This document shows positions 1 to 57,679 of a DNA stretch of 57,679 nt, piece after piece (the first letter of the stretch is position 1; the number at the start of each line of letters is the position of its first letter). The position numbers and the translations under genes are program-made. The notes beneath the pieces are model-generated. The model searched no databases. It was not told where the DNA came from and saw only the letters and a program-made list of their open reading frames with translations. This DNA is from a bacterium (GTDB lineage Bacteria > UBA10199 > 2-02-FULL-44-16 > DYJF01). The DNA lies in assembly GCA_041739675.1 (NCBI GenBank), contig JBGSNL010000053.1:1-57679 (forward strand), read 5' to 3'.

Positions 1-94
1 AGCGCTATCTTTCAAAGCATTTCAACTTCGCACATAGTGGCACAGATGTTGCTAAAACAAATTCAGTCAGGAGGCAAATGATAAGAAAGCCTGT

Positions 95-123
95 TTGCAA
101 TGGTATACACTATCGTGTATACT
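95..123 (+). promoter_or_regulatory. sigma70-type promoter with overlapping palindromic operator of the TA operon
   Basis: TTGCAA-N17-TATACT. The perfect inverted repeat GTATACAC-tatc-GTGTATAC (103-122) overlaps the spacer and -10. AGGAGG RBS precedes ATG 146. Confidence 0.75.
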
Positions 124-145
124 TTATATGTGAGGAGGCGATCTT

Positions 146-415
146 ATGTACAATTACGTTACCTTGAAAGAATTGAGGCCGAAATTGCCCAAGATCATAG
201 ACAAGGTGGATTCCGAACTGGACCGCTACATAATTTCCAAACATGGAAACCCTGTCGCCGTTTTGCTCTCAATCGACGATTTTGAGAGTCTGATTGAGAC
301 GCTAAACGAAAAAGATGATAAGGAGAATCTGAGGCGGATCCGGCGCGGTCTAGAGGAAGCGAAAGCCGGCAGGACGGTTGACTGGAAGAAAGTCAAAGCA
401 AAATATCACTTATAG
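146..415 (+). CDS. Phd/YefM-family type II antitoxin
   Basis: 89 aa with a Phd-like N-terminus (VTLKELRPKLPKIIDKV...YIISKHGNPVAVLLS...LIETL), a strong RBS, directly upstream of a RelE-like toxin. Confidence 0.9.
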   Translation: MYNYVTLKELRPKLPKIIDKVDSELDRYIISKHGNPVAVLLSIDDFESLIETLNEKDDKENLRRIRRGLEEAKAGRTVDWKKVKAKYHL

Positions 416-697
416 ATGCAGAGAGCTGAGCAAAAAGTGTATCGAGTGCAGCTTACCAAACAGGCCGAAAAAGCCTTTGACACAATCATTGAATCGCAGC
501 CTAAAATGGGAACGCGGATCGCGCAGGCGATCGATCGTCTCGCCCAAGACCCGACTATAGGGGTTTCATTAAAGGCCGATCTGAAGGGCTGTTACAAATA
601 CCGCGTCGGTTCTTACAGGATAATTTATCAGATTGAACATTCTGTTCTGCTTGTTGTCGTCATCGACATCGGCCACCGCAAGGAAATCTACCGCTAG
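416..697 (+). CDS. RelE/ParE-family type II toxin
   Basis: YRVQLTKQAEK...YKYRVGSYRIIYQI...VIDIGHRKEIYR is typical of RelE. The start could be GTG 437. Confidence 0.9.
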   Translation: MQRAEQKVYRVQLTKQAEKAFDTIIESQPKMGTRIAQAIDRLAQDPTIGVSLKADLKGCYKYRVGSYRIIYQIEHSVLLVVVIDIGHRKEIYR

Positions 698-748
698 GGC
701 TGATTGGCGCCGGCGCCCCGCCCACCAGTCTGTCATTCTGAACGAAGT

Positions 749-827
749 GAAGAATCCCGATTTAGTGAACAGTAATCAGTGATCAGTTTTCAGCGGGCCG
801 CAAATTGTCAAATGTCAAGGTCTGACC
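749..827. repeat. direct repeat, copy 1 (79 bp)
   Basis: Identical to 1864-1935 except for one extra 7-nt unit (AATCAGT). Confidence 0.9.
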
Positions 828-842
828 ATGAGCGTTGTTTCC

Positions 843-1244
843 TTAATCTTGGTTCGCTCTTGCGAGACCGCCAAGAATGGCACCTGTTATGATTCCGCCC
901 GCAATCACGAGAGCGCCGGCGACGACCCCGATTGTCAGGCCGGTTGAAAACTGTCGTGCGCACATACTTTTCAGTTGGGTCAGCCGATAATACTGATAAT
1001 CCTGCTTCTCTTCGAATCTGATACCAATGAGATCATTATTAATGATGAGATGATCCCCTTTGATCTTCCATTCCTGCCCATCAGTGAATTGTATAATATA
1101 GTCTTTTTCGGGATCGATTTGGATTGCTTGATAGTCCGCCGCCGTTTGAATGGGCAATTTTTTACAAGTTGTGCATGCGGCGGTGGTAAGAATAAAAGTT
1201 GAGACTGTCATTGCCGCCACTGTCTTCTTAAGAGGTATTTCCAC
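843..1244 (-). CDS. hypothetical lipoprotein with C-terminal TM helix
   Basis: KK plus hydrophobic stretch plus TAAC lipobox-like motif; Gly-rich hydrophobic C-terminus. Confidence 0.65.
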   Translation of the reverse strand: MEIPLKKTVAAMTVSTFILTTAACTTCKKLPIQTAADYQAIQIDPEKDYIIQFTDGQEWKIKGDHLIINNDLIGIRFEEKQDYQYYRLTQLKSMCARQFSTGLTIGVVAGALVIAGGIITGAILGGLARANQD

Positions 1245-1255
1245 TTGCTCTCACC

Positions 1256-1633
1256 TCATAAAGAAGAATCCAATAAGATATCGCACGGATTTGAACTGGG
1301 ATTATTACAATAGATCTGGTAGTCGAATTCTTCGGTGGGAGAATGAAATACGCATTCATACGGAGTGCCGCCGGAGTCGATGGTGAGTTGAATCAGCCCA
1401 AACCTATCCATCGTGCCTGAAAGCACCTGGCTTGTCAGCCCGTCCAGTTCCACACTGCAACCGTTTTGCGTCATTATCAGATCGGAAGAGGCTTCAAACG
1501 GACAAGTGTTCTGGGCAACGGCCAAGACACGAATCACTTCATAGTTTGTGGCATAATCCCCACAATCGGCGCCACCGCCACCGGAGCAAGCGGAGAGAAA
1601 CAGAAAAAGTACGGGGAAAAACAGTCTTTTCAT
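1256..1633 (-). CDS. hypothetical Cys-containing lipoprotein
   Basis: MKRLFFPVLFLFLSAC-SGGGG lipobox; co-oriented with 843-1244 across an 11-bp gap. Confidence 0.75.
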   Translation of the reverse strand: MKRLFFPVLFLFLSACSGGGGADCGDYATNYEVIRVLAVAQNTCPFEASSDLIMTQNGCSVELDGLTSQVLSGTMDRFGLIQLTIDSGGTPYECVFHSPTEEFDYQIYCNNPSSNPCDILLDSSL

Positions 1634-1863
1634 GCGCAATGATGCTTATCTACCCGAGGTTCCCAAGTCAACTTCAATTCATGACATGATTGTGGAACGG
1701 CACAAGCAGGCTGCTCAGAATGATTAGCGCCAAACGACTTTAACTGCGTTGTTCCGTGACGGGTGGTTCAGGGGAGGTTCCCAAGGTTCCCGCGATAAGT
1801 GTCCGACACTTATGAGGGGGACTCTATTAGTCTATCATTCTGATCTCAAGCGAAGTCGAGAGG

Positions 1864-1935
1864 GAAGAATCCCGATTTAGTGAACAGTGATCAGTTTTCA
1901 GCGGGCCGCAAATTGTCAAATGTCAAGGTCTGACC
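1864..1935. repeat. direct repeat, copy 2 (72 bp)
   Basis: GAAGAATCCCGATTTAGTGAACAGTGATCAGTTTTCAGCGGGCCGCAAATTGTCAAATGTCAAGGTCTGACC matches 749-827. Confidence 0.9.
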
Positions 1936-1948
1936 CTGTTTGCTGTTC

Positions 1949-1984
1949 AAAAAAATGGTCGAGTTTCTTTAACAAACTCGACCA
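1949..1984 (-). terminator. intrinsic terminator of the FGE-domain gene
   Basis: 11-bp stem TGGTCGAGTTT/AAACTCGACCA followed by T7 on the minus strand, 28 bp after the stop. Confidence 0.75.
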
Positions 1985-2012
1985 AGAGCAAAACAATGAA
2001 AGTCCATTTTAC

Positions 2013-2747
2013 TTATTCGGCGTCTTGGGCCGGAGCGACGCAGCGAAAGCCGATATGGTAGTGCCGTCTGTCGGGCAGATAAAAAGCGGGGGAATCAGCG
2101 AGCAGGATCTGGGTGCCGTAATAGTCCCACGACCCGCCGCGAATAAACATATAACCACTTTGATCTTCGTCTCTCGTCCATTCACTCACATTTCCAGTCA
2201 TGTCATAGACACCATTTGGATTTGGTAAGGTAAAACCGACATCTGCAGGCCCGTCGGCCTCATAAATTGCTTCTGAGTGACTCAAATTTCCACTCGCAGT
2301 ACAATATTCTCCGTTCCCACAAGCGTTCTCCCACTGACGGTTAGTTGGAAGATCCCCACCGGGATATAATCCGGCACAAACGTCCCTTGCCTCCTGCCAT
2401 GTTCTAGACACCACCGGTTTCCTAGGCCCGGCCATATTTCTTTCCGCCTGAGGTTTTGATTCTGCAACCACGGGCCTTACTTCGACACTGGAGACGTCCG
2501 ATCCCTGAATCCGTCTTGCAGCCTCCTCCCTCAACGGAGCCTCCGCGGGACCGGTTTCTCTCTCCGTTCGTCCGTTTATCAACCTGATAAGCAACTCAAA
2601 TCCTGCCCTTAACACTGTCGCCCAATAACTGTTGTCCTGCTCTTGTGTCACCTCGGTCTTCCCGATACAAAAAGCCGGCTCATCGGGATGAGAAGCACCA
2701 TTCGGTCTGATAAGAACCATTCCTTCAGAGCATCTTAGTTCACCCAT
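2013..2747 (-). CDS. formylglycine-generating-enzyme (FGE-sulfatase/SUMF1, CLec fold) domain protein; possible DGR target
   Basis: Motifs FCIGKTEVTQ, LPTNRQWE, PNGVYDMTGNVSEWT, RGGSW and IGFRCV; AGGAGG RBS. Confidence 0.88.
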   Translation of the reverse strand: MGELRCSEGMVLIRPNGASHPDEPAFCIGKTEVTQEQDNSYWATVLRAGFELLIRLINGRTERETGPAEAPLREEAARRIQGSDVSSVEVRPVVAESKPQAERNMAGPRKPVVSRTWQEARDVCAGLYPGGDLPTNRQWENACGNGEYCTASGNLSHSEAIYEADGPADVGFTLPNPNGVYDMTGNVSEWTRDEDQSGYMFIRGGSWDYYGTQILLADSPAFYLPDRRHYHIGFRCVAPAQDAE

Positions 2748-2989
2748 AAAATTCCTCCTGTTTTTTTAAACCCAACTTCTTTATCGACTGACGGTCAAAA
2801 AAGTTGCCTCTTTTTTTCTCAACCCAAATCCGTCAGTTCCGAATATGACATGGATTTTTAATGGTTACAAGTCCGCCAAATCTAAGTCGACACTGTTTAC
2901 GGCAACATCCTAATCCCGTTGTGGCTTTGCATCAACAGAGATTTCAGGGAGGCAGCTTCAATGGGGATAATGATGGCAAAGGCGCTGTA

Positions 2990-3133
2990 TTATTGCATCC
3001 GAGCCCAGAGCATCTTGCTGACTTCGGTGAGGCGGGATTTGATGGCGCTGCAAACCAGTGGAGGCATGATGCCGAAGGATGAAGCAAGATCGACACATGC
3101 AGAAACTTCCACAGCCGATGCGCGGGCGATTTC
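2990..3133 (-). pseudogene. C-terminal fragment of a four-helix-bundle protein (third paralogue)
   Basis: Reads EIARASAVEVSACVDLASSFGIMPPLVCSAIKSRLTEVSKMLWARMQ*, which aligns with IIARASAGEVSSILDIAHAY...RLLQVVKMLYHLR of the neighbouring gene. No start codon lies between it and the in-frame TAG at 3152-3154. Confidence 0.75.
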
Positions 3134-3158
3134 GCGGGGCCATCTGGCACCCTACGGG

Positions 3159-3494
3159 TTATCTCAGATGATAGAGCATCTTCACGACCTGAAGGAGGCG
3201 ATCCTGAAGCGCATTGTAGTCCTCATCTCGGATAAGCCGATAAGCATGGGCGATATCGAGAATCGATGAGACCTCACCAGCGGAGGCGCGGGCAATGATG
3301 AAAAAGCGCGCCCGCTCCTTGGTTGAATATCTGTAATTGCCCTCCGCGATGTTCAATACCACACTCGACGCTGCCCTCTTGAGCTGATCTTCCAGATATC
3401 CGTAACCCGCTGGCCATTTACTTATTAGCGCTGGCACCTTTCTTGCCGCCTCTAGCGCATACTCGTAACATTTCAATTTCTGGTGGTTGAACAT
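3159..3494 (-). CDS. four-helix-bundle protein (23S rRNA IVP / Avd-like family)
   Basis: 111 aa: MFNHQKLKCY...LEDQLKRAASSVVLNIAEG...RFFIIARASAGE. GGAGG RBS precedes ATG 3494. Confidence 0.9.
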   Translation of the reverse strand: MFNHQKLKCYEYALEAARKVPALISKWPAGYGYLEDQLKRAASSVVLNIAEGNYRYSTKERARFFIIARASAGEVSSILDIAHAYRLIRDEDYNALQDRLLQVVKMLYHLR

Positions 3495-3509
3495 AAATCC
3501 TCCTTTGTC

Positions 3510-3559
3510 GTTTTTGGCCTCTTGCCTCTCACCCTTATGGGAGGCAAGAGGCCAAAAAC
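3510..3559. repeat. perfect 19-bp inverted repeat between the divergent four-helix-bundle genes
   Basis: GTTTTTGGCCTCTTGCCTC (3510-3528) and GAGGCAAGAGGCCAAAAAC (3541-3559). Confidence 0.92.
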
Positions 3560-3574
3560 AACAGGAGGTGTTCA

Positions 3575-3910
3575 ATGAATCACCAGAAATTGAAATGTTA
3601 TTGTGTATTGCTAGGTGTCGCAAGAAAGTTGCCAGCGCTCATAGAAAAGCTGCCCAAGGGTAACTATTTTCTGGAAGATCAGCTCAAAAGAGCATTGGGA
3701 AGTGGAATATTGAATTTATCGGAGGGCAACAGCAGACGCTCAATCAAGGAGCGGAACCGGTTTTTTGATATCTCGCTTGCCTCCATCGCGGAGACGGCTT
3801 CTGCATTGGATATCATCCACGCATACGGTTATATCACGTCCGCGCTCAATGAAGAGATCAAGGTGGAGCTTCGTATCTCATATGCGATGATAATGAAGCT
3901 CCGTAGGTGA
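3575..3910 (+). CDS. four-helix-bundle protein (23S rRNA IVP / Avd-like family)
   Basis: 111 aa: MNHQKLKCY...LEDQLKRALGSGILNLSEG...RFFDISLASIAE; AGGAGG RBS. Confidence 0.9.
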   Translation: MNHQKLKCYCVLLGVARKLPALIEKLPKGNYFLEDQLKRALGSGILNLSEGNSRRSIKERNRFFDISLASIAETASALDIIHAYGYITSALNEEIKVELRISYAMIMKLRR

Positions 3911-4017
3911 TCTGCAATCTATGATCTATGTTCTGGAACTTAAGCTAGATCTGGAACTTTGATCTGAGAACTGAGAAAGGCGATTAGGATTATGATTAAG
4001 ACTACGATTAAGATTCG
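3908..4017. repeat. degenerate 7-mer then 6-mer tandem repeats
   Basis: TGATCTG/TGATCTA/TGTTCTG/GAACTTA...GATCTGA/GAACTGA, then GATTAG GATTAT GATTAA GACTAC GATTAA GATTCG. Confidence 0.7.
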
Positions 4018-5229
4018 TTATACCCCGCCACTGAGGAGTCGATAGGTCAATACTCCGATCCCTATCAACGCCAGCGCCAGAAGTGTCGCGTAGAATGCGA
4101 TTGTGGCCCATCTTGATTTGACTGGTTTTTTGAGATTTCCCCAATGCCACCATGGTATGAATTGATATGGAAGATCTTCCGGTTCTCCTTCCCTCTCGTC
4201 GAATAGTCCCGTGAACGGCCGCCTCCCGCGCGCTTTCATCTGCTGCGCCCTCATCTCCGTCTGCGTTCCCCCAATGGGGATTCCTAATTCCTGCGCCGCC
4301 CTTTCCTCCGTCGACCCGCTTATGAATTTTCCGGCGGTCGGCAAAAGTGAAACCGGCATCTCCTTGCCACGCGAAACGGCGAGCGCAAGATACATCAGTT
4401 CCTCGCCCGTCATCTGGCTCAGTCTTTCGCGCCCGAACACATCGCCCGGCATCAGAGCCTTGAGCTGCGCCAGCGCATCCGCGATCACGCTGAAGCGCAC
4501 GAACTTTTCGATGCGCCCGTTGCTCAAAACCATATCCGAGATCACAATTCCCTTGTTGCCCTTGGGCACTATACCGCGGAAGAGAAATTCCTGAATCTCG
4601 TCGAACGAAACTTTTTTCGCCACCATGCGGTCCAGGAATTTTGAGAAAAATTCTTTCCACTGCGCTTCCGTCTTTGCCAGAAATCTCGGTTTGCCGTCCG
4701 CGCTCTCGCGCGCCACTGCCCTTCCCCCTTCGAAACGCTCCACTACCATCTGTTCGAACGCCGAGAGCAGCCGCTCTATCTTGCTTTCCGCTTCGCCCGC
4801 TTCCGCCGGCGCGCCCCTTCCCATTCTGTCGCCCAGATAATTTTCGTAGCTCTTCTCCTGCGATCTCACGAGCCTTCCTTTTCTTATCTCCATCTCGGTC
4901 TCGCCGCCGCGGCGCGCATGCTCCCTGCCCTCCGCTCTTTCCGCGCCTCCCTTGCCCTCTTCGCGCCTGTCGTGGATCACTTCCTCGCGGCCGGGGATTC
5001 TGAAGTTCTCGTAGACCTGGGCAGCGTCGACGTTCTTCGACGCCGCCTGAACGAAATGGGGCAGCACCTGCATCAGCTGGAACTTGTCCGCGCCCGTCTG
5101 CTCGGCGATCTGCGGCACCATCGCCTGGATCTGCTCCATCGGCACTCTTGCGCTCACCAGTTCGCTTATCTGGCTCAGTCCGCGCTCAAGTGCGATCTGC
5201 GTTTCGGGCACGAGTTTCGATTGAGTCAT
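4018..5229 (-). CDS. hypothetical protein with C-terminal transmembrane anchor
   Basis: 403-aa ORF, charged, with a single hydrophobic helix at the C-terminus; TATAAT and GGGGG upstream. Confidence 0.75.
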   Translation of the reverse strand: MTQSKLVPETQIALERGLSQISELVSARVPMEQIQAMVPQIAEQTGADKFQLMQVLPHFVQAASKNVDAAQVYENFRIPGREEVIHDRREEGKGGAERAEGREHARRGGETEMEIRKGRLVRSQEKSYENYLGDRMGRGAPAEAGEAESKIERLLSAFEQMVVERFEGGRAVARESADGKPRFLAKTEAQWKEFFSKFLDRMVAKKVSFDEIQEFLFRGIVPKGNKGIVISDMVLSNGRIEKFVRFSVIADALAQLKALMPGDVFGRERLSQMTGEELMYLALAVSRGKEMPVSLLPTAGKFISGSTEERAAQELGIPIGGTQTEMRAQQMKARGRRPFTGLFDEREGEPEDLPYQFIPWWHWGNLKKPVKSRWATIAFYATLLALALIGIGVLTYRLLSGGV

Positions 5230-5319
5230 TTTTCCCCCTGCAATTTTTAATTATACCCTCACATTTTGAAAATCACAACGTTTCTTGCTTTTCCTGCCCT
5301 TCCTGATAAAAACCCGACC

Positions 5320-8300
5320 ATGTCGTCGCCGCTTTCGGGCATACTCAAGGCGATTGAAGAGGGAACAAAGCAAGTCAATGTGAACGGGCTTTGCGGGTCG
5401 TCGTCTGCCTACTTCATTTCAAAAATTATCGGGATAAATCCGGGCGGCACGATCCTCATCCTCACCTCCAATCCGGATCGCGCAAGGGATCTCGAAGAGG
5501 ACCTGAAATTTTTTGTAAACCCCGACCGTCTCGCCGACACCGTTTTGTTTCCCTCTCCCGATGTGCTTCCATACTCGCAGCTTTCGCCCGAGCCCAGATT
5601 GTGGGCGGACCGGATGAATCTCCTCTTCGAACTCGCCCATGGCCGCCCTAAAGTGATCGTCGCGCCGGTCTTTGCGTCTTACCGTCTTCTTCCGCCCAAA
5701 ATTTTCGTTGCCAACGCGGAGCGCATGCTTCGGGTTGAAACCCAAATCGACAGGGAGGATCTCATCTCATGGGCGGCAGAGATGGGCTACACCGACACCG
5801 GAGTCGTCGAGGACATTGGCGAGTTCGCGGTGCGGGGCGGCATCATAGATCTCTGGAGCCCTACCCTTGAGACACCCGTCAGGCTTGAACTTGAAGGGGA
5901 CAAGATATTTTCGATGAGAAAATTCGACCCTGCCTCTCAGCGCTCGCAAGAGGATATAAAGGAAGTCTCGATCATTCCCGTGAGAGACGCCCCGTTTTCA
6001 AAGGAGGGCTGCCGGCTGGCTCTGAACTCGATCATCAAGCTGGCCGAGGAAACGGATTTTCCGGTTGGCGAAAAGAGAAGGCTCCTCGAGATGGTTGGCG
6101 AGCGCATCTCGTTTGCGGGTGTGGAAACGTTCATGCCCCTCTTCCACGGAACCACTGCGACTCTTCTTGATTATCTTCCACATGACGCGCTCATCGTATA
6201 TGACGACCCGCTCGCCATCTCTCAATCTGCAAAGGCGCACCTCGATTCAATTTCGGATCTTGCGGAGCACACGACAAGTCTTGAACGGCTCATCCCCCCT
6301 TCCAGATTATACGTGACGAAAGAGAAATGGGACGCGGAGGCAGCAAAGTTTCAGCAGATGTTCCTAAATGCACTTGTGATTTCACCCTCTCCCTCACCCT
6401 CCCCCATCAAGGGGGAGGGAACCGACACGATCCCCTCTCCCCTTGTGGGAGAGGGTCAGGGTGAGGGGGCGTCCTTCGTAGTTGAAACCTACGCCAACAC
6501 CGACATCCGCCCCACTATGGAAGGCCATCTTAAAGATGAAGACCCCCTGGTCCCCGTCATTAATCTGTTGAGTCAAAGGCAGGCAAAAGGGGAGCACGTG
6601 ATTCTCACCTGCCACACCAAGATCCAGGCGGACAGGCTCAAAGATCTCTTCCGGTGGCGGGGCCTTGCGCTGGCAGAATTTGACGCCCCGTTTGAAACGA
6701 TTCACGGGATGTCCTCCGCCGCGTTCAGATTGAGGATGGCCCGCTTGACCGCGGGCTTCGGCTGGCCGGCCGAATCTCTTTCGATCGTAACCGACGAGGA
6801 GCTCTTCGGCTCGAAGGTTGTGAGGCGACCTGCGGCGCGTCAGCCCATCGAACATTTCACGTCGTTTTCCGAACTTGCCGACGGCGACTATATCGTCCAC
6901 GAACTGCACGGAATCGGGCGATACCGCGGCCTGAAAAATCTCACGATCGCCGGAACGGAGAGCGACTTCATGCTCCTCGAATATCTGGGCGGCGACAAAC
7001 TCTATCTCCCGGTTTACAGACTCAATTTGCTGCAGCGCTATGTGGGCCCCGGAGATGCGCCGCCGTTTCTGGACCGTCTCGGCGGAACGCGCTGGGACAA
7101 GGCACAGAAGCAGGCGCGGCACGATATTTTAACAATCGCGAAGGAACTTTTGAAAATATACGCCGAACGCGAGATATATCCGGGATTCCCCTTCCCCTCC
7201 TCCGATACGAATTTCGAGGAGTTCGCAGCCGCCTTCCCATACGACGAAACACCCGATCAGGAGCGCGCGATCGAAGACGTCATCCGCGACATGGAGATAG
7301 AAAAGCCGATGGACCGGTTGATCTGCGGCGATGTGGGATACGGAAAAACCGAGGTGGCGATGCGCGCCGCATTCAAGGCGACACTCGCCGGAAAACAGAC
7401 GGCGATTCTCGTGCCGACGACGCTTTTAGCGCTCCAGCATTATGAATCTTTCACGAAGAGATTTAAAACCGCGCCGGTGCGCATCGAGATGCTCTCGCGC
7501 TTCCGTTCGAAAAAAGAGCAGCAGGCGATCATAGACGAGATCGGCCGCGGCACGATAGACATCGTCATCGGCACGCACAGACTCTTGCAGAAAGACGTCG
7601 CCTTCAAAGACTTGGGGCTTCTGGTGATAGATGAAGAGCAGCGCTTCGGCGTTTCGCATAAAGAGAAGATCAGAAAGCTGCGCGCCACGGTCGATTGCCT
7701 CACCCTCACCGCCACCCCTATTCCCCGCACGCTCCATATGTCGCTAACGGGCATGCGCGATATCAGCGTCATCGACACCCCTCCTGTCGACCGCCTCTCC
7801 ATCTCGACCCACATCGTGCCCTTCGACGACGGCGTCATAAGGCACGCCATCCTTCAGGAGATCGGCCGCGGCGGCCAGGTCTTCTTCGTCCACAACCGCG
7901 TTGAAACCATTAAGTCGATGGAGGAGCATCTCACAAAACTAGTTCCGGAGGCGAAAATCGCCGTCGCGCACGGGCAGATGAAAGAACACGAGCTCGAAGA
8001 CGTGATGACGCGCTTTCTCGTAAACGAGAGCAACGTTCTCCTCACGACGACAATCATCGAATCGGGGCTCGACATCCCGTCTGCAAACACGATCATCGTG
8101 AACCGCGCCGACACGTTCGGGTTAGCGCAGCTCTATCAGATCCGCGGCCGCGTGGGGAGATCGAACCTCCGGGCATTTGCCTATCTTCTGATTCCCGCCG
8201 ACGGCGACATTACCGACGTCGCAAAAAAACGGCTGACGGTGCTTCAGCGCTTCACTGAACTGGGAAGCGGCTTCCAGATCGCAATGCACGATCTTGAAAT

Positions 8301-8886
8301 CAGAGGCTCCGGAAATATTCTGGGGCGCGCGCAATCCGGCCACGTCGCCGCGATCGGCTACGAAATGTACACAAAGCTCTTGAACCGGGAGATAAAAAAG
8401 TTGCAGGGCAAGAAAGTTGAAGAGGAGATAGATCCCGAGATCCACTTGCCCATCTCCGCTCTCTTCCCCGAATCCTACATCGCCGATCCCGGAACGCGCA
8501 TCGATCTCTACCGGAAGCTCGCTTCCAGGGAGACGGCGGACGAAGTCGCCGAAATGGAGGGCGAGATCGTGGACCGCTTCGGCCCCACACCCCCGGAGGC
8601 GAAAAACCTCGTCGGAATCATGGCGATCAAGGTCATGGCCAAGAAGCTCATGATCCGCCAGATCTCGTTTGAGGGGCGCACCTTCGCCTGCCAGCTGGAT
8701 GCCACGAATCCGCTGGATCTAAGGCTTGTGGCGGAGCTTGTCGAAAAGGAGGGCGCCCGCTTCCGCCTGAGGCCGCCGGACCGCATTTTGTACATCACAG
8801 CCGGCCCGGAGGGCCCTGAAGACATAATAAATGAGGCCAAAAACTTCTTGAGCCGGCTTGCTTCCTGTGTTAGCTCCGCATCCTGA
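5320..8886 (+). CDS. mfd: transcription-repair coupling factor
   Basis: UvrB-like N-terminus, RID (VHELHGIGRY), CGDVGYGKTEVA, DEEQRFGV, TATPIPRTL, QIRGRVGRS, TRCF C-terminus. Confidence 0.97.
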   Translation: MSSPLSGILKAIEEGTKQVNVNGLCGSSSAYFISKIIGINPGGTILILTSNPDRARDLEEDLKFFVNPDRLADTVLFPSPDVLPYSQLSPEPRLWADRMNLLFELAHGRPKVIVAPVFASYRLLPPKIFVANAERMLRVETQIDREDLISWAAEMGYTDTGVVEDIGEFAVRGGIIDLWSPTLETPVRLELEGDKIFSMRKFDPASQRSQEDIKEVSIIPVRDAPFSKEGCRLALNSIIKLAEETDFPVGEKRRLLEMVGERISFAGVETFMPLFHGTTATLLDYLPHDALIVYDDPLAISQSAKAHLDSISDLAEHTTSLERLIPPSRLYVTKEKWDAEAAKFQQMFLNALVISPSPSPSPIKGEGTDTIPSPLVGEGQGEGASFVVETYANTDIRPTMEGHLKDEDPLVPVINLLSQRQAKGEHVILTCHTKIQADRLKDLFRWRGLALAEFDAPFETIHGMSSAAFRLRMARLTAGFGWPAESLSIVTDEELFGSKVVRRPAARQPIEHFTSFSELADGDYIVHELHGIGRYRGLKNLTIAGTESDFMLLEYLGGDKLYLPVYRLNLLQRYVGPGDAPPFLDRLGGTRWDKAQKQARHDILTIAKELLKIYAEREIYPGFPFPSSDTNFEEFAAAFPYDETPDQERAIEDVIRDMEIEKPMDRLICGDVGYGKTEVAMRAAFKATLAGKQTAILVPTTLLALQHYESFTKRFKTAPVRIEMLSRFRSKKEQQAIIDEIGRGTIDIVIGTHRLLQKDVAFKDLGLLVIDEEQRFGVSHKEKIRKLRATVDCLTLTATPIPRTLHMSLTGMRDISVIDTPPVDRLSISTHIVPFDDGVIRHAILQEIGRGGQVFFVHNRVETIKSMEEHLTKLVPEAKIAVAHGQMKEHELEDVMTRFLVNESNVLLTTTIIESGLDIPSANTIIVNRADTFGLAQLYQIRGRVGRSNLRAFAYLLIPADGDITDVAKKRLTVLQRFTELGSGFQIAMHDLEIRGSGNILGRAQSGHVAAIGYEMYTKLLNREIKKLQGKKVEEEIDPEIHLPISALFPESYIADPGTRIDLYRKLASRETADEVAEMEGEIVDRFGPTPPEAKNLVGIMAIKVMAKKLMIRQISFEGRTFACQLDATNPLDLRLVAELVEKEGARFRLRPPDRILYITAGPEGPEDIINEAKNFLSRLASCVSSAS
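6383..6468. repeat. palindromic REP-like doublet inserted in-frame in mfd
   Basis: CACCCTCTCCCTCACCCTCCCCCATCAAGGGGGAGGGA ... TCCCCTCTCCCCTTGTGGGAGAGGGTCAGGGTGAGGGG form an inverted pair of hairpins encoding SPSPSPSPIKGEG...PSPLVGEGQGEG. Confidence 0.8.
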
Positions 8887-9791
8887 TGATAAGATATATA
8901 ACCCCAATCGCAATCGCGACGGCCATTTTGATGGCCTCGTGCTCCGGCACCGTAGTCGCCAGAGTGGACGGCTCCAAAATCACGAAGACCGATCTTGAGA
9001 CCTCAATTGCGATCGAAAGAGAAAAATACGACCCCATAGTCTTGAAGACCAAAGAGAACGCCCGTGCCTTCAAGCAGGCCGTGCTTGAAAATCTGATCCA
9101 GGAGACGATCCTTCTCAACACCGCTAAAAATGAAGGGGTGAATATTTCGAAAGACGAACTTTCAAAACGGCTGGAAAATCTTTCCGAGCCGGTGATGCTT
9201 GAAAAGCGGGCGGTCAAGGCCGACACGTGGAAAGAAAAACAGAAGCGCCGGATGATCATAGCCAAACTTATCGAAAAAGACGTGGCCGAGAAAATACCGG
9301 TGAGCGAAGGCGAGATAGAGGCCTACTACAAGAACCACAAAAATGATTTCAATCAGCCCACGCAGTACCACGCGCGCCAGATCGTCGTGGACAGCAAGGA
9401 GCTTGCCGGCAAGATAGAAGAGAGGATAAAAAAGGGCGAGGATTTTGCAAAACTGGCTGAGGAATTTTCCCTCTCCCCCGATAGAAAACGCGGCGGAGAT
9501 CTCGGTTTTTTCAACGCGGCCACCTTCCCGCCGATTTTCTCGGAGATCTGCGATAAGCTCAAGCCCGGTGAAACAAGCGGCGTGGTCGCCACCGACTACG
9601 GTTTTCAGATTTTTCAGTTGATCGAAAAAAGGCAGCCGCGCCAGCTCACGCTGGACGATTCGAAACCACGGATCGAATCGATACTCAAAGAAGAGCAACT
9701 GGAAAAAACTTTCGACGAATGGTTCAAATCGCAGCGCGAGAAGGCGAAGATAACAATTGACGAAAAGGAACTGGAGAAAATCAATGTATAA
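8886..9791 (+). CDS. parvulin-type peptidyl-prolyl isomerase lipoprotein (PrsA/SurA-like)
   Basis: LMASC lipobox; YHARQIVV...FAKLAEEFS...GGDLGFF...TDYGFQI rotamase domain. Confidence 0.9.
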   Translation: MIRYITPIAIATAILMASCSGTVVARVDGSKITKTDLETSIAIEREKYDPIVLKTKENARAFKQAVLENLIQETILLNTAKNEGVNISKDELSKRLENLSEPVMLEKRAVKADTWKEKQKRRMIIAKLIEKDVAEKIPVSEGEIEAYYKNHKNDFNQPTQYHARQIVVDSKELAGKIEERIKKGEDFAKLAEEFSLSPDRKRGGDLGFFNAATFPPIFSEICDKLKPGETSGVVATDYGFQIFQLIEKRQPRQLTLDDSKPRIESILKEEQLEKTFDEWFKSQREKAKITIDEKELEKINV

Positions 9792-10401
9792 AAAAATCAT
9801 CCTGTGCCTGGCTTTGCTACTTTGCGCCTCCACCGCGTTTGCCGAGACGATAGACCGCGTCGCGGCCGTCGTGGACGGCGAGATCATCACCGAATATGAT
9901 ATCACGAGGACGATGGCCCAATATCAGAAGGCGAACCGCGTCCCCAAAAGCGGCGAAAACATGAAGCGCAACGTGTTGGACGACCTCATCGACGATCTGC
10001 TCCTGAAGCATGCGATGGAGAAATCGCAGATAACCGTTGACGACGACGACCTTGCGCGCGCGATCGCAAACGTTCTGCGCCAGAACAAAATGACGCCTGA
10101 AGAGCTCAGGGCCGATCTCGCCGCGAAAGGGATAAGCTACGAGGCCTATAAGCAGCAGGTTGCGCAGCAGATACGCATGATCAAGTTCACGAACCAGATA
10201 ATAGGCCAGCAGGTGAAACTCACCGACCGCGAACTCAGAGAGTTCTACGACCGCAACAAGGACCGTTTCGGCGGAAGCTCCTCCACGTTCGAAGCCCAGA
10301 GGGAAAAGATCTACGACACGCTATATGAAGAGCGTGTAAATGAAGCGATGCACGGCTTCATCGTGGCGCAGCGTCAGCGGGCATATATCGATATCCGATA
10401 A
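9784..10401 (+). CDS. SurA N-terminal-domain chaperone
   Basis: Signal peptide followed by DRVAAVVDGEIIT; mfd-surA-pdxA context. Confidence 0.85.
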   Translation: MYKKIILCLALLLCASTAFAETIDRVAAVVDGEIITEYDITRTMAQYQKANRVPKSGENMKRNVLDDLIDDLLLKHAMEKSQITVDDDDLARAIANVLRQNKMTPEELRADLAAKGISYEAYKQQVAQQIRMIKFTNQIIGQQVKLTDRELREFYDRNKDRFGGSSSTFEAQREKIYDTLYEERVNEAMHGFIVAQRQRAYIDIR

Positions 10402-10404
10402 ATT

Positions 10405-11367
10405 ATGATTCGCATAGGGCTGACAATGGGCGATCCCAAGGGGATCGGCCCCGAAATAATAGCGAAGGCGATGAAGGTCGTCGCTCCGGAGATCCGCGGG
10501 AGGCTCCGCATATACGGCGACCGCACGGCGCTTGAGGCGGCGTCCAACCTGACGGGCTTCGCGTTCGATCCCAAGCAGCTGGCCATCACGTCCTCAATCA
10601 CCGCACCCGTCGGAAGCGTTTCCGATCCAGACGCCGCAAGGGCCGCCCTTTCCGCGCTCGATGCGGCAATTGCCGATGTGAAAAGCGGCGTTACAAGCGC
10701 GGTCGTCACGGCGCCTGTCAACAAGAAGCGCATACAACTCATCGATCCTTCATTTTTCGGCCATACCGAAAGGCTGGCTAGGGCGGCGGGCGCCAAAGAC
10801 ATCGTCATGATGTTCTCCTGCCCTGCAAACGTTCCGAACCATCAGGCTCTCCGCATAAGCCTCGTCACGAGCCACGTGGCGCTCAAAGACGTGTCGGCGC
10901 GTCTCACAAGGCAGCGCATAGTGACGACCATACGTCTAACTAACGATGCGCTCGTCAAATATTTTGAATGCCCGACGCCGCGAATCGCCGTTCTGGGGCT
11001 TAATCCGCACGTGGGCGAGGGCGGCTCTCTTGGAACGGAAGAGGGAGAGATCATCGTCCCCGCAATTGAAAAAGCACGCAAGGACGGCATAACCTGTATC
11101 GGCCCCCTTCTCCCCGAAGTTGTTTTCTCGAAGACAGGCGACATAGATTTCGACGGTATTGTCGCAATGTACCACGATCAGGGGCTCACACCGATAAAAC
11201 TCGTCAGCCCGAAGAAGTCGGTCAACATCACCTTGGGCCTGCCTTTCATAAGGACATCGCCCGGCCACGGAACGGCCGAGGACATAGCATGGCGCGGAAA
11301 GGCCTCCGAGGACGGCATGGTTGCCGCAATCGAAATGGCTGAAAAATTGCTGAGGAGAACGACATGA
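10405..11367 (+). CDS. pdxA: 4-hydroxythreonine-4-phosphate dehydrogenase
   Basis: TMGDPKGIGPE, TAPVNK, GHTE, GLNPH, AMYHDQG, NITLGLPFIRTSPGHGTA. Confidence 0.95.
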   Translation: MIRIGLTMGDPKGIGPEIIAKAMKVVAPEIRGRLRIYGDRTALEAASNLTGFAFDPKQLAITSSITAPVGSVSDPDAARAALSALDAAIADVKSGVTSAVVTAPVNKKRIQLIDPSFFGHTERLARAAGAKDIVMMFSCPANVPNHQALRISLVTSHVALKDVSARLTRQRIVTTIRLTNDALVKYFECPTPRIAVLGLNPHVGEGGSLGTEEGEIIVPAIEKARKDGITCIGPLLPEVVFSKTGDIDFDGIVAMYHDQGLTPIKLVSPKKSVNITLGLPFIRTSPGHGTAEDIAWRGKASEDGMVAAIEMAEKLLRRTT

Positions 11368-12764
11368 TAAAATTCGGCACGGACGGTTGGCGCGCGGTTA
11401 TAGGCGAAGATTTCATCCCCCAAAATATAGAGAAGGTCGTCCAGTCGTTTGCGGATCTTTATACAAAGATGCCGGAAGCGGGAAAGCCGGTAGTCGTCGG
11501 TTACGACAGGAGAAACCAGTCCCCTGAGTCGGCTGAGATAATCGCGGCGGTCCTTCTGGGCAACAACATCCCCACAATACTCTCCGAGATATTCTGCCCC
11601 ACACCCACTGTGTCGTGGCTCGTCAAGACGAAGGGGTGTGCGGCCGGCATCATGGTGACAGCCTCCCACAATCCGCCAAAGTGGAACGGAATAAAGTTCA
11701 AAGAGAGCTATGGCGGTGCCGCATCGGAGGATTATGTTCGGCCCATCGAGGAGCAAATTCTGGCAAATGACAAGGCAACCAAGAGCCCAAAGACGGCAAT
11801 GGTTAAGGGCAATAAAAACTTCGAATTATTCAACCCTTACGGCGAATATCTGAACCAGTTTCGCAACTTCGTGAACATAGATCTCATCAGGAAACGGGGC
11901 TTCAAAATCGTGGTGGACCCCCTTTACGGAGCCGGCACGGGTTACTTCCCCCGTCTCCTGGGCGACTCGGTGGAAGAAATTCATAACAAGGACGACATAA
12001 CGTTCGGCGGGATAAACCCCGAACCCATACCGCCCAATATCAACGAGCTCATCTCCATGATGAGAGCGGGCGGACACGACATCGGGCTCATCACCGACGG
12101 CGACGCGGACCGCGCAGGCGCGGTCGACGAAAACGGCAACTACATCACGACACACGAGATATTCTCCCTTCTCATCAAGCATGTCGTAGAAAACAAAAAA
12201 TGGACGGGAAAGATCATCAAGTCCATATCCACAACGATGATGATAAACAGGCTGGGCAGGAAGTATGGCCTTGAGGTGAAGACCGTTCCCGTGGGTTTCA
12301 AATACATAAGTCCCGCCATGAAAGAACCCGGCGTTCTGATCGGCGGCGAGGAGAGCGGCGGATTCGGTCTGCCGCGCCACATCCCGGAGCGCGACGGAAT
12401 CTTCTCCGGGCTCCTCCTTCTCGAGCTCATGGCTATGACGAAGAAGAGCCTTAGCGGCCTTGTCGCCGATCTGCAGCGCGACGTGGGGCCCACAAAATAC
12501 AAGAGAATCGATATGCATCTCACAAAGCAGGAGATCGCCACGGCCCGGGAGAAGATGAAGAACCTGAATTTCGATTCGATAGACGGCAAGAAGATGGTGA
12601 AACGCGAGACGATGGACGGAATTCACTTCCTCTTTGACGACGACAGCTGGCTTCTGTTCCGCGCATCGGGAACCGAACCGCTCGTCCGTATCTATGCAGA
12701 AGCTCCCACTGTGGATCGCGTCGAGGACATGCTCAAGACCGGACGGACGGCGATAGGACTTTGA
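11364..12764 (+). CDS. phosphoglucomutase/phosphomannomutase family protein
   Basis: FGTDGWR, TASHNP, DGDADR, GEESGG, RASGTEP. Confidence 0.95.
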   Translation: MIKFGTDGWRAVIGEDFIPQNIEKVVQSFADLYTKMPEAGKPVVVGYDRRNQSPESAEIIAAVLLGNNIPTILSEIFCPTPTVSWLVKTKGCAAGIMVTASHNPPKWNGIKFKESYGGAASEDYVRPIEEQILANDKATKSPKTAMVKGNKNFELFNPYGEYLNQFRNFVNIDLIRKRGFKIVVDPLYGAGTGYFPRLLGDSVEEIHNKDDITFGGINPEPIPPNINELISMMRAGGHDIGLITDGDADRAGAVDENGNYITTHEIFSLLIKHVVENKKWTGKIIKSISTTMMINRLGRKYGLEVKTVPVGFKYISPAMKEPGVLIGGEESGGFGLPRHIPERDGIFSGLLLLELMAMTKKSLSGLVADLQRDVGPTKYKRIDMHLTKQEIATAREKMKNLNFDSIDGKKMVKRETMDGIHFLFDDDSWLLFRASGTEPLVRIYAEAPTVDRVEDMLKTGRTAIGL

Positions 12765-13468
12765 TGGAATCCTCGGAAAAAATCCTTGCCAGCGCGGTAG
12801 GTGTCGGCGTCGGAACCATCGGACTATGGGGTTCGATGGAATACGCAACCTGGCAGCTTGGAAAACACTTCCACAACGACCTCCACCACAGAGTCAATGA
12901 CGCCTGCGGAGTGAACCTGAACGACGGGCAATGGGTCCGCCTGCTGGGCACCGAAGATTGGCTAAAGTATAGAAGTGGTCTTTCACTCCTTCCTGTCGGC
13001 GAGCGTTTTTGGAAAATGTCGGGTCCGCTATTGATGTCTTGGACGGGCTCGTCTCTGGCCAGCGCGTCGGTGAGATGGGGCGCCGCCGAGTTTATGGATC
13101 TCGATGGATATAAAGGTTTTCTTGCGTACGCCGCCGCTTCTCTGACAATCACTGCGGCCACATGGAAGTATTTCTACGGAATGTCAAACCGGTTTGTAGC
13201 TATCGAAGCCCTGAGCGCAAACGATCCGATCTGCCGAACTGCCAGAGCCATATATAATGAAGGGAGCCAGTCCACTGTGACAGGTCTCGTCGAAGCTGAA
13301 CAAATCCCCGAGCAGAGCCACACGGCCCGGGCAACGATGCCACCACGGCATACAACCGTCAGGGACCGCCGGACACCATTGCGCTATTATGCAAATCGAA
13401 GGGCCACGACCCTCGCGATTCCTATATTTACGCGCCCTGCATTTCTCTGCCCTGCCCGGGCTTATTAA
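12764..13468 (+). CDS. hypothetical membrane protein
   Basis: Long ORF coupled to both neighbours (TGATG and TAATG overlaps); hydrophobic segments; no recognisable family. Confidence 0.6.
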   Translation: MESSEKILASAVGVGVGTIGLWGSMEYATWQLGKHFHNDLHHRVNDACGVNLNDGQWVRLLGTEDWLKYRSGLSLLPVGERFWKMSGPLLMSWTGSSLASASVRWGAAEFMDLDGYKGFLAYAAASLTITAATWKYFYGMSNRFVAIEALSANDPICRTARAIYNEGSQSTVTGLVEAEQIPEQSHTARATMPPRHTTVRDRRTPLRYYANRRATTLAIPIFTRPAFLCPARAY

Positions 13469-13884
13469 TGAATAAGCCGACGATAAGACGCGCAAATCAA
13501 AAGGACACGCCGCAAATCAAAGACATCCTGCGCGACCTCGATCTCTATCATCCTTCGCGCATACCCGACGACTTCTGGGTCGCCGATGAGAACGGCAAAA
13601 TCGTCGGCGTGTCGTGTCTCACCGATTACGACGACTTCCTCTTCTTGAGCTCCGTCGGCGTCATAGAAACCCACAGGCACAAGGGTATCGCCAAATCGAT
13701 CCTCGAAGAAATCTTCTCCGGTACAAAAAAAGATATCTATCTCTACACGATCATTCCCGATTTTTTTAAGCAATTCGGCTTTCAAATTGTGGATGCGCCG
13801 AAAAAAATCCCCTCGAGAGAATGTCTCGGCTGCGAGAGCTGTCGCCTCGACAACTGCGTCTGCATGCTGAAGACCGTGGCTTGA
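13468..13884 (+). CDS. GNAT family N-acetyltransferase (ArgA-like)
   Basis: IRRA...SVGVIETHRHKGIAK...FFKQFGF; Cys-rich tail. Confidence 0.85.
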   Translation: MNKPTIRRANQKDTPQIKDILRDLDLYHPSRIPDDFWVADENGKIVGVSCLTDYDDFLFLSSVGVIETHRHKGIAKSILEEIFSGTKKDIYLYTIIPDFFKQFGFQIVDAPKKIPSRECLGCESCRLDNCVCMLKTVA

Positions 13885-13936
13885 AAGCTCATTTTCGATT
13901 GCAAATAAGTCCTCCAGCGTTTAAGAATTACCGGTT

Positions 13937-16744
13937 ATGCCCATCAACGACATCATTATAAAGGGTGCCCGCACCCATAATCTCAAAAACATCGATCTGA
14001 CGATCCCGAAGAACAAGTTTGTGGTCATCACGGGACTTTCGGGATCGGGGAAATCCTCCCTCGCCTTCGACACGATCTACGCCGAGGGGCAGCGCCGCTA
14101 TATCGAATCCCTCTCCGCATATGCCCGCCAGTTTTTAGAGCAGATGGAAAAACCCGATTGCGATTCCATTGAGGGGCTCTCCCCCGCCATATCAATCGAG
14201 CAGAGAACGACGTCGAGGAACCCGCGCTCCACGGTGGGAACTTCTACAGAGATCTACGATTATCTGCGCCTTCTCTTCGCGCGCGTCGGCAAACCCCATT
14301 GCTACAAATGCGGAAGACCCATAGCGGCGCAGACAATCTCGCAGATGGTGGATCAGATCCTTGATCTGCCCGAAGGGAGCCGCATCTCGATTTTGGCCCC
14401 AATCGTGCGCGGGAGAAAAGGCGAATACTCAAAGGAGCTCGCAAAACTTGCAAAGGAAGGTTTCATACGCGCAGTGATCGACGGCGAAATGAAAGAGCTG
14501 GGGCAGACAATCGATCTCGACAAAAAAAAGAAGCACGATGTCGATCTGGTCGTGGATCGCCTGGTTGTGAAGTCGGGCATCAAAACGCGGCTTGCAGATT
14601 CGCTGGAGACCGCGCTCAAATACGGCGAAGGGCTCGTAAAGGTTGATCATGAGGGAAAAGAGCTCCTTCTTTCTGAAAAACACGCCTGCATCTATTGCCG
14701 GATATCTTATCCAGAGATCACGCCGCAGCTCTTTTCATTCAACAGCCCGAAGGGGGCGTGCCGCGACTGCGACGGCCTGGGCACAAGGCAGTATTTCGAT
14801 CCCGACCTCATCGTCCCCAACAAGAATCTTTCGCTCAGGGAACAGGCGATCGTTCCATGGAGGACAAAAACCTCCACACATTACATCCACACCTGCGAGG
14901 CGCTGGCGAAACACTACAGCTTCGACATCTACACACCGTTCAAGGAGCTGCCGAAAAATATACAGCAGGCAATCCTCTATGGTTCCGGAGAGGAAAAAAT
15001 CCGCTTCTTCTACGAAGAGGGAGACAGAAAACATTTCTATCAAACTCCGTTTGAAGGCGTGGTGGGCCAGCTGGAGAGGCGCTGGAAAGAGACAAGCTCC
15101 GCCTATATCCAGCAGGACATCGAGCGCTTTATGAATTTCCGCGCCTGCCCCACCTGCAAAGGAGCGAGGCTCCGCGAAGAGGGTCTGCACGTGCTCGTAG
15201 GGAACAAAAACATCGCGGAAGTTACGGCACTCCCAATCCGCGACACGAAGAATTTTTTCGGTTCGCTTAAACTTTCCAAAAAAGACGAGATCATAGCCTC
15301 AAGAATACTTAAGGAAATTCGCCAGCGGACGGGTTTTTTGACAGACGTCGGTCTCGATTATTTGACACTCGACAGGTCCTCCATGACACTGGCGGGCGGC
15401 GAGGACCAGCGCATCAGACTTGCAACACAGATCGGCTCCGCGCTCACGGGAGTTCTCTACGTCCTTGACGAGCCATCTATCGGACTGCATCAGCGCGACA
15501 ACGACCGGCTCCTTTCAACACTTGTGAAACTACGCGATCTTGGAAACACGGTTCTTGTCGTCGAGCACGACCGCGAAACGATCCTCTCGGCCGACCACAT
15601 CATAGATCTGGGCCCCGGAGCGGGGGTGCAGGGCGGACACGTGATCGCGACCGGCACTCCAAAAGAAATAATGGGTAACGATAAATCGCTGACCGGTCTT
15701 TATCTCGCAGGCAAAAAGACAATCGACACTCCGAAAAAACGCAAAAAATCCGCCGACAAGCTGGTGATCAAGGGTGCCAAGGAACATAATCTGAAAAATA
15801 TCGACGTTGAGATACCCTTAGGCGTCATGACCTGCGTCACCGGCGTTTCGGGTTCGGGGAAATCAACGCTCATCAACGAAACACTCTACCGCGGCCTGAT
15901 GCAGAGAATCTACCGCTCCAAGGAGACCGCAGGCGAGATGGACGATCTCATAGGCTGGGAAAAACTCGATAAGGTAATAGATATAGATCAGTCGCCGATC
16001 GGGCGGACACCGAGATCGAATCCCGCAACGTACACCGGAGTCTTCACGTTCGTCCGCGATCTTTACACGCAGCTTCCGCAATCGAAGGCGCGCGGCTACA
16101 AGCCGGGCCGCTTCTCGTTCAACGTCAAGGGCGGCAGGTGCGAGGCGTGCGAGGGGGACGGTATCATCCGCATCGAGATGCACTTTCTGCCCGACGTCTA
16201 CGTCGAGTGCGAGGTCTGCAGGGGAAAACGCTTCAACCGCGAGACACTTGAGATAGAGTACAAGGGCGCATCGATCGCAGACGTCCTTTCCATGACCATC
16301 ACGCAGGCGCAGAAATTTTTCGAGAACATTCCCCCTATCCGCCACAAACTTGAGACGCTTCTGGACGTGGGGCTGGGCTATCTTGAACTCGGGCAATCGG
16401 CCACGACTCTTTCGGGCGGCGAGGCTCAAAGGATAAAACTCTCGCGGGAACTTTCAAGGCACGACACCGGCCGCACCCTCTACATCATGGACGAGCCCAC
16501 GACGGGCCTTCATTTCGACGATGTGCAGAAACTTTTGGACGTATTGAACCGGCTTGTGGGCAGGGGAAATACCGTCATCGTCATCGAGCATAACCTTGAC
16601 GTTATCAAGACGGCGGATTATTGTATCGATCTTGGGCCCGAAGGGGGGGATGCGGGCGGCGAAATAGTGGGCACGGGGACACCTGAAGAGCTTTCCTCGA
16701 ATCCGCGCTCGCACACCGGAAAGTATCTGAAAAAGACCTTATAA
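13937..16744 (+). CDS. uvrA: excinuclease ABC subunit A
   Basis: [10 protein letters not shown], two GxSGSGKS Walker A motifs, zinc fingers, [11 protein letters not shown]. Confidence 0.98.
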
Positions 16745-16809
16745 AAAAGCTAGCAACTAATTCCCGGGCCTGCCGATTAATGGGCACAAACCGAACAAAA
16801 GGAGAGGAA

Positions 16810-17880
16810 ATGAAAACACTATTTTTCGCCGTCTCGATGCTGGCCGCGTCCACGTTCGCGTTCGCCACGCCGGCCCTGCCCGGAGTTAAGGCCAAAGCTG
16901 CACCGCAGACCGTTCAGACAGGCCCCAGACAGTTCATCCAATCGATGGCCCTTTCGAACGGCGCCGGAGCGACGATCACGCTCGTAGCCGACTGGTCGGA
17001 AGAGGCGCACATGCAGACCGTTCTGACAACCGTGCTGGCCGATTTGAGCCGCGTCGATCAGGAAGTCAACGGCGGAGAAGCGGGTCAATTGGCAAAGATC
17101 AATGCCCTCACAAAGGGTCAGGAAATCCAGTTGAGCGACGAGCTCTACGCTTTCATCTCAAAGGCCAAAGATCTTGCCGACCTGACGAACGGATGGTTCG
17201 ATATAACAAGATCGTCCACCGGCGGATGGTTCAATGCCAAGAACTTCAGGAAAATTTCACTCGACGATACCAAGAAGACTCTCACGTTCAAAGGCGACGA
17301 CATGCAGATCGACATCTCTTCCATCTGGCCCGCCTATCTTGTCGACTATGCTATGACAAAACTCGCCGCTGAAGGCATCACAAACGCAAAAGTCGAGATT
17401 GGAAACGTGAACCGCAACATAGGCCAGGACATCTACACCGCATGGAACGTGTCGGTCGACATACCGAACCCGAATTCGGCCAATGCCTACCGCTCCTACG
17501 TTTACAGTTTTTCAAACAAGGCGGTGGCTTCACTCGTTCCGGAAAGACTTTCAACTCAGATAATAGATCCCAGAAACAACGAGCCGGTTTCAAATACGTT
17601 CAAGAACGTCACAGTCTTCGGGGGAGACTCTATGACGGCGTCGGCTTTCGCGGTCGCCCTGTACACGCTGGGGCCGAAAGACGCGGTAGGATTTGCCGAC
17701 CAGCATCCTGAGATCAAAAGCATCTTTGTCGATGATTCTGGAAAACTCATCTCCTCCAGGGACCTGACGATCACGCATCCCAACTACAGCGCGGAAAGCG
17801 AAACCGCCGCGCCGACGACGTCGGTCGACAAGGGGCCCAATGATCTCAACAAGAAGAAGGCGGAAGAGTCGAAAGATTAA
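16810..17880 (+). CDS. ApbE-like (FAD:protein FMN transferase fold) secreted protein, degenerate
   Basis: Signal peptide; TNGWFDIT and IIDPRNNEP resemble ApbE, but the canonical motifs are altered. Confidence 0.75.
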   Translation: MKTLFFAVSMLAASTFAFATPALPGVKAKAAPQTVQTGPRQFIQSMALSNGAGATITLVADWSEEAHMQTVLTTVLADLSRVDQEVNGGEAGQLAKINALTKGQEIQLSDELYAFISKAKDLADLTNGWFDITRSSTGGWFNAKNFRKISLDDTKKTLTFKGDDMQIDISSIWPAYLVDYAMTKLAAEGITNAKVEIGNVNRNIGQDIYTAWNVSVDIPNPNSANAYRSYVYSFSNKAVASLVPERLSTQIIDPRNNEPVSNTFKNVTVFGGDSMTASAFAVALYTLGPKDAVGFADQHPEIKSIFVDDSGKLISSRDLTITHPNYSAESETAAPTTSVDKGPNDLNKKKAEESKD

Positions 17881-18769
17881 AAAAGCTCGTTTGAGCTTAC
17901 TGGTTCTTGCACTATTGACCGTAAGCGTTCCTTCATATTCACAGGAAACCGCACCTCAGCAGTTTCAGCAGAACTTTTCCATCCGCGGCCGGATAAACGG
18001 CACGGTCATCATCCTCGGCTGGCCGCAGGATCAGGCTAACATCCAAAAACTTGCTGATATGGTCGTAGCTGAAGCGGAGCGCACCTACAATCTTCTCGAT
18101 GCCGCGAACCCCGCAAGCGAAGTCGCAAAGCTCAACGCCTCGGGCGGCAAGCAGAAGGTAAGCTGGCAGGTTGCCGACGCCTACAAAGCCGCAAGGAAGG
18201 TCGCTTCGTTAAGCGGCGGCGCTTTTGACGTCGTGGTCGTCGGCGGCGATTACAATTCGATCGACGTTGACGAAAAAAACGATACAGTAGAGCTCAAAAA
18301 GGGCGGAATGGAGACGCGCTTCGACCCGATCATCGAAGGCATTCTTGCCGACTACATCATAACGCTGATAGGCCAGGCGAACATGAAAAACGCGATGGTA
18401 AGGGTCGGCAACGTCTTCCGCGGCAGCGGCACCTCGCTGCACGGGCCATGGGCGATACAGGTTCAGGAGGATTCAACTTCCTACGCGCGCCACGCCCTCA
18501 ACATAACGGTTTCAAACACAGGGGTGGCGACCATCAGCGCGACCGATTTCAAATCAAAACCCTTAATCGACTATCGCTCAAAAAATGCCGTCACGCCGTC
18601 ATCCAAAGGCGCCACCGTGATGATGAACGAAGCGGCCCTTGCACAGGGGATCGCATATGCGGTATTTGTCGTCGGGCCCAAGGACGGGATGGACCTTTTG
18701 TCGAAGGCCGGAGCCCGCGGATTGATAGTGGACGCGGAAGGTAAATTTTTGAGAACACAGGGAATGTGA
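17840..18769 (+). CDS. ApbE-like secreted protein, degenerate (start uncertain)
   Basis: SEVAKLN, SGGAFDV and PWAIQVQE follow the ApbE layout; tandem paralogue of the previous gene. Confidence 0.75.
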   Translation: MISTRRRRKSRKIKKARLSLLVLALLTVSVPSYSQETAPQQFQQNFSIRGRINGTVIILGWPQDQANIQKLADMVVAEAERTYNLLDAANPASEVAKLNASGGKQKVSWQVADAYKAARKVASLSGGAFDVVVVGGDYNSIDVDEKNDTVELKKGGMETRFDPIIEGILADYIITLIGQANMKNAMVRVGNVFRGSGTSLHGPWAIQVQEDSTSYARHALNITVSNTGVATISATDFKSKPLIDYRSKNAVTPSSKGATVMMNEAALAQGIAYAVFVVGPKDGMDLLSKAGARGLIVDAEGKFLRTQGM

Positions 18770-18770
18770 C

Positions 18771-19721
18771 ATGTCAAAAAAACCGGGTATCGTAATTGCG
18801 CTCGGCGGAAACGCTATCAGCAAACCGGGCATGCGCGGAACAATCACGGAGCAGATATACTCCACCAACGAGAGCATGGTGCACGTGGCGGAGCTCGTGG
18901 CCAACGGCTACGAAAAAATTCTCATCACGCACGGCAATGGCCCGCAGGTTGGCTCCGCAATCCTTAGAAGCGAGATCGCCTCCAAGTTCACATATCCCCT
19001 CCCGATGGATATCTGTGTCGCCGACACACAGGGCGGAATGGGATATATGATCCAGCAGGTCCTGAACAACTGTCTTCGCGAGCGCGGGATCAAAAAGCCC
19101 GTCGCAACCGTCATCACGCAAACTTATGTGGACGCCCACGACAAGGCGTTCGACAATCCCACAAAGCCGGTCGGCATGTTCTACAGCGAGAAAGAGGGGC
19201 AGGAACTCATGGCGGGACGCGGCTGGGTATTAAAAGAAGACGCGGGGCGTGGCTGGCGGCGCGTCGTGCCCTCTCCCAAGCCAATCGACATCCAGGAGAA
19301 AGAGACGATCAAGCTCCTGTTTGAAAAGGGGCACATCGTAATCGCGGGCGGCGGCGGCGGAATTCCAGTCGGTCTCAACAGATACAACAAGCATTACGGC
19401 ATAGAAGCCGTCATCGATAAGGACCGCTCAAGCGCCCTTCTGGCAAACGAAGTCGGCGCGGAAATCCTGCTCATCATGACGGGAGTCGAATTCGCCTACA
19501 TCGGATACGGCACGCCAAATCAGCGCGCGCTCACGGACATGAAGGCCTCCGAGATGGAGCTTCATCTGGAACACGGCGAATTCGCCGACGGCTCCATGAA
19601 GCCCAAAATCGAGGCGTGTCTCACCTTCCTTGAGAACGGCGGCAAGGAGGCAATCATCACCTCCATCCCCAAATGCCTCGCAGCCCTGCGCGGCAAGACC
19701 GGAACGCATATAAAACCATAA
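18771..19721 (+). CDS. arcC: carbamate kinase
   Basis: IALGGNAI, THGNGPQVG, TQGGMGY, RRVVPSP, GGGGIPV, EAVIDKD, GSMKPKI. Confidence 0.95.
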   Translation: MSKKPGIVIALGGNAISKPGMRGTITEQIYSTNESMVHVAELVANGYEKILITHGNGPQVGSAILRSEIASKFTYPLPMDICVADTQGGMGYMIQQVLNNCLRERGIKKPVATVITQTYVDAHDKAFDNPTKPVGMFYSEKEGQELMAGRGWVLKEDAGRGWRRVVPSPKPIDIQEKETIKLLFEKGHIVIAGGGGGIPVGLNRYNKHYGIEAVIDKDRSSALLANEVGAEILLIMTGVEFAYIGYGTPNQRALTDMKASEMELHLEHGEFADGSMKPKIEACLTFLENGGKEAIITSIPKCLAALRGKTGTHIKP

Positions 19722-19785
19722 AAGCTGCAAAACTCGGACGCTTTCGGCAAACTCTTCTCGTCTCTCTCCGCTCCCACTTGAAGTT

Positions 19786-19839
19786 GTAGCCGCAAACTTT
19801 AGTTTGCGCAAAATGGCGCAGGCTAAAGCCTGCGGCTAC
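19786..19839. repeat. GTAG-family REP doublet (inverted pair)
   Basis: GTAGCCGCAAACTTTAGTTTGCG (19786-19808) and its inverted partner CGCAGGCTAAAGCCTGCGGCTAC (19817-19839). Confidence 0.8.
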
Positions 19840-19867
19840 CCGCGAAGAGTTTCCCTACGCCTCCTCG

Positions 19868-19910
19868 TTTTGCCGCCGCATACAAAAAAGCCCCCGGATG
19901 ACAGGGGGCT
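19868..19910 (-). terminator. intrinsic terminator (copy 1 of a duplicated 43-bp segment)
   Basis: AGCCCCC/GGGGGCT stem plus T6 on the minus strand; near-identical to 21376-21418. Confidence 0.8.
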
Positions 19911-19933
19911 TCCATGCGTTGATCTGCACTTCT

Positions 19934-21196
19934 TCATTTCGGAGGAATTATGCCCGTGATAATCTTCGTGGGGACGTTTCTGTCCTCATTTGTCCCGTCG
20001 CCGACTGCTCCATATTGATTCCTGCCCCAGCACCATAGCGTATCATCATCTTTTATTCCGCAGGTACAAGCTTCGCCTGCGCTCACGAATTTCCACTTCG
20101 ATCCCGGTTCGACCGGCTTAAGCACCAGACTCTCATTAAACGTTCCGTCTCCCAGCTGCCCGTGTTCATTTTTTCCTAGGCAGGCAAGCGAACCGTCCGT
20201 CATAATGAGACAGGTGTGTTTTCCGGCGCTGCCGGCGACAAAATGAAAATTTGAGAACCTAGTGTACCGGTGAGGCGTAGGTCCGCAAGTCTCGTGGCCG
20301 CCGGCCCACCAATCGGGGCACGCGCCCCAAACCCATAATGTGTTATCATCTTTTGTCGCCAAGACGAAAGGAGCACCTAAACCAAACATGTTCCAATCTG
20401 TGTCACGGCCTGCCTGCACAGGCGTGTGTCTCTCCGTAGTAGTGCCGTCTCCAAGCTGACCGAACAGGTTATCTCCTGAGCACCAGATGGAGCCATCCTG
20501 TCTCATGGCGCACGTGAAACCACCGGCTACTCTGACTTCAAGCCAGTCGTTGCCGGGAAATCCGGGTGCAGGAGTGGGTCTATTGACGGTACTCCCATCG
20601 CCTAGCTGACCATACTCGTTCGCGCCCCAGCACCACATTGTCTTATCCTTTTTCAATGCGCAGTTAAAACGTTGAGACGAGTCGACTTGAGCCCAGTTGT
20701 TATCGGCTCCAACCTGACACGGAGCCGTAAACAGACAACCGTCCGAAGTTCCCAGTTGCCTCCACTCAAGATCGTTCTGGCCCCAACACCAAAGAGTGCC
20801 GTCGGTCTTGATGCCGCATGTGTGCCATTGGCCCACTGAAATGACTGCGAAGTCATTTCCCTTTTTCACATGTCTTGGCATGTTCGAATCTTGTACATTG
20901 CCCCTTCCCATTTGGCCCGATGAACCCATGCCCCAGCACCACACCGAGTTGTCCATGGCCAGCGCACAACTGTGATTGGATGAATATACGACTTTCCATG
21001 TGTTCGGGATTGGCACGTCAGGCTCCTCTTCTTCTGGAGTCCCCGCCTCACCTAAGCTCCCCGCTTCACCGGAAGCAGCTGCGCCGCCGGAAGCGAAATC
21101 GCCGGAACCGCCCGATGAACCTGGTTTTCCGGTGCAACCCCATATCAAAAAAAGGGCAGCGAAGATGACAAGCACTTTCAAATATTTTTCTTTCAT
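19934..21196 (-). CDS. RCC1-repeat (beta-propeller) lipoprotein
   Basis: LIWGC lipobox; repeated HTCxIxxDGxLWCWGxNxxGQLGDG units. ATG 21196 has the better RBS spacing. Confidence 0.9.
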   Translation of the reverse strand: MKEKYLKVLVIFAALFLIWGCTGKPGSSGGSGDFASGGAAASGEAGSLGEAGTPEEEEPDVPIPNTWKVVYSSNHSCALAMDNSVWCWGMGSSGQMGRGNVQDSNMPRHVKKGNDFAVISVGQWHTCGIKTDGTLWCWGQNDLEWRQLGTSDGCLFTAPCQVGADNNWAQVDSSQRFNCALKKDKTMWCWGANEYGQLGDGSTVNRPTPAPGFPGNDWLEVRVAGGFTCAMRQDGSIWCSGDNLFGQLGDGTTTERHTPVQAGRDTDWNMFGLGAPFVLATKDDNTLWVWGACPDWWAGGHETCGPTPHRYTRFSNFHFVAGSAGKHTCLIMTDGSLACLGKNEHGQLGDGTFNESLVLKPVEPGSKWKFVSAGEACTCGIKDDDTLWCWGRNQYGAVGDGTNEDRNVPTKIITGIIPPK

Positions 21197-21241
21197 GTCG
21201 GCCATCCTCCTTTGTGTTTTGTTTTACGATACAAATAATGG

Positions 21242-21256
21242 GCAACTACCGTGCCA
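21242..21256 (-). promoter_or_regulatory. sigma54 (-24/-12) promoter
   Basis: Minus strand TGGCACGGTAGTTGC matches TGGCACG-N4-TTGC exactly. Confidence 0.8.
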
Positions 21257-21375
21257 CTCCCCGTCAGATATTATTTAACAATTTCAGACTGCTATGTACA
21301 TAACGAATTCCCCGAAATGAGAATAAATCTAACGTGCGTCAAATAAATGACAAAAAGCTCTTCTCGATATTCTAA

Positions 21376-21418
21376 TTTTGCCGCCGAATACAAAAAAGCC
21401 CCCGGATGCCCGGGGGCT
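21376..21418 (-). terminator. intrinsic terminator (copy 2)
   Basis: AGCCCCCGG/CCGGGGGCT stem plus T6. Confidence 0.8.
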
Positions 21419-21440
21419 AATTGTCGAGAACATTCTTTCG

Positions 21441-22643
21441 TCAAGGACCAATTATTTCCGACCATGTTGGTAACTCAACGATGAGTGGTTGATTAAATTT
21501 TTTCCACTCTACAGGCGGTCTTCCAAAATTCTCCTCCTTGGTCTTGGTGCCGCTATCCCCACCACAAGCATCCCAAGCATATGGTACTTCCCACCAAATA
21601 TTACCGCCGTATCCGGGAGCACCTGGTCCAAAATAAAAATATCTATATTTGCTATAAACCATTACATCATGAATCGTCACATCAAATTGTCCTTTATAAC
21701 AATTACGGCCAGACATATACAAAGTGATCCTATTTATATCTTCGAGATTTATATCTTCGTCGCCCCGGTCCTTAGAAAAAGGCAACCTGTATGTGTGCCA
21801 AATATCTTCCTCAAGATCATGCCCATAGATTGCGCCCTTAGTGAGAAGCTGGCCGGTTGAATTGTAAGCTCTAATCTCTACATACTCAAAAATATTGACA
21901 TCATCAGAGGTATCATTAGAGGTATCATTTCCTTTCATACGAATGTCAGCTGCCAATAAATCCGACACTTTTTCCGGCGGCGAGCTTAACTTAAAAGCAT
22001 AATTTTGTTCCACAGTATGACGAGTCGGACATGAATCCGTGACCGATACAGTCAAAGCCTCTCCAAAATATTGCTGATCGGGGCCACATACAGTTGGAAA
22101 TATGACATAACCCGTGATCGGATCTCTTGCCTCTCCGCTGTCCAGCATCTCCGGGTTGCTCATGCAGTACGTAAGACTATTGTCAAAACTTCCGGAAAGT
22201 GTCGCTTCATCGGTCCCGGAAGATGTTATGCTGAACATATGGGGCATGCATCTCGAAGTGTCGTCACAATATGCATCTGGAAAGTATCCTTCGACTGCGC
22301 TCTTGACGCTCCATGTATAAGGCGCTTTTCCGCCCGTAACTTTGAATTTCACTTCAGGAGCATGGCTGCCCAGCAAATCGTTGTTGAGTTGCTCACGCGC
22401 AGTCAGTTCCGGGTGCGCAGTCTTGAGAGCACCGGCCGGAACCGTTTCGATCGCGAGCGGTTGAAAACATGGCCCCGTCGCCTTCATAGTAGCAGGCTGC
22501 GCCGCCTTTGACGTGGACTGAGACGGCTGCGTTTGCATCTCTTTTTTCTTGCCGAATATCCACCATGCATCTGCAGTTGAGGCGACAAAAACAAAACTCA
22601 GAATCACAGCAAACATTGTGAACGTTTTCGAAATTCTCTTCAT
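21441..22643 (-). CDS. secreted hypothetical protein with Ig-like segment
   Basis: Signal peptide ending TADA; VTGGKAPYTWSV Ig-like motif; AAGGAGG RBS; looks AT-richer than the housekeeping genes. Confidence 0.75.
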   Translation of the reverse strand: MKRISKTFTMFAVILSFVFVASTADAWWIFGKKKEMQTQPSQSTSKAAQPATMKATGPCFQPLAIETVPAGALKTAHPELTAREQLNNDLLGSHAPEVKFKVTGGKAPYTWSVKSAVEGYFPDAYCDDTSRCMPHMFSITSSGTDEATLSGSFDNSLTYCMSNPEMLDSGEARDPITGYVIFPTVCGPDQQYFGEALTVSVTDSCPTRHTVEQNYAFKLSSPPEKVSDLLAADIRMKGNDTSNDTSDDVNIFEYVEIRAYNSTGQLLTKGAIYGHDLEEDIWHTYRLPFSKDRGDEDINLEDINRITLYMSGRNCYKGQFDVTIHDVMVYSKYRYFYFGPGAPGYGGNIWWEVPYAWDACGGDSGTKTKEENFGRPPVEWKKFNQPLIVELPTWSEIIGP

Positions 22644-22685
22644 AAATTCCTCCTTATTCATCAAATTTACGTCATATATCCTACA

Positions 22686-22700
22686 GCAATTACCGTGCCG
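22686..22700 (-). promoter_or_regulatory. sigma54 (-24/-12) promoter
   Basis: Minus strand CGGCACGGTAATTGC, in a context homologous to 21242-21256. Confidence 0.72.
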
Positions 22701-22813
22701 CCCCCCCCCAGAAATATTTCTTATAATTCAACTAGTTAGCTATTTAGGAGGTTTTCCCAGAGTGAGAAGAAACCTTAAAGCGTCAAAAAAGACGGCAAAG
22801 GACGAGAACGATG

Positions 22814-22970
22814 GTGGCCTGACTTAGGGGACCGGCTTTGGAAAAGCGTCTCGGAGGCGATTTTAACAGCCGGGATGTGATTGACAAAATCGCCGAGAGA
22901 CGAGCGGCCGTTTTGGGTGGCCCAAAACGGACCGCGTCTTTTCAAAAGCCGGTCCCCTAAGTCAGGCCAC
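22814..22970. repeat. 157-bp element with 33-bp terminal inverted repeats and two internal hairpins (MITE-like or structured RNA)
   Basis: GTGGCCTGACTTAGGGGACCGGCTTTGGAAAAG and CTTTTCAAAAGCCGGTCCCCTAAGTCAGGCCAC pair with one mismatch. Confidence 0.85.
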
Positions 22971-23046
22971 GGGTTCCTTTTTTATATTTGACATTTAGGA
23001 GCGATTTCGGGTTTAGATTCTCGAAATTTGTCTGTAAGGAGTTCTT

Positions 23047-23202
23047 ATGGGCGAAATGACTGAATTTGATTTCGAAAATCCGGAAACGTGTCCAAACTGC
23101 GGCCAGTACGTGGGGGATGAATCTACATGTCCGCATTGCGGCGCCGTCCTCTATAATGAAGACGAAATGAACGAGTTCGAAGAGGAAAGCGAAGAGTTCT
23201 AG
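23047..23202 (+). CDS. 51-aa acidic zinc-ribbon microprotein (absent from the ORF track)
   Basis: AAGGAG RBS; MGEMTEFDFENPETCPNCGQYVGDESTCPHCGAVLYNEDEMNEFEEESEEF with two CPxCG knuckles. Confidence 0.8.
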   Translation: MGEMTEFDFENPETCPNCGQYVGDESTCPHCGAVLYNEDEMNEFEEESEEF

Positions 23203-23209
23203 AAGACTT

Positions 23210-23292
23210 GCGAGGGTGGCGGAACGGCAGACGCGCTAGCCTCAGGAGCTAGTGGAGTCAAATCCATAGGGGTTCAAATCCCCTCCCTCGCA
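23210..23292 (+). tRNA. tRNA-Leu(CAG)
   Basis: Acceptor stem GCGAGGG/CCCTCGC, anticodon arm CTAGC-CTCAGGA-GCTAG, long variable arm, T-loop TTCAAAT. CCA is not encoded. Confidence 0.95.
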
Positions 23293-23333
23293 CAAAATTT
23301 TGCGCAGCAAAAAAATGGAGGCGGAAACTCTCA

Positions 23334-25955
23334 ATGCACCCCAAGTTCCTCACGACGATGGTCACGATCCTCTCCGGCAGCCTTCGGATCTTTAAGCTCA
23401 TACTTAGCCTCATTGCGGCGATCATCCTCTTTTCGACGGTCGCCTTCGTCACTATCTATTTCTACTTCGCGCGGGGGCTGCCCGACATCCGCTCATTGGA
23501 AGATTATAAGCCGCCGGTCCTGAGCCAGGTCTTCGACGACGACGGAAACGAGATCGGCGAGTTCTGGACGGAGTGCCGCATCTTCCTGCCCTACGAAAAG
23601 ATCCCCAAACGCGTCGCCCAGGCTTTCGTCGCATCGGAAGATTCAAGATTCTGGGAGCATAAGGGCGTGGACATGCGCTCGATTGTACGCGCGTTCGTCG
23701 CCAACCTCAAGGCTGGCGACATCAAGCAGGGCGGGTCGACGATCACACAGCAGATCACGCGCTCGATACTTCTCACCAACGAACGCACGATGACAAGGAA
23801 GGTGAAGGAAGCAATACTTGCCACGCGCATAGAGCGCACGCTCAACAAAGAACAGATTCTGACTCTCTATCTCAATCAGATATTCCTGGGAAACCGCTCC
23901 TACGGCATCGCGGCGGCCGCCCGCAACTATTTCCATAAGAGCGTGGACGATCTGAACCTTGCTGAGATGGCCGTCATCGCGGGTATGCCCACGGCTCCGA
24001 TGCTCTTCTCGCCCATCACTCACCCCGAAGACGCGAGGCAAAGGCAACTGCACGTTCTCTCGCGCATGGTCGAAGAGGACATAATCACGAAAGAAGAGAT
24101 GGCAAAGGCGCTGGCCGAAAAACTCACAATTTATACGGCGGGCGTCGACAAGGACAACACATCGCCCGAGGCCGCATATTTCGTCGAACAAGTGAGGCGC
24201 CTTGTTAAGGAAAAATACGGCGACGACATCCTCTATCACAAAGGACTCAAGATATATTCAACGGTGTCATCGGAGATGCAACACGCCGCCTACAAGGCTG
24301 TGAGGCACGGCGTGGAAAAACTCGACCGCAGGCAGGGCTGGCGGGGCCCGATCGAACATATAAATCCCGCCGATATCCCGATACGCGCACACACGATCGC
24401 CGCAATCATTCTGCAAAAACAGAACCAGGGGAAAATGTCATGGCCTCCCCAGCAGGGCGAGAAAGCATCAGACGTCATAAACTTCGAGCCGGACAAGACG
24501 TACGAGGCCATCGTCACGTCCTTCAAGGACAACGACACGCAGATCATAGTTGGCAACGTAAATACCGTGATCTCCCGCCCAGACCCAAAGGATGACAGGG
24601 CCTTCGGCATCGATACGAAAAGGGGCCTGAAGGCCGGAGACATAGTCCTCGTAAGGAGAACCGACGGGGGCAACTTTGTTCTCGCTCAGCAGCCCAAAGT
24701 TCAGAGCGCCCTCTTCTCTATGGATCCTCACACCGCCGAAGTGAAAGCGATGATAGGCGGGTACGACTTTGGGAAGAGTGAATTTAACAGGGCAACACAG
24801 GCCTTGAGACAACCGGGTTCATCGTTCAAACCCTTTGCCTACGCCGCAGCTCTCGACAAGGGATACACGTATAACACGACGATCATGGACTCGCCCGTCA
24901 ATTATGTGGTCGGCCGCAACGAGTTCTGGAGCCCTAAAAACTACGGCGGAGGATACAAGGGGGCCACACCGTTCCGCAACGCGATCGTATTTTCCAGAAA
25001 CGTTCCGACGGTCAAGATAGTCGCCGATATCGGAACGCATTATTTAACGGCATATCAGCGCAAGATGGGCGTTACGACGCCGATCGAAAAATATCTCTCC
25101 ATGGCGCTAGGCGCAAACGCCGTATATTTAAGCGAGATGGTGCCGGCCTACGTGACGTTCTTAAACGAAGGAGTATACAAGCCGCCCATCTACATCAGGA
25201 AAATAGAGGACGCGAAAGGCAACCTCCTTGAAGAAAATAAGTTTGAGGGCGAGGAGTCGGCAGAACAGAAAAAAGAGGATTATATTTCAAAACCGCTTGC
25301 CGCCAACTCAATAGAATTGAGGACCGATCTTTTTGAAACGGGCAAACAGTGGATCGAAAAAGACAAGCTCGTTCTGACCGACGTCGAACTCAAGACACTC
25401 TATGGAAACGAAATCCCTCCCGGCCACGTGATAACACCGCAGACGGCGTATCTCATGGTGAACCTGCTCAAGGCCGCCGTTGAGGGCGGAACGGGCACTC
25501 GCGTCAGGGCGCTTGGCAAACCCGCGGCCGGAAAAACGGGAACGACCAACGACGAGACCGACACGTGGTTCAACGGGTTTGTGCCGGATCTCGCAGCGGG
25601 CGTCTGGGTCGGATTTGACGAGATCAAAAAATTGGGATCGGGAGAGACCGGCGGACACACGGCGGCCCCGATATTCCTTGAGTACATGATCGATGCCACA
25701 AAAAACATTGAAACGAGGGACTTCAAACCTCCCGCAGGCTTCCCGGTGGAGAGAATTGCAACCCTCACAGGCGGATCGGCGATCACCGGCTCGCGCGTCG
25801 GCCTTGAGGCCTTTGTTGAGAAAGGCGGTGCCGATCGCGCCGGCGAATTCTTCGAGGAAGATCTTGAATCATCGCGAAATGCCCCGTCCGACACGGAATA
25901 TGAACCCCCGCCCCCGCCAAAAAGCAGGGCATCCTCAGACGAATCGGGCTATTAG
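23334..25955 (+). CDS. mrcA: class A penicillin-binding protein 1A
   Basis: EDSRFWEHKG, QGGSTITQQ and RKVKE (transglycosylase); SSFK, SRN and KTG (transpeptidase). Confidence 0.93.
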   Translation: MHPKFLTTMVTILSGSLRIFKLILSLIAAIILFSTVAFVTIYFYFARGLPDIRSLEDYKPPVLSQVFDDDGNEIGEFWTECRIFLPYEKIPKRVAQAFVASEDSRFWEHKGVDMRSIVRAFVANLKAGDIKQGGSTITQQITRSILLTNERTMTRKVKEAILATRIERTLNKEQILTLYLNQIFLGNRSYGIAAAARNYFHKSVDDLNLAEMAVIAGMPTAPMLFSPITHPEDARQRQLHVLSRMVEEDIITKEEMAKALAEKLTIYTAGVDKDNTSPEAAYFVEQVRRLVKEKYGDDILYHKGLKIYSTVSSEMQHAAYKAVRHGVEKLDRRQGWRGPIEHINPADIPIRAHTIAAIILQKQNQGKMSWPPQQGEKASDVINFEPDKTYEAIVTSFKDNDTQIIVGNVNTVISRPDPKDDRAFGIDTKRGLKAGDIVLVRRTDGGNFVLAQQPKVQSALFSMDPHTAEVKAMIGGYDFGKSEFNRATQALRQPGSSFKPFAYAAALDKGYTYNTTIMDSPVNYVVGRNEFWSPKNYGGGYKGATPFRNAIVFSRNVPTVKIVADIGTHYLTAYQRKMGVTTPIEKYLSMALGANAVYLSEMVPAYVTFLNEGVYKPPIYIRKIEDAKGNLLEENKFEGEESAEQKKEDYISKPLAANSIELRTDLFETGKQWIEKDKLVLTDVELKTLYGNEIPPGHVITPQTAYLMVNLLKAAVEGGTGTRVRALGKPAAGKTGTTNDETDTWFNGFVPDLAAGVWVGFDEIKKLGSGETGGHTAAPIFLEYMIDATKNIETRDFKPPAGFPVERIATLTGGSAITGSRVGLEAFVEKGGADRAGEFFEEDLESSRNAPSDTEYEPPPPPKSRASSDESGY

Positions 25956-25986
25956 AGGTTTGGACTTCCAGGCTGGCCTCCTTTTC

Positions 25987-25995
25987 TGATATAAT
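25987..25995 (+). promoter_or_regulatory. extended -10 promoter
   Basis: TGATATAAT (TGn-TATAAT), 25 bp before ATG 26021. Confidence 0.65.
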
Positions 25996-26020
25996 GTAGA
26001 CGTCATCGAAAGGAGGCCTT

Positions 26021-26215
26021 ATGCACAAACGTGGGAACCTCGCCAAGCAGACGGCCCGTGAAGAGTCAAAGACCGGTTGGAAAAGATCCATAAGAGAGAG
26101 AAATCACGATATGGCAGGAGAGCTGAATCAGAAGCATTTCAGCCCCGATCTTGGCCATCACATGCCCAGGGCCATGGGAGCCAGAAATTGGCAGCAGCAG
26201 CGAGGCCGCGGATAA
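26021..26215 (+). CDS. small basic hypothetical protein (64 aa)
   Basis: AAGGAGG RBS, its own extended -10, and a downstream hairpin plus T-run. Confidence 0.65.
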   Translation: MHKRGNLAKQTAREESKTGWKRSIRERNHDMAGELNQKHFSPDLGHHMPRAMGARNWQQQRGRG

Positions 26216-26297
26216 TTTTTTAAAAGCTAAGCGCCCGCCACAGATCAGAGCGGCCACGGCCGCCAACAGAAATTGTGACGGGCGTTTTTTTAATCGG

Positions 26298-26352
26298 AGG
26301 GGACACTTCTCATTTTCGCATGCGATGCACGTGAACAGGAGAAGTGTCCCCT
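26298..26352. repeat. 14-bp inverted repeat (REP-like or terminator)
   Basis: AGGGGACACTTCTC ... GAGAAGTGTCCCCT between convergent genes. Confidence 0.7.
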
Positions 26353-26364
26353 TCCGTCAACAAG

Positions 26365-26949
26365 TCATTTAACGCTGATATCGATGTGCTCGATGATGTC
26401 TTTTTGCTCTATCTTCTTCACTATATCCATGCCGCCGATCGTCTGGCCGAACACCGTGTAACCGCCGTCCAGAAAAGGCGTCGCCTTGAGCGTGATATAG
26501 AACTGCGAGCCGGAGGAGCGCCTTTGCGGATTCACCTCGTCGCCGGTGCGCGCCCATGCAAGCGCGCCCTCTTTATGAGGAAGCCCGATCTCCGCGGGGA
26601 TCGTGTAGCCCGGGCCGCCACTACCTGTCCCGGCCGGATCGCCGCCCTGGATCACAAAATTTGGAACCACCCGGTGGAAGGTCAGCCCGTTGTAAAAACC
26701 GCCCTTTGCAAGATAGACAAAGTTCGTCACTGAAAGCGGAGCGCTTCTGGGATAGAGCTCGCAGACGATATCGCCCTTAGTGGTCTTTATTGTCGCAACA
26801 TATTTTTTATTAACGTCAACGTCAGATTTCGCAGGCGCGGTCCACTTCGTAGCAGTCGACATCGAAGCCTCCTTTTTTGTTTGTGCGGCTATCGTTCCGC
26901 AAACGAACACCGCAATTACGAGCACACCCAGTACTGAATATTTTTTCAT
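26365..26949 (-). CDS. cyclophilin-type peptidyl-prolyl isomerase, exported
   Basis: FYNGLTFHRVVPNFVIQGGDP, SGSQFYI, LDGGYTVFG; signal peptide. Confidence 0.95.
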   Translation of the reverse strand: MKKYSVLGVLVIAVFVCGTIAAQTKKEASMSTATKWTAPAKSDVDVNKKYVATIKTTKGDIVCELYPRSAPLSVTNFVYLAKGGFYNGLTFHRVVPNFVIQGGDPAGTGSGGPGYTIPAEIGLPHKEGALAWARTGDEVNPQRRSSGSQFYITLKATPFLDGGYTVFGQTIGGMDIVKKIEQKDIIEHIDISVK

Positions 26950-27078
26950 ATCCCCTCCTCTGTGGGGCTTTCTGTAACCCTATATCGTTCGCCCTGCAAC
27001 CGCTTTTTTCTCCCGAGAAACCTTGACTACACCTAGATTAGCTGTTAGGTGCGACCCATACAACAAAGGAGGAAGACC

Positions 27079-27876
27079 ATGAGAAAATTCAGTCTCGCAG
27101 TTGCAGTTGTTGCATTGCTGGCCGTTGCAGCGTGCGGCGGTTCCGACTCTGGCACAGGAACAACAACCAATCCAACAGCGACATCGGCAAAGTCCGTTGC
27201 AGCGGACATGAAGGCTGTGAGTATGGCCTATCAGGCATATTCCGAAATCGCTCCCGTGATTTTCGGCGGCGCTGCGCAAGTCGTCAAGACTTCATCTTCT
27301 GGTATAAATGTTATATGCTCAGATACAAGTTCCGCCAGCGTTGCCTGCACGGCTACGGATTCGTCGAGTGGAACGTGCATCGTCACCGGAAGCGCCACTG
27401 AAGCTACCTACACCTTCGAGCTGACATTTGACTGCACGAACTTCCATCCCGACTCCGATACGACTGTGAATGGTGCTTTCACTGCTTCCATAATCTACCA
27501 CACGGGCGCGGCGGCGATGACAACGAAGAATTCCGGTTCGTTGAAATTGACCAGCAACAAAACGGCCAGCGACGAGTGCACGATTTCCGACGAGGACACA
27601 TCCATTTATGACGGCATGTGCACCGAAGGCGGCACATGCAGCGCGGATTCCGCCAATCTCCTTGTGAGGCTTGAGCTTACAGTGGGCAGCCGCGGATTGA
27701 CGCTTGTCGATCTCTGCGGCACGTATGAATACGCCGCCGGTTTCAACATGAGCACAAACCTCTGCATGACCGAAGGCACGAGCGATCTCATCATGAATTT
27801 CGCCGTTGACGGCACGCTGAACGGCGAAACAGCCAATTTCACCGAAACATGGACATGCGACTTCACCTCGATGTAA
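27079..27876 (+). CDS. Ser/Thr/Cys-rich hypothetical lipoprotein
   Basis: MRKFSLAVAVVALLAVAAC lipobox; AAGGAGG RBS. Confidence 0.8.
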   Translation: MRKFSLAVAVVALLAVAACGGSDSGTGTTTNPTATSAKSVAADMKAVSMAYQAYSEIAPVIFGGAAQVVKTSSSGINVICSDTSSASVACTATDSSSGTCIVTGSATEATYTFELTFDCTNFHPDSDTTVNGAFTASIIYHTGAAAMTTKNSGSLKLTSNKTASDECTISDEDTSIYDGMCTEGGTCSADSANLLVRLELTVGSRGLTLVDLCGTYEYAAGFNMSTNLCMTEGTSDLIMNFAVDGTLNGETANFTETWTCDFTSM

Positions 27877-27890
27877 CCACATGAAATAAG

Positions 27891-27922
27891 AAAACCCCCT
27901 GCGAAAAAGCAGGGGGTTTTTT
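27891..27922. terminator. bidirectional intrinsic terminator
   Basis: AAAACCCCCTGC-gaaaaa-GCAGGGGGTTTT between convergent genes. Confidence 0.85.
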
Positions 27923-27935
27923 ATTTTGAAAATAT

Positions 27936-28883
27936 TTATTTCGAACTCAACATCACCTCCAGAGTCGCCTCGACGCTGCCCTGCAACGCCCTCAAATCAT
28001 AGCCGCCCTCGAGGACGTACACCACTTTGCCGCCGCAGCACTCATTGGCAAGATGTGAAAGTGTCGTGGCGATCCATCTGTAACCGTCTGTCGTCATTTT
28101 CATTCCGCCCAGAGGGTCCCTGTCATGCGAATCGAAACCCGCAGAGACCAAAATAAGCTTGGGAGAGAAATTCAAGACCGCCGGCACAATCTGTTTGTCA
28201 AAAACCGTCTTGTACACATCGTCGTCCGCACCGTACTCAAGCGGAATATTGAGAGTGGTCCCCTTCCCTTTTCCCGTTCCGGTCTCATTGGCCAGTCCTG
28301 TTCCCGGATAGAACGGCGCCCTGTGCACGGATGCGAAAAAAACGTCTTCACGCTCATAAAATGCCTGCTGCGTCCCGTTTCCGTGATGGACGTCAAAATC
28401 CACGATGGCAATGCGCTCCACACCGTGGCGTCTTTTTGCATGCTCGGCGGCTATGGCGATGTTGTTGAATATGCAAAAACCCATCGCCTGATTCTTCTCC
28501 GAATGATGCCCGGGCGGTCTCACAAAGGCGAATCCATTTGTGAGATCCCCTTTCAACACTTCATCCACAAGCGAGAGCGTCCCCCCGGCTGCGTACTCGG
28601 CCGCCTCCCATGTGTGGGCGCACGCCAAAGTGTCGGGATCGAGATAGGTATATCCCTCCTCACCGGCAGTCGCTTCCACACTCTCTATGTAGGATTTGTC
28701 ATGGACGTACATGAGCTCTTCTTTGGTCGCCGCCCGGGCCGCGACATGGGTGAGCTCTTTTCCGATACCGCCCCCGTCCAGGACCTCCTTTATAACGAGC
28801 AGCCTTTTGGGGGATTCGGGGTGGGAAAAACCCATCTCGTGCCTTACAAACCTTTCGTCCCAGAGGACCCCTGTTTTCTTCAT
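27936..28883 (-). CDS. histone deacetylase family amidohydrolase
   Basis: HPESPKRL, RPPGHH, GFCIFNN, DFDVHHGNGTQ, SAGFDSH, LEGGY. Confidence 0.95.
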   Translation of the reverse strand: MKKTGVLWDERFVRHEMGFSHPESPKRLLVIKEVLDGGGIGKELTHVAARAATKEELMYVHDKSYIESVEATAGEEGYTYLDPDTLACAHTWEAAEYAAGGTLSLVDEVLKGDLTNGFAFVRPPGHHSEKNQAMGFCIFNNIAIAAEHAKRRHGVERIAIVDFDVHHGNGTQQAFYEREDVFFASVHRAPFYPGTGLANETGTGKGKGTTLNIPLEYGADDDVYKTVFDKQIVPAVLNFSPKLILVSAGFDSHDRDPLGGMKMTTDGYRWIATTLSHLANECCGGKVVYVLEGGYDLRALQGSVEATLEVMLSSK

Positions 28884-28969
28884 AAAACGGTGTATACAGT
28901 GGGGAAAAAATTATTGCAATTACCATTAAGTTCCACTAGTTTTCCGGTCCAAATCGGGGAAGAAAACAT

Positions 28970-30007
28970 ATGGCAATAAATATCCTAACCACAGGGCAGC
29001 TTGAGAGTTTTGTGAACAACCTGATCGGCGCGGGGAACGTCGTCGGTGTGCAGAAAAAGGAAAACAAGTTCGCCTACGCACCGCTCAAAAAAGCCAAGGA
29101 CCTGGTCCTTGATTACGACGTCACGCTGCTGCCTCCCAAGAAATACATCATGCCGCAATGGGAGACCCTCATCAAATTCAAGATCAATGATAAGGTTGAG
29201 GTCGCAGACGCCTCTGAAACAACACCGCTGACAATTGTCGGCATTCATCCATACGATCTCAAGGCAATCAATCAGCTCGATCATCTCTTCCAGGAGAAAA
29301 ACGAGGACGGGAACTACCTCAAACGCCGCGCGGCAACGACCATCATCGCCCTGACGCCGGCTCGCGCGTCCAAGTGGTCATTCTGGGCATCGATGGATTC
29401 CGTATCGGTGGATAAGGGTTACGATCTCCTTCTGACCGATATCGGCGGCAAATACGCAGTTGAAACCGGCACGCCGAAGGGAGAGGAGCTCCTGAAGAAG
29501 TTCGCCAAGTGCGATGCCGCAAGCTCGGACGACACCAAGAAGCTTTCCGAGATCAAAAAATCTATCGCCAAGCTTTGCAACAGCGACAGAAAGATCAATG
29601 CAACCACGAAAGAGCTCAAAACCATTCTGCAAAAACATCGGGAATCCAAGATCTGGGACGAGAAAGCTGAAAAATGTTACAGTTGCGGGTCTTGCAACAT
29701 GATCTGCCCCACCTGCTACTGCTTCGATGTGCTGGAAAAACTCGATCTCAGCCTCAAGGGGGGCAGCAGATACCGCATCTGGGACGGCTGCCAGCTGGCG
29801 GATTTTGCGAAAATCGCGTCCGGCGAAAATTTCCGTGAGGAGCGCAAGGACCGCTACCGCCACCGCTTTTACCGCAAGTGGGAATATCTTTTCGGAAGCA
29901 AACTCAATGAGCCCGCATGCGTTGGCTGTGGGCGCTGCTCGTCCGTGTGTCTCCCCGACATCACGGATCCGGTAAAAATCTTCAATTCACTAAAGGAGGA
30001 GAAGTGA
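28970..30007 (+). CDS. hydB: group 3b [NiFe] sulfhydrogenase beta (Fe-S, AsrA-like) subunit
   Basis: CYSCGSCNMICPTCYCF, RIWDGC, CVGCGRCSSVC. Confidence 0.9.
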   Translation: MAINILTTGQLESFVNNLIGAGNVVGVQKKENKFAYAPLKKAKDLVLDYDVTLLPPKKYIMPQWETLIKFKINDKVEVADASETTPLTIVGIHPYDLKAINQLDHLFQEKNEDGNYLKRRAATTIIALTPARASKWSFWASMDSVSVDKGYDLLLTDIGGKYAVETGTPKGEELLKKFAKCDAASSDDTKKLSEIKKSIAKLCNSDRKINATTKELKTILQKHRESKIWDEKAEKCYSCGSCNMICPTCYCFDVLEKLDLSLKGGSRYRIWDGCQLADFAKIASGENFREERKDRYRHRFYRKWEYLFGSKLNEPACVGCGRCSSVCLPDITDPVKIFNSLKEEK

Positions 30008-30828
30008 TGGAATCCCTCTATCTCCCCGAACTCGCAACTATCACAAAAATAGCCGCTCAAACGGCCGGCGAAAAGTTTTTTGAGATAAAATTCGACTCGG
30101 GCCGCGACCTTGGGCACAAGCCCGGCCAGTTCGTCGAGGTCTCGGTCTTCGGCATCGGAGAGGCGCCGATTTCCGTTTCTTCGTCCCCGACGAAGAAGGG
30201 TTCGTTCGAACTTGTGGTCCGCAAGGTCGGGAACGTGACCGGCGCCATGCACGGGATGAAACCCGGCGCGAAAGTCGGAATCCGCGGTCCGTTCGGCACC
30301 AACTTCCCCTATGAGGAAACCAGGGGAAAAGATCTCCTCTTCGTCGCAGGCGGCATAGGACTCGTGCCGGCAAGATCGTTCATCAATTACGCGCTTGATA
30401 ACCGAAAGGATTACGGCCGCGTTATCGTCATGTTCGGCTGCCGATCTCCGAAGGAGAGGCTCTTCGCGGATGAGCTTGCAGCATGGGCAAAGCGCGAAGA
30501 CATGGAATTTTTGGAGACGGTTGACAAAAAACTCGACGAACCGTGGGACGGAAACTGCGGCGTCATCACTACCCTCTTCCCCAAGATAAAAATCAATCCG
30601 GCAATGACGAATTGCATCGTGGTGGGGCCGCCCATAATGTACCGCTTCGTCCTCAAAGAGGCGCTCGATAAACAGATCCCCAAGAGCCAGATTTTCGTTT
30701 CTCTCGAGCGGCGCATGAAGTGCGGCGTGGGAAAATGCGGCCACTGCCAGATCAACGGCATCTACTGCTGCCAGGAAGGTCCGGTTTTCAAATATTCAGA
30801 CATCCAAGGACTCGAGGAAGCGCTATGA
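30007..30828 (+). CDS. group 3b sulfhydrogenase gamma (FAD/NAD(P)-binding) subunit
   Basis: PGQF, GEAPIS, RGPFG, AGGIGL, ERRMKCGVGKCGHC...CQEGPVF. Confidence 0.92.
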   Translation: MESLYLPELATITKIAAQTAGEKFFEIKFDSGRDLGHKPGQFVEVSVFGIGEAPISVSSSPTKKGSFELVVRKVGNVTGAMHGMKPGAKVGIRGPFGTNFPYEETRGKDLLFVAGGIGLVPARSFINYALDNRKDYGRVIVMFGCRSPKERLFADELAAWAKREDMEFLETVDKKLDEPWDGNCGVITTLFPKIKINPAMTNCIVVGPPIMYRFVLKEALDKQIPKSQIFVSLERRMKCGVGKCGHCQINGIYCCQEGPVFKYSDIQGLEEAL

Positions 30829-31565
30829 CAAAACCCAGGATCGCATTTTTTGATTTCGCAAGCTGCGAGGGAGATCAGCTGCAGATCGTGAACCTCGAGG
30901 AGAAACTCCTTGAACTCCTGCAGCACGTCGATGTCGTGAGCTTTCGCGAGGCGATGAAGGAGCATTCGGACAATTACGACATCGCCTTCGTGGAGGGCTC
31001 CTGCACGAGAAAATCCGACGAGGAGCGCCTGAAAAAGATTCGCGCGAACGCCAAGATCGTCGTGGCCCTCGGGGCGTGCGCGTCGATCGGCGGGCCCAAT
31101 TGTTTCGGCTACACAAGACCTCTCGATCAGATGCGAAAGGAAGTTTACGGTGACAAGGCCGACTGGTACGAGACCTATCCTCCAAGGCCCATAGATGCTG
31201 TGATTCCGGTCGAGTATAAGCTCCCCCAATGCCCCATCAACAGGGACGAGTTTTTGGCCCTTTGCAAGGCGCTTCTCACTGGCCAGAAGTTTTCGCTGCC
31301 GAATTATCCGGTCTGCACCGATTGCAAGCTGGCCGAAAATGTCTGCGTGTTCGAAAAGGGGATGAGCTGCGTGGGCCCTGTCACGAGAGCCGGCTGCGGC
31401 GCGTGCTGCGTCACGGAGGGGGCGGTCTGCTGGGGATGCCGCGGTTTGCTCGACGATCCGAACAAGGATTCGCACCGCGAGGTGCTTGAAAAATACGGTC
31501 TCACGGTGGACGAGGTGAAGGCCAAATTTAATCTCTACTTTGCATATCAGGAGAACCAGAAATGA
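30825..31565 (+). CDS. hydD: group 3b [NiFe] hydrogenase small (delta) subunit
   Basis: SCEGDQ, VEGS, GACA, PQCP, CVGPVTRAGC, CWGCRG. Confidence 0.9.
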   Translation: MTKPRIAFFDFASCEGDQLQIVNLEEKLLELLQHVDVVSFREAMKEHSDNYDIAFVEGSCTRKSDEERLKKIRANAKIVVALGACASIGGPNCFGYTRPLDQMRKEVYGDKADWYETYPPRPIDAVIPVEYKLPQCPINRDEFLALCKALLTGQKFSLPNYPVCTDCKLAENVCVFEKGMSCVGPVTRAGCGACCVTEGAVCWGCRGLLDDPNKDSHREVLEKYGLTVDEVKAKFNLYFAYQENQK

Positions 31566-32863
31566 GCGCCTCAAATCTGAACATAAATCTTCATTATATA
31601 ACGCGCGTTGAAGGACACGGAAACATCGTCGTCGACGCGAAAGACGGCAAGCTCGAAAAGATACAGTGGCAGGTTCCCGAGGCGCCGCGCTTTTTTGAAG
31701 CGATGGTGATCGGGCAAAAATGGGACGTCGTGCATCACATCACGTCGCGCATCTGCGGCATCTGTTCCATCGGCCACACGCTGGCGTCCGTGAAGGCGAC
31801 CGAAGCCGCAATGGGAATCAAGGTCTCGGAACAGACCCTGGATCTCCGCCGCCTTGCAATCCATGCGGAAAATCTCCAGAGCCATGTCCTTCATATCGGC
31901 TATCTCGCCCTTCCGGATCTTCTGGGCGTGGGCTCGGTTATCCCGCTCGCATCTTCGCATCCCGAAGAGGTGAAGACGGTCGTGCGTCTGCACCGCCTCG
32001 CGAATGAGATGAGCGATCTGGTGTGCGGAAGGACGACCCACCCGCAACGGCTCATCCCGGGCGGATTTGCAAAGTTGCCGACGGAAGATCAGTTGGAAAA
32101 TCTCAAAAAGCGCCTGCTCACCGCAGGACCCGACATCGTTACGGTGGGAAAACTGGTTAAAGCGCTCGCGCCCAACCTGCCCTCCTTCACTCGCGAAACC
32201 GAATACGTCGGTCTCACGTGCGACACCGAGTACGCGTTGTACGACGGCGATCTCGCATCGACGGACGGCGGCCGCGAACCGACGAAGAATTATCTCTCAT
32301 GGACGAACGAGTATCTGGTTCCCCACTCCACCGCAAAGTACACGAAACGTAAACGCGAATCACTCATGGTGGGCGCCCTTGCGCGCTTCAACCTGAACCA
32401 CAAACAGCTCACGAATAATGCCCAGGCCCTCGCGAAGGATCTGGGGCTCGTCGCTCCGTGCTACAATCCTTATATGAACACGGTGGCCCAGCTTGTGGAA
32501 GTGGCGCACGGCTTTGAAGATGCGATAAAAATAATCGATAAGCTCGTTAAGAATGGCATCAAAAGCGAGCTTCCCGATGTCAAACCCAGAGCGGGTCAGG
32601 GCGCGGGCAGCGTTGAAGTACCCCGCGGCATACTGATCCACGACTACACCTATGATTCGAATGGCATCTGCACAAAGGCCAATTGCATAATACCCACGAA
32701 CCAGAACCACGCGAACATCCAGCTCGATATGGAGGCGCTCGTGCCGCAGATCATGGCCAAGCCGCAGAAGGAAGTGGAGCTGGCGCTTGAGATGCTCGTG
32801 CGTGCTTACGATCCGTGCATCTCCTGCTCTACGCACTATCTCAAAGTGGAATTCAAAAAGTGA
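31562..32863 (+). CDS. hydA: group 3b [NiFe] hydrogenase large (alpha) subunit
   Basis: TRVEGHG, L1 RICGIC, L2 DPCISCSTH plus a cleavable tail. Confidence 0.95.
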   Translation: MSASNLNINLHYITRVEGHGNIVVDAKDGKLEKIQWQVPEAPRFFEAMVIGQKWDVVHHITSRICGICSIGHTLASVKATEAAMGIKVSEQTLDLRRLAIHAENLQSHVLHIGYLALPDLLGVGSVIPLASSHPEEVKTVVRLHRLANEMSDLVCGRTTHPQRLIPGGFAKLPTEDQLENLKKRLLTAGPDIVTVGKLVKALAPNLPSFTRETEYVGLTCDTEYALYDGDLASTDGGREPTKNYLSWTNEYLVPHSTAKYTKRKRESLMVGALARFNLNHKQLTNNAQALAKDLGLVAPCYNPYMNTVAQLVEVAHGFEDAIKIIDKLVKNGIKSELPDVKPRAGQGAGSVEVPRGILIHDYTYDSNGICTKANCIIPTNQNHANIQLDMEALVPQIMAKPQKEVELALEMLVRAYDPCISCSTHYLKVEFKK

Positions 32864-33336
32864 AACCGATAGCGATCATAGGAGTGGGCAATTCCCTGAT
32901 GGGCGACGAGGGTGTGGGCATCCACGCCACGAAAAGCCTGCGCAAGGAGTTGAAGCGCGATGATTGCGACATAATCGACGCTGGCGTCCCCTCCATGGCC
33001 CTTCTCCACATGCTTGAGGGAAGACGGCTCGTCTTCATAATAGACTGTGTCGACTTCGGGGGGAGCCCCGGAGAGATGGAAATCTTCCACCCCGAAGAGG
33101 TGAAGCAGGAGGAGAATTCAGAAATTTCGCTTCATGCAACCGATCTTTTAACAACTCTTGATGTCGGCAAAAAGATCGGCATGGAGCTTCCCCCCATCTG
33201 GATCATCGGCATTCAGCCCGACAGGATCGAGCAGACCATGGAACTATCCGAGGAAGTGGAAGGCGCTCTGGCCGATCTTCCCGAACTCATCGAGAACTTC
33301 ATTTCCACCGGCACGGAATCAATTGTTAACCATTGA
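32860..33336 (+). CDS. hydrogenase maturation protease
   Basis: IIGVGNSLMGDEGVG, IDCVD, SLH, IGIQP; GTG overlaps the large-subunit stop. Confidence 0.93.
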   Translation: MKPIAIIGVGNSLMGDEGVGIHATKSLRKELKRDDCDIIDAGVPSMALLHMLEGRRLVFIIDCVDFGGSPGEMEIFHPEEVKQEENSEISLHATDLLTTLDVGKKIGMELPPIWIIGIQPDRIEQTMELSEEVEGALADLPELIENFISTGTESIVNH

Positions 33337-34422
33337 TGTGACTTTTCTGGCGATTGCGGGGGCGGCAGTGAGGCCCGGCGATTCGATTCCCAGAAGATGA
33401 ATGACGGGACCTTCCTTCAAGATCACAAAATCGCCCGCCGCTTTTCCATCTTCAAAAAGTTTGGCGCGGTTTCCGGCCTGTGAAGGTTCAAGCTCAGAGA
33501 CGGCCGGCCCCGTTTTCAAATAGCGCGCGACAGCCGATGCAAAAATTTCGGGCCCGGTTTCGATTTTGTAATCGGTCTTTTTCTCCTTTGGCATCTCAAT
33601 CTGCGTCGGCCCGATGCAGCGGTCGCCCGAGATCGAGCGATGAAGATGTATCCCCATGCTTGAGATAAGAGTTGCATCTCCCGCCTTCATGAAACGGTCG
33701 GGCACCGGATAGACGAGCCCCTCGATCGGCCCTTTACGCCATATATAGTACTCCCCCTTGAAGGGCCTTATCTCAAAATTTCTTCGGCCGCCTGCCATGC
33801 GGTAGATCTCATCGGCGAAGAGACCTGCCGAGTTTATCAGAAGATCGAACTGCATGGGCCCGCGCGCCGTATCGATGGAGTTTTTTTTGATATCGATTGA
33901 CTGAAGACGGCACCACTTCAGGATCTGGCAGTTGGAGAAATTGGATATATGTCTGTCCAGCGCAGCTATGTATTCCGACGCGTCGAGGATTCCCGATGTC
34001 TCTGAAAAAACGGCCGCGCGAACGCTATTCAGCCAAGGCATGGCGTCGGCGACGTCTTTTGGCCTCACGGGAAGAAGACCTGAAACACCGCACTCGGAGG
34101 CGTTTGAGAACACCGATCCCAGTCCCTTCTCCTCCTCCTCCGTGAAGGCAACGATCCACTTGCCCGGGCGCCTGTTCGGCACACCGAGCTTTTGAAGGAG
34201 CTCGTACGTGAGACGATTCCCTTCAACACAAAGCTCGCTTTTCAGTGAATTTTTGGGGTAGGCAAAGCCTGCGTGTATCACTTCGCTGTTGCGGGTGCTA
34301 GCGTGCTCCCCCAGATGGTCCTCCGCCTCGAGGATGTAGATATCATCTTTTTTGCGATTTTGAGCCAGCGCGAGCGCACAGTTCAGTCCGACGACACCGC
34401 CCCCGACGATGACGATAACCAT
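33319..34422 (-). CDS. FAD-dependent oxidoreductase (L-2-hydroxyglutarate oxidase LhgO-like)
   Basis: GGGVVG, STRNSEVIHAG, PFKGEY, GIESPGLTAA. Confidence 0.88.
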   Translation of the reverse strand: MVIVIVGGGVVGLNCALALAQNRKKDDIYILEAEDHLGEHASTRNSEVIHAGFAYPKNSLKSELCVEGNRLTYELLQKLGVPNRRPGKWIVAFTEEEEKGLGSVFSNASECGVSGLLPVRPKDVADAMPWLNSVRAAVFSETSGILDASEYIAALDRHISNFSNCQILKWCRLQSIDIKKNSIDTARGPMQFDLLINSAGLFADEIYRMAGGRRNFEIRPFKGEYYIWRKGPIEGLVYPVPDRFMKAGDATLISSMGIHLHRSISGDRCIGPTQIEMPKEKKTDYKIETGPEIFASAVARYLKTGPAVSELEPSQAGNRAKLFEDGKAAGDFVILKEGPVIHLLGIESPGLTAAPAIARKVTSMVNN

Positions 34423-34440
34423 TTAAGCGCCCTCACCCGA

Positions 34441-35034
34441 TCACGGTATGCCGCAGAAGATTCTTGGGCGAACCGCTGTAACCGCCGGCTGTGCAACTTG
34501 CACCGGTCTGCGAATGATCACCGGTAAATTAAAGGCGCCGGTGTGGAAAACCCTGACATTCTCCTGAGCAACCCGGGAATTTGCCGCCTGCCTTATCCGC
34601 GAATCGATAACAATGCCGCCGCCCGTAGAAACCTCGCCGGGATCCACCAGCCCGACAGTGCGTGAACTTGCAGTAGACGGTTGTGACCCCGTTTCGATTC
34701 CAATCAAGGAGAGAAGTCCCTTTCCGATTGCTTTGAAAAAGTTACCGATCGGACGAAAAATTCTGCCCAATCCTCCGCCTGTAGCAGCTCCCGGGCCGTC
34801 AGATGGCGGCAGACTCACGTCATCTCTATATCCTTCACCGCGAGTGACCCTGGCAAATCTCGCACTCTGTCCCAATGATGGGCCGCTGAAACCATCTACA
34901 AGCGCCTCGCTTCCGAACCTCCTTGATCCGGGCATAAGACGCATCGGATCTTCTGTAATTGCCGCCTCGGAATCCGAAACACCATCTCGACATTGCCCCG
35001 CGACCGGCTGCGGAAAGAAATCCAAGCCCATCAC
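34441..35034 (-). CDS. hypothetical protein
   Basis: 197-aa ORF co-oriented with its neighbours, AAAGGA upstream; no recognisable motif. Confidence 0.5.
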   Translation of the reverse strand: MMGLDFFPQPVAGQCRDGVSDSEAAITEDPMRLMPGSRRFGSEALVDGFSGPSLGQSARFARVTRGEGYRDDVSLPPSDGPGAATGGGLGRIFRPIGNFFKAIGKGLLSLIGIETGSQPSTASSRTVGLVDPGEVSTGGGIVIDSRIRQAANSRVAQENVRVFHTGAFNLPVIIRRPVQVAQPAVTAVRPRIFCGIP

Positions 35035-35248
35035 ACACCATCCTTTCTATTAAAAATGAGGGGAGACCGATACTCTTGGCCTCCCCTCTTGGCTTTATCC
35101 CCCGTCTCCAACTAAATACTCACTATAAGACAACGCCCTGTTTTTCATTATCTCCCGACTTCCACTGTTATTTTCATCTAACAAAATCCGAAAACAATGC
35201 AAGAAAAAACGTGGCGGATGCGCGAGAAATTTAGCCCTTCCGGCCAGG

Positions 35249-36295
35249 CTAAAAAATTCCGACCCGCTCCGACCACGGTTTTTCAATACGGACGTCGGCC
35301 GCAAACTCCGATTGTACCCACACCGTATGGCCGCTGCCCTCCGCTTCGATAAGTATCGCCCTGAATGAGGAATTTTTGCGCAGAAATGAGATCGCCTTTT
35401 CGCGGCCCATGACCATGAGCGCAGTCGCGACCGCATCTGCGCTTATGCAGTCGGGCGCCATCACCGTCACGGCGACGAGGCCGCTGTTAACAGGAAGACC
35501 GCTTCTCGGATCTATGATGTGCGAATATTTCTTCCCGCCTATCTTGACAAATCTCTCATAGTTTCCCGACGTGACGACGGCGCCTGCCGGCATTTCGATC
35601 TCACCCATCAGCTTCGCGCCGGCCTTTGCAGTGGGGTCCTGAATTCCTATGCGGAATTTTCCCGGCCCGAACGCCTTTGTATCTCCGCTCGCCTGAACAA
35701 CTCCCCTTTTCACGCCTCGAGTTTGAAGCTCGGCCGCAACCTGATCCACAATATCTCCCTTTGCGATGCCTCCGAGATCCAGCTCCAAACCCTCGGTCCT
35801 CATCTTAATCGCAATCTTTCCATTCTGGTCCTCGATCCCGATCTTGTCCGAACCTACCGATTCAAGAGTTTTCTTTATCGCTGACTCGGCAGGCACAGTC
35901 TGCTTCTCCGCACCGTTTTTCCAGAGGCGTATCAACGGTGCGACGGTCATATCGAACGCGCCGTCTGTTTTTGACGACCAGTCCTTTGCCGACAAGATCA
36001 CGCGGCCAATATCGGGGCTCACTTCAATAGCCTTGCCATGAGCCATCGTATTGATGCGGGTGAGCTCGCTTGAATCGCGATGCGCGCTGAAAATTTTCTC
36101 AAGCCTTTCAACCGTCTCTTGCGCGGATTTTACATCCTCCCCGAAAAGCTTATCCGACCTGTCATAGGCGATCACTCGAAAGGGGATTCCTCCCATCGGA
36201 TAAAAGACCGCCTCATGTCTTGAAGGCCTAACCGTTGCGACAATAAGCAACGCGAGCGCAACAAAAACTAAAATAACAAAAAAGAGTTTTTTCAT
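35249..36295 (-). CDS. apbE: FAD:protein FMN transferase
   Basis: DLGGIAKG, VTSGNYER, HIIDPRSG and ADAVATA are all intact. Confidence 0.93.
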   Translation of the reverse strand: MKKLFFVILVFVALALLIVATVRPSRHEAVFYPMGGIPFRVIAYDRSDKLFGEDVKSAQETVERLEKIFSAHRDSSELTRINTMAHGKAIEVSPDIGRVILSAKDWSSKTDGAFDMTVAPLIRLWKNGAEKQTVPAESAIKKTLESVGSDKIGIEDQNGKIAIKMRTEGLELDLGGIAKGDIVDQVAAELQTRGVKRGVVQASGDTKAFGPGKFRIGIQDPTAKAGAKLMGEIEMPAGAVVTSGNYERFVKIGGKKYSHIIDPRSGLPVNSGLVAVTVMAPDCISADAVATALMVMGREKAISFLRKNSSFRAILIEAEGSGHTVWVQSEFAADVRIEKPWSERVGIF

Positions 36296-36329
36296 TATTT
36301 TCGATTTTTAACTTTTGAATTTTGAATTT

Positions 36330-39300
36330 TTATTCGTACTCATGCCACGCCTTCGATGCGAGGTCGTCAAAGCTCTTTCTCGAAAGCGATTCCACAAGTC
36401 TTTTTGCAAGCTGGATGTTGGTGATGAGGGGCACGCCGAAATCCGCCGCCGCGCGCCGGATGAGATAACCGTTGGTGAGCTCTTCCTTCTGATAGTTTTT
36501 CGGGATGTTGATCACGAGATCAATGCCGCCAGCGCGAATCTTGTCCTCCGCGTTGCCCTCCCTCTTCTCATTGGGCCACGCCACTACCTCGGTCTTCACG
36601 GCGTGATCGTTCAAAAATTTCGCCGTCCCGTCGGTGGCAAGAATTTTCACGCCCATACTCAAGAGTGTGCGCGCGTACGGCAAAAAATCGGCCTTGTTCT
36701 CTGTTGTGCCGGCAGAGATGAGCACCGTCTTCACGGGAAGTTTGAAACCCACGGAAATCATGGCCTTGAGAAACGCCTCTTCGAAGTCGTCTCCGATGCA
36801 GCCTACCTCGCCGGTGGAGCTCATCTCGACCGAGAGAGTTGGATCGGCGCCCTTGAGCCTCGTGAACGAAAATTGCGGCGCCTTCACGCCTACATATTCC
36901 ATATTGAATGGTTTGAGAGTGATCTCAGGCACCGGCCAGTCCATCATCACTTTGGTGGCGACGTCGATGAGATTCGTGCCGCAAACTTTTGAGACAAACG
37001 GAAAACTGCGCGACGCGCGAAGGTTGCATTCGATGACGGAGACGTCGTTGTCTTTTGCGAGAAACTGGATGTTAAACGGGCCGTTGATGTTGAGAGCCTT
37101 TGCAACGCGATTGGCGATTCGCTTCACCTGGCGGACCGTTTCGAGATACGTGCGCTGGGGCGGCACAACCATCGTCGCGTCCCCCGAATGCACGCCCGCA
37201 TTCTCCACATGTTCCGACATCACGTAGGCCAGAAGCTCGCCTTTTTTTGCCACGCCGTCTATCTCCAGCTCTTTCGCGCCCATGATAAATTTGCTGATGA
37301 CAACCGGATGCTCGTGAGAAACCTTTGCCGCCTTCCCTAGAAAACGGACGAGATCGTCATCGTTCAACGCCACCGCCATCGCGGCGCCCGAAAGGACATA
37401 TGACGGCCTGACAAGAACCGGATAGCCCACTTCCGCGGCAAACTCCTTGGCGTCCTCGATCTTCGTGAGCTCTTCCCACGGCGGCTGATTGATCCCCAGC
37501 TCATCTAAAAGTTTTGAAAATTTGTGGCGATCCTCCGCCTGATCGATGGAGCGCGCCTGTGTTCCCAGAATTCTGACGCCGGCGTCCGAAAGACGCATCG
37601 CAAGATTGTTGGCGACCTGACCGCCGACGGCAAGCACAATACCCGCCGGCATCTCCCTCTCGTAGATTTCCAATACAGTTTCAAATGTCAGCTCTTCAAA
37701 ATAGAGGCGGTCGCATTCGTCAAAGTCGGTCGAGACCGTTTCGGGGTTGCAGTTGACCATGATCGTCTTGAACCCCAGACGCCTTAGCGATTGCACCGTG
37801 TTAACGCAGCACCAGTCGAACTCGACGGAGCTCCCGATGCGGTAGGCGCCCGAACCCAGAACCATGACAGCCCCGCGCCCGGCCGGTTCCACGTCGTCTT
37901 CGCTTCCGTTGTAGGTACAATAGAGGTAATTCGTGCGCGCAGGATATTCCGCCGCAAGCGTATCGATCTGTTTGATTGCGGGCTTGAACCCCAGACGCCG
38001 CCTCGTGAAACGCACCTCTTTTTCGGAACTCTTCTGCGCGAAAGCTATCTGCCTGTCCGAAAAACCTGCGCGCTTTGCATCGAGCAAAAGCACTTCCGGA
38101 AGCAATCTCCCCTCATAGGACGCGATCTCATCTTCCATCGCCACGATGTTTTGGAGCTTTGCAAGAAACCACGGATCGATGTGGGACAGTTTGTGGATGC
38201 TATCGACCGTCATTCCATTTTTGAACGCCTGATAGATCGCAAAAATGCGCTCGTCCGAGGGGGATTTGATCTCGTCTTCTATATCTTCAAACACTATGCC
38301 CGCCCCGCCCGTCAAACCGTCGGCGCCGATCTCCAGCATCCTCAAGCCCTTCTGCAGCGCCTCTTCAAACGTGCGGCCGATGGCCATCACCTCGCCCACC
38401 GACTTCATGCCGGAGCCGATGCGTTTCGATACTAGCCGGAACTTTTTGAGATCCCATCGCGGAATTTTCACCACCAGATAATCCAGCGCCGGCTCGAAGC
38501 ACGCCTTCGTGGCGCCGGTGACGATGTTGTCGATCTCCAGAAGCGATTTGCCTATCGCGATCTTCGCCGCGACGAAGGCGAGCGGATAGCCCGTGGCCTT
38601 GGAGGCAAGCGCGGAACTGCGCGACAACCTCGCGTTCACTTCGATCACGCGAAATTCATTCGACTTCGGATGAAGCGCGTACTGGATGTTGCACTCGCCC
38701 ACGATTCCCAGATGGCGCACTGTCCTTATAGCCACCTCGCGCAGGCGATGATACTCTTCGTTGGTGAGCGTCTGCGAGGGCGCTACGACGATCGATTCGC
38801 CAGTGTGGATTCCCAGCGGATCGAAGTTTTCCATGTTGCACACGGTGATGCAGTTGTCGTGAGCGTCGCGCACGACTTCATATTCAACTTCTTTCCAACC
38901 TTCCAAAAATTCTTCGACGAGAATCTGTTTCGTATGGGAAAACGCCGCCGATGCACGCTCGGTCAAATCTTTTTCATCGACACAGAGCCCGGAGCCCAAC
39001 CCCCCGAGCGCATATGCAATGCGGATCATGATGGGATAGCCGATCTTTGCCGCGGCCCGCCTGGCATCTTCAAGTGTGGAAACGGCCGTGCTCTTGGGGA
39101 CGGGGACGTCTATCTCCGCCAACCTCTTGCAGAAGAGCTCGCGGTCCTCCGTATCTTCAATCGTGGCGACCGGTGTTCCCAAAACACGCACACCGTGCTT
39201 TTGAAAAACACCGCCGCGGTGAAGTGCAACGCCGCAGTTGAGAGCGGTCTGTCCGCCGAAGGAGAGCAAAACGCCGTCGGGGCGCTCCTTTTCGATCACC

Positions 39301-39521
39301 TTTTCCACAAACTCCGGCGTCACCGGCAAAAAATAAACACTGTCGGCAAAACCTTCCGACGTCTGGATCGTCGCGATGTTGGGATTTACGAGGACAGTTG
39401 CGATTCCTTCCTCTTTGAGCGCTTTGATCGCCTGGCTACCGGAGTAATCGAACTCGCCGGCCTCGCCGATCTTCAAGGCACCCGAACCAAGCACCAGAAC
39501 TTTTTTCAGTTTATTCGTCAT
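36330..39521 (-). CDS. carB: carbamoyl-phosphate synthase large subunit
   Basis: GEFDYSGSQA, duplicated ATP-grasp domains, MGS-like C-terminus. Confidence 0.97.
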   Translation of the reverse strand: MTNKLKKVLVLGSGALKIGEAGEFDYSGSQAIKALKEEGIATVLVNPNIATIQTSEGFADSVYFLPVTPEFVEKVIEKERPDGVLLSFGGQTALNCGVALHRGGVFQKHGVRVLGTPVATIEDTEDRELFCKRLAEIDVPVPKSTAVSTLEDARRAAAKIGYPIMIRIAYALGGLGSGLCVDEKDLTERASAAFSHTKQILVEEFLEGWKEVEYEVVRDAHDNCITVCNMENFDPLGIHTGESIVVAPSQTLTNEEYHRLREVAIRTVRHLGIVGECNIQYALHPKSNEFRVIEVNARLSRSSALASKATGYPLAFVAAKIAIGKSLLEIDNIVTGATKACFEPALDYLVVKIPRWDLKKFRLVSKRIGSGMKSVGEVMAIGRTFEEALQKGLRMLEIGADGLTGGAGIVFEDIEDEIKSPSDERIFAIYQAFKNGMTVDSIHKLSHIDPWFLAKLQNIVAMEDEIASYEGRLLPEVLLLDAKRAGFSDRQIAFAQKSSEKEVRFTRRRLGFKPAIKQIDTLAAEYPARTNYLYCTYNGSEDDVEPAGRGAVMVLGSGAYRIGSSVEFDWCCVNTVQSLRRLGFKTIMVNCNPETVSTDFDECDRLYFEELTFETVLEIYEREMPAGIVLAVGGQVANNLAMRLSDAGVRILGTQARSIDQAEDRHKFSKLLDELGINQPPWEELTKIEDAKEFAAEVGYPVLVRPSYVLSGAAMAVALNDDDLVRFLGKAAKVSHEHPVVISKFIMGAKELEIDGVAKKGELLAYVMSEHVENAGVHSGDATMVVPPQRTYLETVRQVKRIANRVAKALNINGPFNIQFLAKDNDVSVIECNLRASRSFPFVSKVCGTNLIDVATKVMMDWPVPEITLKPFNMEYVGVKAPQFSFTRLKGADPTLSVEMSSTGEVGCIGDDFEEAFLKAMISVGFKLPVKTVLISAGTTENKADFLPYARTLLSMGVKILATDGTAKFLNDHAVKTEVVAWPNEKREGNAEDKIRAGGIDLVINIPKNYQKEELTNGYLIRRAAADFGVPLITNIQLAKRLVESLSRKSFDDLASKAWHEYE

Positions 39522-40600
39522 TTCAATGTTGAAATAAATTCATCGAACAGGAAACCCGTATCAATCGGACCAGGCATCGCCTCCGGATGGAACTGAACGC
39601 TCATTATGGGTTTCGTCTTGTGCCTCAAACCCTCATTGGTCCCGTCGTTCGCGTTTATAAACCAGGGCTCCAAACCTTCCGGCAATGTCTTCTCGTCTAC
39701 TGCATAGCCGTGGTTTTGCGACGTGATGAAACAGCGGTTCGTACCCGCCATCTTGCAAGGCTGATTCTGCCCGCGATGGCCGAATTTCAATTTGTATGTC
39801 TTTGCCCCCGATGCCAGCGCCAGCATCTGATTGCCGAGGCAGATACCGAAAGCTGGAATTCCCGCTTCTATCACCTTGCGCGCGGTTTCAATCGTTGCAG
39901 CGCAATCGGTGGGATCCCCCGGGCCGTTCGAGAAGAGAACACCGTTCACGTCGAGCTTTGTCACGTCGAAGTTCCACGGAACGCGCACCACTGCCATGCC
40001 GCGTCTGATAAGACTTTTTATGATAGTGTTTTTGCAGCCGCAGTCGATGACGGCAATGCGCTTTTTTCCCTCCCCGTAGTTCACAGGCTCCGTCACCGAC
40101 ACCTCGGAGACGACGTGCGTGGGAGGCAGGACAAGATTCGCGCCCTTCGGGTCATCCGTTATCGCCCCCGCCATCACCCCTCGCTCACGGAGCCTCTTTG
40201 CTATGGCGCGCGTGTCCACACCTTCAATTCCCGGGACCCCCTCCTCCGCCAAAAGGTCGGAAAGTCCGCGCTCCGCGCTCCAGTGGTGATGGTAGGCCGA
40301 ATACTGGGAGACAGCGAGCCCCTTGAGATGTATGTGCGTCGACTCGTAGCCGCTTGAAAGCTCGCGCGCAAACTCAGCAGGGACGCCGTAATTACCAATC
40401 AAAGGATAAGTCAAAACAAGGATTTGGCCGCGATATGAGGGATCAGTGAAGGATTCAGGATACCCAACCATTCCGGTATTGAAAACCACCTCTCCCACCG
40501 TTTTCGTTGGGGCACCGAAAGAAAAACCGCCAAATGCGCTGCCGTCTTCCAGAACGAGGAAGCAAGGCTTGCGAACCGGCGGTTTTACATTGGTTTTCAT
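39518..40600 (-). CDS. carA: carbamoyl-phosphate synthase small subunit
   Basis: GEVVFNTGM, SNGPGDP, GICLGNQ, SQNHG, QFHPE. Confidence 0.97.
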   Translation of the reverse strand: MKTNVKPPVRKPCFLVLEDGSAFGGFSFGAPTKTVGEVVFNTGMVGYPESFTDPSYRGQILVLTYPLIGNYGVPAEFARELSSGYESTHIHLKGLAVSQYSAYHHHWSAERGLSDLLAEEGVPGIEGVDTRAIAKRLRERGVMAGAITDDPKGANLVLPPTHVVSEVSVTEPVNYGEGKKRIAVIDCGCKNTIIKSLIRRGMAVVRVPWNFDVTKLDVNGVLFSNGPGDPTDCAATIETARKVIEAGIPAFGICLGNQMLALASGAKTYKLKFGHRGQNQPCKMAGTNRCFITSQNHGYAVDEKTLPEGLEPWFINANDGTNEGLRHKTKPIMSVQFHPEAMPGPIDTGFLFDEFISTLK

Positions 40601-40702
40601 TTAAGTTGTCCTGCCGCCTTTACGCAAAAAAAACGCCATAGTCAACATCATTGACGTGTATTTTTTAGTGTGATAGTCGCCCTTTTTACTACGGAGGAAC
40701 AA

Positions 40703-41275
40703 ATGCGCAAACAGCCAGATATCCAGCGGGAAGGCCATATGGACCTTGGCTTTGTGGACGAGGTGGCCGCCATTCCGGGTGGTGAAAAGATTGTCGACTG
40801 CATACAATGCGGCACCTGTTCCGGATCGTGTCCCACGAGCTTTCTCATGGAGGATTCCCCGCGGAGCCTGATCTACAAGGTCCGCGCCGGCCTCAAGAAA
40901 GAAGTTCTGCAAAGTCCCGACATCTGGCTTTGCACGTCATGCTATCTCTGCTACGTGCGCTGCCCCAAAAACATAAAAGTCACCGACATCATGTACGCCT
41001 TGAAAAGGCTCTCCTGCAAGGACTCGCCGATTCAGCGAAAAGGCTACCATCTGGCAAAATCGTTCATGAAGGTGGTCAACAAGTATGGAAGAAATCAGGA
41101 GACCGAACTCCTGCTTCGCTTCTTCCTTCGGGCAAATCCCATCGGCCTCATACGCAACGCATTCATCGGCCTCAATTTGTTCATCCGCGGCCGCATGCCG
41201 ATCTTCCCCAACAAGATTAAGCAGAGAAAGCAATTCCGGGCGATCGTCGCAAGGGCCGAAACGCTTTCCAACTAA
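40703..41275 (+). CDS. hdrC: heterodisulfide reductase subunit C
   Basis: CIQCGTCSGSCP and WLCTSCYLCYVRCP; GGAGG RBS. Confidence 0.92.
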   Translation: MRKQPDIQREGHMDLGFVDEVAAIPGGEKIVDCIQCGTCSGSCPTSFLMEDSPRSLIYKVRAGLKKEVLQSPDIWLCTSCYLCYVRCPKNIKVTDIMYALKRLSCKDSPIQRKGYHLAKSFMKVVNKYGRNQETELLLRFFLRANPIGLIRNAFIGLNLFIRGRMPIFPNKIKQRKQFRAIVARAETLSN

Positions 41276-41293
41276 TTACAGAAGGGCAAACGC

Positions 41294-42172
41294 ATGGCAC
41301 TCCAAAAAGAATATCTCTACTACCCCGGCTGTTCTCTCCATTCGTCGGCAACAGCCTATGACGATTCGTCGCGCGCGGTACTTTCCGCACTGGGCTCGAA
41401 GGTCGTCGAAATCGACGACTGGAACTGCTGCGGGGCCACCGCCTACATGGCGATCAAGGAGATGACAGCATTCACGATCTCCGCAAGAAATCTAGCGATC
41501 GCCGAGAAAAAAGGCGATCACGTGGTCGCCCCGTGCAGCGGATGCTATGTCGGGCTTTCCAAGGCGAACAACTACATCAAGGAATTTCCCGAGGTCCAAA
41601 AAAAGGTGAACACCGCGCTCGCCGAGGGAGGACTCTCATATAACGGCACCGTGCATGTGAGACACGTCATGGATCTTTTCGTCCACGATCTCGGCGCCGA
41701 CGAGCTCAAGAAATTTATCAAGAAGCCGTTGAAGGATCTCAAGGTCGGCTGCTACTACGGCTGCCAGATCGTCCGCCCGAAAAACGAGATCGACTCTCCG
41801 GAATATCCGACGACGATGGAAAAGCTCATGGAGGCCTGCGGCGCCACCCCAATCGATTTCGTGATGAAGGCCTTCTGCTGCGGCGGCGCAATTCTAGGAA
41901 CCGAAGAGGCAATCGGCGTCCGTCTTATAAAAAATCTTATGCAGTCGGCGAAGAAAAACGGGGCGGAGATTTTGGTCACGCCGTGTCCGTTGTGCCAGAT
42001 GAACCTTGACGCATACCAGAGGCGTGCAGCCAAAAAATATGGAATGAAATTCGACATACCAGTTCTCTACTTCACGCAACTCATCGGTCTTGCGATGGGA
42101 ATTGCGCCCAAAAAGCTGGGAATCGGCAAAGAGATCGTGTCGGCAAAGAGTGTTCTAAAACAGTTTTTATAG
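41294..42172 (+). CDS. hdrB: heterodisulfide reductase subunit B
   Basis: YYPGC, DWNCCG, YYGC, CCGG, CPLCQMNLD (two CCG domains). Confidence 0.94.
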   Translation: MALQKEYLYYPGCSLHSSATAYDDSSRAVLSALGSKVVEIDDWNCCGATAYMAIKEMTAFTISARNLAIAEKKGDHVVAPCSGCYVGLSKANNYIKEFPEVQKKVNTALAEGGLSYNGTVHVRHVMDLFVHDLGADELKKFIKKPLKDLKVGCYYGCQIVRPKNEIDSPEYPTTMEKLMEACGATPIDFVMKAFCCGGAILGTEEAIGVRLIKNLMQSAKKNGAEILVTPCPLCQMNLDAYQRRAAKKYGMKFDIPVLYFTQLIGLAMGIAPKKLGIGKEIVSAKSVLKQFL

Positions 42173-42184
42173 AGGGGAACATCC

Positions 42185-44170
42185 ATGTCACCGAAGATAG
42201 GCGTTTACATCTGTCATTGCGGAACGAACATCGCGGGAAAAGTCGCGATCGACGAAGTCGTCGAGTTCGCGAAAAAACTGCCCAACGTTGTGATGGTCCG
42301 CGACTACAAGTTCATGTGCTCGGAGCCGGGTCAGAACCTCATCAAGGACGACATCAAAAAGGAGAAGCTCGACCGCGTGGTCGTCGCCTCCTGCTCGCCT
42401 TTGATGCACGAAAAGACGTTCCGCACCGCATGTGAAACGGCGGGCTTGAACAAATATCTCCTGCACATGGCCAACATCCGCGAGCATTGCTCGTGGGTGA
42501 CCGAAGAGAACGCCTCGGCTACAGAAAAGGCCAAGGCGCTTCTGCGCGGAGCGGTCGCGAAGGCGGCGCTTCTGGAGCCGCTGGAAAAGAAAGAAGTCAA
42601 AATCCATCCGCATGTCATGGTGATCGGCGGCGGCATCGCAGGCATCCAGGCTGCGCTAGACATCGCAGACAGCGGACGTAAGGTCTACCTTGTTGAGAAG
42701 GAACCCTCCATCGGCGGCCACATGTCGCAGTTCGACAAAACTTTCCCCACCCTTGACTGCGCCGCATGCATCCTCACTCCGAAGATGGTGCAGGTGGGCC
42801 AGCATCCGAACATCGAACTCCTCTCATACAGCGAAGTCGAAAAACTTGACGGCTACGTCGGCAATTTCAAGGCAACCGTCCGGATGAAGAGCCGCTACGT
42901 CAACGAAGAGAAATGCACGGGCTGCGGCGATTGCTGGAACAAGTGTCCCGCCTGGCGCGTTGAAAAACCGAAGGGCGACAAAAAGGTCGTTCACGACGCG
43001 CTGACTCTCGGGCCGCCGAAGGCGATCTACATGCCCACACTTCAGGCGATCCCTGCGGTTCCCGTCATCGACAAGGAATCGTGCATTTATTTCAAAAACG
43101 GAAAATGCCAGATTTGCGTGAAGAGCTGCCCCACCGGCGCCGTCGACCACAAGATGGTCGATGTCGTGCGGGAGATTGAAGTGGGCTCCATCATTGTGGC
43201 GACCGGCTATAAACTTTTCGACGTGACAAAGATGCCGCAGTACGGATATGGAAGATATCCCAACGTTCTGACCGGTCTGGAATTTGAACATCTGAACTGC
43301 GCGTCCGGCCCGACTGGCGGCGCCGTCCTTATGGAAAATGGGCAACCGCCGAAATCGATCGCCATCCTCCACTGCATCGGCAGCCGCGACAAAAATTATC
43401 ATGAATACTGCTCGCGCGTGTGCTGCATGTACGCGCTGAAATTCGCGCATCTCGTGAAAGAAAAAACCGGCGCGGAGGTCTATGATTTCTACATCGACAT
43501 GCGCTCGTTCGGCAAAGGGTTCGAAGAGTTCTACAACCGCCTACTTGAAGAAGGAGTGAGATTTATCCGCGGCAAGGCAGCACAGATTTCAAATGAAGCG
43601 ATCTACCCCGAAGAGGAAGGCAAACTCATAGTCCGCTGTGACGACACGCTTCTGGGCCGCGTGCGCCGCGTGCCGGTCGATATGGTCGTGCTCTGTTCCG
43701 CCATTGAGGCGACAGGCGACTCTCAGGATATGTCCCGCCTGCTGGGGCTTTGCCACAGCAAGGACGGTTTTTTTGCTGAAAAGCATCCGAAGCTCGCGCC
43801 GGTTTCCACGGCGACGGATGGCATCTTTATCGCGGGATGCTGCCAGAGCCCAAAAGATATTCCCGATACGGTCGCGCAGGCGTCGGGCGCCGCAGCACAG
43901 GCAATGATGCTTGCAGCGCGAGGCGCTATCGAAGTCGAGTCGGCAACGGCGCTGATCGACGAGGACCGTTGCACAGGCTGCCGCATCTGCAACGATCTGT
44001 GCCCCTATCACGCGATAGATTTCATCGCCGACGACAAACTGTCGAAAGTCAACGAGGCGTTGTGCAAGGGCTGCGGCACCTGCGTTGCAGCGTGCCCCTG
44101 CTCGGCAATCGCCGCGAGGCAGTTCAACGATGCGCAGGTCCTGGCCGAAATTGAAGGAGTTTTGCAATAA
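42185..44170 (+). CDS. hdrA: heterodisulfide reductase subunit A
   Basis: CHCGTNI, GGGIAG, KTFPTLDCAACIL, CSRVCC, inserted and C-terminal ferredoxin domains. Confidence 0.96.
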   Translation: MSPKIGVYICHCGTNIAGKVAIDEVVEFAKKLPNVVMVRDYKFMCSEPGQNLIKDDIKKEKLDRVVVASCSPLMHEKTFRTACETAGLNKYLLHMANIREHCSWVTEENASATEKAKALLRGAVAKAALLEPLEKKEVKIHPHVMVIGGGIAGIQAALDIADSGRKVYLVEKEPSIGGHMSQFDKTFPTLDCAACILTPKMVQVGQHPNIELLSYSEVEKLDGYVGNFKATVRMKSRYVNEEKCTGCGDCWNKCPAWRVEKPKGDKKVVHDALTLGPPKAIYMPTLQAIPAVPVIDKESCIYFKNGKCQICVKSCPTGAVDHKMVDVVREIEVGSIIVATGYKLFDVTKMPQYGYGRYPNVLTGLEFEHLNCASGPTGGAVLMENGQPPKSIAILHCIGSRDKNYHEYCSRVCCMYALKFAHLVKEKTGAEVYDFYIDMRSFGKGFEEFYNRLLEEGVRFIRGKAAQISNEAIYPEEEGKLIVRCDDTLLGRVRRVPVDMVVLCSAIEATGDSQDMSRLLGLCHSKDGFFAEKHPKLAPVSTATDGIFIAGCCQSPKDIPDTVAQASGAAAQAMMLAARGAIEVESATALIDEDRCTGCRICNDLCPYHAIDFIADDKLSKVNEALCKGCGTCVAACPCSAIAARQFNDAQVLAEIEGVLQ

Positions 44171-44179
44171 GGAGCGATT

Positions 44180-44617
44180 ATGTTTGAGCCGAAAATTTTG
44201 GGCATTTTTTGCAACTGGTGTTCGTACACGGGGGCGGATCTCGCCGGAACCGCGCGCATCAAGTACGCTCCGAACGTCAGGATCGTGCGCGTGATGTGCT
44301 CCGGCCGCGTGGACAACAATTTCGTCCTCAAGGCGTTTCAGGAAGGGGCCGACGGCGTGCTCGTTGCCGGTTGCCATCCGGGCGACTGCCACTACATCGA
44401 GGGGAATTACAAGACGATGGGCAGGGTCCCTATTTTGAAAGAGATGTTGAAGCAGTTCGGAATCGAACCCGAAAGATTCAGACTTGAGTGGATATCCGCA
44501 TCCGAAGGGGACCGCGTGGCCGAAGTCATTAACAGCATGACCGAGCAGGTGAGAAAACTGGGGCCCCTCAATTGGAAATCAACAACCGACACAAAGGATT
44601 TCAGCCATGTCAGATAA
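44180..44617 (+). CDS. mvhD: hydrogenase [2Fe-2S] subunit MvhD
   Basis: FCNWCSY, MCSGRV, GCHPGDCHY, WISASEG. Confidence 0.95.
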   Translation: MFEPKILGIFCNWCSYTGADLAGTARIKYAPNVRIVRVMCSGRVDNNFVLKAFQEGADGVLVAGCHPGDCHYIEGNYKTMGRVPILKEMLKQFGIEPERFRLEWISASEGDRVAEVINSMTEQVRKLGPLNWKSTTDTKDFSHVR

Positions 44618-45605
44618 AAAATTAAAGCTGGGTTTGTACTGGGGCGCGTCCTGTGGCGGCTGCGATATCTCGACGCTTGAGATCGCGGAGAATATTCTGA
44701 AGGTGATTGAAGTCGCCGACATCGTTTTGTGGCCCTGCGTCGTGGACTTCAAATACGAGGACGTGAAAAACTATCCCGACGGCTACATGGATGTCTGCCT
44801 CTGGAACGGCGGCATCAGAAACAGCGAGACAAAAGAAATAGCTGAGCTCATCCGCAAAAAATCCAAAGTGCTGGTAGCGTACGGCGCATGCTCGTCTTTC
44901 GGCGGCATCCCGGCGCTCGCCAATTTGTATACAAAGGAATCGATTTTTGAACGCGCATACAAGACAACGGAGTCGACGGACAACCCGCAGGGCATTCTGC
45001 CGCAGACAAGCGTGAAGATGCCCGAAGGCGAACTGCACATTCCTGAATTTTACGGCTCGGTCTATCGGCTGAACGACGTGGTCGATGTCGATTATTTCAT
45101 GCCAGGCTGCCCGCCTACGGCGAAGCAGACGTGGAGCGTGATCCAGGCGATAGTCGCCGGAAAGCTTCCGCCAAAAGGTTCGGTCGTGGGTGTAGGCGAC
45201 AAGACAGTGTGCGACGAGTGCCCATTTGAAAAGAAAACTGAAGGCGTGCGCATTGAACGCTTCAAGCGCCCGCACCTTGACAGACCGGACCTGACACCAA
45301 AGCCCGAGCTTAAAAACAAACCGCAGTGTCTGCTCGAGCAGGGTTTTGTGTGCGTCGGTTCGGCAACCCGCTCCGGCTGCGAAGCGCAGTGTCTGAAGGC
45401 CAACATGCCCTGCCGCGGATGCTACGGCCCCGCGAAGGACGTCGAAGATCAAGGTTCGAAGGCCGCCGCCGCGATCGGATCGCTCATCGACACGCAGGGC
45501 AACGAAAAACGCGGCGAAGAGATTGCCGCCCAGATCGTAGATCCGGTCGGCACGTTTTACAGATTCGGTGTCTCAAATTCGCTCCTGAGACGAGCAAAAA
45601 TATAA
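44607..45605 (+). CDS. mvhG: group 3c [NiFe] hydrogenase small subunit
   Basis: SCGGC, GACS, PGCPP, CDECP, CLLEQG, PCRGC. Confidence 0.93.
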   Translation: MSDKKLKLGLYWGASCGGCDISTLEIAENILKVIEVADIVLWPCVVDFKYEDVKNYPDGYMDVCLWNGGIRNSETKEIAELIRKKSKVLVAYGACSSFGGIPALANLYTKESIFERAYKTTESTDNPQGILPQTSVKMPEGELHIPEFYGSVYRLNDVVDVDYFMPGCPPTAKQTWSVIQAIVAGKLPPKGSVVGVGDKTVCDECPFEKKTEGVRIERFKRPHLDRPDLTPKPELKNKPQCLLEQGFVCVGSATRSGCEAQCLKANMPCRGCYGPAKDVEDQGSKAAAAIGSLIDTQGNEKRGEEIAAQIVDPVGTFYRFGVSNSLLRRAKI

Positions 45606-45615
45606 CGGAGTTCAC

Positions 45616-47076
45616 ATGAAACGCATTTCAATCGATCCGGTAACGAGACTTGAAGGCCACGGGAAGATAGAAATCTTCTTAGACGACAAAGGCGATGTGG
45701 CCAACGCCTACTTCCAGGTTCCCGAGCTTCGGGGATTTGAGAAATTCGCGGAAGGCCGCCCTGTCGAGGAGCTTCCCCGCATCACGTCAAGAATCTGCGG
45801 CGTCTGCCCGGAGGCCCACATGATGGCCGCCGCTAAGGCTTGCGACGCGGTTTACGGGATCGAACTTCCTTCCACAGCAAAGAAACTTCGCGAACTACAA
45901 TACAGCGCATTTTTCCTTGGCGATCACACGACACATTTTTACGCCCTTGGCGGACCTGATTTCGTGTGCGGACCGGACGCGCCCAAAGCTGAAAGAAATA
46001 TCGTCGGCGTTATAAAGAAAGTCGGCGTCGAAGTGGGCGGAAAGGTTATCAAGACGCGCCGCGAATGCCATGAGGTGGCGCAGATCCTTGGCGGCAAACC
46101 GGTGACCCCTGTCAACGCCATCCCCGGCGGCATGAGCAAGGGGCTGAACAAGGAAGAGCGTGACCGCATCGAAAAAATTGCGCGCGACGGCGTTGAATTC
46201 GGAAAGTTCACACTCAAGGTGTTCGAAGACATCGTTCTGAAGAACAAGGCCTATGTGGATCTGATTCTATCCGATCCTTACACCTTCCCTACATATTATA
46301 TGGGACTGGTTGATGCTAACAACAAAGTAAACTTCTACGACGGAAAGGTCCGCGTCGTGGGCCCGGACGGCAAAGAACATTGCAAATATCAGCCGCACGA
46401 ATACCGCGAGTTTGTCGCGGAGCACGTCGAGCCGTGGACATATTTGAAATTCCCGTATCTGAAAAAGATCGGCTGGAAGGGATTTACTGGCGGCCTGGAG
46501 AGCGGCGTCTATCAGGCAACCCCGCTCTCGCGTTTGAATGCGGCGGACGGCATGGCAACACCACTAGCGCAGGCCGAATACGAGAAGATGTACAAGACGC
46601 TCGGCGGAAAACCGGTGAAGCACAACCTCGCGATGCACTGGGCGCGCGTCATCGAACTAACTTACGCCGCTGAAAGACTTTTGCAGCTCGTAACCGATCC
46701 GGAAATCACGGGCCCTGATTATCGCGCACTGCCCACGAAGATCCCGACAGAGGGTGTGGGAATCGTCGAGGCACCGCGCGGCACGCTGACGCATCATTAC
46801 TGGACCGATGAAAACGGCATCGTCACGAAGGCGAACCTCATCGTCGGAACGACGAACAACCACGCACCGATCTGCATGTCGATCAAGAAGGCGGCGCAGG
46901 GGGTCATCAAGGCCGGCAAACCGGTGACGGACGCGCTTCTCAACATGGTCGAGATGTCGTTCCGTTCGTACGACCCGTGCTACGGCTGCGCCACACACTC
47001 GCTCCCGGGCGAAATGCCGCTTGAGGTAACGGTCTACGACAAGGACAGAAATGTCCTGCACAAGCTCACGCGCTGA
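45616..47076 (+). CDS. mvhA: group 3c [NiFe] hydrogenase large subunit
   Basis: TRLEGHG, L1 RICGVC, L2 DPCYGCATH plus a tail. Confidence 0.95.
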   Translation: MKRISIDPVTRLEGHGKIEIFLDDKGDVANAYFQVPELRGFEKFAEGRPVEELPRITSRICGVCPEAHMMAAAKACDAVYGIELPSTAKKLRELQYSAFFLGDHTTHFYALGGPDFVCGPDAPKAERNIVGVIKKVGVEVGGKVIKTRRECHEVAQILGGKPVTPVNAIPGGMSKGLNKEERDRIEKIARDGVEFGKFTLKVFEDIVLKNKAYVDLILSDPYTFPTYYMGLVDANNKVNFYDGKVRVVGPDGKEHCKYQPHEYREFVAEHVEPWTYLKFPYLKKIGWKGFTGGLESGVYQATPLSRLNAADGMATPLAQAEYEKMYKTLGGKPVKHNLAMHWARVIELTYAAERLLQLVTDPEITGPDYRALPTKIPTEGVGIVEAPRGTLTHHYWTDENGIVTKANLIVGTTNNHAPICMSIKKAAQGVIKAGKPVTDALLNMVEMSFRSYDPCYGCATHSLPGEMPLEVTVYDKDRNVLHKLTR

Positions 47077-47565
47077 ATGAATTCCAAAACGATTATTTTG
47101 GGATTGGGAAACACGATCCTCACCGACGACGGCGCGGGGATCTACGTCGTGCGCGAAATCCAATCGCTAATCACCAATCACCAATCACTAATCACTATCA
47201 AGGAGGCCTCCGTCGGCGGCTTCAACTTCATTGACCTGCTGACGGGTTATGACCGCGCAGTGATCGTCGACGCCATCCACACAAAGGACGGCAAACCGGG
47301 TGAATTCTACGAATTAGACATATCCGCGCTGAAGCCCTCCGCGCGCCTTTCTTCTCTTCACCAGATAGATTTTGCGACCGCCGTGGAGCTTGCAAAAAAC
47401 ATGGGTGTTGCATTTCCCAAAGAGATTGCAATATTTGTCATGGAAGTTGAGGACGAGTTTTCATTCGGCGAGAAGCCAACGCCGGAAGTCGAATCCGCAA
47501 TTCCAAAAATGGCCGAATCGATTGTCGCAAATTTGAAAGAGCGGGGGTGGATAGACCATGCATGA
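47077..47565 (+). CDS. hydrogenase maturation protease
   Basis: ILGLGNTILTDDGAG, IVDA, SLH. Confidence 0.92.
   Translation: MNSKTIILGLGNTILTDDGAGIYVVREIQSLITNHQSLITIKEASVGGFNFIDLLTGYDRAVIVDAIHTKDGKPGEFYELDISALKPSARLSSLHQIDFATAVELAKNMGVAFPKEIAIFVMEVEDEFSFGEKPTPEVESAIPKMAESIVANLKERGWIDHA
47161..47200 (+). repeat. YAATCAC heptamer array within the protease gene
   Basis: CAATCGC TAATCAC CAATCAC CAATCAC TAATCAC TATCA; encodes QSLITNHQSLITI. Confidence 0.8.
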
Positions 47566-47950
47566 ACTTTCAATCTGCCAGAAAATCATAGAGACAATAG
47601 AAAACGAAGCGGTAAAGAACGGGATGTCGAAAGTGAGAAGCGCCATTTTGCGCGTCGGCAAGATGGCGGCGTTCCAGAAGGATCAGCTGGGTTTCTGCCT
47701 CTCCACTTACGAGAAGAGCGAAATGCTTGCCGGAATGACCTTTGAGATCGAAGAGGTGCCGGTGGAACTTGAATGCAACGCCTGCCATCAGCGCTACGTG
47801 GACGCGCGTTTCGACGACGACGAGTTTGCGCACAGCATCGCCCACGCACCGGGACTTTTCATTCCCCCACCCTGCCCGGTCTGCACATCCGACGATGTCG
47901 CGATGATCGCCGGCGACGAACTCACACTTGTATCCATCGACGGCGAATGA
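47558..47950 (+). CDS. hypA: hydrogenase nickel chaperone HypA
   Basis: MHELS N-terminus; CNAC and CPVC zinc sites. Confidence 0.93.
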   Translation: MHELSICQKIIETIENEAVKNGMSKVRSAILRVGKMAAFQKDQLGFCLSTYEKSEMLAGMTFEIEEVPVELECNACHQRYVDARFDDDEFAHSIAHAPGLFIPPPCPVCTSDDVAMIAGDELTLVSIDGE

Positions 47951-48894
47951 GCAATACCCATATGAATGTGAGACAAAAATATCTGCGAAGACTCAAGAAC
48001 CTCAGCGGCATAACCATGGGCGCCGCGATTTACGGCATAGCATACTCGTGGTTTTTGATTCCGTACAAGATCGCGCCGGGCGGCGTCGGCGGCCTTGCAC
48101 AGATATTTTTTCACCTCTTCGGCTTTCCGGCCGGCGTTACGATGATAGTCTTAAACATTCCCCTTTTCATCGTGGCGTTCGCGCTCATCGGCAGAAAATT
48201 CGGATTGAATTCACTTTACGGAATGCTCGCCGGCTCGTTTTTTGTGGATCTTTTCTCGGTAAAGCGCATTTACACCCACGGACTTTTCACCGCGATACTT
48301 GAGCGCTACAACATCGGCAAAATGCCGGCCGACTGGGCGATGACCGACAACATCCTTCTGGCCTCCATCGCCGGCTCCATCCTTCTCGGAGTGGGGCTGG
48401 GCATCATATTCAGGTGCAGGGGCTCGACCGGCGGCACCGACATCCCCGTGATGCTTCTCAAAAAATATCTGGGCAAGCCCATCACCGCGGCCTATCTAAT
48501 GATAGAAACGGTTATAATTGTCACGATAGGCGTGGTTTTCAAGGACCCGAATCTCATCATCTGGGGATTTTTCAATCTCCTCATCGCGTCCCTTGTTTGC
48601 GACATCACCGCTGAAGGCCTGCCCGATACGAAAGCGGCCTTCATCATATCTGAGAGCCATGATCCGATCCGCCGACGCATAATCGAAGACCTTGGACGGG
48701 GCGTCACCGTCTTGAACGGAGAGGGGGGCTTCGATCTCAAACCCAGAAAATTCCTCTACGTTGCGGTCAGCCGCCAGCAGATAGCCGAGCTCAGAGATAT
48801 CGTGCGCGACGAAGATCCGAAGGCATTCGTGATATTGAACGACGTTCATGACGTCGTGGGATCGGGATTCCGCACTCGCGCGCTGGAGCTCTAA
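47947..48894 (+). CDS. YitT family membrane protein
   Basis: APGGVGG, STGGTDI, LGRGVT, DPKAF. Confidence 0.9.
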   Translation: MSNTHMNVRQKYLRRLKNLSGITMGAAIYGIAYSWFLIPYKIAPGGVGGLAQIFFHLFGFPAGVTMIVLNIPLFIVAFALIGRKFGLNSLYGMLAGSFFVDLFSVKRIYTHGLFTAILERYNIGKMPADWAMTDNILLASIAGSILLGVGLGIIFRCRGSTGGTDIPVMLLKKYLGKPITAAYLMIETVIIVTIGVVFKDPNLIIWGFFNLLIASLVCDITAEGLPDTKAAFIISESHDPIRRRIIEDLGRGVTVLNGEGGFDLKPRKFLYVAVSRQQIAELRDIVRDEDPKAFVILNDVHDVVGSGFRTRALEL

Positions 48895-48927
48895 AAAAAA
48901 GGGACAGCCCCTTGGGACTGTCCCTTT
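48895..48927. terminator. terminator between convergent genes
   Basis: AAAGGGACAG...CTGTCCCTTT stem with an A-run on the left. Confidence 0.7.
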
Positions 48928-48949
48928 CAAATCACATCATCATTTATAA

Positions 48950-49366
48950 CTAACTCGTAATCCTGCCCAGCGTATCGGCGGTCTTTGCGGGATCGCTCGT
49001 GGTGAACGCAATCGTTCCCGACGTCTCGCCCGGCGCCGAAGCGGAGTATGAAGCATAGATATTGATCTTCATCTCGGCCAATGCGCCTGTTGCCTTGCGC
49101 AAAATTCCCGGCTTGTTGGGGGCGTTCCACAAAATAGTGGTGTTCTCCTGGACATTGTATCCCGCCTTCGTCAAGAGCTCCCGCGCCTTCTTGTTGTTGC
49201 TCGTGATGAAACGGAACGCAGACTCGTTACCCCAGTCGTAGCTGCAATAGCACTCGATGTTGATGTTGTTCGTTGCGAGCGGTGCCGTCACGCGTGCGAG
49301 CGCCCCAGTCTCGTTTCTTGTGACCACCAACAACTCACTCGTCTTTTGTGTATTGGTATTTGCCAT
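48950..49366 (-). CDS. tandem ACT-domain protein
   Basis: NETGALARV...NINI and NKPGILRKA...KINI repeats; GGAGG RBS. Confidence 0.85.
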   Translation of the reverse strand: MANTNTQKTSELLVVTRNETGALARVTAPLATNNINIECYCSYDWGNESAFRFITSNNKKARELLTKAGYNVQENTTILWNAPNKPGILRKATGALAEMKINIYASYSASAPGETSGTIAFTTSDPAKTADTLGRITS

Positions 49367-49467
49367 ATACACCTCCTTGACCCCCGCTCATATGCCTTGT
49401 GAAAAATTTGGCAACAAAAAAAACAGACGGAAATTGCATCGTGCTGATTTTATTAGGATTCCTTGGA

Positions 49468-50856
49468 TCAGAAATATAAATCGCGCTTGCCGGTGCGGAT
49501 TTCATACAGACGTGCTTGCGTTTCCCTTTTCAGACGGGGGTCGGAAATTTCGCCAAGGTAACGATTGATGAGTTTGCCGCCTGCGTCTTTCGTCCTTCCG
49601 TCCGCATAATCCTCAAGATACTCGGCAAATGTGAGGAGCGCGTTCGGGCGGCAAAAGGTGTGAATGTCACCTTCTTTTGCCAAGCCCATGAATGATTCGC
49701 CAGTGCGGCCCGCGCGATAACACGCGGTGCAGAAACTGGGGATCAGCCCATCTGCCACGGCAGCCCTCACCACTTCACTCAGCGGCCGGTGGTCGTGGGT
49801 TTCGAATTGCGAGACCTGAGACCTGAGATCTGAGACCTGAGACGCGTACCCGCCCGGCGTCGTAATAGAAGCCGCGCTTGCCTGTGAGATTCCAAGCTTG
49901 AACGCCTTCGCGCGGATTTCAGGCGTTTCGCGCGTGGACAAAATCATTCCCGTGTAAGGAACGGCGATCCGCAAGATCGCAATGAGCTTTAAGAAATCGT
50001 CATCACTCACGATGTGTTTGGGTTCATAATTCACTGTCGGCGCCGGACAGAAACGCGGAACGGAAATTGTGTGCGGTCCCACCCCGAGATTTTCGTCCAT
50101 CCACTTTGCGTGTGAAACAAGGGCCATCACTTCGAAACGCCAATCGTAAAGGCCGAAGAGCACGCCGATTCCCAGATCGTCTATGCCGGCTTCAAATGCG
50201 CGCGCGTGCGCGGTCAGCTGGCGGTCGTAGTCGGCCTTCGGACCGCCTTTGTGAACCTCTTCATATGTCTTTCGGTGATAGGTCTCCTGGAACAATTGAT
50301 ACGTTCCGATCTTTGCCGCCTTGAGACGCCTGTAATCGTCCGTCGTCGTCGCAGCGATATTCACGTTCAGACGCCTGATGTTTCCGCGCTCGCTCTGAAC
50401 GGAATAGATCGTCACAATCGAATCGCAGATGTAATCGATGGAATTTTTGTCCGGATCCTCGCCGAACTCGACCAGCACACGTTTGTGGCCCATATCGACG
50501 AGACACTTCGTTTCGGATGCAATCTCTTCCTGTGTGAGTTTTCTGCGGCGGAGCTCCCTGTTGCTCTCATGGAAATTGCAGTACTCGCAGTCGTTGATGC
50601 AGTGATCGGAGACATAAAGCGGCGCAAAGAGCACCAACCTTTCGCCGTAGATCTCGTCTTTGATTTTAGCGGCCGCATCGAAGATCCTTTGAATCGAGAA
50701 AGCATCCGTGGCACTGATCAGGATTGCCGTCTCTTGAAGCGTCAGCCCTTTCTTGAGAAGCCCTTTTTCCACGACGGCCTCAAACGCTTCCTTTGAAGGC
50801 TTTAGCGCCCGGGCAAGACAATCGACGATCTTCTTTTCATCTACAATTTTTTCCAT
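49468..50856 (-). CDS. hydG: [FeFe]-hydrogenase maturase HydG (radical SAM tyrosine lyase)
   Basis: FAPLY-CINDCEYC, LFQETY, GPHTISVPR, and the C-terminal CTAC-X22-C auxiliary-cluster motif that separates HydG from ThiH. Confidence 0.93.
   Translation of the reverse strand: MEKIVDEKKIVDCLARALKPSKEAFEAVVEKGLLKKGLTLQETAILISATDAFSIQRIFDAAAKIKDEIYGERLVLFAPLYVSDHCINDCEYCNFHESNRELRRRKLTQEEIASETKCLVDMGHKRVLVEFGEDPDKNSIDYICDSIVTIYSVQSERGNIRRLNVNIAATTTDDYRRLKAAKIGTYQLFQETYHRKTYEEVHKGGPKADYDRQLTAHARAFEAGIDDLGIGVLFGLYDWRFEVMALVSHAKWMDENLGVGPHTISVPRFCPAPTVNYEPKHIVSDDDFLKLIAILRIAVPYTGMILSTRETPEIRAKAFKLGISQASAASITTPGGYASQVSDLRSQVSQFETHDHRPLSEVVRAAVADGLIPSFCTACYRAGRTGESFMGLAKEGDIHTFCRPNALLTFAEYLEDYADGRTKDAGGKLINRYLGEISDPRLKRETQARLYEIRTGKRDLYF
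49811..49845. repeat. GAGACCT heptamer array within hydG
   Basis: GAGACCT GAGACCT GAGATCT GAGACCT GAGACGC; encodes ASQVSDLRSQVS. Confidence 0.85.
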
Positions 50857-50867
50857 ATGGAAATATT

Positions 50868-52046
50868 TTATACGCTTAAATCCGTTGGAGCGCGGCCTAT
50901 CGAACGCAACAGGCTCACTACCATATCTATGTGTTCCTCAATTTTGATTTCAGTTCCGAAACGGTCAGGATATATATCATATAGTGACCGGTATTTTTCC
51001 GGCGTGACGTTGATCATCAGCGAGTTGCCACCCGCCATCAAGGCGTTTTTGGCGCCGTCAAGTCCCCACACCGTTTCAAGCGCCGTCGTTACAAGTATCT
51101 TGGCATCGGGGTTCATGATGCGCGCGTTCGCAACGGTATCCAGCACCTTCTTGAGTGACGGCGTCTTTTCCCCCGCCAACGGAGTCTCGGGATGCGGAAT
51201 GAAGGGCCCGAACGAAAACATCTCCGCGCCCAGATCGGCGGTCATCTTTATGTCCCTCATGATGTCGTCGTTTTTTTGTCCCGGCAACCCGATCAGAAAT
51301 CCGGTAACGATGAGATAGCCGATATCCTTCAAATTGCGTATCAGGTCAAGACGCCCTGTCATGCTGGACGCAGGTTTTATCTTTTTATAAATCTCTTCAT
51401 TGGACGATTCAAACCGGAGCAGGACACCCCTCGCGCCGGCGTCGTAAAGCCTCCTGTACGCATCCGCGCTTCTTTCGCCCACGGAGACGAAGATGAGAAC
51501 CGGGTGCCTTGCGCGGATCTCTCTTACGATCGCTTCCAGTTTGTCATCGGTGTAATAAGCATCTTCGCCCGACTGGAGAACGAGCGCCTGAAAGCCGTGG
51601 GAGACCGCCTCATCGACAGCGGAAAGAATTTCAGGAATTTCCATCCGGTAGCGTTTAATGTTCCTGTTGCCGCTTCTTATTCCGCAGTACGTGCAATCGC
51701 ACCGGCAGAAGTTTGAAAATTCTATGATGCCGTGGACGCAGCAGGAGTTGTCCTGGCGGGTCTGTCTTATCGCGTTGGCGCGCTCGTAGAGATTTTTCGG
51801 ATTGGAGGCCAGCTTCTTGTCCTGCTCCTTGAGCTTGAAAAAAATGTCTTCCCAGATTTTTAGAACCTCGCTCGCCTCACCTTCGGAAATTTTTCTGATC
51901 AGAAAACCGCCCTGCGCATAGACGTTGTCGCCGACGGCCACGTCTTCAAGCAAGTCGGTGTAAGCCTTGCGCTTCTCCCCGAAATAGTCAACGGTGGCGG
52001 TGCGGCCGCTTATGTCCACAATCCTGCCCGGAATTGCATAGCACAT
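50868..52046 (-). CDS. HypC-HydE fusion: N-terminal HypC/HybG/HupF chaperone domain plus HydE-like radical SAM domain
   Basis: Residues ~1-65 read MCYAIPG...ATVDYFG...VGDNVYAQGGFLIRKISEGEASEVL (HypC). The rest has IIEFSNFCRCDCTYCG, VLQSGE, GPFIPHPETPL, TTAL and NVTPEKYRSLYDIYP (HydE). Confidence 0.88.
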   Translation of the reverse strand: MCYAIPGRIVDISGRTATVDYFGEKRKAYTDLLEDVAVGDNVYAQGGFLIRKISEGEASEVLKIWEDIFFKLKEQDKKLASNPKNLYERANAIRQTRQDNSCCVHGIIEFSNFCRCDCTYCGIRSGNRNIKRYRMEIPEILSAVDEAVSHGFQALVLQSGEDAYYTDDKLEAIVREIRARHPVLIFVSVGERSADAYRRLYDAGARGVLLRFESSNEEIYKKIKPASSMTGRLDLIRNLKDIGYLIVTGFLIGLPGQKNDDIMRDIKMTADLGAEMFSFGPFIPHPETPLAGEKTPSLKKVLDTVANARIMNPDAKILVTTALETVWGLDGAKNALMAGGNSLMINVTPEKYRSLYDIYPDRFGTEIKIEEHIDMVVSLLRSIGRAPTDLSV

Positions 52047-52090
52047 AACTTTATTGCCTCGCGCTGACGAGGTATGCTAATAGCACGATA

Positions 52091-52834
52091 ATGCGATTTG
52101 TAAAAAAAATAATTTTTGCCGCATGTCTTCTAGCCCTTTCCAGTTCTGCACTTGCGGCGAACTTCCCCTCTCCCACAGGCTATGTCAATGATTTTGCAGG
52201 GGTTTTAGACCCCGCCACAAAGAATCAGTTGGAGCAGCTTCTCACTGCATTTGAGGCAAAGACAGATGAGGAGGTTGCGGTCGCAACCGTAAAATCGCTG
52301 GGCGGCCGTCCTATCGAAGACTATGCCGTGGATCTCTACAAAACATGGGGCATAGGAAAGAAGGGCAAAGATAACGGCATTCTGGTTCTTGTCGCCCCCG
52401 ACGACCGTCAGGTTAGAATCGAAGTCGGCTACGGCCTTGAAGGAGTCATAAACGATGCAATGGCCGGGCGCATCATCCGCGACAAAATGATCCCCGCATT
52501 TAAAGAAGGCAATTTCAATGCCGGCATCGCGCTGGGCACGCAAACCGTCGTCGCCATTCTCGCAAAGGATGCCGGCATAGAACTGAGCACCGGCGCTGGC
52601 GCCATGTCCGGCGAACCGTATCCGGCTCCGGGGAAAGGAAAAACGGTCCGCAAGATATTCTCCGTCCTCGTATTTCTCCTCATGGCGTATCTTTTCATCC
52701 GCCATCCGGTGCTGTTTCTCTTTCTCTTTTCGGGCATGGGCGGCGGCGGAAGATCGAGCGGCGGGTTCGGCGGCGGATTCGGAGGATTCGGCGGAGGCAT
52801 GTCCGGCGGCGGCGGCGCATCGGGAAGATGGTAA
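52091..52834 (+). CDS. TPM domain (YgcG-like) membrane protein
   Basis: VNDFAGVL, WGIGKKGKDNG, RIEVGYGLEG, Gly-rich tail ending GGGASGRW. Confidence 0.93.
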   Translation: MRFVKKIIFAACLLALSSSALAANFPSPTGYVNDFAGVLDPATKNQLEQLLTAFEAKTDEEVAVATVKSLGGRPIEDYAVDLYKTWGIGKKGKDNGILVLVAPDDRQVRIEVGYGLEGVINDAMAGRIIRDKMIPAFKEGNFNAGIALGTQTVVAILAKDAGIELSTGAGAMSGEPYPAPGKGKTVRKIFSVLVFLLMAYLFIRHPVLFLFLFSGMGGGGRSSGGFGGGFGGFGGGMSGGGGASGRW

Positions 52835-52846
52835 CAAGGAGGCTCT

Positions 52847-53551
52847 ATGACACCACATGAATTTGCTCACAAACTGGAAACTGTCTGCGAGGGCAATCTC
52901 GAATCGGTGATTCTCTACGGCTCCGCTGTCGGAACGGATTTCTCCAAAGAGTACTCCGACTACAATCTCATTGTCATCCTCAAGGACCCTTCGCCTGTGA
53001 ACCTTTCAAAGATAGGGGGCCTGGTTCACAAGTGGACGAAGTACGGAAATCCCGCGCCGCATATTTTCGATCCCAAGCACATCGAACAGTCGCGCGACGT
53101 CTTTCCGCTTGAGTTTATCGATATTGCCGACCGCCACGAGCTTCTCTTCGGAAACGATCCGTTCAAAAATATAAAAATCGATCACACTAATCTTCGCCAC
53201 CAGTGCGAGAGCGAGCTCAAGGGCAAGCTTCTCCATCTTCGCTCCCTGTACGCGGCAAACTGTCACAAGCCCAAGCGCGTGTCGGAGATCATGCTGCGCT
53301 CGTTCGCGGGATTCGTGGCGGTCTTCAGAGGTGTTGTGCATCTACTGGGAGAAACGCCCCAGAAAGATAACCGCAAGCTCATAGAACAACTCGCGACAAA
53401 AATCGAAATCAATCCCCAGATATTCATGGATATGATCCTCGTGCGCGAGGGGAAGTCCTTTCTTCCCAGAAAGGACGAGGCTATTTCAGCATTCGAGAAG
53501 TACTTGACAGAGATAGAGACGATTACTAGTTTCGTCGATCGCATGTCTTAA
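52847..53551 (+). CDS. nucleotidyltransferase-like domain protein
   Basis: ILYGSA...SDYNL polbeta-like motif, DVFPLEF; lies in the TPM-lemA operon. Confidence 0.8.
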   Translation: MTPHEFAHKLETVCEGNLESVILYGSAVGTDFSKEYSDYNLIVILKDPSPVNLSKIGGLVHKWTKYGNPAPHIFDPKHIEQSRDVFPLEFIDIADRHELLFGNDPFKNIKIDHTNLRHQCESELKGKLLHLRSLYAANCHKPKRVSEIMLRSFAGFVAVFRGVVHLLGETPQKDNRKLIEQLATKIEINPQIFMDMILVREGKSFLPRKDEAISAFEKYLTEIETITSFVDRMS

Positions 53552-53567
53552 ATACAACGGAGGCAAT

Positions 53568-54158
53568 ATGAAAAAAGTATGGTGGATAGTTGGAATTCTG
53601 GTGTTGCTCGTGCTCATCACCGGAGGAAGCTGTGTGGGCAAGTACAATCAGCTCGTCACATTGAACGAGAACGTGACAAAATCATGGGCACAGGTGGAAA
53701 ACGTTCTCCAGAGAAGGAACGATCTCATCCCCAATCTTGTTAACACGGTGAAGGGGTACGCTGCTCAGGAGCAGAAGGTGTTCATCGATGTGACCGAGGC
53801 CCGCGCGAAGGTCGGAGGCGCTGCAACGATCCCCGAGAAGGTCGAGGCCAATAACCAATTGACCGCCGCCCTCTCCCGCCTGCTTTTGGTGGTGGAAAAT
53901 TATCCGCAGCTGAAATCGAACGAAAACTTTCTGGCACTTCAGGATGAATTGGCCGGAACCGAAAATCGCATCGCCGTCGAACGCATGCGTTACAATGAAT
54001 CCGTGATGGCCTACAACACCTTCGTGAGAAGGTTCCCAAACAACATCATTGCGGGCATCTTCGGCTACAGCCGCGAGAACATCTATTTCAAGTCGACCGA
54101 GGAGGCAAAGACTGCGCCCAAGGTCGATTTCGGAATGGAACCGCAGGGGCCTAAATAG
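53568..54158 (+). CDS. lemA: LemA family protein
   Basis: QRRNDLIPNLVNTVKGY, ENYPQLK, LAGTENRI. Confidence 0.95.
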   Translation: MKKVWWIVGILVLLVLITGGSCVGKYNQLVTLNENVTKSWAQVENVLQRRNDLIPNLVNTVKGYAAQEQKVFIDVTEARAKVGGAATIPEKVEANNQLTAALSRLLLVVENYPQLKSNENFLALQDELAGTENRIAVERMRYNESVMAYNTFVRRFPNNIIAGIFGYSRENIYFKSTEEAKTAPKVDFGMEPQGPK

Positions 54159-54161
54159 ACC

Positions 54162-54248
54162 AGAGACCTGAGACTTAAGACCCGGGACCTAAAAATCTCG
54201 GGTCTTTTTTTTACTTTCCTTTGACCTTTGACCTTTCGCCTTTGGCCC
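54162..54248. repeat. heptamer repeats flanking the lemA terminator
   Basis: GAGACCT GAGACTT AAGACCC GGGACCT, hairpin AGACCCG...CGGGTCT plus T-run, then TTTGACC TTTGACC TTTCGCC TTTGGCC. Confidence 0.7.
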
Positions 54249-54287
54249 GTTTTTCTATATTTTACCTTCAATAAAGCCTGAAACCCT

Positions 54288-54358
54288 TTGACTGATAACG
54301 GAAAATTGTGTATTATAGCTGCAACAATCATAAATTGTTCATGAAAATCAAATAGTTA
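54288..54358 (+). promoter_or_regulatory. sigma70-type promoter, palindrome and IHF-like site
   Basis: TTGACT-N17-TATTAT (54288-54316); AACAAT-cataa-ATTGTT; AATCAA-atag-TTA (54346-54358) matches WATCAA-N4-TTR. Confidence 0.55.
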
Positions 54359-54372
54359 CATGGAGGGGAACC

Positions 54373-56139
54373 ATGAAAAACCGGGGGATAATCACACTTT
54401 TTTTGGGGCTCGTACTTGTGTCGTTTGCTGTTTTTTCGACCGGTTGCGGAGGAGCGGGCGGTCCGGGCGGGCAGATTATCGATCCGGCATTCATTCCGGA
54501 GATTCCCTCGCCTGATATCAGCATCGAGGGCGACACGGACGGCGACGGTATCGTCGACGCCATGGACAATTGCCCCACGGTCGCAAACCCCGATCAACTC
54601 GATATGGATTCCGACGGCACGGGCAATGCCTGTGACAACGATATCGACGGCGATGCCATCCCCAACACTTCAGATAACTGTCCATTGAGAGCCAACAACG
54701 ACCAGGCCGACAGAGACGGCGACGGCCTTGGCGACGTTTGCGACCCGACCTTCGACGATGAAGACGGCGACACGATAGGCGACGGCATAGACAACTGCCC
54801 CACCATTCCCAATCTGGACCAGGCCGATCTTGACGGCGACGGCGTCGGCGACGCATGCGATGACGATGCGGATGGTGATGGAATCATCGACACCGCTGAC
54901 AATTGCCCTGTTATAGCCAATCCGGATCAGACGGATACGGATACGGACGGCTTGGGTGACGCGTGCGATCCTGATGACGACAACGACGGAATTTTGGACG
55001 ATGCTGACAATTGCCGCCTTGTCGCCAATCCCCTGCAGCAGGATAACGACGGCGACGGAACGGGTGACGCGTGCGACACTGATGACGACAACGACGGCGT
55101 GTTGGACGGCGGCGACAACTGCCCCATCGTTGCCAATAACGACCAGTTAGATACGGACGGCGATGGAACAGGCGACGCGTGCGACACCGACGACGACAAT
55201 GACGGCGTGTTGGACGGCGTCGACAACTGCGTGCGTGTTGCAAATCCCCTGCAGGAAGACACGGACGGCGACGGGTTCGGCGATGCTTGTGATACTGACG
55301 ACGACGCCGACGGCATAGTTGATGCCATCGACAACTGCGTTCTCATTGCCAACCCCGACCAGTCCAATATTGACGGCGATCTCTTAGGCGACGCTTGCGA
55401 TCCAGACATGGACGGCGACGGCGTCGACAACGGAGTTGATAATTGTCCAGTAAATGTCAATGCCGGTCAGGAAAACAATGACGGCGACGCGCAGGGCGAC
55501 GTCTGCGATACCGACGACGACAACGACGGCGTCGAGGATGTTGGCGACAACTGCCAGTTCGATCCAAATGCGGGGCAGGAAGACAATGACGCCGACGGCA
55601 TAGGCGACGTCTGCGACCCGGACGATGACAATGACACGGTTCTGGACGGCGCCGACAACTGCCCGTGGCTTGCAAACACTGATCAGGCAAATAACGACGG
55701 CGACGCCTATGATCCGGCCAACCCCAACGCTGGCGGCGATCTCTGCGATGCCGACGATGATAACGACGGCGTACTGGATGACGCGGACGGCTCAGGCACG
55801 ATCGGCGACAACCGCTGCACCGGCTACGGCTCTGCCCTCGGCGGCAACCAGGTCGGCTGTGATGACAATTGCCAGTTCAACTTCAACACGCAGCAGATAG
55901 ACATCGACAGGGACGGACTTGGCAACGTCTGCGATCCGGATATGGACAACGACACCGTCTTGAACCCCGTTGACAATTGCCCGTTCATGGTGAACACGGA
56001 CCAGGTCAACTTCGATCTAACGACCTACGGCCCGTTCCCTGATGGCGATGAATACGGCGATATCTGCGATCCGGATGACGACAATGACACCGTCCTTGAT
56101 TTCTTAGACGAGTGCCCATATGACAGGACCTGCGATTAG
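54373..56139 (+). CDS. thrombospondin type-3 repeat (Ca-binding) lipoprotein
   Basis: FSTGC lipobox; 13 DNC-containing repeats of the type DNCPxxxNxDQxDxDGDGxGDACD. Confidence 0.92.
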
Positions 56140-56162
56140 GACTTCGCAGTCCTTCGCGATGG

Positions 56163-56198
56163 CGCCGGTCCCCAAAAGGGACCGGCGCTTTTATTTTC
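56163..56198 (+). terminator. intrinsic terminator
   Basis: GCGCCGGTCCC-aaaa-GGGACCGGCGC followed by TTTTATTTT. Confidence 0.85.
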
Positions 56199-56228
56199 GG
56201 TTGAACTCAAGGGCAAAAAAGCTTATTC

Positions 56229-56288
56229 ACCACCAAGACACAAAGAAAAACAAACCAATGCTTTAGATTTTCTTGGTGCCTTGGTGGT
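56229..56288. repeat. 21-bp imperfect inverted repeat (REP-like)
   Basis: ACCACCAAGACACAAAGAAAA and TTTTCTTGGTGCCTTGGTGGT pair with two mismatches. Confidence 0.7.
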
Positions 56289-56304
56289 AAAAAAGGGGGG
56301 GATA

Positions 56305-57679
56305 ATGTATCCGATCACAATGGGAATTCTGCTTCTTCTGGGTCTCGCCGCATTCGCTTACACCGCCTACAACCGCATCGGACTTCTTCTTGCGGCTCAA
56401 GGAAAAGAAACCAGATGGGATAAGATCCCTGAGCGCATATGGGCGACCGTTGAGTACGCATTTGGGCAACTCCGACTTCTCCTGCGCGAAAGAAAATGGG
56501 GGCTGATGCACGCCTTCATCTTCTGGGGCTTTTTAGTCGTCGCGATCCGCACCATCACGCTGTTCGGCCAAGGATTTTCCGCGACATTTCATCTTCCCCT
56601 TCTAGGCGGCTGGCTTGGCAACATATACACGCTCACGAAAGATATCTTTCAGGTGCTGGTCACGGTCGGCGTCATCGTTCTCCTGTTCAGACGCCTCGTG
56701 GTCAGGCCCAAGCGCCTCACGTATTCAATTGAGGCCGATCTGATCCTTGCGGCCATCGGCATCCTCATGATCACCGACTTTCTGATGGAAGGCGCGGAGA
56801 TCGCGCGAACATGGACGCCCCTGGCCTTCTGGAGCCCCGTGGGCATGTGGGTTGCGGGCATCTTCACCGCCGCGCGCACCTCGCCCGAAGCGCTTCACAA
56901 ATGGTTCGCCGTCAACTATTTTATTCACACCGCGGGCATTTTGGTGTTCCTGAATTATCTGCCCTACGGAAAACACTTTCACATCATTACATCGATCCCC
57001 AATGTCTTTCTGAAGAAAACCCGGCCCGCAGGCGCGCTCTCGAAGATGAATCTTGAGGATGAGTCGGTCACGACCTTCGGCGTCGAAAAAGCAAACCAGT
57101 TCAGCTGGAAGCAGATGCTCGATATGTACAGCTGCACGGAGTGCGGAAGGTGCGAAGATCAGTGCCCCGCGTGGGCCACTGATAAACCTCTCTCGCCCAA
57201 GAAATACATGATTGCGCTAAGAGACCACCTCTACAAGAATGCGGGCAAGGTGAGAGGAAAAAAAGACGAGCTTCCAGCCATCGTTCCCGGTGTCGTCGAG
57301 CCCGATATTTTATGGGCATGTACGACCTGCCGCGCATGCGAAGAAGCCTGCCCGGTTATGATCGAATACGTGGATAAGATCGTGGACGAGCGGCGCAATC
57401 TCGTCCTGATGCAGGGCGCATTTGCGCCTGAAGCGCAGACCGCGCTCAAGAATATCGAAAACAACTCGAACCCGTGGGGTATCGGTTTTTCAACACGCGG
57501 GGATTGGGCAAAAGGCCTCGGTGTGAAAACTCTCGCCGAGGACAAAAACGTCGAGTACCTCTATTTCGTGGGCTGCGCAGGCTCGTTTGACGAGCGCGCG
57601 AAAAAAGTTTCAAAGGCGTTCGTTAAGCTCCTGCAGAAGGCGGGTGTGAGCTTCGGCATCCTGGGCGCCGAGGAAAAAT
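56305..57679 (+). CDS. membrane-bound Fe-S oxidoreductase (FadF/HdrD-like: NarI-like TM, 2x4Fe-4S, CCG), truncated by the window end
   Basis: MYPITMGILLLLG..., HAFIFWGF, LPYGKHFH, CTECGRCEDQCP, CTTCRACEEACP, YFVGC. There is no stop in the window, so it is absent from the ORF track. Confidence 0.9.
   Translation, partial: MYPITMGILLLLGLAAFAYTAYNRIGLLLAAQGKETRWDKIPERIWATVEYAFGQLRLLLRERKWGLMHAFIFWGFLVVAIRTITLFGQGFSATFHLPLLGGWLGNIYTLTKDIFQVLVTVGVIVLLFRRLVVRPKRLTYSIEADLILAAIGILMITDFLMEGAEIARTWTPLAFWSPVGMWVAGIFTAARTSPEALHKWFAVNYFIHTAGILVFLNYLPYGKHFHIITSIPNVFLKKTRPAGALSKMNLEDESVTTFGVEKANQFSWKQMLDMYSCTECGRCEDQCPAWATDKPLSPKKYMIALRDHLYKNAGKVRGKKDELPAIVPGVVEPDILWACTTCRACEEACPVMIEYVDKIVDERRNLVLMQGAFAPEAQTALKNIENNSNPWGIGFSTRGDWAKGLGVKTLAEDKNVEYLYFVGCAGSFDERAKKVSKAFVKLLQKAGVSFGILGAEEK

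Follow-up and report, generated by a model that had tools for sequence, protein, structure and literature searches.

A HypC–HydE fusion protein and HydG as candidate replacements for HypCDEF in [NiFe]-hydrogenase maturation

HydG turns two tyrosines into two CO and two CN and releases Fe(CO)2(CN)(cysteinate), the second CN displacing the complex. HydE takes up this complex, adenosylates it, removes its cysteine and leaves the iron bound to two methionines. The known product of HydG is Fe(CO)2(CN); the [NiFe] site needs Fe(CN)2(CO), the reverse ratio. In HydE, Met224 binds Fe(I), Met224 and Met291 are used in dimerisation, and Arg54, Thr134 and Arg155 form part of the CN-contacting site (PMC11826987). 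In the current model six or more Hyp proteins are needed for the [NiFe] site, Cys2 of HypC is the iron-carrying thiolate, and the source of CO under anoxia is left open (PMC11565642).

[quoted passage not shown] Centrionella anaeramoebae, in a [NiFe] operon with protease, HypA and HypB (bioRxiv 10.64898/2026.04.11.717937). It resembles the present locus by description only; the preprint gives it one clause, under "full maturation machinery", and its main text holds nothing on HydG, mechanism or distribution of the fusion. An Omnitroph hydrogenase-maturation paper describes ordinary hydEFG. No interpretation of a HypC–HydE fusion was found in the literature searched, which excluded most subscription journals and the preprint supplements, so a fuller account could exist. 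The component families are already known; the novelty lies in the pathway.

The fusion gene, hydG and the window's hydrogenases

The window (the whole 57,679-nucleotide stretch analysed) had been annotated, from its letters alone, with a two-gene minus-strand operon with an 11-bp gap, and both open reading frames were found as described (Table 1). The N-terminus of the first product, proposed to be HypC-like with Cys2, belongs to the HypC/HupF family: residues 1–65 match Pfam HupF_HypC (PF01455) at 64.9 bits against a cut-off of 28.5, and TIGR00074 gives 53.4 against 48. The HydE-like radical SAM domain expected in the same frame matches TIGR03956 over residues 80–384 (262.2, cut-off 254.6). 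PylB, BioB and HmdB were rejected as identities, with scores far below their own cut-offs (133 vs 348, 84 vs 225 and 61 vs 321). The second product is a complete HydG, as annotated (TIGR03955, 552.1 against 312.15); ThiH was rejected at 279.2, under its cut-off of 380. Reading back the residues confirmed Cys2, CRCDCTYC and YDIY in the fusion, and CxxxCxxC, His262 and CX2CX22C in HydG.

The AlphaFold2 model of the fusion (mean pLDDT 93.9, pTM 0.91) shows the HypC domain as a beta barrel, followed by a long helix, residues 55–80, that leads to the HydE barrel. Foldseek ranks T. maritima HydE top for this model, with 36–38% identity. An assembly artefact was among the refutations that the initial annotation had named. 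The fusion is not an assembly accident and instead represents a large family: 896 of 1090 candidate clusters (215–686 aa) match fusion residues 1–140, and both Pfam domains are present in all 120 of those listed. Nine longer clusters carry HypC, HydE and HydG in one chain.

Downstream of hydG, and on its strand, lies an ACT-domain pair gene, so that three genes may share one transcript at this locus. Only one of 30 loci has the ACT pair next to the fusion, and it is probably outside the conserved system. Scans for promoters and terminators gave chance level only (2 vs 2.3 and 5 vs 4.5).

Table 1. Positions of genes, domains and residues in the window
Feature	Position	Strand	Remarks
beta, gamma, delta genes	28970-31565		before the group 3b-like large subunit
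Sulfhydrogenase-type (group 3b-like) [NiFe] large subunit	31562..32863	+	presumed client
Second maturation protease	32815..33336	+	PF01750, 83.6 bits
hdrCBA	40670-44170		operon of the MvhA-like subunit
mvhD	44180-44617		operon of the MvhA-like subunit
mvhG	44607-45605		operon of the MvhA-like subunit
MvhA-like [NiFe] large subunit	45616..47076	+	presumed client; four metal cysteines intact
Hydrogenase maturation protease	47077..47565	+	PF01750, 55.4 bits
HypA nickel chaperone	47558..47950	+	PF01155, 94.2 bits
ACT-domain pair gene	48950..49372	-	same strand, after hydG
hydG	49468..50856	-	462 aa; TIGR03955, 552 bits; 11 bp after the fusion gene
HydG CX2CX22C	49651-49731	-	read back
HydG His262 (dangler His)	50071-50073	-	read back
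HydG CxxxCxxC	50578-50601	-	read back
HypC–HydE fusion gene	50868..52046	-	392 aa; single open frame; HypC and HydE profiles
YDIY (HydE YxxY motif)	50970..50981	-	both Tyr in 141/141 fusion rows and 51/51 unfused HydE
Met344 (HydE Met291 equivalent)	51015..51017	-	by alignment; 140/141 fusion rows
Met276 (T. maritima HydE Met224 equivalent)	51219..51221	-	by alignment; 139/141 fusion rows
Radical SAM CxxxCxxC, Cys114/118/121	51684..51707	-	141/141 fusion rows
Cys102-Cys103-Val-His105 signature	51732..51743	-	start of barrel strand 1
HypC domain, residues 1-65	51852..52046	-	PF01455, 64.9 bits
Cys2	52041..52043	-	kept in 138/141 fusion rows

The two [NiFe] enzymes, two proteases and hypA that had been annotated in the window were all found. 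The MvhA-like large subunit is 83% identical to a large subunit of a HypD genome (G074), and the group 3b-like subunit is 73–75% identical to subunits of the HypD genomes G038, G041 and G043. The window's genome is 94.6% complete, encodes two [NiFe] large subunits and has the fusion as its only HypC. The absences noted in the window extend to the whole genome: a genome-wide profile search found, over cut-off, none of the HypD, HypE and HypF of canonical HypCDEF, neither the HydF nor the [FeFe] HydA of HydEFG, and no HypB, and tblastn with proteins of relatives agrees with this. Since HypB is also missing, the fusion does not explain all absences in these small genomes.

Kept and changed residues

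The HypC domain aligns with T. kodakarensis HypC (PDB 2z1c) at E 6e-14. It resembles HypC, HybG and HupF in its fold, in Cys2 and in having genes for a large subunit, protease and HypA nearby. By analogy, Cys2 is presumed to be the iron-carrying thiolate. Unlike these proteins, the domain is fused to a radical SAM enzyme, and the conserved His45 of HypC is replaced by Gln45 in 141/141 fusion rows, with AQGG standing where the His motif sits. Pair prediction weakly supports an association of the HypC domain with the group 3b large subunit (score 0.46, against 0.00 for the best of three controls); in the HypC–large subunit runs at least 70% of contacts agree and the partner pLDDT is at least 71. 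Of 157 solved pairs 116 attain this mark, as do 2 of 215 mismatched ones, and only 18 solved pairs, together with both mismatches, attain it at 0.60 or lower. The result may simply reflect the textbook pairing.

The HydE domain shares fold, CxxxCxxC and YxxY with T. maritima HydE (PDB 7o1o, 3cix; TIGR03956), and keeps Gln107, Arg159, Glu161, Met224, Thr269 and Met291, the match of Met276 to Met224 being by alignment numbering counted by hand. Unlike HydE, the fusion has the N-terminal HypC domain, a new Cys103 and its own branch; in the tree the fusion HydE domains form one side of a branch, 36 vs 20 rows, with an SH-aLRT of 99. It also differs by Arg54 to His, Thr134 to Phe, Ile or Val, Arg155 mostly to Gly, Gly226 to Ser and Lys309 to Arg. 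Arg54, Thr134 and Arg155 are each invariant in 51/51 unfused HydE, and in the window's fusion they correspond to His105, Phe186 and Gly207; three of the four HydE residues reported to contact CN are thus changed. Cys103 and His105 are present in 141/141 fusion rows and lie in a strand, residues 103–109, seen in the model. Cys102 is kept in 136/141 rows and is Ser in 9/9 triple fusions. Because Cys102 is not invariant, the likeness to the HypD Cys41-x-x-His44 spacing is weakened and we do not rely on it.

HydG looks ordinary. The window's protein matches T. italicus HydG (PDB 4wcx) at E 8e-154 and keeps all cluster and dangler-iron ligands, and the motifs are kept in 21/21 fusion-linked HydG. 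Judged by these motifs, it would make Fe(CO)2(CN)(cysteinate) from tyrosine. A HydG specialised for the fusion route was rejected, with no invariant differences between 21 and 23 rows, and a quick tree with three label changes does not place fusion-linked HydG in one clade. What sets it apart from other HydG is its partnership with the HypC fusion and [NiFe] genes, and its fusion to the former in nine clusters.

Distribution of the fusion and of HypD

Of 87 genomes from the window's phylum, all of them 80% complete or better, 23 encode a [NiFe] large subunit. Stand-alone HypC occurs in 11 genomes, and HypD in exactly those 11. Eleven genomes have the fusion, HypD in none of them and HydG in ten. 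One large-subunit genome (G040) has neither route, and none of the 64 genomes without a large subunit has any HypC. In a second phylum (121 genomes sampled), HypD is found in 31/31 genomes with stand-alone HypC; the fusion genomes have HypD in 0/10 and HydG in 10/10. With the two phyla pooled, in a survey where most genomes are incomplete assemblies and related genomes are not independent, HypD accompanies stand-alone HypC in 42/42 cases and the fusion in 0/21, and HydG accompanies the fusion in 20/21. The two routes are mutually exclusive in both phyla. HydG is over cut-off in 0/11 HypCD genomes of the window's phylum, so the fusion route leaves CO in ordinary HypCDEF users unexplained, and the link to the anaerobic CO source made in the initial annotation is narrower than it implied, ordinary Hyp users not being covered.

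Thirty carriers were drawn from named records that span several phyla and include archaea. A [NiFe] large subunit is present in 29, HypD in one, HydF over cut-off in one and HypF in none (E ≤ 1e-15); 26 of them, like the window's genome, have no [FeFe] domain, and four have one. HypE is over cut-off in 0/5 carriers tested. The carriers thus do not consistently encode HydA, HydF and a hypCDEF set, the pattern that had been named as contrary to the proposal. Unlike the HydE of the [FeFe] system, the fusion is found without HydF or HydA, and unlike the HypCD scaffold with HypEF, it is accompanied by HypD in only 1 of 44 distinct carriers. In one carrier assembled as a single chromosome (G021), none of HypD, HypE, HypF, HypB, HydF and HydA is over cut-off. 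A large-subunit or protease homologue is found in 19 of 34 fusion loci. Metal motifs are intact in 38 of 39 carrier large subunits, and the 39th, missed by the pattern, is intact in the alignment. The large subunits of both routes have the same cysteines, Arg355 and Thr379 (28/28 from fusion genomes, 9/9 from HypD genomes), the latter two of which we take to be the CN partners.

Proposed route, alternatives and meaning

It is likely that HydG and the HypC–HydE fusion replace HypC, HypD, HypE and HypF for the iron-CN-CO half of the [NiFe] site, a reading supported by gene content and by the modelled structure. The initial annotation had HydG and the HydE domain either replacing or supplementing HypDEF; the data speak for the former rather than the latter. 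We lean modestly towards two proteins, or one in triple fusions, being sufficient, with CO and CN coming from tyrosine through HydG and a repurposed HydE converting the [FeFe] synthon to that of the [NiFe] site on the new Cys/His site. CN would then not come from carbamoyl phosphate as it does with HypCDEF.

The stepwise details are tentative, possible rather than probable. The fused HydE would keep the first HydE steps on the HydG complex and would not dimerise the iron. A single iron would be passed to Cys103 and His105, where the lower part of the barrel is remodelled, one CO would be swapped for the spare CN of HydG, and the iron would go back to Fe(II). The tethered Cys2 would ferry the Fe(CN)2CO unit to the apo large subunit, and HypA and the protease would complete maturation as usual. 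Counted against this reading is the CO-to-CN exchange, which is without a demonstrated catalyst because the HydG product is Fe(CO)2(CN) and fusion-linked HydG neither carries an invariant change nor forms a single clade.

Individual genomes also count against it: in G019 the fusion occurs without a [NiFe] match, and hydG is read there in two pieces; G002 and G030 have [FeFe] HydA with H-cluster motifs, and a search for HydF in them found none; G023 has the fusion together with HypD, which sits on a contig of 2 kb; and G040, as noted above, has a large subunit but neither route. As a separate matter, hydG-hydE beside hypFCDE in G123 and G195 was considered as a HydF-free intermediate and rejected, both having HydF in the same run.

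HydG and the fusion might supply only iron with CO, or free ligands, an unrecognised protein doing the job of HypD or HypEF. The mismatch in ligand count fits this, as does the absence of HypB, which implies that unrecognised helpers exist, for nickel at least. We nevertheless regard it as quite improbable: among the clusters found in at least 4 of the 34 loci no further conserved gene appears beside the fusion, and the triple fusion points to a self-contained unit. The other clusters at that frequency, identified from sequence and in part scanned against families, comprise subunits of hydrogenases, protease, HypA-like genes, lineage-specific neighbours and antisense shadows.

It is very unlikely that the same route has another product, Fe(CO)2(CN) being delivered unchanged to give a non-standard NiFe(CO)2(CN) site. 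Ligand exchange would not be needed, and the ordinary HydG and the altered CN contacts of HydE agree with this; however, the large subunits of fusion genomes share their Arg and Thr with those of HypD genomes, and identity across the routes reaches 83%.

That the pair serves [FeFe] hydrogenases, with HypC in the place of HydF, or serves both classes, we hold to be highly improbable. G002 and G030 would fit, and so would the kept methionines of dimerisation, but most carriers and the window's genome lack any [FeFe] domain, in G023 a separate, unfused hydG-hydE-hydF accompanies HydA, and HydF is present in those HydG genomes that have no [NiFe] enzymes (5/5 tested, 4 over cut-off).

Least probable of all is that the genes are relics or do another metabolic job, the [NiFe] enzymes being inactive or matured otherwise: broken copies exist (in G035 foreign-looking sequence interrupts the fusion at the end of a contig, and the hydG of G019 is split), but dozens of columns are invariant over 126 sequences with identity down to about 51%, the metal motifs of carrier large subunits are intact, and the fusion is strictly tied to [NiFe] genes.

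If HydG and the fusion do replace HypCDEF, the path from tyrosine through HydG to a modified HydE would give the [NiFe] cofactor a second biosynthesis, link the two classes of hydrogenase chemically and amount to a maturation kit of two genes; genomes without hypDEF may then still have live hydrogenases. If the two proteins are also sufficient, both classes would have a convertible iron-carbonyl-cyanide precursor in common, and neither HypDEF nor carbamoyl phosphate would be indispensable.

Fusion gene, hydG and their own genome

The two minus-strand ORFs are separated by 11 bases, just as the initial annotation described them. The first carries HypC in residues 1–65 (PF01455, 64.9 bits; cut-off 28.5) and HydE in residues 80–384 (TIGR03956, 262.2; cut-off 254.6), so the profile search upholds the domain fusion read from the sequence; the second is HydG, as had been proposed (TIGR03955, 552.1; cut-off 312.15). 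The closest solved structures are T. maritima HydE for the fusion (E 1e-65), T. kodakarensis HypC for its residues 1–80 (E 6e-14) and T. italicus HydG for gene 2 (E 8e-154). The AlphaFold2 model of the fusion, made with 126 sequences, is confident (pLDDT 93.9, pTM 0.91), and its best ten Foldseek matches are all HydE. The fusion is a member of a family, its first 140 residues being matched by 896 of 1090 candidate clusters.

Features of the window (forward-strand coordinates)
Feature	Position	Strand	Remarks
HypC-HydE fusion ORF	50868-52046	-	392 aa
hydG ORF	49468-50856	-	462 aa
Repeat in hydG	~49811-49842		short, imperfect, tandem; loop aligns to 4wcx without gaps
[NiFe] operon, sulfhydrogenase-type			in window; own protease included
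[NiFe] operon, Hdr-Mvh-type			in window; own protease included
hypA			in window; single copy
carAB	36330-40600		between the two hydrogenase operons
ApbE-family flavin transferase genes	16780-18769 and 35249-36295		three genes, two in tandem
Thrombospondin type 3 repeat protein	54373-56139		588 aa; 12 scored repeat stretches

The window is one entire contig of a 1.91-Mb assembly that is 94.64% complete. Both [NiFe] operons, two proteases and one hypA were found in it, in agreement with the first reading. Profile searches of the assembly, with profiles that each gave matches in control genomes, detected no [FeFe] H-domain and no HypD, and HydF, HypF, HypE and HypB gave nothing above cut-off; the absences first noticed in the window thus extend to the assembly. 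The fusion is its sole HypC, and its [NiFe] large subunits are the window's two only. In tblastn, HydA, HydE, HydF and HypC/D/E/F of relatives gave only partial or weak matches outside the window. The carAB genes are present though HypF, the usual consumer of carbamoyl phosphate in hydrogenase maturation, is absent. Since the evidence from one incomplete genome is slight, relatives were surveyed.

Distribution of the fusion and of HypD

Of 80 loci kept from named records, the 30 whose match starts at the fusion N-terminus were taken as carriers, and the other 50, matched in the HydE part only, were left out. Record titles place the carriers in Omnitrophota, Elusimicrobiota, Planctomycetota, Altiarchaeota, Woesearchaeota and Nanoarchaeota and under delta- and gammaproteobacterial labels. 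A [NiFe] large subunit occurs in 29 of the 30 genomes, an [FeFe] domain in four, HypD in one, HydF above cut-off in one, and HypF in none (E<=1e-15). This hydrogenase content agrees with the initial annotation, which had tied the fusion to [NiFe] enzymes. The genome of one carrier, G021, is assembled as one chromosome of 1.77 Mb and has two [NiFe] large subunits; HypD, HypF, HypE, HypB, HydF and HydA are all without a match above cut-off in it, and a 26-kb stretch contains the fusion together with hypA, hydG and one of the large subunits.

Two phyla were then compared. A [NiFe] large subunit occurs in 23 of 87 genomes of the window's phylum, all of at least 80% completeness. Short HypC is found in 11 genomes and HypD in exactly the same 11, none with HydG above cut-off; the fusion is found in 11 genomes, with HypD in 0/11 and HydG in 10/11; in the HydG-less one (G035), the fusion is truncated close to the end of its contig. 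A single genome, G040, has a large subunit and neither short HypC/HypD nor the fusion. Neither HypC nor HypD occurs in the 64 genomes without a large subunit; HydG is present in six of these, accompanied by HydF in all five tested. The fusion is spread over four families, in one of which (f3) both routes are present in different genera. The second phylum, 121 genomes sampled around carrier G011, was counted for HypD and HydG on its 41 HypC-matching genomes, the other 80 having no HypC. HypD accompanies 31/31 stand-alone HypC (one contig-end fragment and one unsettled 184-aa frame included) and 0/10 fusions, while HydG occurs with 10/10 fusions and also in 6/31 stand-alone-HypC genomes, with HydF in four of the five tested. 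Seven genomes are common to more than one set, leaving 44 distinct carriers tested for HypD; it was found in one (G023), on a 2,040-base contig. No p-value is given, because related genomes are not independent. The gene content supports the original inference that HydG and the HydE domain feed the tethered HypC, and it favours a replacement of HypDEF over a supplement to it.

Of 34 fusion loci, 19 contain a large-subunit or protease homologue, with HydG lying within 22 ORFs of the same set; the fusion often follows immediately after the large-subunit and protease genes, and no further conserved partner gene emerged among these loci. HypC-HydE-HydG single chains form nine clusters (P0121-P0129, 727–931 aa), and the two with names are both from Nitrospirota. 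Immediately before one fusion lies a 610-aa group 3b large-subunit frame (L094:4194-6026), longer than its relatives and possibly joined to its protease. In two other regions (L191, G123:C2:160000-179999; L192, G195:C1:17000-36999), hydA, hydF, hydG and an unfused hydE run directly into hypF, hypC, hypD and hypE; the fusion could plausibly have originated in joint operons of this kind.

Several observations cut against a replacement of the Hyp proteins. G019 has the fusion without a [NiFe] match and with a split hydG. G002 (L202:8493-10214) and G030 (L203:1256-3106) encode a catalytic-looking [FeFe] HydA, with no HydF found; the [FeFe] match of G026 is without the last H-cluster motif, and G023 holds both the fusion and HypD systems. 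HypB gave nothing above cut-off in six genomes (G000, which is the window's own, G021, G037, G048, G069 and G072); HypA is in the window. These cases, together with G040, could fit incomplete or mixed assemblies.

Residues of the fused proteins and their presumed [NiFe] clients

We set 141 distinct fusions, left after duplicates and rows no longer than 380 aa had been removed, against 51 unfused HydE; the latter come mostly from Bacillota, and the contrast is biased by this. HydE residues carry T. maritima numbers, hand-counted from a structure alignment. The fused HydE retains the SAM cysteines, Gln107, Arg159, Glu161, Met224, Thr269, Met291 and YxxY. Arg54 (51/51 unfused) is replaced by His105 (141/141 fusions), Thr134 by a hydrophobic residue, and Arg155 by Gly in 125/141; Cys103 is new in 141/141. 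According to PMC11826987, the iron is held by Met224 and Met291, and the CN ligands are contacted outside the cavity by Arg54, Thr134, Arg155 and Thr269. In the fusion model, barrel strands begin at Cys103 and Gly207, at the end where the HypC helix is tethered, the geometry being taken from secondary structure. From the residues kept and changed and these strand positions, the entry side appears preserved; the far side seems remodelled and offers two new residues that could bind iron. In a quick, midpoint-rooted tree with three long unfused rows, fused and unfused HydE domains fall on opposite sides of one branch (36 versus 20 rows, SH-aLRT 99).

In the HypC part, Cys2 is retained in 138/141 fusions, and the position of His45, which sits near ATP in HypCD according to PMC11565642, is Gln in 141/141. 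Fusion-linked HydG keeps all cluster ligands, shows no diagnostic change in comparison with other HydG, and does not form a single clade. A divergent fusion type (L183:7948-9237 in G037; L165:235-636 in G035), the deepest branch among fusions, begins more like an ordinary HypC and carries Val as residue 102; in G035, foreign-looking sequence at the end of the contig interrupts the copy.

Both CxxC motifs were recognized in 38 of 39 large subunits from carriers, and the 39th, which escaped the pattern, is intact in the alignment. They resemble groups 1, 3b, 3c and 4, as assigned from motif and neighbours rather than by a classifier. The window's two are 83% and 73–75% identical to subunits of HypD genomes, and neither the metal ligands nor Arg355 and Thr379 vary in the aligned rows (28/28 and 9/9). 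This favours the standard Fe(CN)2CO as the product of the fusion route. The complex predicted for the HypC domain and the group 3b subunit gives weak support (0.46, best control 0.00; contact agreement at least 70%, partner pLDDT of 71 or more). This mark is reached by 116/157 solved and 2/215 mismatched pairs, but with scores of 0.60 or below those reaching it are 18 of the solved pairs and the two mismatched ones; the prediction contributes little because such a model is already published.

Putative hybrid route

As set out in PMC11256358, HydG lyses two tyrosines to yield Fe(CO)2(CN)(cysteinate), released by the second CN, and HydE adenosylates and fragments the cysteine of this product. 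By stoichiometry, the 2 CO and 2 CN made by HydG per iron are enough for the [NiFe] ligands. HypC Cys2 has been proposed, in PMC11565642, as the sole carrier of Fe(CN)2CO to the large subunit. The fused HydE might stop at a single iron and hand it to Cys103/His105; a hypothetical exchange, with CO out, HydG's spare CN in and a return to Fe(II), would follow, and Cys2 would then deliver the iron unit. We hold this order of steps tentatively, as somewhat short of an even chance.

That HydG and the fusion replace HypCDEF seems quite probable to us, judging from gene content. The system is real, widespread and conserved, and it belongs to neither the HypCDEF nor the HydEFG pathway; it most likely supplies the [NiFe] iron centre by a third pathway, a hybrid of these two.
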